From Eledone cirrhosa (taxonomy: Eukaryota), in NCBI GenBank assembly GCA_964016885.1, contig OZ024752.1, positions 37,138,001-37,202,000 on the forward strand: a DNA stretch of 64,000 nucleotides. The letters are read 5' to 3'. The number at the start of each line of letters is the position of its first letter. Within the stretch, counting starts at the first letter, position 1. Below are positions 1-64,000 of this stretch, piece by piece. A program made the translations under genes and the position numbers. The notes beneath the pieces were generated by a model. That model worked only from the letters and a program-made list of their open reading frames with translations. It was not told the DNA's origin and did not search any database.

Positions 1-47
1 AATTATATAATTAATACATGTGAAGCGAAATGAAACGTGTGTAATGG

Positions 48-78
<31 letters not shown>

Positions 79-451
79 TGGTATATGTGTGTGTATGTTG
101 GTATATGTATGTTGGTATATGTATGTGTGTTGGCATATGTGTGTATGTTGGAATATGTGTGTGTGTGTGTGTGTGTGTGTGTTGGTATATGTGTGTGATG
201 GTATGAGTGTGTGTGTGTTGGTATATGTGTGTGTGGAAGACACGAGGCGTTGAAGGAAGGAAAAAAAATATCATTTATGTTGTCAACTTTTGTTACCACT
301 TCACTTAATATATATGATTGCTTCGAACCATAACGATGTTGGTTGGTGAAGGTGTTGGTTCGAGAGTGTTCATACATAATACAAGTGGTTGAAACAAAAT
401 TATTGAAAATTATTGTGAATGATCACAATAAATTATTGCTGTGGTAAAGCT

Positions 452-847
452 CCAAGTCATGTGAGTTAGCAGATATTCTAGCTGTGACCACTTTGTCTAT
501 TCAGAAATGTTTAAGACTGCAATACCAAACATGTCCTTTCACCCTTTTTTTTAAAGACTATGTGGTAGGATTTGAGGGAGATTTGGCTCAAGTCATCTGA
601 GTTAGCAGATATTCTAGCTGTGACCACTTTGTCTATTCAGAAATGTTTAAGACTGCAATACCAAACATGTCCTTTTACCCTTTTTTTAAAGACTATGTGG
701 TAGGATTTGAGGGAGAATTGGCTCAAGTCATGTGAGTTAGCAGATATTCTAGCTGTGACCACTTTGTCTATTCAGAAATGTTTAAGACAAACATGTCCTT
801 TCACCTTTTTTTTAAAGACTATGTGGTAGGATTTGAGGGAGATTTGG
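452..847. repeat. Tandem triplication of a ~135-bp unit, probably part of an interspersed repeat
   Basis: Three near-identical copies of CAAGTCATGTGAGTTAGCAGATATTCTAGC...GGATTTGAGGGAGATTTGG starting near 453, 589 and 724. Confidence 0.9.
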
Positions 848-3156
848 CTGCTGTTTCTAGTTTGGTCGAGCAACAATTTAGAAGCTTCCTTATTCGCTTG
901 AGCGCCGTTAATTTATCGGGGTTTCAACAGATACACCATATAGGGATGATACCGGATGATAGAAGAGTGGAGAGTTGTTAGAATATGTTATGTTTTGGCA
1001 TAAAGTACCAGGTTAACCCTGTTAAGTATCAATCATGATTCAGTGGCTCAATAAATTTAAGAAACACCGCACTTTAACCTCATCAGTGCCGTAGACAAGA
1101 TAACTCGTCCTAACATGTTTGAACTCTTTTCCAATAATTCATAATTTTAAAGCTAGATGGGGTTACTAATATATTGATGTGACGTTTGTCAATCAAAATA
1201 GTCATTTTATTTTTAAAATAACAATAAAACCGACACAGCAACTGTAGCTGTGTAAAATATACGCAACAGTCAACAGATTAAAGAGTAATTATATTAATCT
1301 CAATTACAAGATATGGAAAAGATTAGGATAACAATTTCATGAAAAAGACAAAGGGCATAGGTTTAAGGATAAAGATCCGTAACTCCTTGTGGAGTCGAAG
1401 AGGCACCGTCATACGGTGTGTCTAGGGCACTTTTAAACCTGGCGGAGCCCAACCCTCTCTAGATCTGAACACAGCTAATTTTTTTCTATGGAGGAAGAAT
1501 CGACACAAGTACTGGACTGGTACTTTTTTTTATCGACCTCGAAAGGATAAAAGGCAACGTTGACCCCGCTGGGAGTTGAACTCAGAGTACGCAATGGTGT
1601 GGGAAGAATACTGTAGAGCATTCTATCCGTCATCTTAACGACTCTGGCAATCCGCCTAGATTTAAAGGGCACTGATAAATGACACAGGTTTCAAAATGTA
1701 TTTATTATGATAGCTTTTGGCAGGTTTATTCATAAAGTATAAGAAGGGGAAATATATGACAGATATGTCAAAATAATTTACATTTATTTAACCAAAGACA
1801 AAGAAAAGAAAATTATCTTAAGTTTTTCATTTATTAAATTTTATTTTGATACCAGTTTATGACTACTACTACGAGATAATATAATAGTATATTAAATATC
1901 AAATAATACATATATATAAATATCGTAAAATAAAAAATATAATATTTATTTATACATAGTATATATTATATTATTTATAACGATTAACGATTTTATTTAT
2001 AATATATTATTTACAATTTACGTATAGGCAGTTCTCTCTGGAAATAGGGTTGGGGACGCTGAGGGTATTACATGGCCGTGAGAAAGAGACGGTGGCCCCA
2101 AAAAGTTTGAGAACTTCTGCTTTAGAACGAAACATTTCTTCGACCTTCAGCAACTAACTTCTATCTAAATAAAAAATAGACAATACATTTTTTTTTATTT
2201 TTAGAAATGTTTAAATAGCAAAGAGTGTTAAAATAAGCAATGTGCTGTTGGCATTGTTTTTAGAACATCTAGGACCTTGTAACACTTGAAGCGTAGTATC
2301 TAACAAAGCAGGGAAGAGAATTAATCCTGTTGACTAATAGCTAAAATCTCGACCAGTTCTGTAACTATAACAGTGTGTACATAGAAAGCAGAATATTGGG
2401 AGAGTGGCAATTCAGACGTTGGACTAATATAAAGCAGGTATTTTGAATATTGGGAGAGCGGCAATTCAGACGTTGGACTAATAAACAAAACCTATAGTAG
2501 CTGATTAGAAACCATAAGCAATCTCGTTCGGAGTATATTTGAAAAAAACTGTGAGATTCCTCTTGACAATAATTATATAGACTTACATTTGTTGATTGTA
2601 TGTCTGAACGTGAGTTGACTGTTTTATAATTATATTAAAAGAAACAAAACAAGAAAGAAAAAAAAGAAAAAAGAAAAAAAAACGTTCTAGTTGTCTGCTA
2701 TGAAATGTTTCACATTTAAATATAGTATTGTCATGCCATTATCAATTAATCGAGATCTCAGTCAATTGTAAGCATTTATCAGTAATCAAATATTCGTAAT
2801 TGATGTGAAGCAAAACGAAAATTCTCGAATGATTCAAATTAGGCTTGGTTGTTGGAACAAAGAGAGAAGGAGAGGACCAGGTGACTGTTAATGTATATAT
2901 ATTGTTATAGAGGAAATATAACAATAGATACATTAACAGCTTCGTGAGACACAGATTTCCACGTGCGTGTTGTTTGAGAAAGAAATATATTGATATGCAC
3001 TAGTTTTAATGAGATATGCTGATATATACATGTTATAAGACATGTATACATGCACGCATGCGTGTTCATGCATGTCCACGCTGTGACACACAGATATACA
3101 TTCATCATTATTTACGTACATACATACATACATACATACATACATACATACATACA

Positions 3157-3764
3157 TGGTGGCTGCCAACTCGTTTTCGAGTACGGCCACTACTTTATAT
3201 CCATGTAGGAGAACTCCTACCGATGCGCTGAACGAGTGTGACTTTTTAGTCCAGCCAGCGACTTGAATACTCTGGTACAAACACTACACTTGTGACAATT
3301 ATTGACACATAGTGCTGGGCCCATGGTTCCATGTGACGACAAGTGCAGAGAGATCTCCAGATATAAAGCAATGCCTGTGCCGTGAAGCTTTTATAGTGAG
3401 CAAAGGCACTGCACAAAGCCAGTCCCACTCTCTTAACCAAGATGATATTTACCAAAAAGAAGAACAAGTCAACATCATTGGATACCATGAGGGTTGCAGG
3501 TGTTATATCAGAGTTTTCCTTCTCCTAGAATTCTGCCTTGACAAAGGCTAAGGGGTCATCTCTCCCGGTGAATTTGGATGGCCATTGACTCTTAAGAGCT
3601 CCTTTGCCCTTTGACAGGTTTTGTTTTTAGTCCTGCAGGATGTCCAAAGTCACCCTCCTCACCAAGAAACCTTGGTGGGGTTGCCAGTTTAGTCGCCAAC
3701 GACCCGACCATGGGACAGGTTGTACTGGGATACATGTTACCACTAGCACCAATTGGTGACCTGA
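3157..3764 (-). mobile_element. ~600-bp non-autonomous RTE-derived element (5'UTR-like body plus RTE-type 3' end, (TATG)n tail), copy A
   Basis: Highly similar to 32531-33125 and flanked by (CATA)n. Internal part aligns with the RTE 5'UTR at 31960-32184; terminus resembles 15949-15987. Confidence 0.8.
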
Positions 3765-4470
3765 CATACATACATACATACATACATACATACATACATA
3801 CATACATACATACACACACACTACTACTATTACTATTACGACGACGAAATTATTTCATTTATTAGCCACCAGGGCTCGAACATAGAAAACAATAAACGTT
3901 AAGACAGTAAAATTTTCATGAATCAAAAGCAAAGCAGAAAAAATGTTTGTTTCATTTTAAAAGCGAATTAACTATCGATTTGAGCAGAAAGATTTTGAAC
4001 ACCTTTTTTGGTTGTTTCCTGCAACAAAAGGACTGTTTTTTTAGGGGCCATTATATATAGAGAGAGGTTCTGAAAAATAACTTCCGTTGTTTGGCAAAAT
4101 GGCGTAGCCCATTTGAATTATAAACGTTTCGTTTTTGTCTGTTTTTGTTATTATTATTATTTATTTTCTACTTTGATTCAAAGATGTTAGGTTAGAGTTT
4201 TCAGAGAATGTTTACAAAGTGTCTCAGACTGGTTACTAACGATTCCTACAATGATAGAGACAACTATACAGAGCTTGTATCCTGCTGTTCTTTGTTTTTC
4301 TTTTTTTTTTCTTTTTTTGGTACAGCACAATAAAAGTTCTTTAGAGATAACTGTTCGATTGACAAATGTCGCTTGTAAAATTGCCAATATTCTACAGATG
4401 AACCGTCTGAAATACTCGGTAAAATGTGTGCGTGTGTGTGTGTGTTAACAATGTGTATATATATATATAT

Positions 4471-4642
4471 ATGTTTAATATAGAAATGGCTTCTACAGGA
4501 CTAGAACTGTTTCATTCGAAGGAAATCATCAGAGCTTTCCTGGTGATTTCCTTCCAATGAAACAGTTCTAGTCCTGTAGAAGCCATTTCTATATTAAACA
4601 TTGTATATACCTTACTTACTGCGGTTACCCCCGATTGAAACA
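4471..4642. mobile_element. Penelope-like pseudo-LTR fold-back with hammerhead core
   Basis: 62-bp inverted arms 4471-4532 and 4540-4601 next to (TA)n. Minus strand reads CTGATGA-TTTCCTTCGAAT-GAAA-CAGTTCTAGTCCTG-TA. Same family as 5901-6682. Confidence 0.7.
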
Positions 4643-4959
4643 CTGTTTCCATTCGTCTTTTAAACTGTTAATACTATCTGTCGGTCGCAACTCCAGGCAG
4701 AAGAAGCAGCGTGAAATAAAGAGTCTTGCTCAAGGAGATAACGCATCGCCCGGTCTGGGAATCGAAATCGAAATCTCATTACTTCATCTGCTTGGATATA
4801 TATATATATATATACATATATTATATATATATATAATATACATATATTATATATATATATAATATATGTATTATATATATATATAATATATGTATATTAT
4901 ATATATATATAATATATGTATATTATATATATAATATACATATATTATATATATATATA

Positions 4960-5122
4960 ATTGTTTCTACTTTAGGCACAAGGCCAGCAATTAACCAGTA
5001 CATTACTGGTACTTTATTTTATCGACCCCGTAAGGATGAAAGGCAAAGTTAACCTCGGCGGGATTTGAACTCAGACTGTAAAGGGACGTAACTATGCTAG
5101 AAAGCATGGCGTCCGACCCTCT
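4960..5122 (-). mobile_element. tRNA-derived SINE (major family), partial
   Basis: Reverse complement of B-box GAGTTCAAATCC and family core ACTTTGCCTTTCATCCTTACGGGGTCGATAAAATAAAGTACCAG. Confidence 0.85.
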
Positions 5123-5379
5123 ATTATATATATATATATATATAATATACATATATTATATATATTTATAATATACATATATTATATATATATATAATAT
5201 ACATATATTATATATATATATAATATACATATATTATATATATATATAATATACATATATATAATATACATATATATATAATATACATATATTATATATA
5301 TATATAATATACATATATTATATATATATATAATATACATATATTATATATATATATAATATACATATATATAATATAC

Positions 5380-5418
<39 letters not shown>

Positions 5419-5866
5419 TATATATTTTACACACACACACACATGCATGCATATATTCATTTAGACACACACGTATACTGATCTACACACACGTCTATGC
5501 GAGGTTGTGTGTGTGAGTAGAAAGAGAAAGTGCGAGAAAGTGCGAGAACGGGGAGGGTGAAAGGGAGAGAGAGAGAGAGAGAGAGAGAGACTACTCGATA
5601 TAGTTCCTATCTGCCAGACAAAACAAACATGTTACATTATATAAACATGTCCAGTTAGTACTAACTGTATATTTGATCTTTGTTAAACATCGAAGTTGAT
5701 AAATATCGATGTTGATATTTTTATAGTGATATTGATAGTTGATTTCTACCTGTCAATCCTGATAAATATATTGATACCAGACTCCGACAAAATTGTGTAC
5801 AAAATAATGCAATTATTGAATTCCGGCATGAAAATATTGATTTCTTACAAATACACTGAAGCATTC

Positions 5867-5904
<38 letters not shown>

Positions 5905-5916
5905 TTAATATAGATG

Positions 5917-5967
5917 AGATTCTACAGGACTAGAACTGTTTCATTCATTAGAAATCATCAGGAATCT
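5917..5967 (-). ncRNA. Type I hammerhead ribozyme motif (mirror copy)
   Basis: Reverse complement of 6142-6192. Confidence 0.75.
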
Positions 5968-6141
5968 GGGTATCAAAAAATAAAAATGGTATTTATAGGT
6001 CTCTACAAGTGGTAGGAGAGGGCGGGGAGTGGGATGGGTGTAGGTCATTGGTTGATAGAAATGACCTACACCCATCCCACTCCCCGCCCTCTCCTACCAC
6101 TTGTAGAGACCTATAAATACCATTTTTATTTTTTGATACCC

Positions 6142-6192
6142 AGATTCCTGATGATTTCTAATGAATGAAACAGTTCTAGTCCTGTAGAATCT
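6142..6192 (+). ncRNA. Type I hammerhead ribozyme motif
   Basis: AGATTC-CTGATGA-T(TTC TAAT GAA)T-GAAA-CAG TTCTAGTC CTG-TA-GAATCT: stem I, conserved core, stems II and III, GUA cleavage triplet. Confidence 0.78.
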
Positions 6193-6274
6193 CATCTATA
6201 TTAAAACTTTTATACTCTGCTATGTATTGAGTACCTTACTTACTGTGGTTACCTCCGATTCAACCCGGAATAAC

Positions 6275-6321
<47 letters not shown>

Positions 6322-6455
6322 CATATATATCTATATCTATATATAAATATGTATCTATATATGCATATGTACATATATATATACATGCATATCTCATATC
6401 TATATACATATGCATATATATATGTATCTATATATGCATATCTATATATGCATAT

Positions 6456-6557
<102 letters not shown>

Positions 6558-6679
6558 GTTATTCCGGGTTGAATCGGAGGTAACCACAGTAAGTAAGGTA
6601 CTCAATACATAGCAGAGTATAACAGTTTTAATATAGATGAGATTCTACAGGACTAGAACTGTTTCATTCTTTAGAAATA

Positions 6680-6720
<41 letters not shown>

Positions 6721-6723
<3 letters not shown>

Positions 6724-7036
6724 TCCCATAAGAAACAGAGGATCAGTGTTGCGACGAATACAATTTATTAGACATATTACAATCGTTTCTCTGGCGACCA
6801 GCTCGAGGCACGATCGATGTAATGATAGAACCTGACTCTGAAATCGCAAGGTCCTCAGATACGTCTCGATCGTGCCTCGAGCTGGTCGCCAGAGAAACGA
6901 TTGTAATATGTCTAATAAATTTTATTCGTCGCAACACTGATTCTCCGTTTTTTTATGTGATATCATACTCTGCTCTGTAAGAGCATCGAGTGCTCAAACG
7001 GCCTACCGCTTACGGACGCTTTAAGCATCCCACACC

Positions 7037-7040
<4 letters not shown>
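6721..7040. mobile_element. Fold-back fragment in (TA)n, second family, with a degenerate hammerhead half
   Basis: ~95-bp inverted arms 6721-6816 and 6866-6962, containing GA-G-CTGG TCG CCAG-A-GAAA-CGATTG-TA. Confidence 0.55.
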
Positions 7041-7092
<52 letters not shown>

Positions 7093-7310
7093 GTAAAAGG
7101 ACGAATTGTTATGCCTTCATTACGTTTATTGAGTAGTGACGCGCGTTTCGCTATTGATCTGCTCAAGTTTGGATCTGTATCGATCTGGCCCGACTCTGGA
7201 ATCAAATCCCGCCGAGGTTAACTTTGCCTTTCATCCTTACGGGGTCGATAAAATAAAGTACCAGTAATACACTGGGATAATTGCTGGCTTTGTGCCAAAA
7301 GTAGAAATAA

Positions 7311-7369
<59 letters not shown>

Positions 7370-7621
7370 CAGGAAAAATGAAACGAAATTTCATTTCCCA
7401 CTCTTAGTACGGCTGTTACTTAAGTATGTACACGTACATACATATATGTATACAGACATACAGTAGTATGTATATATACATACATGCACACATATATATA
7501 TGTACGTATGGATTCACCGAACATTTATTATAATGCTCGGAGTGTTTGTAAACAAACATCCCGTATTAAGCCGTAGTGTCCAGCAACCATCGTTGCTCGT
7601 TTGTTCAACACTGACAAAGGA

Positions 7622-7664
7622 ACGCTGTACTAGTTTCAAGCTTATTAGCTATCATCAGCAACGT
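7622..7664 (-). ncRNA. Minimal type I hammerhead ribozyme motif
   Basis: Minus strand ACGTTG-CTGATGA-TAGCT AATA AGCTT-GAAA-CTAG-TA-CAGCGT, with palindromic ACTAGT at stem III as in Penelope-type minimal hammerheads. Confidence 0.75.
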
Positions 7665-7692
7665 ATACCTTCCTGCCTCGGAAAGAGTTTTT

Positions 7693-7728
<36 letters not shown>

Positions 7729-9448
7729 AAAAACTCTTTCCGAGCAATGTAAGGAACACTTTTGATTATTTATGCCCTTGAGAACCCAACTGGGCGAAAC
7801 GTACGTAGGTGCTGTTTTAAATAAACATGTTTTAACGGTCTATTCTACGATTTTTTACTTTCCCACGTGCTTACGCTCTGCTAATTCTCTAGCCCACTAA
7901 ATATTAACACTTCGAATATTTAATACTGCCGGCACTAGTATCGAGCACCTTTGGCATACGCTACTTGGCAAATAACTATATGTATCACCTATCCTCCCCT
8001 TTTTTTCTCTCTCTCGATACGTAAATACTGTATATATATATATATATTGGTAAACGGAATAGAAAATGCTGACAAATTGTTCACAGTTGAAAAATAGTTT
8101 AATTAGGAATAAAAGAGTATTAGTGATTGTATGGGTTAGTATTCAGTTGTGGTTTTAAGTTTTTAAGTTTTTACCGGTTGCGCATTTCTAAATGCTTTTC
8201 AAAAATAATTTTGAGATAGAGTGTCCGTGCTGTTTGCTCTGATATATATATATATATATATATCGAGAGAGAGAGTGGGGAGATAGAGAGGGACAAGATA
8301 TAGAGGGGTGGGGTGGGAGATATAGAGGGGAGAGAAGATATAGACGGTGGGGAGAAGATATAGAGGGAGAGTGTGAAAAGAATAGAGAACACTTGACAAA
8401 AGCCACTGATTTCTGGTACGAATGAAAGCATTCTAAAACATGGAGGATACTTCACCGTCCTCATGTTTGGTCTTATATTTGTGTTCCATGAATTCTAAAT
8501 AAAATTTTCAGACCATTTTTGACAGATCATAGTATCCGTTTGATAGACGGACAAAATGCTGTACAGTTATCATGATATAGATTCACGAACATTTTACATT
8601 TTATTGAATATTTCGAAAATAAAAGATCCTTTCAGAATTATACATGTAATCAATTAGGGTCACGACCCGTATATTGGGAATCGTTGTGTTGCAGCATAAG
8701 TTAGCTGTTGCTTGTGACGTTTAATTCTCTATTAATGGCTTCGGAATTTTAATATCCACCGAGTGTAGTGTCTTTATATTCAGCGAAGCTTGTCAATAAT
8801 TCTTCAACTCAGAACAGATAATGAAGATAGTACCACATTTAATATTTGACTTCGAAATATAAATTCCGAAATTACTACTATTTAGAACAACATGAGCTAA
8901 ATTTAATTTGTTTTGAAGGTTAACGTAGGCGTAGAATACGGTTTTATATTCAAACTAAATGCGTATTCTGACACAAAGGACATCTGAAAGAGATTCAAAA
9001 GTTAAAGTAGTTTAGAACTAACACGGTCGTACCATCATTGCTTGATGAAACATAAAAATGACATTACTACAACATAAAACTACTAGTACTATCAATTATG
9101 GTAATGATATTCTTCCTGTTAGAAATGTAATAGCATCTGTTTTAGGATTATGTTTATATAATAAAAGCAATACTCATTAAATACTTCATATTAACTGTGT
9201 TTTAGTAGTTAACATTCTTGTGGAGAAAAATCTTTAATTTCTCTAACGTCGAAAACATTTTGTTTTATATTCTCACAAAAAACAATAATACACATTTAGC
9301 TAAGGTTTCTATAGTAATATTCCTCTTCTCCAAACTCTTCTTTTATCACTGATATATATTTTAGAAGACGATGTGTGCTTACATTTATCGTATAATCTTC
9401 TTGCGAAAGGCAACATTCTAAATAAAACTCTTTGTGCAGTGATGTGAA

Positions 9449-9774
9449 ACAACAACAATAATAGCAACAACAATAGCAACAACAACAACAACAACAACAA
9501 TAGCAATAACAACAATAACAACAACAACAACAACGAACAGCAACAAAGAACAACAGCAACAGCAATAGCTACAGAGAACATCAACAACAATAGCAACAAC
9601 GACAACAACAACAACAATAGCAACAACGACAACAACAATAATAGCTACAGAGAACATCAACAACAATAGCAACAACGACAACAACAACAACAATAGCAAC
9701 AACGACAACAACAATAATAGCAACAGAGAACATCAACAACAATAGCAACAACAACAGCAACAACAGCAACAAAG

Positions 9775-9811
<37 letters not shown>

Positions 9812-9833
9812 CCGTCAACAACAGCAACAAAGA
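9449..9833. repeat. (AAC)n-derived compound repeat
   Basis: AAC/AGC/AAT triplets with a recurring ACAGAGAACATC spacer. Confidence 0.9.
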
Positions 9834-9905
9834 ACGCCATTCGATTTCCGAATAAATTCGATTCAATGAAAAAAAATAAAAGAATCTAAATTATCTGATA
9901 ACGTA

Positions 9906-10662
9906 AGGTTGTGGAACATTGCAACAATGGTGGAGGTGGTGGTGGTGGTGGTATAGGTGGTGGTGGTGGTGGTGGTGGTGGTATAGGTGGTGGTGGTGGT
10001 GGTGGTATAGGTGGTGGTGGTGATGGTGATGGTTGTGGAACATTGCAGCAATGGTGGTGGAGGTGGTGGTGGTCGTGGTGGTGGGGTGGTGGTGGTATAG
10101 GTGGTGGTGGTGATGGTGATGGTTGTGGAACATTGTGGTGGTGGTGGTGGTAGTGGTGGTAGTATAGGTGGTGGTGATGGTGATGGTTGTGGAACATTGC
10201 AGCAATGGTTGTGGTGGTGGTGGTGGTGGTGGTGGTGGTGGTGATGGTGGTAGTATAGGTGGTGGTGGAATATTGTAGCAATGGTGATGGTGGTGGTGGT
10301 GGTGATAGTAGTGTAGCAATGGTGGTGGTGATGGTTGTAGTATTAGTATAGGTGGTGGTGGTGATGGTTGTAGTATTGGTATAGGTGGTGGTAGTGATGG
10401 TTGTAGTACTAGTATAGGTGGTGGTGGTAGTGGAACATTGTAGCAATGGTTGTGGTGGTGGTGGTGGTAGTGGAACATTGTAGCAATGGTTGTGGTGGTG
10501 GTGGAACATTGTAGCAATGGTGGTGGTGGTGGTGGTGGTGGTGGTGGTGGTGGAACATTGTAGCAATGGTTGTGGTGGTGGTGGTGGTAGTGCAACATTG
10601 TAGCAATGGTGGTGGTGGTGGTGGTAGTGGAACATTGTAGCTGTGGTGGTGGTGGTAGTGGT
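9906..10662. repeat. (GGT)n-derived compound minisatellite
   Basis: GGT runs punctuated by GGAACATTGYAGCAAT and GTATAG motifs. Confidence 0.9.
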
Positions 10663-11038
10663 ATCGATTCTGAAGTTCTAAAGTCGATTGGGAGGGGGAG
10701 GGGGGAGGTAAAAGGAACGACAGAACGCCGGACAAAATACCTGAGACATTTAGTTGTGACTCTTTATGATTTAATTTCGAAACTCACCGAAGTCAATAGA
10801 TTGGGAGAGAGAGCCGGAAGGGGTAGGGAGAGAGGGAGAGAGGGAGAAAGTGAGAGAGAGAGAGATGGAGATGGAGAGAGGGGGAAGTGAGCAAGAGATA
10901 TAGAGGAAGAATCAATCCCAGTACGAGACTGGTATATTTTTTTAGCGACCGCAAAAGGATGAAAAGCAAAGTTGACCTCGCCGGGATTTGAAGTGAGAGA
11001 GCAGAGAGCTGGAACAAATGCCAGAAAACATTCTATCC

Positions 11039-11263
11039 GAGGCATGTCAAACTGGGGTATCCCCCGAGGGCCAAATGAGTCACATATGTGTTGTCTGAGA
11101 GCTATACACGACAACTATTTGCGCACATTACAACACATTTTTTTTTTTTATTTTATATTACAAAGATAAAACATGCTCGCGCTGTAAAAACCTTTGTGTG
11201 GGTCGCATGTGTTCGTATGGGTCGCAGGTGTACTTGTAAAAGGCCGCATGTTTGACATGCCTG
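11039..11263. mobile_element. hAT-type MITE inserted in a SINE
   Basis: Terminal inverted repeats (g)AGGCATGTCAAAC / GTTTGACATGCCTG and an 8-bp target duplication TTCTATCC at 11031-11038 and 11264-11271. Confidence 0.8.
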
Positions 11264-11449
11264 TTCTATCCGACGTTCTAATGACTACCAATTCGTTGTC
11301 TAACAGTAACAAATAGTTGGAACAAACACATGACGTTCTAACGACTCACCCATCTGACACTAAATACAGGCTTTTTTCTCAGCTATTTTCCAAGAGAAAC
11401 GTTTTTCAAACCAGAATTACCTCCTCTCTATCACATCACTAATACATCT

Positions 11450-11735
11450 CGTGAAAACTGAAAACCACTGAACAACTGTAACACCGACTTCCAACAGGTA
11501 GAAACAATAGTTTATAACTTTGCCTATTAATTCGTATGGTGAGCAAATGGGGCTCCCACGTGGCTGGCATCACCACAGCCCCGGCGGACAGGATGGAGAA
11601 GGCGTTTCCACGGAGGATGGTAAGGGAGATGCGCTGGAAAAACCATTCCAACTCGCGAGGCTGACACCTGCGGCTGGCCAGCTCAGCACCTATGGTGGTG
11701 AATAGGGAGGTAGCCCTAGGGCCGTGTGGCTGTGT
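11450..11735 (-). mobile_element. 3' fragment of a CRE-clade (restriction-like endonuclease) LINE
   Basis: Translation GPRATSLFTTIGAELASRRCQPRELEWFFQRISLTILRGNAFSILS fits the CRE C-terminal QRxSxxxxRGN motif; homologous to 48520-48860. Confidence 0.7.
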
Positions 11736-12807
11736 ATCTAAATTCATTTTGACCTCATTACATTATGGAGTTCAAATCCCGCCGAGGTTGACTTTGCCTT
11801 TCATCCTTACGTGGGTCGATAAAATAAAGTACCAGTAATGCACTGGGATAATTGCTGGCCTTGTGCCTAAAGTAGAAACAATTACATTATGGACTGTTAC
11901 GTATTTCATCGGCGAGATCTGAACTCAGGACGTAAAGCGACATAGCTCCATGCTGCAACATATCATAGGGGTCGATTCAATCACCCCCCTCCCCCGAATG
12001 TGCCAACATACTCATGTGTATGTGACCGTTCACACCTATGCAGGTTTAGTTGGCCTCCTCCAATGTATATCTCGTTGGGGGTGTCTTGGGTGATTTAATG
12101 ATAGGGACCCCCGAGTCCCTATCATCTCATTTCTACAGCTGAGTAAACTGGAGCAACGTGAAAATAAAGTGTCTTGCTCAAGGAAACAACACATCACCCG
12201 GTCCGAGAATTGAACTCACAACCTTTCGATTGCAAGCCCAATGCTCTAACCACTAAGCCATGCGCCTTCATGGGGGGGTCGACTTAATCGACTTTTCCCC
12301 TCCCCCAAATTGTTGGCTTTGTGCCAACATATTCCTGGGATCGATTTAATCAACTTTTCCCCTCCCCCGCAAATTGCTGGCCTTGTGCCTAAATCAGAAA
12401 CCAGTATATCAGTGGTAACTCCTCTCTCCACTACAACAGCTGGTGTGGGGAAGCACCGACACGTTTGCTAAAATGGTATATGATAGGACAATTTGATTAT
12501 ATTATTCCTGCTCTTCATAGTCTTGGTAAATATGTAGCAAGATTTCACAGCTCTAGCATCATTCCTTCATAGTTAGCTTATGAACCTTTCAGCCCACCCT
12601 CGTATAACGCTGGTATGGGAATGCAGCGTTATACGTTATACGTTTACTATTATACATATATACACATACATATACATACATATACATATATATACACACA
12701 CACACACATATATATATATTCACACACACACATATATATATATATATACACACACATATATATATATATATATACACACACATATATATATATATATATA
12801 CATATAT

Positions 12808-12850
<43 letters not shown>

Positions 12851-12899
12851 TATATATACACACACACACATATATATATATACATACACATAAACACAC

Positions 12900-13000
<101 letters not shown>

Positions 13001-13047
13001 TATATACACACACACACATATACACACACACACGCACACACACACAC

Positions 13048-13097
<50 letters not shown>

Positions 13098-13348
13098 GAC
13101 AATTTAATTATACCATCCCTGCTCTTCTTAGTATTGGCAAATGTGTAGCTTCTTCTTATGAGTGTCATAAACAAATTAGTCTGGATTCTGATGCTGCGCG
13201 TAACATCATAAAATGTAAGATGTCCGGAATGATAAATTCATGTCGAAAACATGAAGTAGTAAAAGAATTAGAGAATCAGCGAATCAGAATTGCGGTTTGA
13301 GGAGAATGTTTGATGAAATGTCATTACCTCATTGAGATAATAAGTATA

Positions 13349-13531
13349 GGAATAAAAATAAAAAAAAATAAAAAGAAAAAGAAGAAAAAGAAGAAAAAGA
13401 ATAAAAAGAAGAAAAAGAAGAAAAAGAAGAAAAAAAAGAAAAAGAAGAAAAAGAAAAAGAAGAAAAAGAAGAAAAAGAAGAAGAAAAAAGAAGAAAAAGA
13501 AGAAAAAGAAGAAAAAAAGAAGAAAAAAAAA
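13349..13531. repeat. A-rich (AAG/AAAAAG)n tract
   Basis: Purine-rich simple repeat; source of the poly-Lys ORF. Confidence 0.9.
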
Positions 13532-13611
13532 GAGAGAATAGTTATGTCTCAAGTGGAAGCCAAAGATTGTGGTCATGTTGTATCACTTCATAGACAATTG
13601 GAGATGGACAT

Positions 13612-14284
13612 ACGAGGATAGGCTGAAAAGTTCATAGCCTGACTATGAAGGAGTGATGCTAGAGCTGTGAAATATTGCATGCATTAATAAGGATTTCTAC
13701 TATAGGCACAAGGCCAGTAATTTGGCGGGGAAGGGAAAGTCGATTGAATCGACCCCAGTACATTACTGGTGCTTTATTTTATCGACCCCGTAAAGATGAA
13801 AGGCAAAGTTAACCTCGGCGGGATTTGAACCCAGACCGTAAAGGTCCGTAACTCTATGCTGCAAAGCATGCTGTCCGACTCTCTACCGATACTACCAAAT
13901 ACTGCCTCTTGCTTGCATTAATAATTGTTTCTACTTTTGGCACAAGGCCAGCAATTATCCCAGTACATTACTGGTACTTTATTTTATCGACCCCATAAGG
14001 ATGAAAGGCAAAGTTAACCTCGGCGGGATTTGAACTCAAGGGCCGTAACTCTATGCATCAAAGCATTAATAATAAGCCTCATTTGGTCATTCCATGAGAG
14101 CATCTTGGTCAGACTATGAAGGCGCGATGCTAGGGCTGTGAAATCTTGCATGCATTAATTTCAACTCTTCTTATTAATAACTGAATAGCTTCTTTCCAGG
14201 GACTATGTTAAAAAATAAAACCTCATTTGGCCATTCCATGAGAGTATCTTGGTCAGCCTATGAAGTTTTCAACCCACCCTCGTA
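13612..14284. mobile_element. Mariner-type MITE with nested SINEs
   Basis: TA-flanked inverted termini CGAGGATAGGCTGAAAAGTTCATAG / CTATGAAGTTTTCAACCCACCCTCG. SINEs at ~13692-13910 and ~13924-14065. Related end at ~12540-12604. Confidence 0.7.
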
Positions 14285-14959
14285 GATACTCGAGTTAATA
14301 CAAATACAAATGTTAGCCTCTATGACTGGCACTCCGTCGGTGACGGCGATGAGTGTTCTAGTTGATATGATCAACTGAACAGCTGCCTCGTAAAATTAAT
14401 CACTGGGTCGTAATAGCCTCAGCGAGAACATCTATATATACGTATGTGCTATATATATATTGCTGGATTTATTTTAGCCACATGTCGAACCGGATCAATC
14501 AGATATATGATCAAGGGCATTCCAACCATGACCATCCCATCTTCTTAGGGGCATGAAAAATTATTCTACCTAATGTATGGTTTCTTTTCTGGAAAACTGT
14601 AGTGTGTAATCTGAGAGAGGCTTTACTGCTTCTTTGGTGGGTCGAGCTTCGTCATACATTCTGACGAACACATCAACGGCGAAACTCTGAAGTCCCTGTC
14701 AATATTTTACTTTGCCTTTCATCCATACGGGGTCGATAAAATAAAGTACCAGTAATGTACTGGTGAATTGCTGGCCTTGTGCCAAAAGTAGAAGCAGATA
14801 TTTTACTTATAAGCACACATACACACATACTCACATGTACATACACACACATATCTAGTTCTAATCTTAACATAGTAATTACCCATTTAATTATGGCGAT
14901 TATTGTATTTCTTCGGAACTAGAAACAGCGACTGTCTGTGCATGTATCAGATTGGGAAT

Positions 14960-15225
14960 ACGGAAGATGATGTGGTTGAGAGGGAGAGGAAGAGCAAGGC
15001 CACAGCTTGAGATCGGTGTGGAAGTCGGACCTTCGTAAAGACCTGAAAATCCGCCTCTTCGTTGCTTGTAGTGGAATCTGTGCTGCTGTACGGGTCTGAG
15101 ACTTGGACACTGACCAAGAAACTCATTCAGATGGTGGATGGGTGCTACACGAGAATGCTGAGGATGGCTCTGAACATTAATCAGTATACACTGAGGATGA
15201 AAAACTCAGAGCTGTATGGGAGAAC
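14960..15225 (+). pseudogene. Degraded RTE/RTEX-type LINE fragment
   Basis: Translation ...VESVLLYGSETWTLTKKLIQMVDGCYTRMLRMALNI, the post-RT LLYGxETW motif. Confidence 0.75.
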
Positions 15226-15234
15226 TGTATATAC

Positions 15235-15419
15235 TACAAGTAAAATTCCGTTATAACGAATACCATTATAACGAAATTTTCATCATAACGAAATTTTATA
15301 ATTCATCATAACGAATAAACGCTCAATTTGTTTCGGTCGATCTTGTTATAGAGAACTTTACGTTGCAACGAGTTTTGCTTTATACCCTATGAATTTCGTT
15401 ATAACGGTATTTTACTGTA
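15235..15419. mobile_element. pogo/Tigger-like MITE
   Basis: Inverted termini AGTAAAATTCCGTTATAACGAA / TTCGTTATAACGGTATTTTACT, TA-flanked. Confidence 0.65.
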
Positions 15420-15605
15420 ATATAAATTAAGTAATATTTCATTGTTCTGATTGATTATATGTTCTATGTGTTATTTGTACAAGATATCTAAATTGTTGTA
15501 GCAATAAAAATATCAATGTGAGTTCTCTCTGTTGTGTAATTTTAGCGCATTTTGCATTGAGGGGGATTTTGGTCAACAAGTCAATATTTATATATATCGA
15601 TATTT

Positions 15606-15636
<31 letters not shown>

Positions 15637-15795
15637 ATATATGTGTCTGTCTGTGTGTGTGTGTGTACATATATAAACATATATATATGTGTGTGTGTGT
15701 ATAGATATATATATACATATAAATACATATATAAATTTATAAACACGCACACATATATATATAGTTACATATATAAATTTATAAACATATATATG

Positions 15796-15840
<45 letters not shown>

Positions 15841-15936
15841 CACATATTGTTATACATATTCAAGTACAGACACACATATACACACAGAAACTGTTTGTTA
15901 GTAAACATACACACAATAACTAAATCAGTTCTGGTA

Positions 15937-15987
15937 TACATACATACATGATGGCTGCCCCCTCGTTATCGAGTATGGCCATTGCAC
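15937..15987 (-). mobile_element. RTE-type 3' terminus (hairpin plus (TATG)n tail), probably the detached end of the 28281-32233 RTE
   Basis: GCAATGGCCATACTCGATAACGAGGGGGCAGCCATCA(TGTA)n with hairpin CTCG-ATAA-CGAG. Identical copy at 33792-33830; similar ends at 3157 and 32531. Confidence 0.65.
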
Positions 15988-16006
15988 AAAAAAAAAAAAA
16001 AAAAAA

Positions 16007-16053
<47 letters not shown>

Positions 16054-16313
16054 TTTCTTTATTAACCACAAGGGTTTACATAAAGTAGACATTAAGGACA
16101 GTGCAGGACAATGCAGGACGGTACAAATGGGCATTTCTGCGTGTAAAAAAACAAAAACAGAGGATGTAACAAAAATAACAATGAAAATAACAATGAAAAA
16201 TTCCCCAATAGGGGGGAGACTTCGGAGAGACATTTGTGGAGAAAGCCCAGTAAAAAGCCACAATGACCCTGACCACCAAGGCAAGTGCCCTCTCCCAGTT
16301 TTCCACCTTTAGT

Positions 16314-19300
16314 TTACAGATATATACTCAGAGTCGGCCCATTCACTCGGGCCATTCTTGCTTCTCTCACCCATCTTTCAACAAAATGCTGGGAAGAGAG
16401 CACTTCCTTCTCTACTCTGATTTTCCTTTTCAAATGAAATTTGAAAAAGTCAATCAGAGCATCACCGAAGAGGTAAGTGCTCGTCTTCAGCCCTTTCAAA
16501 CGTGTCCACCATACTATCTCTTTCGCCATGGCCACCAGACAGATAAAAACTGCCTGCCCTTCCCGGCTAAAGGAGGAGGGCGGGGCAATCCTCACGATAG
16601 ACTCAGATGATAACTGGATCCGTCCTAAACGCGACAGCAGGTGTTCGACATAAACCCACAAGTCAGCAATTTTCGGACACTGGACGAGTGCGTGCAGGAC
16701 GGTTTCGTCGCCCTGCGCGCATCTCGGACATGCCCGGCTGACGGCACCTCCATGCCTGTAGAGTTTATCCCGAACTGGCAAGGCTCCTCGGTAGCACTGC
16801 CAGGCCAGAGATTTCTGGAAGTTGTCCATAGGCCCCGGCCCGAAAGTTCTTCCGAAGAGATTGGCTAGTTGATTTTCGTCGACGCCTAGAGTTTCCCCAA
16901 GTACGTCGTCGCTCTTCCCCTCCACTAATCCTCTATAGAACGCCGAGGTGGAGTTTCCACCGATCACATTGCCCGATTGGTCGAGGGCTGTGAGCGCCTG
17001 AAGACATTCCAGTCTCCAGGCGCTCCCTCTCGGTCTTCGCTTGACCCAGGACTGCAGCTCCGTCAAGGAAACGAGCTGGGGAAAAACGCGTCTAGCAAAC
17101 GGCGACCACACCTGATCACCGTCGAGGAAGAGGTGGAGATGTCGTAGCCTGAGCGCGTGCCTGCGCATCATCAGCCACGGCATGCCCAGCCCTCCACGTA
17201 GCGGGTGTTGACAACAGATGGACCGCCTGACCATCGGAGCACGTCCCTTCCACAAAAAGCGAAAGAGCAAACGCTCCAGCGCAGTCAGGCGAGGCTTAGG
17301 ACAAGGTACGACGGTTAGGCGGTAGCAGATGACAGACGCGATGTACGCGTTAGCCACCTCCGCTCGACCTTTCAGGGATAGCTTCCTCTCCGCCCATTTC
17401 TGGGTGAGAGAAGCCACCCTGCTCGTCACCTCGTCCCAGTTTTTGTCCGTCTGGAGGTCCGGACCGAACCAGACCCCTAGCAATTTAACCGGTCCGTCCG
17501 TCCAGCGCCCGACGACGCTGTTGGACGGCATGGACCTGCCTCTCCAGGTGCCGAGCTGCAGGCCCACTGACTTTTCCTGGTTGATCATTGCTCCTGTCAC
17601 CGCTTCGTATTCTCTTAGTGTAGTGCCGATCGCCTCGATGTGTTTGGCGTTCGACACCACTACGGTGACATCGTCCGCATATGCTGACACGGATCTTCCG
17701 CATCCTAGTTCGCGCGGGACTCCCCTCAACGTCTCCAGTTTGTGCAGTAATGGCTCGAGAGTCAATACGTACAAGAGGGACGAGAGGGGACATCCTTGGC
17801 GGACCGAGCGCATGATGTTGAACGGTTCCGACAGGTGACCGTTCACTCTCACCACAGAGCAGATGTCGCTGTGCATGGCAGCGATCCAGCCTCTGAAGAC
17901 GGGCCCAAAGCCAGCCGCCCTCAGGACTGCCGCTAGGTAACGATGGTCGACCCTATCGAAAGCTTTCGACTGATCTAAATTGATCAAGGACCCACCCGTG
18001 CCAGGTTCCCTAGCTACCCTCTCTACGATGTATCGCATGAGGTGGAGGTTGTCGTGGATGGATCTGTCGGGAATGGCGCATGTCTGCGCCTCTCCCACCA
18101 GACCACCAACGACAAGCGCCAACCTCTTTGCTAGCACCTTGGCCAAAATCTTAAACTCTGTGTTTAGCAGAGTTATGGGCCGGAAATTGTCTATGTTATC
18201 CCCCTTGTTCGGATCCTTTCTCAGCAGTGCCACCGCTCCTCGGCTCACAGAACTGGGAATTCTCCCGTTCTGTTGCCAGTTGCAGTAGACGTCCGCCAAG
18301 AGGCCTCCGAACAAGTCTGGCATCTGTACGTAAAGTTCATAGGGCAGACCATCCAAACCAGGCGATTTACCCCTTGTGCAGCCAGTCATTGCCTCCCTTA
18401 CTTCAGCGGCTGTTATCGGCTTTTCGCAACACTTCGCCTCAGTGGCCGAGAGCCGCGGCAGTCCGTCGAGGTAGACACTAAAGTCCATCCCTCTACCCGG
18501 CCCCCCGCTGCCCCCGAACAGCTGAGCGAAGTGTCGCTGAAAAGCTTCACACATTTGCCCGGGATCGAGTAGCATGCGCCCGTCGTGGTCCACCAAAGAC
18601 CGGATCGTGGCTTTGTTGCCACGACGCGCCTCCGCCACTCGGGCCCATTGAACGGCTTTCGTCCCCTCGTGTCTGAGAGCACGCACCCTAGCTCTGACAA
18701 CGCAGCCTTCGTGCTTTGCATTGAAGAATTGGTCAAGGGCCAATTTCGCCGCAAGCACGTCGGTCGCAATGCCTTTGCTAAGCGCCTCGTCTAATTTTCT
18801 AACTAGTTCTCCCTCTGCTCTATTTTTCTCTATTGCTAAAGCCTTACTAAACCTAATCGATTCTATTCTAATCGCTCTTTTCAGAGCAAACCACCACTTG
18901 TTGTTGACGATGGCCCCCGTCAACGCCCGCTTAACTAGTTCGCTAATCCGGTCTCTGTAGGCCTTGCGCGCTGGTAAGGACGCGTTTAGCTTCCAGTAGC
19001 CGGGTCCTCGTCTATGAAGCCTATCTAAGTCAAGCACACAGATCACGAATTTGTGGTCCGTGTAGCTGACTATCTTGAATTGTGGACAGCCTATGCTAGA
19101 CCTATCTATTTCCCTACAAAATACTCTATCTAGATATGATCTGGATGACCCTATGCGGTTTGTCCAAGTCCACATTGGCACATTCGGGAAATCCAATCGG
19201 TACCTGTCAGACAGTTCAAAACGCCTGAGCAGGTTGGTGAGGCTCTTGCACCCTCCACCCCTATCCGCTAATCCCACACAGTCCCAGCGTGCATCTAAGA

Positions 19301-19733
19301 TCCCGTTCCAGTCGCCCACTAACACTAAAGAGCGCGACGTTCCAAGAAAGGTCTCCAGACGCCGGAAGAAATCAGGCCGCCCTGCTCCTGTCGGGGCATA
19401 GACGGCCACTAGCCTGAAAGCTTGCCCGTCTCCGCTGGTCACGTCCAGCACCACCAGCTTACCCTCTGGGTCCAGGAAGATGGCCCGTATGGCGAGATCC
19501 AAACCTCTCCGAAAAAGCACAGCAACTCCTCCACCCGATCCAGGACGGCTGGGAGATGCGTACACATCGTAGCCGCCGAAGATCGGTGCGAAGGCCCGTG
19601 CTTCGGAGATTCTGGTCTCGCTGATGGCCACTACATCTATGTTTAGTGACCTGAGGTCGTTGAGCAGGTGACCCTGCTTCCATGACGACCCCAAGCCACG
19701 CGCATTTATGCTGCCTATTCTGAGTGAGGTCAT
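16314..19733 (-). CDS. Tx1 ORF2: APE endonuclease, reverse transcriptase, C-terminal zinc knuckle (intact, 1139 aa)
   Basis: SINARG, GDWN, YLDRVF and YTDH (APE); PGLDG, DQSKAFDRV, QGCPLS and YADD (RT); CPRC-x8-H-x4-C. Confidence 0.95.
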   Translation of the reverse strand: MTSLRIGSINARGLGSSWKQGHLLNDLRSLNIDVVAISETRISEARAFAPIFGGYDVYASPSRPGSGGGVAVLFRRGLDLAIRAIFLDPEGKLVVLDVTSGDGQAFRLVAVYAPTGAGRPDFFRRLETFLGTSRSLVLVGDWNGILDARWDCVGLADRGGGCKSLTNLLRRFELSDRYRLDFPNVPMWTWTNRIGSSRSYLDRVFCREIDRSSIGCPQFKIVSYTDHKFVICVLDLDRLHRRGPGYWKLNASLPARKAYRDRISELVKRALTGAIVNNKWWFALKRAIRIESIRFSKALAIEKNRAEGELVRKLDEALSKGIATDVLAAKLALDQFFNAKHEGCVVRARVRALRHEGTKAVQWARVAEARRGNKATIRSLVDHDGRMLLDPGQMCEAFQRHFAQLFGGSGGPGRGMDFSVYLDGLPRLSATEAKCCEKPITAAEVREAMTGCTRGKSPGLDGLPYELYVQMPDLFGGLLADVYCNWQQNGRIPSSVSRGAVALLRKDPNKGDNIDNFRPITLLNTEFKILAKVLAKRLALVVGGLVGEAQTCAIPDRSIHDNLHLMRYIVERVAREPGTGGSLINLDQSKAFDRVDHRYLAAVLRAAGFGPVFRGWIAAMHSDICSVVRVNGHLSEPFNIMRSVRQGCPLSSLLYVLTLEPLLHKLETLRGVPRELGCGRSVSAYADDVTVVVSNAKHIEAIGTTLREYEAVTGAMINQEKSVGLQLGTWRGRSMPSNSVVGRWTDGPVKLLGVWFGPDLQTDKNWDEVTSRVASLTQKWAERKLSLKGRAEVANAYIASVICYRLTVVPCPKPRLTALERLLFRFLWKGRAPMVRRSICCQHPLRGGLGMPWLMMRRHALRLRHLHLFLDGDQVWSPFARRVFPQLVSLTELQSWVKRRPRGSAWRLECLQALTALDQSGNVIGGNSTSAFYRGLVEGKSDDVLGETLGVDENQLANLFGRTFGPGPMDNFQKSLAWQCYRGALPVRDKLYRHGGAVSRACPRCAQGDETVLHALVQCPKIADLWVYVEHLLSRLGRIQLSSESIVRIAPPSSFSREGQAVFICLVAMAKEIVWWTRLKGLKTSTYLFGDALIDFFKFHLKRKIRVEKEVLSSQHFVERWVREARMARVNGPTLSIYL

Positions 19734-19768
19734 GTTTAAAATAGAGTGGAAAAGATGGGAAAGACCAC

Positions 19769-21869
19769 TTACCGTATTTTTGGTAGAGGAGGGATGGTTT
19801 TTACATCCCTTTTCACTTGATCGTCTGGTGAAGGGACCGTTGAATCGTCCCTTCGGCTGGTCGTCGGCTCTTCTAAGAGAATGTCTGAATATACTCTTCG
19901 ATTAATGGTTCCTCCTAGGTCCCTGAAATCACCAACTGCGTTGGGGAATTTCGTTTTAATGTTTGTGTATTGTTTCTGTGCTATTTTTAGCAGTCTTATG
20001 TTAGTTGGCGTTTTGATTGGTGCTGGTATTATGTAGTCCTGTTGTGAAATGTCTGTGTGTTCAATTATGTAAGTCATTAGTTTCTTGTTGTGTGTGTTTA
20101 TTGCCGTGCATTTGTTTTTCTGGGGGTGGGGTGTGGTTCTGCTATTTTCTTGTCGTTGTTGCTGGGTGTGTGTGTTTTGTTGTTGTGTTTGCGATGTTGG
20201 TGCTTGTGGTGGTGGTGTTGAAGGTGTTGTTGGCGGTGGGGTTGTCGCCGGTGGTGATGGTGGTGCTGGTGTGGGTGGTGATGGTGTTGGTGGTGTTGCT
20301 GCTGTGGGTCTCTTTGCAGTAGACTTTACCCTTTTCTCATTTCTTTCCTCCCTTTTCAAAGGCGACGATGCGCTGCTTCTGCGTTTGTGCCTTCTTGAGA
20401 CCTTTTGCCATCCCTCTCCCACCTCACACTCCATGTCTGATTCTGTAAGGTCGGGGAGGGGTACCAGCTCCACTCTTTCACTTGTTGTTGTTGGTGATGT
20501 TTGCACTGGAGTCTCTGTTGCAGCTGCATTTGGTATTGCTGTTGTTGTTGTTAATATTTCCACTGCTGCTGCTGTCTTTGATTTCCGTGGAGTGGGTATG
20601 GGTGCCACGGACCTATCGTTCCTGGTTGCCGCTTGTCCTGTTGCTGGTAGCCGTGGAACCGGATTCGGGAGGAGGGGGGTTTTCTCCTTTCTCAGGGTCT
20701 TCTCGTTGCAGAAGGCCCTGAGGTGAGTCTTCGATCCACAGCGAAAGCATTTCGGGCGTTTGCCCTCAACACTTATGGGCAGTTGAGTGCCGTTATCGAA
20801 GTCTATCACATCCGGGATAGCTTCGATGCACTCCTAGTTGGTTTGTATTAGCATCTCAATGGAGGAGCCGACCCAATCTTCTCTTACTTTTTTCTGTACT
20901 TGCAGTACAGTTGTTTTGTCCTCGATTCCGACGAGGACAGACGCGGCCAGCCAAGAAGGGGTCATTCCGGGGGGGACGTGGGTCAGTTTGACCCTCACAA
21001 TTTTTTTGCCCGCAGTAGGAGGGCACCAACACCATTTCCTCGCTCCTTAGGGTCACTACTGATTGGGCCTTTGCCTCCTGGGGTGTGGCAAAAAGTACGT
21101 CTACGGTGGCGTATTTTTTGCCTCGGGTGATGTGCGTTTTCCTCTGCCACACAGACCCCAAGGCTTTTTGTATTTGGGCCTCTGTGGCTCTTTCCACCCT
21201 ACGGGATTTTGTACTTACTGTACGGTACGTGACCGTACAGTGCTCTTGGGTTTCGAAAAAATTTTTCGCTGCCTTGCAGATTGCTCGGTGTCCGTTCTTT
21301 GTCACCATCTTCTTCGCTTCCTCTAATTCCTCATTTGTTATGAGGATTGTTTCCAGGTTTTTCGCAATACCTGCAAATGAGATTGGTTTTTCTCTGCTGT
21401 TGTTGTTGTCGTCAGAGCTGCTGGTACTTTTGTTGTTGCTGCAGGTACTACGACTACTGCCTCCGCCGCTGTTGCTGTGGTTGTTGTTGGTGTTGCTGCT
21501 GCTAATGGTGTTGTTGTTTATGCTGCTGGTGATGCTGTTGCGGCTGCTACTGTTGTTTTCATTGTCACTGTTGCTGTTGTTATTACGGCTGCTACTGCTA
21601 TTATTCCTGACGTCAGACGAATGAACTGGGTTTTCGTATTTCCCGCACACCTGTTTCGTCGCTGTCGTCGTCGTCGTGGAGAAACCTTGCACGCTTTGCA
21701 CGAGACTTTTCTTTTCTTTCGTCGCTTGCGAAAGAGAAGGTAGGGAGAGAGACACATTTAAAGAAGGGAGGGAGAGAGACAATCTTCTCTCTCCTGTAGT
21801 GATGATTGAGGAAGAAGAAGACGGAATGAGTGGGAGTGACGTATGAAATTTTTTTTTTTTGGTAGCCAT
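19769..21869 (-). pseudogene. Tx1 ORF1 of copy 1, disrupted
   Basis: Relative to copy 2: +1 T in the run at ~21001-21007 (frameshift) and a CAG>TAG stop near 20835. Confidence 0.85.
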
Positions 21870-22372
21870 GTTTTTTTGTTTAAAATGAAATTTTGGGTAC
21901 AAAACCCCAATAACTGGTTATTTAACCCCGAAGGGCCAAATAACGGACAGAAAGACCCCTCTCACGAGGAGGAGGGTGTCTTTATCAACAATTTGGTTCA
22001 AGTTTTAAGCAATTTACAATTGTTTTAACGGTTAAAAATTACTATACCTTACAGAGCCGAGCCTCCGTCAACCATGGCATTCAATAATAATAATAATAAT
22101 AATAATAATGATTTCTTTATTAACCACAAGGGTTTACATAAAGTAGACATTAAGGACAGTGCAGGACAATGCAGGACAGTACAAATGGGCATTTCTGCGT
22201 GTAAAAAAAACAAAAACAGAGGATGTAACAAAAATAACAATGAAAATAACAATGAAAAATTCCCCAATAGGGGGGAGACTTCGGAGGGACATTTGTGGAG
22301 AAAGCCCAGTAAAAAGCCACAATGACCCTGACCACCAAGGCAAGTGCCCTCTCCCAGTTTTCCACCTTTAGT

Positions 22373-25300
22373 TTACAGATATATACTCAGAGTCGGCCCA
22401 TTCACTCGGGCCATTCTTGCTTCTCTCACCCATCTTTCAACAAAATGCTGGGAAGAGAGCACTTCCTTCTCTACTCTGATTTTCCTTTTCAAATGAAATT
22501 TGAAAAAGTCAATCAGAGCATCACCGAAGAGGTAAGTGCTCGTCTTCAGCCCTTTCAAACGTGTCCACCATACTATCTCTTTCGCCATGGCCACAGATAA
22601 AAACTGCCTGCCCTTCCCGGCTAAAGGAGGAGGGCGGGGCAATCCTCACGATAGACTCAGATGATAGCTGGATCCGTCCTAAACGCGACAGCAGGTGTTC
22701 GACATAAACCCACAAGTCAGCAATTTTCGGACACTGGACGAGTGCGTGCAGGACGGTTTCGTCGCCCTGCGCGCATCTCGGACATGCCCGGCTGACGGCA
22801 CCTCCATGCCTGTAGAGTTTATCCCGAACTGGCAAGGCTCCTCGGTAGCACTGCCAGGCCAGAGATTTCTGGAAGTTGTCCATAGGCCCCGGCCCGAAAG
22901 TTCTTCCGAAGAGATTGGCTAGTTGATTTTCGTCGACGCCTAGAGTTTCTCCAAGTACGTCGTCGCTCTTCCCCTCCACTAATCCTCTATAAAACGCCGA
23001 GGTGGAGTTTCCACCGATCACATTGCCCGATTGGTCGAGGGCTGTGAGCGCCTGAAGACATTCCAGTCTCCAGGCGCTCCTTCTCGGTCTTCGCTTGACC
23101 CAGGACTGCAGCTCCGTCAAGGAAACGAGCTGGGGAAAAACGCGTCTAGCAAACGGCGACCACACCTGATCACCGTCGAGGAAGAGGTGGAGATGTCGTA
23201 GCCTGAGCGCGTGCCTGCGCATCATCAGCCACGGCATGCCCAGCCCTCCACGTAGCGGGTGTTGACAACAGATGGACCGCCTGACCATCGGAGCACGTCC
23301 CTTCCACAAAAAGCGAAAGAGCAAACGCTCCAGCGCAGTCAGGCGAGGCTTAGGACAAGGTACGACGGTAAGGCGGTAGCAGATGACAGACGCGATGTAC
23401 GCGTTAGCCACCTCCGCTCGACCTTTCAGGGATAGCTTCCTCTCCGCCCATTTCTGGGTGAGAGAAGCCACCCTGCTCGTCACCTCGTCCCAGTTTTTGT
23501 CCGTCTGGAGGTCCGGACCGAACCAGACCCCTAGCAATTTAACCGGTCCGTCCGTCCAGCGCCCGACGACGCTGTTGGACGGCATGGACCTGCCTCTCCA
23601 GGTGCCGAGCTGCAGGCCCACTGACTTTTCCTGGTTGATCATTGCTCCTGTCACCGCTTCGTATTCTCTTAGTGTAGTGCCGATCGCCTCGATGTGTTTG
23701 GCGTTCGACACCACTACGGTGACATCGTCCGCATATGCTGACACGGATCTTCCGCATCCTAGTTCGCGCGGGACTCCCCTCAACGTCTCCAGTTTGTGCA
23801 GTAATGGCTCGAGAGTCAATACGTACAAGAGGGACGAGAGGGGACATCCTTGGCGGACCGAGCGCATGATGTTGAACGGTTCCGACAGGTGACCGTTCAC
23901 TCTCACCACAGAGCAGATGTCGCTGTGCATGGCAGCGATCCAGCCTCTGAAGACGGGCCCAAAGCCAGCCGCCCTCAGGACTGCCGCTAGGTAACGATGG
24001 TCGACCCTATCGAAAGCTTTCGACTGATCTAAATTGATCAAGGACCCACCCGTGCCAGGTTCCCTAGCTACCCTCTCTACGATGTATCGCATGAGGTGGA
24101 GGTTGTCGTGGATGGATCTGTCGGGAATGGCGCATGTCTGCGCCTCTCCCACCAGACCACCAACGACAAGCGCCAACCTCTTTGCTAGCACCTTGGCCAA
24201 AATCTTAAACTCTGTGTTTAGCAGAGTTATGGGCCGGAAATTGTCTATGTTATCCCCCTTGTTCGGATCCTTTCTCAGCAGTGCCACCGCTCCTCGGCTC
24301 ACAGAACTGGGAATTCTCCCGTTCTGTTGCCAGTTGCAGTAGACGTCCGCCAAGAGGCCTCCGAACAAGTCTGGCATCTGTACGTAAAGTTCATAGGGCA
24401 GACCATCCAAACCAGGCGATTTACCCCTTGTGCAGCCAGTCATTGCCTCCCTTACTTCAGCGGCTGTTATCGGCTTTTCGCAACACTTCGCCTCAGTGGC
24501 CGAGAGCCGCGGCAGTCCGTCGAGGTAGACACTAAAGTCCATCCCTCTACCCGGCCCACCGCTGCCCCCGAACAGCTGAGCGAAGTGTCGCTGAAAAGCT
24601 TCACACATTTGCCCGGGATCGAGTAGCATGCGCCCGTCGTGGTCCACCAAAGACCGGATCGTGGCTTTGTTGCCACGACGCGCCTCCGCCACTCGGGCCC
24701 ATTGAACGGCTTTCGTCCCCTCGTGTCTGAGAGCACGCACCCTTGCTCTGACAACGCAGCCTTCGTGCTTTGCATTGAAGAATTGGTCAAGGGCCAATTT
24801 CGCCGCAAGCACGTCGGTCGCAATGCCTTTGCTAAGCGCCTCGTCTAATTTTCTAACTAGTTCTCCCTCTGCTCTATTTTTCTCTATTGCTAAAGCCTTA
24901 CTAAATCTAATCGATTCTATTCTAATCGCTCTTTTCAGAGCAAACCACCACTTGTTGTTGACGATGGCCCCCGTCAACGCCCGCTTAACTAGTTCGCTAA
25001 TCCGGTCTCTGTAGGCCTTGCGCGCTGGTAAGGACGCGTTTAGCTTCCAGTAGCCGGGTCCTCGTCTATGAAGCCTATCTAAGTCAAGCACACAGGTCAC
25101 GAATTTGTGGTCCGTGTAGCTGACTATCTTGAATTGTGGACAGCCTATGCTAGACCTATCTATTTCCCTACAAAATACTCTATCTAGATATGATCTGGAT
25201 GACCCTATGCGGTTTGTCCAAGTCCACATTGGCACATTCGGGAAATCCAATCGGTACCTGTCAGACAGTTCAAAACGCCTGAGCAGGTTGGTGAGGCTCT

Positions 25301-25787
25301 TGCACCCTCCACCCCTATCCGCTAATCCCACACAGTCCCAGCGTGCATCTAAGATCCCGTTCCAGTCGCCCACTAACACTAAAGAGCGGGACGTTCCAAG
25401 AAAGGTCTCCAGACGCCGGAAGAAATCAGGCCGCCCTGCTCCTGTCGGAGCATAGACGGCCACTAGCCTGAAAGCTTGCCCGTCTCCGCTGGTCACGTCC
25501 AGCACCACCAGCTTACCCTCTGGGTCCAGGAATATGGCCCGTATGGCGAGATCCAAACCTCTCCGAAAAAGCACAGCAACTCCTCCACCCGATCCAGGAC
25601 GGCTGGGAGATGCGTACACATCGTAGCCGCCGAAGATCGGTGCGAAGGCCCGTGCTTCGGAGATTCTGGTCTCGCTGATGGCCACTACATCTATGTTTAG
25701 TGACCTGAGGTCGTTGAGCAGGTGACCCTGCTTCCATGACGACCCCAAGCCACGCGCATTTATGCTGCCTATTCTGAGTGAGGTCAT
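22373..25787 (-). pseudogene. Tx1 ORF2 of copy 2, frameshifted near the C-terminus
   Basis: 5-nt deletion near 22594 (GCCACCAGACAGATA vs GCCACAGATA) gives 1088 aa with an aberrant tail; APE, RT and knuckle are retained. Confidence 0.85.
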
Positions 25788-25822
25788 GTTTAAAATAGAG
25801 TGGAAAAGATGGGAAAGACCAC

Positions 25823-27919
25823 TTACCGTACTTTTGGTAGAGGAGGGATGGTTTTTACATCCCTTTTCACTTGATCGTCTGGTGAAGGGACCGTTGAATC
25901 GTCCCTTCGGCTGGTCGTCGGCTCTTCTAAGAGAATGTCTGAGTATACTCTTCGATTGATGGTTCCTCCTAGGTCCCTGAAATCACCAACTGCGTTGGGG
26001 AATTTCGTTTTAATGTTTGTGTATTGTTTCTGTACTATTTTTAGCAGTCTTATGTTAGTTGGCGTTTTGATTGGTGCTGGTATTATGTAGTCCTGTTGTG
26101 AAATGTCTGTGTGTTCAATTATGTAAGTCATTAGTTTCTTGTTGTGTGTATTTATTGCCGTGCATTTGTTTTTCTGGGGGTGGGGTGTGGTTCTGCTATT
26201 TTCTTGTCGTTGTTGCTGGGTGTGTGTGTTTTGTTGTTGTGTTTGCGATGTTGGTGCTTGTGGTGGTGGTGTTGAAGGTGTTGTTGGCGGTGGGGTTGTC
26301 GCCGGTGGTGATGGTGGTGCTAGTGTGGGTGGTGATGGTGTTGGTGTTGTTGCTGCTGTGGGTCTCTTTGCAGTAGACTTTACCCTTTTCTCATTTCTTT
26401 CCTCCCTTTTCAAAGGCGACGATGCGCTGCTTCTGCGTTTGTGCCTTCTTGCGACCTTTTGCCATCCCTCTCCCACCTCACACTCCATGTCTGATTCTGT
26501 GAGGTCGGGGAGGGGTACCAGCTCCACTCTTTCACTTGTTGTTGTTGGTGATGTTTGCACTGGAGTCTCTGTTGCAGCTGCATTTGGTATTGCTGTTGTT
26601 GTTGTTAATATTTCCACTGCTGCTGCTGTTTTTGATTTCCGTGGCGTGGGTATGGGTGCCACGGACCTATCGTTCCTGGTTGCCGCTTGTCCTGTTGCTG
26701 GTAGCCGTGGAGCTGGATTCGGAAGGAGGGGGGTTTTCTCCTTTCTCAGGGTCTTCTCGTTGCAGAAGGCCCTGAGGTGAGTCTTCGATCCACAGCGAAA
26801 GCATTTCGGGCGTTTGCCCTCAACACTTATGGGCAGTTGAGTGCCGTTATCGAAGTCTATCACATCCGGGATAGCTTCGATGCACTCCTGGTTGGTTTGG
26901 ATTAGCATCTCAATGGAGGAGCCGACCCAATCTTCTCTTACTTTTTTCTGTACTTGCAGTACAGTTGTTTTGTCCTCGATTCCGATTAGGACAGACGCGG
27001 CCAGCCAAGAAGGGGTCATTCCGGGGGGGACGTGGGTCAGTTTGACCCTCACAATTTTTTGCCCGCAGTAGGAGGGCACCAACACCATTTCCTCGCTCCT
27101 TAGGGTCACTACTGATTGGGCCTTTGCCTCCTGGGGTGTGGCAAAAAGTACGTCTACGGTGGCATATTTTTTGCCTCGAGTGATGTGCGTTTTCCGCTGC
27201 CACACAGACCCCAAGGCTTTTTGTATTTGGGCCTCTGTGGCTCTTTCCACCCTACGGGATTTTGTACTTACTGTACGGTACGTGACCGTACAGTGCTCTT
27301 GGGTTTTGAAAAATTTTTCCGCTGCCTTGCAGATTGCTCGGTGTCCGTTCTTTGTCACCATCTTCTTCGCTTCCTCTAATTCCTCATTTGTTATGAGGAT
27401 TGTTTCCAAGTTTTTCGCAATACCTGCAAATGAGATTGGTTTTTCTCTGCTGTTGTTGTTGTCGTCAGAGCTGCTGGTACTTTTGTTGTTGCTGCAGGTA
27501 CTACGACTACTGCCTCCGCCGCTGTTGCTGTGGTTGTTGTTGGTGTTGCTGCTGCTAATGCTGTTGTTGTTTATGCTGCTGGTGATGCTGTTGCGGCTGC
27601 TACTGTTGTTTTCATTGTCACTGTTGCAGTTGTTATTACGGCTGCTACTGCTATTATTCCTGACGTCAGACGAATGAACTGGGTTTTCGTATTTCCCGCA
27701 CACCTGTTTCGTCGCTGTCGTCGTCGTCGTGGAGAAACCTTGCACGCTTTGCACGAGACTTTTCTTTTCTTTCGTCACTTGCGAAAGAGAAGGGAGGGAG
27801 AGAGACACATTTAAAGAAGGGAGGGAGAGAGACAATCTTCTCTCTGCTGTAGTGATGATTGAGGAAGAAGAAGACGGAATGAGTGGGAGTGACGTATGAA
27901 ATTTCTTTTTCGTAGCCAT
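25823..27919 (-). CDS. Tx1 ORF1 (nucleic-acid-binding protein), intact, ~698 aa from the first ATG
   Basis: Ser/Asn-rich N-terminus, probable RRM-like middle region, CCHC knuckle CFRCGSKTHLRAFC, Pro/Thr-rich linker; ends 35 nt before ORF2. Confidence 0.88.
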   Translation of the reverse strand: MATKKKFHTSLPLIPSSSSSIITTAERRLSLSLPSLNVSLSLPSLSQVTKEKKSLVQSVQGFSTTTTTATKQVCGKYENPVHSSDVRNNSSSSRNNNCNSDNENNSSSRNSITSSINNNSISSSNTNNNHSNSGGGSSRSTCSNNKSTSSSDDNNNSREKPISFAGIAKNLETILITNEELEEAKKMVTKNGHRAICKAAEKFFKTQEHCTVTYRTVSTKSRRVERATEAQIQKALGSVWQRKTHITRGKKYATVDVLFATPQEAKAQSVVTLRSEEMVLVPSYCGQKIVRVKLTHVPPGMTPSWLAASVLIGIEDKTTVLQVQKKVREDWVGSSIEMLIQTNQECIEAIPDVIDFDNGTQLPISVEGKRPKCFRCGSKTHLRAFCNEKTLRKEKTPLLPNPAPRLPATGQAATRNDRSVAPIPTPRKSKTAAAVEILTTTTAIPNAAATETPVQTSPTTTSERVELVPLPDLTESDMECEVGEGWQKVARRHKRRSSASSPLKREERNEKRVKSTAKRPTAATTPTPSPPTLAPPSPPATTPPPTTPSTPPPQAPTSQTQQQNTHTQQQRQENSRTTPHPQKNKCTAINTHNKKLMTYIIEHTDISQQDYIIPAPIKTPTNIRLLKIVQKQYTNIKTKFPNAVGDFRDLGGTINRRVYSDILLEEPTTSRRDDSTVPSPDDQVKRDVKTIPPLPKVR

Positions 27920-28280
27920 GTTGTTTTTTTGTTTAAAATGAAATTTTGGGTACAAAACCCCAATAACTGGTTATTTAACCCCGAAGGGCCAAATAACGGA
28001 CAGAAAGACCCCTCTCACGAGGAGGAGGGTGTCTTTATCAACAATTTGGTTCAAGTTTTAAACAATTTACAATTGTTTTAACGGTTAAAAATTACTATAC
28101 CTTACAGAGCCGAGCCTCCGTCAACCATGGCATTCAATAATAATAATAATAATAATAATAATAGCAATAATAATAATAACGACAACAACAATAATAATAT
28201 ACATATTCATATATATATACACACACACGCACGCACGCAAGCATACCTACACACACACACACACAAACACACGATAGCAA

Positions 28281-31200
28281 CTAACAGTGCTGCGATCGAA
28301 TGTGGCTTTTTAGCCCAGCCAATGACCCAAAATGTCTTGCACAGAGTCGGCAACCAAAACATTTACTGGGAATAGTCGGCTGTGGTTGGAGTTCGTGTAC
28401 TTTTGCATGTCGCTTGAGTCCTCCTGCTGATTTACATTCTCTACCACATGTTTGGCAAGCATGATGAGTAGCATCTCCAACAGCAGCCTGGTAGTCAACC
28501 ACTGGTCTTACTTTATGACTGCGAAGATGACTTTCGAGTCCAGCTTTGCTTAGGCAGAGTCTCGCACAGACGCTGCATGTCAGAAACATAGGAGGACCCT
28601 CGCCGTCTGGAAGTGCAACAGCAATACCCTTCCTCACGTCCCGCTTTACTTTCTCGTGTGCGATTCGAGATGCCTCAAAGGCAACTTTTCCCTCATATAC
28701 AGTCTTTCTCCATTTATTACGATCAGCAGCAATATTTTCCCATGTATCAGCAGAGATGTTAGCGTCTTTCAGAGAGGCCTTCAAGGAATCCTTATACCTC
28801 TTTTTTGGTTTATGTGGCGGTCGTTTTCCTTTAACCAACTCTCCATAGAAGAGTTGTTTTGGTATTCTAGAATCCTTCATCCTGGCAAGGTGACCACTCC
28901 AACGGAGTCGCTGCTTAAGCACAAGAGCTTCTATACTGTCACACATAGAGCTTTCCAAAATCTCGACATCACTGATGTGGTCCCTCCAGCGAACGCCATG
29001 TATCCGTCTGAGACACATCTGATGGAAACGCTCCAATTGCTTAAGGTGGCGTCGATATGTGACCCAGGTCTCGCAGGCATAAAGAAGACAAGAGAGTACA
29101 CATGCCCTGTACACCCTTACCTTTGTCCTCCTGCATATGTCTCGCCGACCCCAGAGTCGCCTTTCTAGCTTTCCGAAAGCATCACTTGCTTTCCTAATCC
29201 TAAGTGAGATTTCACTGTCAAGGTTGCCGTATCGATTGACAGTGCTTCCCAGGTAGACAAACTGATCAACCACTCCAAGTCGTTTGCCATACACATAGAT
29301 GTTTGGTTCAGTGTACTGCCTACCAGGTGCAGGTTGGTACATGACGACGGTTTTCTTGAGACTGACAGTCAAACCCAGGGCAGTGCAAGCGTCAGAAAAT
29401 ACATTCAAAATGTGCTGCATATCACTCTCTGTGTGCGCTACAAGATCGCAATCATCTGCATACAAGAGGTCTCTTATGACTGATGTAAATACTTTTGTCT
29501 TCGCAGCAAAGCGCCTGATGTTAAATATGCTGCCTGAGGTTCGATATCGGATGTAAACACCATGCTCGCAATTCCTGAATGCAATACAGAAAACCATTGC
29601 AAAGTATATGGCAAACAGGGTCGGTGCTGGAATATCCCCCTGTTTCACTCCATTTTTTACTGAGATAGGCTCCGACATGTTACCTCCGACATTAACCCAA
29701 GCCTTCATGTCGTCATGGAAAGACCTAACTAAAGCAAGGAACTTATCAGGGCAACCAAGTTTCTGGAGAACCTTCCATAATGCATCTCTGTTGACAGTAT
29801 CGAAAGCCTTTGTCAGATCGACAAAAACCTGATACAGATCCAAGCCCTGTTCAATGCACTTCTCCTGGAGCTGTCTAGCTGAGAAGATCATATCAGTAGT
29901 GCCGCGTCCAACACGAAAACCAGATTGACTTTCAGGAAGGACACAATCTGCAATGTGTGTCAGCAGACGGTCCAGAAGCACCCTACATAAAACTTTCCCC
30001 ACGACAGAAAGCAATGATATACCTCTGTAGTTCCCACAATCATTCCTGTTACCCTTTCCCTTGTACAAGACCACCATTACTGCATCTCTCCAGTCCTCAG
30101 GCACGGATTCATTAGCCCATATCCTTCCAAACAGAGAGTGAAGATGTTGCAGGAGTCTCTCACCACCATATTGTAGGAGCTCAGCATGTATGCCATCCAT
30201 ACCTGGAGATCTTCCACTGTTCAGCTTCGAAATAGCCACTGCAACCTCCACAAGTGTCGGAGGCTCTGCGAGAGCTACTTTCACAGGACTTTCCGGAATG
30301 AGATTGAGGAAATCTTCACTGACGACAGACGGCTGATTCAAAAGATCATCAAAGTGCTCCCGCCACCTTCGTAGAATTCCCTGTGAGTCACGAAGAAGTT
30401 CTTTGCTATCCTTGCTGCGAATCGGTGTCACCAGAGAAGAAGACGGTCCATAAACCTCACGCAAGAGACTGTACAACAGCTTTGTGTTATTGCAATCAGA
30501 CGCAGTTTGTATCTCACCAGCCTTCTCACTCCACCACTGATCCTTCATCTGAGAAAGACTCCGCCTAACACGTGATTTTACATCCCTGAGCTCCTCGTGC
30601 AACGTATTCCTCTCCTGTGGTCTTGCCGTCAAGTAGCGTGACAGAGCGCGCCTCTTATCAGCCAACAAGTCATCTATATGCACATCTTTCTCATTAAACC
30701 AGTCCTGATGTTTTCTCTGCACCAATCCCAGAACACGTCTGCCTACATCATAAACCGACTTTTTAAGGGTCGGCCAATCCTCACCAAGATCTGCAGCCTG
30801 CATCTCTTCTTCCAATGTCCTCTTCACATTTTTATCCTTAAGACGAGCAGCATTCAATCTTTTGGGCAGGGTAACACCAGGAGCCCGGATTTTACGTTTG
30901 GTGATTAGATTCACTTTTGCGCGTACCAGGCGGTGGTCCGTCCAGCACTCAGCTCCACGAAGAACACGAACACACCGCACATCCTGTCTGTCACGCATCC
31001 TGACTAGGACGTAGTCCAAAAGATGCCATTCCTTAGATGCAGGATGCATCCATGTGGTCTTGAATTTGTTCTTTTGTTGGAACATGGTGTTGGTAACACA
31101 CAGATCCAGCTCCTCACACATCTGCAGCAAGAGCATACCATTGCTGTTACACTTTCCCACCCCATGCCTTCCGATTACATTCCATGTGTTAAAATCCCTA

Positions 31201-31826
31201 CCCACTCTAGCATTAAAGTCACCAAGCACGATGACTTTGTCTGCCTGAGGGATATTTCTTAAAACACCTTTCAAGGCATGGTAAAAGGACAGTTTTTCTT
31301 CATCGACAGAATTCATAGTTGGAGCATACACACTCACCAGGGTAGCATATCTTCCCTTGTCCAGCGGAACTCTCATGGACATAAGACGCTCACTAATCCC
31401 CACTGGGAATTCTTCCAATTTATTCACCAGTACAGTCTTAACAGCAAATCCTACCCCAGCCTCTCTTCTGGTTCCTTCATCTCTTCCTTTCCAGAAGAAT
31501 GTATATTCTCCACAAAATTCCGTAAGATGACCATCTCCAGCTAACCTCGTCTCAGACAAAGCCACGATGTCAAGATCGTAACGTCGAAGCTCCTTCGCAA
31601 CAAGAGCGGTCCTTCGTTCAGGACGCTCCAAAGAATCCCTGTCAAGCAGCGTCCGTACGTTCCAGCAGCCAAGACTAAATGCCCTGTTTGGCTCTATTAC
31701 AATGGCACGATGACGGGCGGGCCCAGGTTGTGATAACTTGGGGCCCCTGCCCTTATTGCCAATGATCTTTTTTGTTCCAGAACCCAAATTGGCAATTATC
31801 TCGTTTACATTGTTCTGGAACATCAT
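28281..31826 (-). CDS. RTE-clade LINE protein: APE, RT and three C2H2 zinc fingers (intact, 1181 aa)
   Basis: WNVRTL, GDFNAR and WTDH (APE); DLTKAFD, GVKQG and YADD (RT); LLYACETW; fingers CSVC..HLRSH, CQTC..HAKVH, CRLC..HIRSQH. Confidence 0.95.
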   Translation of the reverse strand: MMFQNNVNEIIANLGSGTKKIIGNKGRGPKLSQPGPARHRAIVIEPNRAFSLGCWNVRTLLDRDSLERPERRTALVAKELRRYDLDIVALSETRLAGDGHLTEFCGEYTFFWKGRDEGTRREAGVGFAVKTVLVNKLEEFPVGISERLMSMRVPLDKGRYATLVSVYAPTMNSVDEEKLSFYHALKGVLRNIPQADKVIVLGDFNARVGRDFNTWNVIGRHGVGKCNSNGMLLLQMCEELDLCVTNTMFQQKNKFKTTWMHPASKEWHLLDYVLVRMRDRQDVRCVRVLRGAECWTDHRLVRAKVNLITKRKIRAPGVTLPKRLNAARLKDKNVKRTLEEEMQAADLGEDWPTLKKSVYDVGRRVLGLVQRKHQDWFNEKDVHIDDLLADKRRALSRYLTARPQERNTLHEELRDVKSRVRRSLSQMKDQWWSEKAGEIQTASDCNNTKLLYSLLREVYGPSSSLVTPIRSKDSKELLRDSQGILRRWREHFDDLLNQPSVVSEDFLNLIPESPVKVALAEPPTLVEVAVAISKLNSGRSPGMDGIHAELLQYGGERLLQHLHSLFGRIWANESVPEDWRDAVMVVLYKGKGNRNDCGNYRGISLLSVVGKVLCRVLLDRLLTHIADCVLPESQSGFRVGRGTTDMIFSARQLQEKCIEQGLDLYQVFVDLTKAFDTVNRDALWKVLQKLGCPDKFLALVRSFHDDMKAWVNVGGNMSEPISVKNGVKQGDIPAPTLFAIYFAMVFCIAFRNCEHGVYIRYRTSGSIFNIRRFAAKTKVFTSVIRDLLYADDCDLVAHTESDMQHILNVFSDACTALGLTVSLKKTVVMYQPAPGRQYTEPNIYVYGKRLGVVDQFVYLGSTVNRYGNLDSEISLRIRKASDAFGKLERRLWGRRDICRRTKVRVYRACVLSCLLYACETWVTYRRHLKQLERFHQMCLRRIHGVRWRDHISDVEILESSMCDSIEALVLKQRLRWSGHLARMKDSRIPKQLFYGELVKGKRPPHKPKKRYKDSLKASLKDANISADTWENIAADRNKWRKTVYEGKVAFEASRIAHEKVKRDVRKGIAVALPDGEGPPMFLTCSVCARLCLSKAGLESHLRSHKVRPVVDYQAAVGDATHHACQTCGRECKSAGGLKRHAKVHELQPQPTIPSKCFGCRLCARHFGSLAGLKSHIRSQHC

Positions 31827-31895
31827 TGAATTGGGAAAAAAAAAAAAAAAAAAAAAAAAAAAGGGAGAAAAAAAAAAAAAAAAAAAGTAATAATA

Positions 31896-31930
<35 letters not shown>

Positions 31931-32233
31931 ACACTATTAATAATTATTAATGCACTCGTGCAATGCCTGTGCGTGACGAATATTTTTAAAGTGAGGAAAG
32001 ACTGTGCACTGAACCAATCCCACTCTCTGAGCGACAGTAGCTATAACCCGAAAAGAAGAAAAGATCAACATCATCGGTAACTACTGAGCCGCAGGTTTTA
32101 TATCGGAGTTAACCCAGTTTCCTGAGATGCCTTCTCCTAGAAGAATACCCTGACATGGGCTAGGGGTTCTTCACTCCCAGTGGTTTAACTGCGCGATCGG
32201 GCATCCAGCCCGATTATTTCTATGTCCCCGCGC
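31827..32233 (-). mobile_element. 5' UTR of the RTE element, interrupted by poly(T)/(TTA) tracts
   Basis: 31960-32184 aligns with the body of the 600-bp elements (CAATGCCTGTGC, TCCCACTCT, TCAACATCAT, CCTTCTCCTAGAA). Confidence 0.7.
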
Positions 32234-32489
32234 AAAAAAAAAAAAAAAAAAAAAATACTTATTGACACTTATACGTACGACATACACACACACGCATACA
32301 TATGCGTGCACACAGCAACACTCACACACACAACAAACACACACACACGCTACTCTACTCACTTACACGCACACACACACATATATATATATATATTACC
32401 GTCATTACTGATACAAGATTACCAGATTATGTCAACTGTTGACTTTCAAGAGTTTGTATAGTTGAAGCCGATCGTATTACAGTCCAGTA

Positions 32490-32520
<31 letters not shown>

Positions 32521-32530
32521 CATACATACA

Positions 32531-33125
32531 TGGTGGCCGCCAACTCGTTTTCGAGTACGGCCACTACTTTATATCCATGTAGGAGAACCCCTACCGATGC
32601 GCTGAACGAGTGTGACTTTTTAGTCCAGCCAGCGACTTGAAAACTCTGGTACAAACACTACACTTGTGACAATTATTGACACATAGTGCTGGGCCCATGG
32701 TACCATGTGACGACAAGTGCAGAGAGATCTCCAGATATAAAGCAATGCCTGTGCCGTGAAGCTTTTATAGTGAGCAAAGGTACTGCACAAAGCCAGTCCC
32801 ACTCTTTTAACCAAGATGATATTTACCAAAAAGAAGAACATGTCAACATCATTGGATACCATCAGAGTTGCAGGTGTTATATCAGAGTTTTCATTCTCCT
32901 AGAATTCTGCCTTGACAAAGGCTAAGGGGTCATCTCTCCCGGTGATTTTGGATGGTCATTGACTCTTAAGAGCTCCTTTGCCCTTTGACAGGTTTTGTTT
33001 TTAGTCCTGCAGGATGTCCAAAGTCACCCTCCTCACCAAGAAACCTTGCTGGGGTTGCCAGTTTAGTCGCCAACGACCCGACCATGAGACAGGTTGTACT
33101 GGGATACATGTTACCAGTAGCACCA
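32531..33125 (-). mobile_element. ~600-bp non-autonomous RTE-derived element, copy B
   Basis: Highly similar to 3157-3764, (CATA)n on both sides. Confidence 0.8.
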
Positions 33126-33248
33126 TACATACATACATACATACATACATACATACATACATACATACATACATACATACATACATACATACATACTCTA
33201 TTGGTAACAATTTGTGAAATTATAAAACCAGAAGATATAACACACATA

Positions 33249-33292
<44 letters not shown>

Positions 33293-33448
33293 CATACATA
33301 CATACACACATATTGTTATACATATTCAAGTACACACAGAAACTGTTTGTTAGTAAACACACACAATAACTAAATCAGTTCTGGTATACATACATACATA
33401 CATACATACATACATACATACATACATACATACATACATACATACATA

Positions 33449-33733
33449 CAAATCCAGTATCCAAGATACACCTTTAGCTTCATACCCATCATTATTGGTG
33501 CTACGGGTTATATACCAACCCGCCTGGACCAAAGTATGACTGAACTTGGATTTGCGGACAAAAAGCGCGGCTCCCTAATTCATAGTCTACAAATGGCTGC
33601 GATAGCTGGCACCTTCAAAATTTGCAAAACATTCTTGCGATTCAAGGGATGACAATTTCTTTTCTTTTACAACCTTGCCACCCGGAAGGTGGCCGGTCAA
33701 AAAAATATACTCGAAATTAAGAGAAAGAGAAAA
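33449..33733 (+). mobile_element. 5'-truncated restriction-like-endonuclease LINE (R4/Dong-like) inserted in (CATA)n
   Basis: 33449-33652 reads [67 protein letters not shown], followed by a short 3'UTR with hairpin GCCACC-CGGAA-GGTGGC. Absent from the paralogous site near 15940. Confidence 0.7.
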
Positions 33734-34344
33734 CATACATACATACATGCATGCATACATACATGCATGCATGCATACATACATACATACATGATGGCTG
33801 CCCCCTCGTTATCGAGTATGGCCATTGCACAAGAAAAAAAAAAAAATAAAATAAATAAAAAAAATAAAAAAAAAAAAATTAAAAAAATAATAATAATAAT
33901 AAATAAATAAATAAATAAATAAATAAAAAAAAAAGAAATATACATACATACATACATACATACATACAATATATATATATATATAAATGAAAGGTATAGA
34001 AATTGTTGTATTCAGTATTCCATTATTGTATAAACATTATTCCATAACAGGAATATATATATATGTATATATATATATTTGTTCAACGAATCTGTTGCAA
34101 TTAAGAGATCGATGGCAGAAATTGAACTTCCAATATTTTGGTTTCTAGTAGGATACAATGTGATTGAATTGTAAACGTTTTTATTAGTTTGTTGATTTCC
34201 CTAGGGCGAGAAATGTTCAGTAAAATATGGCTAATAAATCTATGTACGCCACCTGGTTCTTTATCATGAATTTAGATTATAGCTACATGTCTATATGTTG
34301 AGATGCATGTGTGTTTATATATGCACTAGTATACGCATGTGTGT

Positions 34345-34347
<3 letters not shown>

Positions 34348-34411
<64 letters not shown>

Positions 34412-34594
34412 CATATGTATATATGTATATATATGTATATATACATGTGTATATATACATGTGTATATATATATGTATATATACATAAATATAGATAAAT
34501 ACATACATATATATACATATATATACATATATATACATACATATACATACATATACATACATATATATATACATGCATACATATATATATATAC

Positions 34595-34625
<31 letters not shown>

Positions 34626-34646
34626 CGTATATATATACATATATAC

Positions 34647-34677
<31 letters not shown>

Positions 34678-34702
34678 CATATATATACATACATACATAT
34701 AC

Positions 34703-34739
<37 letters not shown>

Positions 34740-34791
34740 CATATATATACATACATATATATACATATATATATACATACATATATATACA

Positions 34792-34825
<34 letters not shown>

Positions 34826-35160
34826 CATATATATACATACATATATATACATACAAACATATATACATACATATACATATATACATACATACATATATAT
34901 ACATATATATATACATATATATATATGTATACATATATTTGTATATATACATATACAAACATGTATGTATCTACGTAAATTAATTATTACGTTAATATAT
35001 GTTTGTGCGCATGTGTTTAGTGTTTGTCTGTATGTGTGTGTGTCTGTATGTGTGTGTGTGTGTGTCTGTATGTGTGTGTGTGTCTGTATGTGTGTGTGTG
35101 TTTGTATGTGTGTGTGTGTCTGTATGTGTGTGTGCGTGTTTGTGTGTCTATATATATATA
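34348..35160. repeat. Compound (TG)n/(TA)n/(CATA)n microsatellite
   Basis: Simple-repeat composition; similar tracts at 12655-13092, 35770-36562, 43515-44522 and 44975-45630. Confidence 0.95.
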
Positions 35161-35205
35161 TTAATGTGTGTATACATCTTTCGAAATTACAGCTGTTCTG
35201 ATTAT

Positions 35206-35598
35206 AATTGTTTCTACTTTAGGCGCAATGCCAGCAAATACCCAGTGCATTACTGGTACTTTATTTTATCGACCCCCGTAAGGATGAAAGGCAAAGTCAA
35301 CCTCGGCGGGATTTGAACTCAGACCGTAAAGGGACGTAACTATGCTGGAAAGCATGGCGTCCGACCCTCTACCGATACTGCCAATCCACCGCCTTTTGTC
35401 TATATATATATTAATTGTTTCTACTTTAGGCACAAGGCCAGCAATTACCCAGTGCATTACTGGTACTTTATTTTATCGACCCCGTAAGGATGAAAGGCAA
35501 AGTCAACCTCGGCGGGATTTGAACTCAGACTGTAAAGGGATGTAACTATGCTGGAAAGCATGGCGTCCGACCCTCTACTGATACTGCCAGTCCACCAC
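35206..35598 (-). mobile_element. Two tandem tRNA-derived SINEs
   Basis: Two ~185-bp full copies flanked by a ~50-bp direct repeat. Confidence 0.9.
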
Positions 35599-36474
35599 CC
35601 TTTGTCTATATTAATGTGTGTATACATCTTTCGAAATTACAGCTGTTCTGATTATAATACCATTCCCACAGTGACAGTAAAATCTAGATATTATGTAAGC
35701 TAATGTAATTATACATCAGACTGCACACTAACGTTATTAGAAAAACATCATTCGTGGCATATAAAATGATTATATATATATATATAAGTATGTATATATA
35801 TATATATATATAAGTATGTATATATATATATAATAAATATGTATGTATGTATATATATATATATATATAAATATGTATGTATATATATATATAAATATGT
35901 ATGGAGATATATATAAATATGTATGTATGTATGTATATATATAAATATGTATGTATGTATATGTATATATAAATATGTATGTATATGTATATATATATAT
36001 ATATAATAAATATGTATGTATATATATATATATAAATATGTATGTATGTATATATATATATATATATAAATATGTATGTATATATATATAAATATGTATA
36101 TATATATAATAAATATGTATGTATATATATATAAATATGTATGTATGTATATATATATATATATAAATATGTATGTATGTATATATATATAAATATGTAT
36201 GTATGTGTTTATATATATATAAATATGTATGTATGTATATATATATAAATATGTATGTATGTATATATATATATATATGTATGTTTGTGTATATATATAT
36301 AAATATGTATGTATATTGTTATACTTTGGGAGGGTCATGTTGCCAATATGTATGTATATATATATATATATAAATATGTATGTATATATGTACGTATATA
36401 GATATATATATAGATGTATGTATATATGTAAATGTATGTGTACATATATATGTGTGTGCATGTATATATATACG

Positions 36475-36511
<37 letters not shown>

Positions 36512-36512
36512 G

Positions 36513-36564
<52 letters not shown>

Positions 36565-36752
36565 AGGGTGGGGGTTCCATTTCGTTCGATAGCACAACAA
36601 CACTGATTTGATATGTAATAACTTATTATATTCAATGTTATTTCCATTTGGAAAATGGCGAACTATTTCGTGACTGTCTGCAATATCCCTGCAAGGAAAT
36701 AATTCTCGTTGATTCTTATTTTCCTATATCACCGCCATTATCATTACCACAT

Positions 36753-38900
36753 AGGGCGGTGAATTGGCAGTATCGGTGGAGGGTCGGACGCCATGCTTTC
36801 TAGCACAGTTACGTCCCTTTGCGGTCTTAGTTCGAATCCCGCCGAGGTTAACTTTGCCTTTCATCCTTACGGGGTCGATAAAATAAAGTACCAGTAATGC
36901 ACTGAGGATAATTGCTGGCCTTGTGCCAAAAGTAGAAACAATTATCATTACCACTAACAGTACGATCACCACCAGTTGGAATGGCAGTATCGGTAGAGGG
37001 TCGGACGCCATGCCTTGCAGCACAGAGTTACGGCCCTTTATGGTCTCACTTCAAATCCCGGGGTCGATAAAATAAAGTACCAGTAATACACTGGGATAAT
37101 TGCAGGCTTTGTGCCAAAAGTAGAAACAATTATTATTATTAGACGGTGGTTTGGCAGTATTGGTAGAGGGTCGGACGCCGTACTTAGCAGCACAGAGTTA
37201 CGGCCCTTTAAGTCGATTTAACCGACTTTCCCCTCCCTCAAAATTGCTGGCCTTATGCCTATATTATGGCCATTTATGGACTGAGTTCAAATCCAGCCGA
37301 GGTTAACTTTGCCTTTCATCCTTACGGGGTTGATAAAATAAAGTACCAGTAATACACTGGATTAATTGCTGGCCTTGTAGAAGTAGAAACGATTATCATT
37401 ACCAGTAACAGTAAGATCACTACCAACAACATCGCCATCATCACCATAGTCATTGCGTTACTGATCGTTACAAGCCAACGGGAAGGGGCTAGAAAGAGTA
37501 GCTAAACCTCCCTCAAGGTTGCTAGATTGTTGAGAGGGTCACACCTTTAAGATAGCTAGGTTATGGGTATGTAAGAACAGTATTGAGACAGAGAGAGAGA
37601 GAGAGAGAGACCACCGAGTGGAAGAAGCCAACAAAGAGAAAATACCGTGAGCTACATGTCCAGAGAGGATGTCAACAGACAGGGGAAAACTTACAACATG
37701 TAGTGACTACATGTTGTAAGTTTTCCCATTGTAATCGATCGAATATATTGGAGGAGAACTGCCACCTGGTGCACAAACATGGACGTGTTAGGGAGGAACT
37801 GACCGACTGAACTCATGGGGCTTGATTTAAGGGGGAGCAAGGGGGATTCACCAGTGACGGTCGTAGTAACTTATTTGGGTCCTCAGCTGGACTTTTTAGT
37901 TTTAGGGTGGTTAGCATTCTTTAATCTAATGCCTGTATGTATAACTTTTCAATTCCAATTACTTGCACCAAGCTAACTCTGATATGTAAAATTAGGGGGT
38001 TTGTTGTGTATTCTAATTTTTCGTGTATGAGGGGCCCCCAAACCTGAAATGCCCCGGGCCCACTCAAGGTCTAAATCCAACTTAACTTAACTACAATATT
38101 AGTTTATCGGTGGTTTGGCAGTATCGGTAGAACGTCGGACGCCATACTTCGCAGTATAGGAGTTATGGCCCTGTACGTTCTGAGTTCAAATCCCGCCGAG
38201 GTTAACTTTGCCTTTCATCCTTACAGGGCCGATAAAATAAAGTACCAGTAATACACTGGAATAATTGCTGGCCTTGTGCCAAAAGTAGAAACAGTTATTA
38301 GTTTAACATTAAACAATACTTAGTCTCTCATTATATTCGTTTCTGTTTTAGGCAGAAAGCCAACAATTTTTGGAGGGATGAGGGGGAGGGGAGTCGATTA
38401 AATCGACCCCAGTGCATTACTGGTACTATATTTTATTGCCCCCCCCCCCCCCCCCCCCCAACTCCGAAAGAAGGAAAGGCAAAGCTAACCTCGGTAGGAT
38501 TTGAACTCAATTATAAAAATAATGGTTTTTGATTGAGAAACAAAGCCAACAATTTTTGGAGGAGGGAAAAGTCGATTAAATCGACCCCAGTACATTGCTG
38601 GTACTTTATTTTATCAACCCCGTAAGGATGAAAGGCAAAGTTAACCTCGGCGGGATTTGTATACATACATGTATTAGATTTAAAAATTCTAACCATCTTA
38701 TATATATAAAATAACGGTTTTTGATTGAAACACAAGGCCAATAATTTTGGGGGAGGGGGAAGTCGATTAAATCGAACCCCCATTGTGTTACTGGTATTTT
38801 ATTTTATTTTATTGACTCCCGTAAGTGTGAAAAGGCAAAGCTAACCTCGGCGGGATTTGAACTCATATCGTAAAGGGACGTAACTCGGCGGGATTTGAAA
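36753..38900. mobile_element. Cluster of tRNA-derived SINE copies (plus strand 36753-38296, minus strand 38340-38900)
   Basis: Repeated A-box TGGCAGTATCGG, B-box GAGTTCAAATCC and family core. Confidence 0.85.
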
Positions 38901-40406
38901 TCGTTATATTAACATTTAGCTTTTAACTAGAACGTTAGAACGGACGACAGCAAACGCCGAAGCAACTCTCCTCGGGATGGTAAATCTATTAGAATAATGA
39001 CAAAGAAAGAGAAATGTGTGTGCGGGGGAGGGGGGGGTGGAGAGGGGGGGGACTCACTAAATTTGATGCGGGACCTTTTGAGGGAACACATGGAGTTAAT
39101 TATTACTTTAAAATATAGTACAGCAAGTTACGGTAAATCTACATCAAAGTGGATATGTTATTACGAAATATTTGTAAGACAGACGACATCCATCTAAAAA
39201 CAAAGTAATACAGAAACGAATGGGAACGAGGCATAGCAATGGAGAAGGGGTGGGGGTAGCAACCGAGGCCAATCATGTAATCCCCAGAGGTTAAGGATTG
39301 TGTTAACTGCTAAGGACAAGTACGCTCTTCCGATCAATAGGCCACAACTGAAAGATTCATTTACCCGGGACATACTTGCCACCAAGGGCCTTGTTTCAGG
39401 GAGGTACCAGGGGAAAAGCCCCCCCCCCCCCCCCACACACACACAAACACACGCACTTTTTCAAAAAGTCTGTGTTTTATTTTTTGTTTATTTGATATAA
39501 TAAATTCTTTTAAGCTTATATTTTTATATCTGAACTTCATTTGAATATATAAAATTTAATTAGTGTAAAATTTTACTTATGTGATCGGGTCCGGATAAGG
39601 TACCATAAGCAATACTAACATGATCCTTTAAGAATCAACAAATGTTAGTTTGTCCCCCTCACATTTTTAAGGCAAACGAGGCACCTTGCTTGCCACCCTC
39701 ATCCACCTTTCAAAAATTTACTGATTTACTGTAAGGCAGTACTTTCTTCTAAAACCTCGCCTTTTCCCCCGGGTGGAACGTAGAGGACAAACTGGATGGT
39801 ATGGTGTGGTGTGGTTTCTGTGTGCGCGTGTACCCAGTCGAAGGAAACAAGATGGTCACGATTGCAGGTTTGTTTAATCAGAGGTTTGCTTAATCAGAGC
39901 TGACCTGGGACTAGATAAGTACAATAATAGAGTTAACGAATAAACCTTTATGTGATTACTCGACCTGCTAGATGTAGCAGCCAAGTGTCTCTCAAAGTAT
40001 ACCAGAAAAGAAAGTCTACGTTGGATAATGTTAATTTAAAGACATTATAACTGGAAAAAAAAAAAAAAAAAAAATGGCTGATCACGATTGGAACAGCTTT
40101 GATCACGTGTCCTCAATCAAAGACGAAGAGTGGCTAAACAACAACAATAATAAAAATTGAATTAGAAGATTCACCGCTACATTTTGACTAAATAATTGTT
40201 TCTACTTTTGGCACAAGGCCAGCAATTATCCCAGTGCATTACTGGTGCTTTATTTTATCGACCGCGTAAGGATGAAAGGCAAAGTTAACCTCGGCGGGTT
40301 TTGAACTCAGACCGTAAAGGGCCGTAACAGTATGCTACAAAGCATGTCGTCCGACCCTCCACCGATACTGACAATCCACCGCCCTCAGTAATACTAATAA
40401 CAAACT

Positions 40407-40864
40407 AAATATTTTAAAACCATTATTGTCCTCACTCCCCGTTCAGCCTCCCGCCAGTGATAAGGGTGTATTGGATTTGGAGAAGATTTTTTAATATGTT
40501 TTTTGGGGGGAGAGGGTGGGGGAGTGCGTCCAATAGGCCGGCAGATATGGTATATAAATATTTTAAAACCATTATTGTCCTCACTCCCCGTTCAGCCTCC
40601 CGTCGGTGATAAGGGTGCATTGGATTTGGAGAAGATTTTTTAATATGTTTTTTTGGGGGGAGCGGGTGGGGGTGGGGGAGTGCGTCCAATAGGCCGGCAG
40701 ATACGGTATATAAATATTTTAAAACCATTATTGTCCTCACTCCCCGTTCAGCCTCCCGCCAGTGATAAGGGTGTATTGGATTTGGAGAAGATTTTTTAAT
40801 ATGTTTTTTGGGGGGAGCGGATGGGTGGGGGAGTGCGTCCAATAGGCCGGCAGATACGGTATAT
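40407..40864. repeat. Tandem triplication of a ~150-bp unit just inside the putative first intron
   Basis: Three copies of AAATATTTTAAAACCATTATTGTCC...GGCCGGCAGATAYGGTATAT. Confidence 0.9.
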
Positions 40865-40881
40865 GAAGATGCAATACTTAC

Positions 40882-41131
40882 TGGTAGGAGTGAAAGATAA
40901 GACCTTTTGGTCAACTTGCAGTTGCCGATATTTCTCTCTCAATTCTCTCTCTTCTTTGTCAAGCAGCAAAGAGGAAACTTTTCGTTGTTTTTCAATTCCT
41001 AGAGTTTTCTTTTGCAGAGAGTTTCGACGTTGAGAATTTTTTATCCGACATTCTTTGAAACTTCGAGCGGTTTCTTTCATGTATTGTTCAAAACCACGGC
41101 CAGACTTTTCATCAGCTCCGTGGCTTGCCAT
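40882..41131 (-). CDS. Probable first coding exon of a host gene; basic coiled-coil protein of unknown identity
   Basis: ACCGCCATGG Kozak context, 83 open codons (MASHGADEKSGRGFEQYMKETARSFKECRIKNSQRRNSLQKKTLGIEKQRKVSSLLLDKEERELREKYRQLQVDQKVLSFTPT), then a GTAAGT donor at 40881-40876; non-repetitive. Confidence 0.65.
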
Positions 41132-41618
41132 GGCGGTTATTACGGGACTGTTGCTGGTAGTGATTTGGCTGGTTGAAATATAGTCATTGTACACAAGTGG
41201 CCTAAAATCAAGCAAAAATCGTGAAGAAGGTTAACTGTCACCCAGAGCAATATAATGTTAAATTTTTATTACCTAACATTTTTTTTTTACTTCTCAACAA
41301 CATGCAAAGGTAATATATTCGTTTGTTCCATTTAATTATCCTCGAAACAAATGTCCTATGGGTTTACTCTCAATAGTTAAATAATAATTTATGTCGTATG
41401 TATTCGGTTAATAATCAAACTAATATATTTTAGAGGTGGAGAAATTATACATACACATATATATATATACATACATACATGTATATATATATACATACAT
41501 ACATGTATATATATATACATACCTGTGCCTGTGTGTGTGTGTGTGTGTGTATATCTTTATTGGCAATAATATGGAGCAAGAACGAAGTATCAATATAACA
41601 TCATTACGTTTATTTAAG

Positions 41619-43047
41619 GGCGGTGGATTGGCAGTATCGGTAGAAGGTCGGACGCCATGCTTTGGCGTATAGAGTTACGGCCCTTGCCATTCTGAGTTCA
41701 AATCCCGCCGAGGTTAACTTTGCCTTTCATCCTTACGAGGTCAATAAAATAAAGTACCAGTAATGCATTGGGTAATTGGTGGTCTTGTGCCAAACTTAGA
41801 AACAATTATGTTTATTTCACACATTTGAATAAACAATCTTATATTAATACTTCGGTCCTGCTTATTATTATTATCGTTATCGTCCTTAGGACGGTGGATT
41901 GGCAGTATCGGTAGAGCGTCGGACACCATGCTTTGCAGCATAGAGTTACGGCCCTTTATGATCTGAGTTCAAATCCCGCCGAGGTTAACTTTGCCTTTCA
42001 TCCTTACGGGGGGGGGGGGGTCGATAAAATAAAGTACCAGTCACGCACTGGGGTCGATTTAATCGACTTTCCCCTCCCTCCAAATTGCTGGCCTTGTGCC
42101 TATATAAGAAACCATGGTGGATTGGCAGTATTGGTAGAGGTTCGGATGCTTTGCGGAATAGAGTTACGGCCCTTTACGTCCTGGGTTCAAATCCCGCCGA
42201 GGTTAACTTTGCCTTTCATCCTTACGAGATCGATAAAATAAAGCACCAGTAATACACTGGGGGTAATTGCTGGCCTTGTGCCAAAAATAGAAACAATTAT
42301 TGTTATTATTATTAACACTCAGCGGTGGATTGGCAGTGTCGGTAGGGGGTTGGACGCCATGCTTTGAAGCATAGAGTTACGGCCCTTTATGATCTGAGTT
42401 CAAATCCCGCCGAGGTTAACTTTGCCTTTCATCCTTACGGGGTCGATAAAATAAAGTACCAGTAATGTACTGGGGGTAATTGCTGGCCTTGTGCCAAAAG
42501 TAGAAACAATTGTTAACACTCAGCTTCTTAAGGATACCAACTATGGTGAAATACCAAACGTAGAATCCCACATTAGTAGCTAGAACCAAATATTAGCATT
42601 GAGTGCTCAAACTGGTGAACCATCTGTAACTAAACATTGCACACCAATACACACACACACACTATATATATATATATATATATATATGACCAAATATTAA
42701 TATGGTTCATTGATTACTCAATGAATATAGTTTTACAATAGATTAAAAGCACTTTACAAAAAAGTTTTCTGGAGTTATTATGGAGTTATTATTATTCAGA
42801 ATAATAATAAATGAAGACTTTCACATAATCAAAATATGTTTTATTATATATATTTCCAGGGCGGTGGATTGGCAGTATCGGTAGAGGAACGGACGCCATA
42901 CTTTCCAGCATAGTTATGTCCCTTTACGATCTGAGTTCACATCCCGCCGAGGTTGACTTTGCCTTTCATCCTTACGGGGTCGATAAAATAAAGTACCAGT
43001 AATGCACTGGGTAATTGCTGGCCTTGTGCCTAAAGTAGAAACAATTA
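41619..43047 (+). mobile_element. Five co-oriented tRNA-derived SINE copies
   Basis: Copies start near 41619, 41891, 42115, 42322 and 42859; the last has the target duplication ATTATATATATTTC. Confidence 0.9.
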
Positions 43048-43551
43048 TATATATTTCGAAGGTACTGTGCTGTTTTTTTTCAGTACGTCCTCGTCAGATA
43101 GAATACATGAATTGATGTATGATATACCTCAACTGTCTTGATGGTTCAATTCCAGTACTGCCAACATTCTAAATTTAGGGTTTTATTGGATGCTTATCTG
43201 GCTATGATTTCTAGCAGATGTAACGACCACTTTGAGGCTCCTTCCTTGGGTCAGAAAGGTGAAAGTTATCATATCTGATGTAAGCACAAGCTGTAAACAG
43301 AGATACAGAGATTCAAATAGAATTGGAGAAGTAAAGGAAGAGGAAAATATACGTGAACATTTGTTTTAGTCCTTTGTTCCTCAAAGAAATGTATATTGTT
43401 CTCACTATACATGAAAAACATCAAAGATGAATGTATGTATGTATGTATGTATGTAACAATTGAATTCGTATGTCTGTATACACACATATGTGTGTATGAA
43501 TATTTGTGTGTGTTTCTTTGTATATATAAGTGAGTATATGTATATATATAT

Positions 43552-43583
<32 letters not shown>

Positions 43584-44000
43584 TATATATATATATAAAT
43601 ATACATAAATATATACATATATAAATATACATAAATATATACATATATATAAATATACATAAATATATACATATATATAAATATACATAAATATATACAT
43701 ATATATAAATATACATAAATATATACATATATATAAATATACATAAATATATACATATATAAATATACATAAATATATACATATATAAATATACATAAAT
43801 ATATACATATATAAATATACATAAATATATATATATATATATATATATAAATATACATATATATATATATATATAAATATACATATATATAAATATACAT
43901 ATACATAAATATATACATATATAAATATACATAAATATACATATATAAATATACATAAATATACATATACATAAATATATACATATATAAATATACATAA

Positions 44001-44047
<47 letters not shown>

Positions 44048-44293
44048 AATATATATACATATATATATACATATATAAATATAATATATATATATATACA
44101 TATATAATATATATATACATATATATACATATATATATATATATACATATATAATATATATATACATATATAATATATAATATATATATACATATATAAT
44201 ATATATATATATATATATATACATATATAATATATATATACATATATAATATATATATATATATATATATACATATATAATATATATATATAC

Positions 44294-44341
<48 letters not shown>

Positions 44342-44452
44342 TAATATATATATATATATATATACATATATAATATATATATATATATATATACATATAT
44401 AATATATATATATATATATATACATATATAATATATATATATATATATATAC

Positions 44453-44531
<79 letters not shown>

Positions 44532-45007
44532 ATGATGCTTTACACTTACATATATACAGAAAAAGTAGACAACAAATTTATCAGAGAAAATAATTTCTCT
44601 CATGTCTTTTGTGTTTTGTTTATTAATTGCAATAACAATTTCACAAAACAAGAATAAGATAAAAAGAAACGTGGATTTCTAGAACAGAAATCTGAAATGT
44701 TTGTTATGGTCGACGAACAAGAATTTAAAACTAAAGATTACATTGATCTGTAAATAAAGTTTTAAAACATGAAGTTAATTCGCTTGGTTGTCTTTAAACA
44801 TAATTAAATCTACTTTTAGCTTCAAATATCTTTTTTTTTAATATTTTAATTTTCTTCTTTTCTCTCTCTCTCTCTCTCTATCTATCTCTCGCTCTCATTG
44901 TATAATTATCTGTTACCCTTTAATATTCTTTATCTCCTATTTTCTACCTCTTTCTTTTACCTCTCTATCTATCTATGTATGTATATATATATACATATAC
45001 ATAAATA

Positions 45008-45079
<72 letters not shown>

Positions 45080-45226
45080 CAATATATATATATATATATA
45101 CATATATATACATAAATATATATATATATATATACATAAATATATATATATATATACATATATATACATAAATATATATATATACATATATATACATAAA
45201 TATATATATATACATATATATACATA

Positions 45227-45260
<34 letters not shown>

Positions 45261-45264
45261 CATA

Positions 45265-45322
<58 letters not shown>

Positions 45323-45330
45323 CATAAATA

Positions 45331-45402
<72 letters not shown>

Positions 45403-46114
45403 GATATATATATGTATATATATATATATATATACATATATACACATATATATATATATACATATATATATACATATATACACATATATATATATATACA
45501 TATATATATACATATATACACATATATATATATATATTCATATATATATACATATATATATATATACACATATATATATATATACACATATATATATATA
45601 TACATATATACACATATATATATATACATAAACTCCCCACTCTGTATTTGTCCCCATCTTTTAGCGCCCTTGTGGCAAATAAAGAAATATATCTATATCG
45701 GCCTGCCCCTCTACCTAGCTTGCTTGCTTGCTTCCATTTTAATTTTGATTTTTTTTTAAACTTCATCTCCTTTGTGTCGTTTTCTTGAAATCATTTATTA
45801 TTATTTTTTTTTCCGTATCTGTTTATCTGATTTTATCAAATCAAGAAAACGGTTTTATTATTATTATTATCATGACTTATTTTAATGAGCTATCTGCTGT
45901 TGTAAGCTATCTGTTTGTCATCTTAATCAGTTTCTTGGCAAATATATAATCATTTCTATAGAATAATAATACACAAGTGTGTCAGATAAATTAGGATACA
46001 GTCGAACACATTTCTATGCAAAATATATTTATTTATTTATGGTTTCCTCGTTTACAATCTTTATCTAAAGACTTAGTCTTTACTACCAACTGGTGATCCA
46101 GATTTCAAACACTT

Positions 46115-46785
46115 GTTTCTGATTTAGGCAGGTCAGAACTTGTTTTCGGCGGGACGTCCTTTAAATCGACCCAGTGCATTACTGGTACTTTATTTTATCG
46201 ACCCCGTAAAGATGAAAGGCAAAGTTAACCGTAACGGGATTAGAAATCAATAATAATAATAATTGTTTCTATTTTTTGGCACAAGGCCAGCAATTACCCC
46301 AGTGCATTACTGGTACTTTATTTTATCGACTCCGTAAGGATGAAAGGCAAAGTCAACCTCGGCGGGATTTGAACTCAGATCGTAAAGGGACGTAACTATG
46401 CTGGAAAGCATGGCGTCCGACCTTCTACCGATACTGCCAATCCACCGCCCTAATAATTGTTTCTATTTTTTGGCACAAGGCCAGCAATTACCCAGTACAT
46501 TACTGGTACTTTATTTTATCGACCCCGTAAATAATAATTGTTAAAGCCAGCAATTATCCCAGTGCATTACTCTCGTTTAGGCACAAGACCAGAAATTTTG
46601 GGGGGAGAGCAGACAGTCGATTAGATCGATTCCAGTACATTACTGGTACTTTATTTTATCGACCCCGTAAGGATGAAAGGCAAAGTCAACCTCGGCGGGA
46701 TTTGAACTCAGAACGTGAAGGGACGTAAGTATATGCTGCAAAATATGTTGTCTGACGCGCTACCGATACTGCCAATCCTCCGTCC
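46115..46785 (-). mobile_element. Nested SINE cluster
   Basis: Full and truncated minus-strand copies of the major family. Confidence 0.85.
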
Positions 46786-47019
46786 TTATTAAGGGTTTCT
46801 GATTTAGACTAATAATTTAGGGGAGGGGGATTTGATCTCAGGGAGTAAAGAACCGAAACGAATCATTTAGTCCGACACTTTACCGATTTATTGAACTATT
46901 ATTTATAGTTATCAATTCTTATATGTATATGTATGTATATTTATATATGAATATATATACATACTTATACATATTTATACACACAATATATATATATATT
47001 ATATATATATATATATCTA

Positions 47020-47290
47020 GCCTAAAGTCTGTCTTAAGCCAGAAGACTCATTTGGCCGGTGCTTATCCCAGTTTCGTGGAGTGGAGCGACGGAGAGCACA
47101 AGACTCCCCCCTGGACAGGACGCCAGTCCATCGCAGGGTTAAACCACCAGCTATTGCTGGTACTCATTTTCAGCTGAGTATACTAGAGCAGCGTGAAATG
47201 AAGTTTTGCTCAAGAACACAACATGCAACCCAGGAATCGAACCCACGACATTATGATCGCAAGTGCAACACCCATACCACTAGGCCACGT
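47020..47290 (-). mobile_element. Second tRNA-derived SINE family (CORE-like body)
   Basis: Minus strand TGGCCTAGTGG A-box and GGTTCGATTCC B-box; related pieces at ~4690-4770, ~12125-12265 and ~55255-55335. Confidence 0.7.
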
Positions 47291-47423
47291 ACCTACACAC
47301 ACACACACACACACAGAAACATATATATATATACGCATATGTGTGTGTGTGTGCGTATGAGCGTGAGTGGGAGAGGCGGGAGGAATAAACATGGCATGTT
47401 TACTAAGTATCATACAGATAAGA

Positions 47424-47460
<37 letters not shown>

Positions 47461-48519
47461 TTGTTCCATGTGTAGTCTGCAGCAAATGTCGTCTGTTACG
47501 TCTGACCTGAACAAACAAGAAGTAAAACAAAAAATATATAACATAATATGTAATAAAGACATAAAAATAGCATATCCATGCTGGCTGTTGAAAATAACGA
47601 TATATATAGTGTAGTATTTGCTAAATGAGTGAATAATTTTTTATGTATTTTATCGATGACAGTGAGTCTAGTTCATGTCTTCTCACAACAGTTAGTGGTA
47701 AATAATGTTTCGTGAATATATTCATTAATGATGTAGTCAAAGGCCACAATTTCGTGAATAGAACGAATGAAGACACTAAGATTTTAATTTGAAGTTACAT
47801 AAAACTTGGTTTTCTTTTGTATTTTTTTTTTTCTTTTTAATTTTTGTTAGAAAATCTGTGAGAAAACTAAAGGTTGGGATTATTTTCTAAGAAACAAAAC
47901 TAAAATAGTATTTGGAAATTAGATAATCAGCGGATATTTAGAATATATGAGTATTTTTTTTATTACATCAAAAGTAGTAACAACAACAAAAAATGAGAGA
48001 AAAGGAGAGAAATGTGTTCTAACGATGTTTACTAGACATTAAGATCTCGGAGACGTGGCGAATATTCGCAGAAATAAATCATAGACACGAAATTAAAATT
48101 GGAGATATCTAAATCTTTTTAGCTCATCATACATTGAGTCAGAGTTATAAAGCGAACTTCGGGTTAAAATATTGATTACACATTGATTAACTCTTAATAT
48201 CTTGCAATGATTTAGTGGTAAGACACTCTCAGGAGAGCTGGATAGTGGGTCTTCAGAGAAGTACCCCTCCCCCAAGCAAGTGTTTAGAAAATGTCTAAAC
48301 ACAGGTTTTTTTTTTTTTCAAAATGTTTATAGTATCTTTGCTAGTGGATAGATTGTTGTGAACATTTTTCAGTATTTTAGTAAAAGCTTAATTTGTTTAA
48401 CATACAGTGCAGCAGGCATGACAAGAAGAGACATCGGGTGTCTCACAATGATTAACAACTATAAGTATTAATGCAGTGTGGTAAATAAATATATACATAT
48501 ACACCAGGTCTGAATACAA

Positions 48520-48860
48520 TGAAACCAAACTCCCACTGTTACTGCCTCCGTCTCTCCCGGTCTCCCCATCTCTCACTGTTATAAGCAAATGGAGGCCCAC
48601 GCGCTGGTCGCTCCGCAACCCCGGCGGACAGAATAGAGAAGGCGTTTCCCCCAGATGATGGTGAGGGAGATGTGCTGGAAGAGCCATTCCAATTTTCGAG
48701 GCTCACATCTGTGGGTAGCCAACTCTGTGCCGATGGTGGTGAGTAGGCAGATATTCCTCGGGCCAAGGATACCATAAACCTCCTCTGCTACGGGTTCGAC
48801 CGCAAACTTGTCGGAAAGCGATTGATATTTGGAGAGTTTACCCTCCTTGGCCCGAAGTGC
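48520..48860 (-). mobile_element. 3' fragment of a CRE-clade LINE, second diverged copy
   Basis: Translation AKEGKLSKYQSLSDKFAVEPVAEEVYGILGPRNICLLTTIGTELATHRCEPRKLEWLFQHISLTII, then a frameshift to GNAFSILS. Confidence 0.7.
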
Positions 48861-50235
48861 AGTTACAATGCCGTTTTGTACTTTTGAAGTGTGTCGTGAT
48901 GCTGTCGTTTCAGGTTTGGGAGTTAAATTAAAATAAAGGACTGGTGGCTAACAAAATAGTATTAGCTCAAAAGCTTTGTAGGAGAAGAGCACAGTTTTAA
49001 TTTTATATTTCTAAATATTAATTTCCAATTCTTATTAATATGTATCCGGTGAAATATTAACAAAATCCTAAATAAGAATTAATGAAACAGTTCTTCTTTA
49101 TTGCAAACAACAACGTAACTGCTGACTGCTACAAAGCCATAAAAACCACGGTAATATATCTTTCTTTGAATAAAGTAGTTTTTATTTTAATTTTGGAGGC
49201 TCTCATAAAACGACGAGAAAACTTGATCGAGACGATTGTGCACCCTTCCTTTGTTAACATACTTCAAACCCGACAAGAAAAGAAATAAAATCGCTGTAAA
49301 ATTTAAAGCTTGCGAGACAAGCCACTGTATTCATAAAACTGTCATTTGTTAAAGAATTGATTATACGAGCGAAATGTCGAAAGAAAGTTTGTAGCTGGGG
49401 TTGTGTGGGGGTTACCCCGAGAAAGCTTGTATTTATTTCCTTGCTCAAAGCAACTATAATAAAGAACAAGAGATGAAATAAACCAGAAATTAGAGTAGAA
49501 ACTAATAACTTACAATAAGTAATTATTGATATATCATTCTTATATCATCGAATAACTAGTACAATTAGAAATATATACGTTATGCCTTTCATTTATTTGA
49601 TCTATGCAAATAGTTATTTATACAATGTTGTACGATTGCTCAGCAATCGTAATGAATAATTTTGTTTAGTTTCACGGTAATATTTGTAAAGTCATTGAAC
49701 TGAGTCTATATTTTGGAGTGAGCTCAATTTTGCCTTTAATCCATTCCGGGTCGATAAAAGTCTAGTACTGGGGTCGATTCTTCCTCTATGTCTCTTTCTC
49801 ACTTCCATTTTCTCCCACTCTCTAACCTTCTCTAGGAGAAATCTGCAGTATACAGGCCTGGAAAGGAAATAGGCTCCACCAGGTTTTTGGGTTTTTTTTA
49901 AAAATCCTCTAGATACGCCACATGTCAATGTGACACTCCTATGACTCCATCATATGGAATATATACATTTTGGGATATTTCTTTCGTCGACAATGGGAGG
50001 AGGAAAAGTAAAGTAAGTCCAATTGAAATTAAAACAGAAACGTGTAGCACCAAATATAATAGTGGGAAACTCCTAATACACTGCTCTATATTGTGCAGCA
50101 AATTCACTGACAAGGATTGCCAAGTCGGGCTTCCAGAAAATATACATAAAAATATTGCAGTATCACAAATTTTAGTGTCTACGGATGTCTAGTTTCATTG
50201 ACATGTGTATTCGACAACTCACTGCTCCACCTACA

Positions 50236-50565
50236 GATATATATATAGGAGACTGAGGTTAGCTGGACATGCTCACCGACATCCAGAGTTGACATTGCAC
50301 TCAGTGCTCCTTTGGGAGCCCCTACATGGACACACTAGAAGAGGAAGACCAAGGTTAACGTATGTTGATGCCCTAAGGACAGACACTGGTCTGTTGGAGA
50401 CGCAGGACATGGCAGCGATAATGAGGACAGAAACCGGTGGAGAGAACTCGTCCATGGATCTCGGGAATTTTACCCGCCTTAGATAGATAGATAGATATAT
50501 ATATTATACAGTACTGTATAATAAATTCTCGGGAATTTTACCCGCCTTAGATAGATAGATAGATA
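50236..50565 (+). mobile_element. RTEX-like LINE 3' end with (TAGA)n tail and a local duplication
   Basis: RRLRLAGHAHRHPE...LLWEPLHGHTRRGRPRLTYVDALRTDTGL; ~60-bp end repeated at 50460 and 50527. Confidence 0.75.
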
Positions 50566-51368
50566 TATATATTATACAGTACTGTACTGGGAGTTCATAG
50601 AACTGAGTTTTCTGTAATTCGACTCGATCCTTTGTAATACGGACAGCGATCGATCAGGTAGAATTTTTACATTTGACAGTTTATAGGACTGGTTGCAAGA
50701 GATTTAAATACTAATAATTTTACATTTACTTGTAGCACTCTGAAAGTTCTGTCTATGTTAACTGTACAGACAAACCTGCGGCCAGTGTGGCCAGTTATCC
50801 GTTATCCGTATCCAGCAATCTATGAAGAATGTTAACTGTTAATTCATCACAAATACCGCAGTAAATACTTCATTTGTAATTTCATCAGTTGATTTCATCG
50901 CAAGATAATTATACGGTGAGCCGTATACAACACCAATAAATTCATCGTCATATCAAATACACCGTCATGCTTTTTATCTGCAGAGTAAATCCGTCGTTAA
51001 ATATTATTTATAGTTTGTTTTTTTCACATTGTAAATACATCGCATTTCATTTGCGATGAAAGAAGAAAAATGAAAGACAACAAATTCTATCTTACTATCT
51101 GCGTATCTTTAGAAATCTTGGAAAAAAAACTAAACAATGAAGAAACGTCATATGAATCGAACAGTATAAAGCCAGTGAAAAAATATTTCATATCACATAA
51201 AGAATTATAAAGAAAGTGCAGTGAGAATTTAACACATCGTCAATGGAGAGAAAAATTGCGAAGAGACATTGGTCATAATTTGATATTTTTAGAATGATTC
51301 TGCCTTCCTGCAATTTAAGATAATTTTATATTCTAACTACATTTGTGTATGTGTGCCTATGTGTATTA

Positions 51369-51425
<57 letters not shown>

Positions 51426-51663
51426 GCGTGTGTGTGTGTGTGCGTGTGTGTGTGCGTGTGTGTGTGCGTGTGTGTGCCTGTGTGTATGGATGGTTCTATC
51501 AATACAAGTAAATGCAGAGTAAATTCGATATTATTGTTATATTTTCGTTGTTTTCGAATTTCTTTTTTCATTGTTAATAAATCTGATGTATTTCCTTTGT
51601 AAATAAAAAAAAATTGTTAATAATGTGTAGCTATATATTTACTCTGCTGGTGAAAAGGATAAC

Positions 51664-52445
51664 GATGGCTTTACCGAAGATATATATATAGTATGGTGAT
51701 GGCTTTACTGAAGATATATATAATATGGTGATGGCTTACCGAAGATATATATAGTATGGTGATGGCTTACCGAAGATATATATAGTATGGTGATGGCTTT
51801 ACCGAAGATATATATAGTATGGTGATGGCTTACCGAAGATATATATAGTATGGTGATGGCTTTACTGAAGATATATTTAGTATGGTGATGGCTTACCGAA
51901 GATATATTTAGTATGGTGATGGCTTACCGAAGATGTATTTAGTATGGTGATGGCTTACCGAAGATGTATTTAGTATGGTGATGGCTTACCGAAGATATAT
52001 TTAGTATGGTGATGGCTTACCGAAGATGTATTTAGTATGGTGATGGCTTACCGAAGATGTATTTAGTATGGTGATGGCTTACCGAAGATATATTTAGTAT
52101 GGTGATGGCTTACCGAAGATGTATTTAGGATGGTGATGGTTTTACTGAAGATGTATTTAGTATGGTGATGGCTTTACTGAAGATGTATTTAGTATGGTGA
52201 TGGTTTTACTGAAGATGTATTTAGTATGGTGATGGCTTACCGAAGATATATATAGTATGGTGATGGCTTTACTGAAGATATATTTAGTATGGTGATGGCT
52301 TTACTGAAGATTTAGTATGGTGATGGCTTACCGAAGATATATTTAGTATGGTGATGGCTTACCGAAGATATATTTAGTATGGTGATGGCTTACCGAAGAT
52401 GTATTTAGTATGGTGATGGCTTACCGAAGATGTATTTAGTATGGT
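51664..52445. repeat. 31-32-bp minisatellite, about 25 units
   Basis: Unit ATGGTGATGGCTTACCGAAGATATATTTAGT with variants. Confidence 0.95.
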
Positions 52446-53181
52446 TCGCTATATTATTACTTAGCAATAAAATTACCTGGATATGGAATTGCCAATCGAT
52501 GAAACTACCGGTAATGTCTGTATCACCTCATGACTACTGACCGCGATGAATTTAGCGGATATTAACGAAGAAACTTATACGTGGAAACTCGACCTGCTGT
52601 AATCGGAAGTCAAATGTTTTTCAAATATTTATTTCTAACATAAGTACAAGGCCAGTAATTTGAGGGTGCGGTGGGGGAGAGGAAAAAGTTGATTACATTG
52701 ACATTAGTATTTTACTGGTATTTTATTTTATCGACCCCGAAATGTTGACCTCGGTGGAATTTGAATTCAGAACGTAAAGGGCCATAACTAGATGCTAACG
52801 ATTCTGTAAATCCAGTTATAATACCTTACCGTCGACAAATATACCAAAAAGGTGATCCTAAACATAATGTACCAGAAACGATACCGAATCCATGTCAAAC
52901 CCAGAAAGATCTTTAAATTGAGATCTCGATTTTTTTCCGCAGCAACTACTAAACCATTTGATCCGAGCCAACATAACGAGGATTAAACCTAGTAGTTATG
53001 CAGAGGTAGTGAGAATGCCTGAATATTGGAAATCCTAGTCTCCCTGATGGATATCATATGTAGATCCAATAACCTGAGTAAACTGGTTATTGGCAGGTAT
53101 CCATTGAGTTAAGAGAGACATACCGACTGTTTACGAGTACAAATTTTCTCAATAAACTTCATCTCTCGGGTTATGTATCTG

Positions 53182-53396
53182 CCGTATATACTCGAATATA
53201 AGTCGATCTGGATATAAGCCGACCCCTCCCTCCCATTTTATGTCTGAGAAATGAGCACATATCCAAACCCCATTTATAAGACGAAGCAGCTAATCAACAC
53301 ATTTTAGATGGCGTATATAAGCCGACCCCCCTCCCATTATTTTACTATCGATTTTTTTAAAATCATATTCCTCGTCTTATATTCGAATATATACAG
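53182..53396. mobile_element. pogo/Tigger-like MITE
   Basis: CCGTATATACTCGAATATAAG / CTTATATTCGAATATATACAG inverted termini. Confidence 0.7.
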
Positions 53397-53541
53397 GGTG
53401 GTCCGAAAGCCTTGTCCCCCTCCCCCCACTTGTCACATATTGTTTTAACTTTCATTATTTTTTTGTTTTAAAGTACCAGTAATGAACTGGGTCGTTGCTG
53501 GCCTTGTGCCCAAAGTAGAAACAATTATTTTTTGTTTCAAA

Positions 53542-53930
53542 GGCGGTTGATTGACAGTATCGGTAGAGGGTCGGACGCCATGCTTTCCAGCATAGTTACG
53601 TCCCTTTACGATCTGAGTTCAAATCCCGCCGAGGTTGACTTTGCCTTTCATCCTTACGGGGTCGATAAAATAAAGTACCAGTAATGTACTGGGTAATTGC
53701 TGGCCTTGTGCCTAAAGTAGAAACAATTAATTATAATATATAATAATAATTGTTTCTACTTTTGGCACAAGGCCAGCAATTACCCAGTACATTACTGGTA
53801 CTTTATTTTATCTACCCCGTAAGGATGAAAGGCAAAGTCAACCTCGGCGGGATTTGAACTCAGAATGGCAAGGGCCGTAACTCAATGCGTCAAAGCATGG
53901 GGTCCGACCCTCTACCGATACTGCCAATTC
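53542..53930. mobile_element. Tail-to-tail inverted pair of full SINEs
   Basis: Plus copy 53542-53729 and minus copy ~53749-53930, about 20-nt AT spacer. Confidence 0.9.
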
Positions 53931-55023
53931 ACTTTGATTTTTACAATTGTGAAATAAATGAAGTATGTTTAGAAACCAGCGAGCGACGTTAGAAACATTT
54001 AAAAGATGGATACCAGCACACCTGTGGTGATATCGATCTTTTTCCGTTCAGTGGATTTATACTCTCCGTTACTAGACTATTTTATTTAGTTAAATATTAC
54101 AGTGAAGCTTTCTATTTCTCTTTCAATTTTCTGAAATAAATGTTTTCTTTAATCCACGCTCCTTCACAAAGTTTTGTTTTTCCCCTTCAAGCTTTAAACT
54201 GCAAGAATTCAAACCGAAAATTATCTTCATTAAACTCTATCATCTTTATCACTCTGGATACTAAGACCTGGAAGTGGCATGGACACGATCCCTCCCATCG
54301 CTCATTAACTTTCAAAGAAGGGCGAAAAAAACAGAACAGAAGAATATTTATTGATAAAAAGATAGTAATGGCCATTTTAAAGTTTCTAAGACACAAAAGT
54401 TTCAGAGAGACTTCAAGCGTGTATTAATCAATACTATAGCGATTCGTTAATAACATTATGACATTTTTTTTTTTCTTCTAGTCTCTTCATTCTCATTAAA
54501 TCTAATACGGCTTTAGCAGCAACGGAGGTCATATTCAACTTCAGAGGCATTTCCGTTGATTAAATCAATTCTTTTCATTATCCATTTTTTCTTGGAGCAA
54601 ATTTGACACCTTTTGATCTCTGACATTAAAGGAAGTAATTATTGACCTAATGTTAGCACATACTAAATAGTATCACTCCCAGAAAAGAATAAAGTATTTT
54701 TTATTTCATTTCATTTTTTTTTTTTATTCCAAGAAAAAATTGTATTCAACCTTTTATTTAACAGAAGGAGAATTAATTTGAAAGAAAACAAAGGAATATT
54801 ATCTGGCAGTGCTGGACGCCATGCTTTCCAGCATAGAGTCATATCCCTTTACGGTCTGAGTTCAAATCCCGCCGAGGTTAACTTTGCCTTTCATCCTTAC
54901 GGGGTCGATAAAATAAAGTACCAGTAATGCACTGGGATAATTGCTGGCCTTGTGCCAAAAGTAGAAACAATTATCTGGCAGTGCAATAGCCGTTTATGCA
55001 TTTATACAGTATAGTTTTAGTTA

Positions 55024-55194
55024 CCGTATTTCCCGGTGCCGAAGACGCTTCCTCCTTGAGGACGCACCCTAATTTTGACAACCAAAAATTTGAAAAAAAA
55101 AAAAAATAAACAACCTTCGGCCTCCAGGACGCATGGTAGATTTTTTAGACTTATTTTAGGAAAAAAGTAGCGTCTTCGACGCAGAGAAATACGG
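55024..55194. mobile_element. pogo/Tigger-like MITE
   Basis: TA-CCGTATTTC...GAAGACGCT / AGCGTCTTC...GAAATACGG-TA. Confidence 0.7.
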
Positions 55195-55404
55195 TAGTTT
55201 AAAAGACAGGAGAATCATGGCTGGCAGCCCAACATCTAAATATCTGTCTCGAGCCTGGAGGTCCATCGAGCCGGTGCTCATCCTGGTTTCCCTGGCATGA
55301 AGCGGCTGAGAGTACAAGACATGACGCCAGTCCATCAAGTGCTCCATTAATGGACCCTTAAAATATGAATATCTCCCGATATTATTCCCTTCACATCCTC
55401 TTTC

Positions 55405-55452
<48 letters not shown>

Positions 55453-55454
<2 letters not shown>

Positions 55455-55645
55455 CGAAGGAAATGTGGTAAGGAACCAGGTGGACCATAACGCACCAAAG
55501 TACTCAATACTTAGGGTAGTAGAGTGGGTAATAGGAACGAGTAGGAAACCGACGGCTGAGCTCAAGCCGTTTCACAGAATTAGCCGTCCAGAATTAGCCG
55601 TCGAAACGGCTTGAGCTCAGCCGTCGGGGTCCTACTCGTTCCTAT
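55453..55645. mobile_element. Penelope-like fold-back fragment with partial hammerhead
   Basis: ~44-bp inverted arms 55531-55574 and 55603-55645 between (TA)n; GAAA-CGGC TTGAGCTCA GCCG-TC gives stem III plus a GUC site. Confidence 0.6.
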
Positions 55646-56166
55646 ATATATGAAGAGGTCACAGAGTGTGTGACGAAAGGACTATGACTATATATAAACA
55701 ACTATCTGGTTGTGGAACCAACCAACCAACCAGAAATTTATAAGTTTGTAGATTTGTAAATTTATAAATTTATAAATATATAATAAATTGAAGTGAAAGC
55801 AACTGGTGCGTGTGTTTCTTATTGGCAACATGACCCTCCCAAAGTATAACAATATCGGTTTCAACACACGATTTCAGATAAAGAATCTTGCTAAACAAAT
55901 TCAGAAACGATATATATATATATATGTTGCTTGTTTATTCCTATCTTTGCGTTTCTTTCATCCTTCTATGTTGTTTACTTGTCTCACTCGCTTTACGCGA
56001 TTTACTTGTCCCAATAGCTTTATTTAGCTATTGCTCGCACCCACCTGAGGTATATGATTTTTAATGCGATGAAATATCAATGATGGTTGGAAAATCACTG
56101 ACGAAGGACTATTTTTATCATATGTAACCCATGTGCAACCACACAGTATTCTTCTTTCTTCTCATG

Positions 56167-56207
<41 letters not shown>

Positions 56208-56210
<3 letters not shown>

Positions 56211-56430
56211 TTATTAAAATAACAGATTAAAGTTTAAGCAAAGAATCGCTGCTTTCACCCTTAACGGGATCTTCTGAAAGTTTCAGAAGATCCCGTTAAG
56301 GGTGAAAGCAGCGATTCTTTGCTTAAACTTTAATCTGTTATTTTAATAAATATTTGCTCTACGGTTCTTATATATTTGATATATATTTATCTTTATCGAG
56401 CCCTCTTTGGATTTTAGTCTTCAAATTTAT
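56208..56430. mobile_element. Perfect fold-back fragment in (TA)n, Penelope-like layout
   Basis: 72-bp arms 56208-56279 and 56281-56352 with a 1-nt centre, then a unique extension; CAGAAGA-TCCC GTTAA GGGT-GAAA resembles a degenerate hammerhead core. Confidence 0.55.
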
Positions 56431-56436
56431 TATTAT

Positions 56437-56505
<69 letters not shown>

Positions 56506-56591
56506 GTTTTCTTACATTGACATGAAGTAAATGTTTAGTGAGATGGGTGGGTTGTGATGTTTATGCCTTTCCTATAGTAGATATTAATATA

Positions 56592-56900
56592 AGGTGGCAA
56601 ATTGGCAGTCATTAGAATGTTGGATAGAATGCTTTGCGGTGTTGATTCCGACTGTCTGCTCTCTGAGTTCAAATCCCACCGAGGTCAACTTTGCCTTTTA
56701 TCTATTCGAGGTCATTAAAAGAAACTACCAGTCTAGTACTGGGGTCGATTCTTCCCCTATATCTCTTTCACTTTTTATCTTTCTCTAGAAGAAATCTGCT
56801 GTATTCAGACAAAGAAAAGAGATGGGATCTGCCAGGCTTTAAAAAAAAAATGCCTAAGATACGCCGTATGTCAATGCGATACCTCTACGACTCCACCAGG
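56592..56900 (+). mobile_element. Older SINE subfamily with the same head/core but a different 3' tail
   Basis: Core followed by GGGGTCGATTCTTCCYCTAT...AGAAATCTGC...AGATACGCC; relatives at ~1480-1660, ~10890-11300, ~49700-49955 and ~63650-63976. Confidence 0.7.
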
Positions 56901-58082
56901 GGTTGCGAGAAGTCATCAACGTCCTATGAGCTGGATGAACTAGAAATATTTCTTTTCGCGTAGGCATAACATTTTAGTGGGGGTGGAGAGAGGTTTGTAT
57001 GTTGTTAGCGACTTCTTAAGAGATATTAAGAGACATACATGACATGATGTGGCGTCAACTAGGAATAAAGTTTGCATAAATATCATTTACTACTTACTTA
57101 CACTACTGTTAGTGCATGTGACAATCTAAGAAAAAGAAAAGAAAAAAGGATGAGGGGAAAATGATATCTAAAAGAAAAATGATATCTGGGAAAATTATAA
57201 ATAGATAACTTTATATTGATTTCTTACGTAGGTACAACTCATATTTATACAGCGAAGAAACAAAATGTCTGGCGTGACAGCAAATTTATTGCCCGGTTTA
57301 CAGAACGCCAAACACGAAACACAGAATTAATTCAAGTTTGATATCGATAGTATTAGATAGAAAGAGAGTATTTCAACGAATCCCTTAGCCTTTTTTTTTT
57401 ACTTGCTATTCTCACAGTAACATTATTTAAGGCTAAAAAAAAAATCGTGTTGGATTGACAGGGTCGTTAGAGCGCTGGAGAAATTCATAGCAGTATTTGT
57501 TCTGGGGTCGATAAAATAAAGTACCAGTAATGCACTGGATAATTGCTGGCCTTGTGCCTAAAGTAGAAACAAGTATTTGTTCTGGTTCATGATATTCCGA
57601 GTTCAATTCCCGTCGAGGTATAATCTGCCTTTCATCCTTGTGAGGTCGATAAAGTATTGTGGTTGATTTAATCGATTTACCCTTCTTCCAAATTGCTGAC
57701 ATTGGGCCTAAATTAGCAATCCTTATTTAAGGCTGAAATTATCGGTAAAGCGTCGGACATTCTTTGTGGCATAGAGTTACGGCGTTTTATGTTCTGACTT
57801 CAAATCCCGCCGAAGTTAGCTTTGCCGTTCATCTTTACCGGGATCGATAAAATAAAGTAACTGTAACGCACTGGGGTCAATTTAATCGACTTCCCCCCCC
57901 CCCCCCCCCCCCCCCACAAAAAAAAAATTGTTGGCCTTGTACCTAAATCGGAAACCCTTATTTAAGGTTCAAATAACGCACAAACTAACCCCTTGGTAGT
58001 TGAAACTGAAACTATACGCAACAAAATACAGCTAAATATTCTTCTAATATATTTAGAATATCTATCTGTTCTTTATTCGGTA

Positions 58083-58432
58083 TATAGTGTACCCCCCGGC
58101 ATTCGCGCTCCCGTTATTCGCGGAATTTGCCTTAAAACCTAACTAATAATTGTTCGTGGAAACCACCGTCTTCAGTGATTTTTTTTAATGGCTTTTTTTT
58201 AAACGTAAAATTATTAATAACAATATACTGTATGTTCCGGCCTATTAGACGTCCCTTCGCATAAGCCGCTCCTTCTTTTTTTTTTAAATTATATTTTACG
58301 TTATATTTTGACGTTTATAGGCATTTTTATAGACCTCGTCCGATATTCGTGGTTTTTCATTCTTCGCGGGTGCTCTAGTAACGTAAGCCCCGCGAATACC
58401 GGGAGAGGCGGGGGGGGGGGGGGGTAACTGTA
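58083..58432. mobile_element. Tigger-like MITE
   Basis: CCCGGCATTCGCG / CGCGAATACCGGG inverted subterminal motifs; CTGTA end. Confidence 0.55.
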
Positions 58433-58694
58433 CTATGTTAAAAGAAAATTATTCATGATATGACATACGAAGTATCAGATTGGTTTACAAATAGAAAATG
58501 TATTCCTTTTCATTTGAAAGGTTTATAAAACATGTGTTATATTAAGTTCATTGAAAACTTCAAACATGTAGCATTTTAATCGGATTTGATGCTTGAGAAT
58601 TTTAATATCGATAAACAAACTAAAATAGAATTCCATTTGAAAGAAAGACATATGGAAAAATAGAACTTATATATCTACATATTTATACCTGAAT

Positions 58695-59862
58695 GCACAC
58701 ATACATACTGTACATACTATATACTTTCATATACAGTATCTATATACACACACATACATTCATATACACATGCGTTACATACTATATACTTTCATACACA
58801 ATATCTATATACACACATACATACATACTTGTACTTTACATACTATATACTTTCATACACAATATCTATATATACACGTACATACATATACACACTTTAC
58901 ATACTATATACGTTCATACCCAATATTTATATACACACATACACTTTACATACTATATACTTTCATACACAATATTTATATACACGTACACATACATACA
59001 TATACACACTTTACATACTATATACTTTCATACACAAAATTTATATACACACATACACTTTACATACTATATACTTTCATACACAATATTTATATACACA
59101 CATACACACTTTACATACTATATACTTTCATACACAATATTTATATACACGTACACATACATACATATACACACTTTACATACTATATACTTTCATACAC
59201 AAAATTTATATACACACATACACACATACACTTTACATACTATATACTTTCATACACAATATTTATATACACACATACACTTTACATACTATATACTTTC
59301 ATACACAATATTTATATACACACATACACTTTACATACTATATACTTTCATACACAATATTTATATACACACATACACTTTACATACTATATACTTTCAT
59401 ACACAATATTTATATACACACATACACTTTACATACTATATACTTTCATACACAAAATTTATACACACACATACCCACTTTACATACTATATACTTTCAT
59501 ACACAATATTTATATACACGTACACATACATACATATACACACTTTACATACTATATACGTTCATACCCAATATTTATATACACACATACACTTTACATA
59601 CTATATACTTTCATACCCAATATTTATATACACACATACACTTTACATACTATATACTTTCATACCCAATATTTATATACACACATACACTTTACATACT
59701 ATATACTTTCATACACAAAATTTATATACACACATACACACTTTACATACTATATACTTTCATACACAATATTTATATACACACATACACTTTACATACT
59801 ATATACTTTCATACACAATATTTATATACACACATACACTTTACATACTATATACTTTCATC
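58695..59862. repeat. ~49-bp minisatellite with longer variant units
   Basis: Unit ACACTTTACATACTATATACTTTCATACACAATATTTATATACACACAT. Confidence 0.95.
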
Positions 59863-60094
59863 ACAATACAGATTATCACACACACTATATATATATACAC
59901 ACACTATCACACACACACCATATATATATATATACATACATACACGTGTGTGTGTGTGTGTGTCCAGTTCACTTAAGAAGCGTTACGAAATTTGAAATTT
60001 GGAAATGTAGTCGCCCTAACGCAGATAACTATAATAATAGCTGATCACAAAAAATGTTATTATAGTTATCTGTGTTGGGACGACCATATATTCA

Positions 60095-60150
<56 letters not shown>

Positions 60151-60235
60151 GTGTGTGTGCGTGTGCGTGCAAAAAGTAAACGAAAACAACAAAGCAAACA
60201 ACACAGTACAATGAGATTGCAGAAGAACGGGCGCG

Positions 60236-61895
60236 GCCATGTAGCTATGTACACGGTAGACCATGTAGCTATGTACACGGTAGACCACGTAGCTATCTAC
60301 ACGGTAGACCATGTAGCTATGTACGCGGTAGACCATGTAGCTATGTACACGGTAGACCATGTAGCTATGTACACGGTAGACCACGTAGCTATCTACACGG
60401 TAGACCATGTAGCTATGTACGCGGTAGACCACGTAGCTATGTACGCGGTAGACCATGTAGCTATCTACACGGTAGACCATGTAGCTATGTACGCGGTAGA
60501 CCATGTAGCTATCTACACGGTAGACCACGTAGCTATGTACGCGGTAGACCATGTAGCTATGTACACGGTAGACCATGTAGCTATGTACGCGGTAGACCAC
60601 GTAGCTATGTACGCGGTAGACCACGTAGCTATGTACGCGGTAGACCATGTAGCTATGTACGCGGTAGACCATGTAGCTATGTACGCGGTAGACCATGTAG
60701 CTATGTACGCGGTAGACCATGTAGCTATCTACACGGTAGACCACGTAGCTATGTACGCGGTAGACCATGTAGCTATGTACACGGTAGACCATGTAGCTAT
60801 GTACGCGGTAGACCATGTAGCTATGTACGCGGTAGACCATGTAGCTATGTACGCGGTAGACCATGTAGCTATGTACGCGGTAGACCACGTAGCTATCTAC
60901 GCGGTAGACCATGTAGCTATGTACGCGGTAGACCACGTAGCTATGTACGCGGTAGACCACGTAGCTATCTACGCGGTAGACCATGTAGCTATGTACGCGG
61001 TAGACCACGTAGCTATCTACACGGTAGACCATGTAGCTATGTACGCGGTAGACCATGTAGCTATCTACACGGTAGACCATGTAGCTATGTACGCGGTAGA
61101 CCATGTAGCTATGTACACTGTAGACCACGTAGCTATCTACACGGTAGACCATGTAGCTATGTACGCGGTAGACCACGTAGCTATGCACACGGTAGACCAC
61201 GTAGCTATCTACGCGGTAGACCATGTAGCTATGTACGCGGTAGACCACGTAGCTATCTACACGGTAGACCATGTAGCTATGTACGCGGTAGACCATGTAG
61301 CTATGTACGCGGTAGACCATGTAGCTATGTACACGGTAGACCATGTAGCTATGTACGCGGTAGACCATGTAGCTATCTACACGGTAGACCATGTAGCTAT
61401 GTACGCGGTAGACCATGTAGCTATGTACACTGTAGACCATGTAGCTATCTACACGGTAGACCATGTAGCTATCTACACGGTAGACCATGTAGCTATGTAC
61501 GCGGTAGACCATGTAGCTATGTACGCGGTAGACCATGTAGCTATGTACGCGGTAGACCATGTAGCTATGTACGCGGTAGACCATGTAGCTATGTACACGG
61601 TAGACCATGTAGCTATCTACACGGTAGACCACGTAGCTATCTACACGGTAGACCATGTAGCTATGTACGCGGTAGACCACGTAGCTATGTACGCGGTAGA
61701 CCACGTAGCTATCTACACGGTAGACCATGTAGCTATGTACGCGGTAGACCACGTAGCTATCTACACGGTAGACCACGTAGCTATGTACACGGTAGACCAC
61801 GTAGCTATGTACGTGGTAGACCACGTAGCTATGTACGCGGTAGACCATGTAGCTATGTACGCGGTAGACCATGTAGCTATGTACACGGTAGACCA
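60236..61895. repeat. 24-bp minisatellite, about 69 units, no indels
   Basis: Unit GACCAYGTAGCTATSTACRCGGTA; one frame is open on each strand (VDHVAMYA / RVHSYMVY). Confidence 0.97.
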
Positions 61896-62147
61896 GTGAG
61901 ATAAAATGTCGTGCCACTGGGAATTAAACTCGTGACCCAACTAATTGCAGAACTAAATGTTATCCATTCAATATTTTCATCACACTGGAAAAAAATAAAT
62001 TGACAAATGGACGCTGTACGAGCAATGGCCATTTTTTACGCAATAAACGCTACATAGTTTTTTTTATCGTATTGACATGCGTCAGGACAATAGCTTGGTC
62101 CATCATTGATTAATGGAAAACACTATTCTATGTGTTTTGCAATAATA

Positions 62148-62990
62148 ATTGTTTCTACTTTTGGCACAAGACCATCAATTACCCAGTACATTACTGGTAC
62201 TTTATTTTATCGACCCCGTAAGGATGAAAGACAAAGTTAACCTCGGCGGGATTTGAACTCGGACCGTAAAGGTCCGTAAAGGGACGTAACTATGCTGGAA
62301 AGCATGGCGTCCGACTCTCTACCGATACTGCCAGTCCACCGTGTTTTGCAATAATAATCTTCCTCTTCTTCTTAGGAGGACCGTGGAAGCAGCGTCCTCA
62401 AACACTCCTTCCATGGGGTCCTGCATGAAGAGTTGAGCTCATGGATGTTATCCAACCATCTTGATAATGTATTTTTTTTTTTTTTTGCTTGCTCTATATA
62501 ATCGGACCTTATCTCTTTGCTAATATGTACTTATATTTGTCCCAACAAAGTCTTGTAGATCTTTTTGGGTCTTCCATCAGTTTTTCATTTGTTGTTCGTA
62601 GAACTGGAAACTTCAATATGACGTAAACGGAGACGATGATGATTATGAAATGACCTCCTCCATGCCGTCTCTTGGGGGACACTTAATATATTTTTGTTAG
62701 TTTTCGTTGTTTTCAGCTATATGCCACCCCTATACGCTTTCCCCCATCTATTCGTTCTTGTCAAAAGACGTTGTGGTGACACTATTAGTTTTAAGGGCGG
62801 TGGATTGGCAGTATCGGTAGAGGGTCGGACGCCATTCTTTGTAGCATAGAGTTACGTCCCTTTACGGTCTGAGTTCAAATCCCGTCGAGGTTAACTTTGC
62901 CTTTCATCCTTACGGGGTGGTCGATAAAATAAAGTACCAGTAATTCACTGGGGAAATTGCTGGCCTTGTGCCAAACGTATAAACAATTAT
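62148..62990. mobile_element. Two SINEs (62148-62341 minus, 62795-62990 plus) flanking a degraded LINE-like 3' fragment
   Basis: SINE boxes and core; the intervening 62358-62700 starts with a (CTT)n tail-like tract. Confidence 0.7.
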
Positions 62991-64000
62991 TAGTTTTAAC
63001 TTCAGGTTCATGTCCAGGTCTTGAAATCTAGGGAAAGAGGAGGTAAAATATTCAATGGTTTCTGAAACTGTAGGAACTTACAAGACTGAAACTTATGGCC
63101 TTGTATGGACCCATAACTCCCGACGGAGAAGTAGGGTTGCTATATTGACAGACGATGTTTCTGTGGCATTAAAAAAAATAATAATAATCTAACGGAGCCC
63201 ATTTCGTCTCCAGGTTGAACACAACAGATTCTTCCAGAGAATAGTGAAAGTGAGAAAGAGATACAGAGGAAGAATCGACCCCAGTATTAGACTGGTATAT
63301 GGGTATGGGAAAAGTAAAGCGAAACATGCAGTGGTGGTGGTGGTAGTGTTAGTGGTGGTGATGGTAGTGTTAGTGGTGGTGGTAGTGTGTAGTAGTGGTG
63401 GTAGTGTGTAGTAGTGGTGGTGATAGTGTTAGTAGTGGAGGTAGTGTGTAGTAGTGGTGGTAGTATCAGTAGTGGTGGTAGTATTAGTGGTGGTGGTAGG
63501 AGTGGTGGTGGTGTTTATCCGACATCTTGTTTTAAGTTACCATTTTTCTGTAGTTTAGTTGTGGGATTTTCCTAAAAATCACCCTCCACTCTTTAAATTA
63601 AGGAAAGACACATTCAATTATATAACCATAGGTATGACATGAACCTGTAACTCCTGATGGAATCGTAGTGGTGCCATATTGGCATACAGCATTTTTGGGG
63701 CATTTTTAGATCGTGCGGAGCCCATCTCCTCCCCGGGTGGGTCAGAGTACAGCAGATTTCTTCTACAGAAGGATAAAGAGTGAGAGAAAGAAAGTGGGAA
63801 AGAGATATAGAGGAAGAATCTATCCCAGTACTAGACTGGTACGTTTTTTTATAAACTTTGAATGGTTGAAAGACAAAGCTGACTCCGACGGGATTTGAAC
63901 TGAGAAAGCAGAGAGGCTGAATGAATACCACAAGGCATTCTATTCGACGTTGTAACGACTCTGCAATTCGCCGCCTATAATAATTAATTGTTTCTACTTT

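Follow-up and report, generated by a model that had tools for sequence, protein, structure and literature searches.

Passages of PMC4494074 describe published Tx1 families with (TC)n, (TTC)n, (TTCC)n or (TTTC)n as their specific target, and they call a family microsatellite-specific when more than 20% of its flanks are the same repeat. The same source places other families in mobile elements: Xenopus Tx1L in Tx1D, Tx1-Mar in Mariner-N4_AMi, Tx1-9_AMi in Harbinger, and Tx1-8_Crp and Tx1-4_AMi in LTR retrotransposons. Our literature search found no LINE as the specific host of Tx1. RTE elements are described, in the relevant part of PMC2887409, as generating microsatellites via 3'-partial copies.

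Here we describe nested LINEs in 64,000 nt of Eledone cirrhosa DNA (the whole stretch analysed, which we call the window). We consider it reasonably probable that two full-length L1-group (Tx1-like) LINEs entered in-phase ATT|ATT sites in what is likely the 3' UTR microsatellite of an RTE, each by its own target-primed insertion with (ATT)n as the target.

Anatomy of the nested locus

By sequence coordinates, the minus strand runs from the RTE ORF through the 145-nt microsatellite, two 6-kb LINEs and an ATT/T tract to the terminus (Table 1). An earlier annotation made from the letters alone (the sequence-only reading) had laid the locus out in this way, and we found each element where it had been placed. 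The surroundings are a cluster of (TATG)n-tailed elements, and AT microsatellites are very plentiful in this genome.

Table 1. Features of the nested locus and its neighbours, in window coordinates.
Feature	Position	Strand	Remarks
RTE 5' UTR	31827..32233	-	own (TTA)n + poly(T) tract 31931-31836; T22 run upstream; 5' end approximate
RTE ORF, intact	28281..31826	-	1181 aa: APE endonuclease, RT (YADD), three C2H2 zinc fingers
RTE 3' UTR, proximal part	28136..28280	-	(TG)n, (TA)n, (TTA)n; 145 nt
Tx1-like LINE copy 2, 6026 nt	22110..28135	-	ORF1 25823-27919 intact; ORF2 start 25787, frameshift near 22593
(ATT)9 spacer between Tx1-like copies	22083..22109	-	target repeat and/or tail
Tx1-like LINE copy 1, 6031 nt	16052..22082	-	ORF1 broken; ORF2 16314-19733 intact
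Presumed RTE 3' UTR, distal part	15988..16051	-	(TTA)14 + T21
RTE 3' terminus	15937..15987	-	39-nt core (possible stem-loop), then (TATG)3 tail
Second, Tx1-free terminus copy	33774..33940	-	preceded by 110-nt TTTA/TTA/T tract; (TATG)n flanks
600-bp RTE-derived non-autonomous element	32491..33202	-	(TATG)n flanks; second copy at 3117-3831, 96% identical
Direct repeat U'	15788..15950	-	immediately beyond RTE tail; partner U at 33251-33400

The RTE ORF has no internal stops, and inspection found its SET, GDFN, TDH and YADD motifs intact. It matches RVT_1 (E 1.6e-30) and Exo_endo_phos (E 1.3e-11) in Pfam, and it has full-length homologues, nearly all of them unnamed, of up to 63% identity with N- and C-terminal motifs in common. 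The RTE clade is marked by a single ORF with APE endonuclease and RT, which is what this ORF encodes, and by a 3' end of short tandem repeats. This second mark is also present if the terminus is this element's, as we infer, with (TATG)n after four of four termini. On its domains, motifs and described architecture the outer element is RTE-type. A scan with the RTE protein gave seven distant loci at 22-36% identity. Other searches yielded no clade name and no ribozyme: NCBIfam returned group II RT matches alone, all below threshold, the ESM Atlas returned generic EN-RT clusters, and Rfam gave 26 matches (none at gathering score, mostly miRNA models on microsatellites) with no ribozyme in the 5' UTRs.

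Neither of the two inner copies is fully intact. Copy 2 keeps an ORF1 of 698 aa with a CCHC knuckle, and a 5-nt gap shifts its ORF2 after codon 1065. Copy 1 keeps an ORF2 of 1139 aa (EN, RT, zf-RVT), and in its ORF1 the frame shifts near 21006 and a stop follows near 20836. Each copy ends with a sense AATAAA. The two ORFs, with Exo_endo_phos, RVT_1 and the C-terminal zinc-binding zf-RVT in ORF2 by Pfam, are the architecture of the L1 group, and in the profile search ORF2 scored far better against human L1 ORF2p (E 9e-159), its best named structural relative, than against R2 (1e-58). We therefore place the inner LINEs in the L1 group on sequence grounds. Protein, profile and structure-cluster searches returned no protein named Tx1; that label was given by the sequence-only reading on the architecture, so we write Tx1-like. 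The exact pattern of the 5' end had no matches in genome contigs, and ORF2 had none in viral contigs.

The 3' end of the RTE

There is good, if indirect, support for the idea that 12 kb of Tx1 split the 3' UTR of one RTE. We assign the terminus to the RTE because the identical 39-nt core also stands at 33792-33830 behind a TTA/T tract that holds no Tx1, and because relatives of 600 bp carry a homologous terminus next to their ORF end. The 3' UTR of the octopus element RTE-2_OV, which the part of PMC9115989 describing it gives as filled with microsatellite, also agrees. The tract in front of the Tx1-free terminus is 110 nt long, is 82% T and includes (TTA)5, and the whole of 33774-33940 is likely a copy from the same RTE family, truncated at its 5' end. 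This second identical terminus (33774-33830) had been missed in the sequence-only reading. That reading had likened the terminus to the ends of the 600-bp elements, and the likeness is borne out by identities of 89% and 87% over 46 nt; the local score of the core is 41 and 36 against these elements and at most 22 elsewhere in the window.

The 600-bp elements consist of an RTE-like 5' UTR part (to which 31960-32186 of the RTE 5' UTR is 68% identical in both), the last C2H2 finger with a stop, about 28 nt, and the terminus. Their finger matches zf-C2H2 at E 1.1e-4, below the curated cut-off, and finger and stop are homologous to the end of the RTE ORF, with the homologous terminus about 28 nt on.

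It is also conceivable that the (TTA)n at 28136 is the RTE's own tail and that the T tract and terminus at 16051-15937 are a separate short insertion in a pile-up of microsatellites. The standalone copy at 33774-33940 shows that such an end can occur without an ORF, behind the same kind of T/TTA tract, which counts against a split RTE. Elements with (TATG)n tails are clustered in this region, and RTE 3' UTRs are described in passages of PMC1291365 as short, with AT-rich trimer to pentamer repeats. We nevertheless find a pile-up improbable, since the ORF end in the sister family of 600-bp elements continues directly into the homologous terminus, the RTE ORF has no alternative recognisable end, and the direct repeat U/U' encloses the whole RTE and Tx1 unit, as it would for a single insertion. 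The core of this repeat has no substitutions and two small indels and scores 105 (at most 27 elsewhere in the window), and U stands some 1 kb before the apparent 5' end of the RTE. U/U' is possibly a long target-site duplication. Long target duplications of RTE-1 would be a precedent, for which our literature search found no paper.

The hairpin proposed for this terminus fared less well. At 15937-15987 the fold is no stabler than shuffles (z -0.65), whereas the versions in the 600-bp elements are stabler (z -5.2 and -3.8). In the stem-loop 36 of 36 cells pair and one of nine pairs is compensatory, which 86 of 500 shuffles equalled. The exact pattern of the terminus had no matches in metagenome contigs.

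Two insertions and one repeat

Copies 1 and 2 are 99.0% identical, with 47 substitutions and five indels between them. The differences divide into 10 synonymous and two non-synonymous in ORF2 (binomial P 3e-5) and 15 and 15 in ORF1 (binomial P 0.0013). Because they are mostly synonymous, the copies are likely to be independent insertions, as far as sequence can tell. We mapped reads from four of 24 runs to 22030-33995, leaving out the repeats at 22030-22122 and 28130-28277, and found both the RTE and the Tx1-like family abundant and 3'-biased. Among the 40 variant rows listed, 11 are sites where the copies differ, and at two of these both alleles are common in run X1 (the copy-1 allele has 69% and 52%). 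At the other nine the copy-2 allele is at most 6% of X1 depth, which taken alone also fits private mutation after a duplication.

These data bear on whether the dimer could have arisen from a single insertion by local tandem duplication, or be an assembly artefact stacking two haplotypes or copies. The high identity would suit either, as would the indels that fall in homopolymers, and within the mapped interval and runs we observed no spanning read or contig; none of the 15 of 892 joints and 24 of 6794 loose ends listed falls at an RTE/Tx1 junction. We regard duplication or artefact as highly improbable, because the synonymous skew is unlike neutral decay after local duplication and unlike sequencing error. 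The two common family alleles also speak against it, although this argument does not reach a mis-stacking of two real copies.

Both 5' and both 3' junctions of the Tx1-like copies share the ATT phase and consist of (ATT)n alone, with RTE-specific sequence absent within 60 nt. The two copies in the window both lie within (ATT)n, at a single site, where any target-site duplication would be masked by the repeat. Perfect TTA runs of at least five units occur at four sites in the window (the Tx1-occupied tract counted once), and three of the four are in the RTE family; at least four units adds seven further sites outside it. The RTE-derived share of the long sites fits some coupling to the RTE, which may supply many targets. 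Similar L1-group-like 3' ends at 3874 (-) and 45667 (+) lie in other microsatellites, outside this RTE. We conclude that the Tx1-like copies were likely aimed at (ATT)n itself and not at the RTE. Generic (ATT)n targeting accounts for everything observed and covers both insertions, so the suggestion that a Tx1 family uses the 3' UTR of an RTE as its landing pad goes further than these data.

Two other accounts of target choice should be weighed against generic (ATT)n targeting. The Tx1-like family might specifically target this RTE's 3' UTR through the context around (ATT)n, chromatin or RTE transcription; one LINE would then parasitise another, perhaps with read-through transcription from the RTE promoter. 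That the same tract took two independent insertions would fit, and so would the RTE origin of three of the four long (TTA)n sites; Tx1 families that prefer other transposons, LTR retrotransposons included, appear in passages of PMC4494074. We think this unlikely, given junctions that hold nothing RTE-specific and a target that regenerates itself, so that a second insertion is expected anyway. The ratio of summed depths, Tx1 3' half to RTE ORF 3' end, is 5.2 in X1 and 1.2 in X4 and argues weakly in the same direction, being read depth with related families included and not copy number. The boldest form, likewise doubtful, has the octopod Tx1-like family living as a dedicated parasite on an active RTE: it would fill RTE-seeded (ATT)n pads in UTRs and truncated copies in tandem, ride the RTE promoter and sever the RTE RNA from its 3' recognition end, and the host LINE would itself be making the target. 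Less likely again is a loose AT-rich or T/A-step preference like that of ordinary L1, with local accessibility explaining both landings. This would suit a genome so rich in AT microsatellites and an element whose best named structural relative, human L1 ORF2p, has a loose TTTT/A consensus as its target (in passages of PMC1291365), but both copies are in exact ATT phase with pure (ATT)n on either side, and the (TA)n and (TATG)n tracts of the window, though far more abundant, carry no copy of the Tx1-like family.

A fixed RTE-Tx1 composite moving as a unit was rejected on weak evidence, the depth of the RTE 3' end exceeding that of the Tx1 5' end in X1 and X4.

Course of events and known relatives

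With generic (ATT)n targeting, the RTE would have inserted first, among the (TATG)n repeat cluster. The Tx1-like endonuclease would then have made its bottom-strand nick at AAT/AAT, which is a T/A step typical for L1-group endonucleases, and the freed (AAT)n primer would pair with the (AUU)n RNA end of the Tx1-like element. Such an insertion would leave (ATT)n on either side, and therefore a second copy could enter there too. Tracts of (TTA)n are likely spread by the RTE family, in its two UTRs as well as in truncated copies, which would make the family a frequent host and not a specific one. The RTE ORF is untouched by the insertions. The RTE had been thought to keep its 3' recognition end; it does so in the DNA, whereas sense AATAAA signals stand 12 kb and 6 kb before the terminus and the RNA likely stops earlier. 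If it ends at the first of them, this RTE copy probably cannot retrotranspose with its own 3' end.

Taken at face value, the locus contributes an L1-group family that probably targets (ATT)n, together with the complete 3'-end anatomy of an octopod RTE, which is beyond the reach of short-read work. It is also a caution for annotation, as RTE 3' UTRs here are interrupted by microsatellites and nested LINEs. The intact ORF2 and apparently strict, simple target make the element a candidate for the study of endonuclease specificity. If most targets across the genome proved to be RTE-made, this would be a clean, testable case in which one LINE builds another's niche and is disabled by it, with a bearing on the transposon ecology of octopus genomes. 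An RTE is expressed in the octopus brain.

Dong, of the R4 clade, is (TAA)n-specific and has a restriction-like endonuclease. It shares the repeat class of the target, while the Tx1-like element here has an N-terminal APE endonuclease instead. Table 1 of PMC13282606 counts Dong-R4 among the elements recently active in O. vulgaris.

Compared by description only, RTE-2_OV of Octopus vulgaris resembles our RTE in its single ORF with EN, RT and C2H2 zinc finger and in a microsatellite that runs from the ORF end through most of the 3' UTR; it has 1109 aa and UTRs of about 600 nt, against 1181 aa, a 5' UTR of about 407 nt and an excised 3' UTR of about 260 nt here (passages of PMC9115989). The RTE 3'-partial copies with simple repeats in the relevant part of PMC2887409 resemble the copy at 33774-33940. 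In those copies the repeat forms the extreme 3' end, whereas here it is internal to the 3' UTR and the target of a second LINE.

The nesting is real, and the inner LINEs probably belong to an L1-group family of known kind, since Tx1 in microsatellites, DNA transposons and LTR retrotransposons is already published. As a kind of targeting, a retroelement parasitising a retroelement is not new (passages of PMC4494074). The transposon-targeting Tx1 families of that source are nested in another mobile element, as here, and those in LTR hosts already put retroelement into retroelement; they rest on many flanks, whereas we have a single site with plain microsatellite junctions. Likened by architecture, the nearest are Kibi at (TC)n, Koshi at (TTC)n and the crocodilian Tx1 at (TTCC)n/(TTTC)n, which have two ORFs, an APE endonuclease and the repeat on both sides, as here. 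Our locus differs from them in its (ATT)n, a unit not named in those passages of PMC4494074, in its octopod host, and in a repeat that lies inside another LINE.

Layout of the locus and its outer element

On the minus strand the sequence bears out the order of elements proposed by the sequence-only reading, an RTE-type LINE interrupted by two Tx1-like LINEs (table). RTE and Tx1 are used here as provisional clade labels.

Features of the locus and other repeats in the window
Feature	Position	Strand	Remarks
RTE 5'UTR	from ~32233	minus	
RTE 5'UTR tract	31900-31926		RTE-family long TTA site
RTE ORF	31826-28281	minus	1181 aa
TG/TA/TTA tract		minus	145 nt, directly 3' of RTE ORF, before copy 2
Tx1-like copy 2	28135-22110	minus	6026 nt
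(ATT)9		minus	between copy 2 and copy 1
Tx1-like copy 1	22082-16052	minus	6031 nt
(TTA)14 + T21		minus	3' of copy 1, before terminus
39-nt terminus, then (TATG)3	15987-15937	minus	3' end of unit
Occupied RTE 3'UTR			RTE-family long TTA site
Standalone terminus	33774-33940		RTE-family long TTA site; 39-nt core at 33792-33830
600-bp elements	32491-33202, 3117-3831		
Direct repeat U	33251-33400		
Direct repeat U'	15788-15950		
Minisatellite	60237-61895		24-nt unit, 69 copies
Minisatellite	51664-52445		31-nt unit, 25 copies
Palindromic (MITE-like) segments	4462-4609, 5901-6208, 6149-6683, 6721-6963, 56208-56352		

The RTE ORF has endonuclease and RT domains (Pfam) and three C2H2 fingers, and is full length, because its closest homologues (50-63% identity) have the same N- and C-terminal motifs. 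Contigs from sequencing run X4 differ from this copy by so few letters (3 of 856, 4 of 1461 and 6 of 282) that the RTE must be young, as the inner elements are. A (TTA)n tract with long T runs lies in the 5'UTR immediately before the start codon (31836-31931), mirroring the 3'UTR tract, and there is a T22 run in front of the apparent 5' end. Visual inspection suggests a decayed piece of an RTE-type ORF, from its C-terminal part, at 15000-15200 on the plus strand; a tblastn search with the RTE protein gave no match there.

The terminus is probably the RTE's own 3' end. An identical 39-nt core occurs in a standalone copy with a 110-nt TTTA/TTA/T tract in front, (TATG)n flanks and no Tx1-like sequence, so the TTA/T tract belongs with the terminus and did not arrive with the inner elements. 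The two 600-bp elements are 96% identical to each other, match the RTE 5'UTR at 68% and, about 28 nt before their own terminus, contain a final zinc finger and stop codon that are homologous to the end of the RTE ORF. The likeness between their ends and the terminus, claimed earlier, holds at 87-89% identity. A counterpoint is that the standalone copy shows the terminus can occur without the ORF. The terminus had also been described as a hairpin plus (TATG)n; the (TATG)3 is there, but the hairpin is weak (folding z -0.65), with one compensatory pair, a result matched by 86 of 500 shuffles and so not significant.

The whole unit is bracketed by the direct repeat U/U', whose core has no substitutions and two small indels and is found nowhere else in the window. 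It could be either a dispersed repeat or a target-site duplication of unusual length; in the second case the insertion would have included a further ~1 kb of DNA at its 5' end. Long target duplications are known for C. elegans RTE-1. Taking together all readings that accept it, a single RTE with a split 3'UTR is likely, with support from the standalone terminus, the 600-bp elements and U/U'.

Each U repeat spans ~110-150 nt and consists of (TATG)n, a 70-nt core and (TA)n; U' directly follows the RTE tail and U lies ~1 kb upstream of the RTE 5' end. The RTE family is itself embedded in (TATG)n: across 33970-32490, elements with (TATG)n tails are clustered on one strand. A further probable short element with such a tail lies at 33450-33720 (minus), between the standalone terminus and U, and many reads of run X24 end inside it, near 33580. 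The 600-bp element, a non-autonomous RTE derivative in which part of the 5'UTR is joined to the last zinc finger with its stop and the terminus, is very abundant by read depth, and both copies are (TATG)n-flanked. Elsewhere, a short interspersed repeat (~170-200 nt, 85-95% identity) is scattered over the window, with one copy at 4950-5120 and about 25 others, some of which form tandem or inverted pairs (e.g. 53550-53930), and some MITE-like segments have a terminal sequence in common.

The inner elements and the origin of the dimer

ORF1 of the inner elements contains a CCHC knuckle, and their ORF2 combines endonuclease, RT and zf-RVT domains. They are placed in the L1 group because a profile built from ORF2 with 12 relatives scores far better against human L1 ORF2p than against R2 (E 9e-159 vs 1e-58). 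Named ORF2 matches were in Argonauta hians (58%) and, over a short stretch, in a protein of Octopus sinensis, which makes an octopod the likely host. One ORF is broken per copy; for copy 1 it is ORF1, and copy 2 is damaged at the end of ORF2.

Comparison of the two copies shows 47 substitutions, of which 31 are transitions and 16 transversions, plus 5 indels. Synonymous and non-synonymous differences number 10 and 2 in ORF2 (P 3e-5) and 15 and 15 in ORF1 (P 0.0013; both binomial, against the share of synonymous sites). This synonymous excess bears the mark of selection acting within active source lineages, and not that of a local duplication followed by decay or of sequencing error. Mis-stacking in the assembly is a remote possibility, as no read or contig was seen across the whole locus. 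Eleven of the difference sites are among the 40 variant rows listed out of 1480; in run X1 both alleles are common at 2 of these, and copy 2 has the rare allele at 9.

Insertion at (ATT)n and its relation to the RTE

Both 5' junctions consist of (ATT)n followed by identical first bases, and both 3' junctions of AATAAAGAAATC followed by (ATT)n, so that removing either inner element restores the repeat phase. From this phase we infer that the endonuclease would nick the bottom strand at AAT/AAT, a T/A step similar to that of the L1 consensus target, TTTT/A, in PMC1291365. The (AUU)n end of the RNA could then pair with the primer, and insertion would regenerate its own (ATT)n target, allowing a second insertion in the tract without RTE-specific recognition.

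Runs of 5 or more perfect TTA units occur at four sites in the window, counting the occupied tract once, and three of these belong to the RTE family; at least 4 units are found at 7 more sites outside it. Tiny as these numbers are, they suggest the RTE as a source of many long (TTA)n targets, in agreement with the description of RTEs as microsatellite generators in PMC2887409. The best explanation, and a reasonably probable one, is that (ATT)n is targeted generically, with the RTE a frequent supplier of targets. That the Tx1-like family aims at the RTE itself, using its 3'UTR as a landing pad, is unlikely: the junctions contain no RTE-specific sequence, and target regeneration already explains the second insertion. 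Generic targeting would also draw slight support from two similar 3' ends, at 3874 (minus) and 45667 (plus), which sit in other microsatellites and represent related families at best. These ends have a CCCT-GTGG...AATAAA...GAAAT motif in common with the Tx1-like element; their neighbours are TAG/GTC-type and (TA)n repeats, respectively.

By read depth both families are abundant and 3'-biased; depth of the Tx1-like 3' half relative to the RTE ORF 3' end is 5.2x in X1 and 1.2x in X4, but as depth does not equal copy number, these ratios carry little weight. A sense AATAAA is present in both inner copies, so RNA initiated in the RTE would probably terminate 6 kb beyond the stop codon, without the RTE terminus.

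Comparison with known systems

We found neither an (ATT)n-specific Tx1 family nor one aimed at a LINE 3'UTR in the literature covered, which left most subscription papers and Repbase Reports out of scope. Such families are usually described in Repbase Reports, and Dong has (TAA)n as its target. Among recent insertions in O. vulgaris, PMC13282606 counts 421 L1-Tx1 and 182 RTE. According to PMC4640811, a target-specific element occasionally inserts in tandem. PMC4494074 describes Tx1 families at simple repeats, namely (TC)n, (TTC)n, (TTCC)n and (TTTC)n, and others in piggyBac, Mariner and Harbinger elements and in LTR retrotransposons; because of this last group, the targeting of one retroelement by another is already known.
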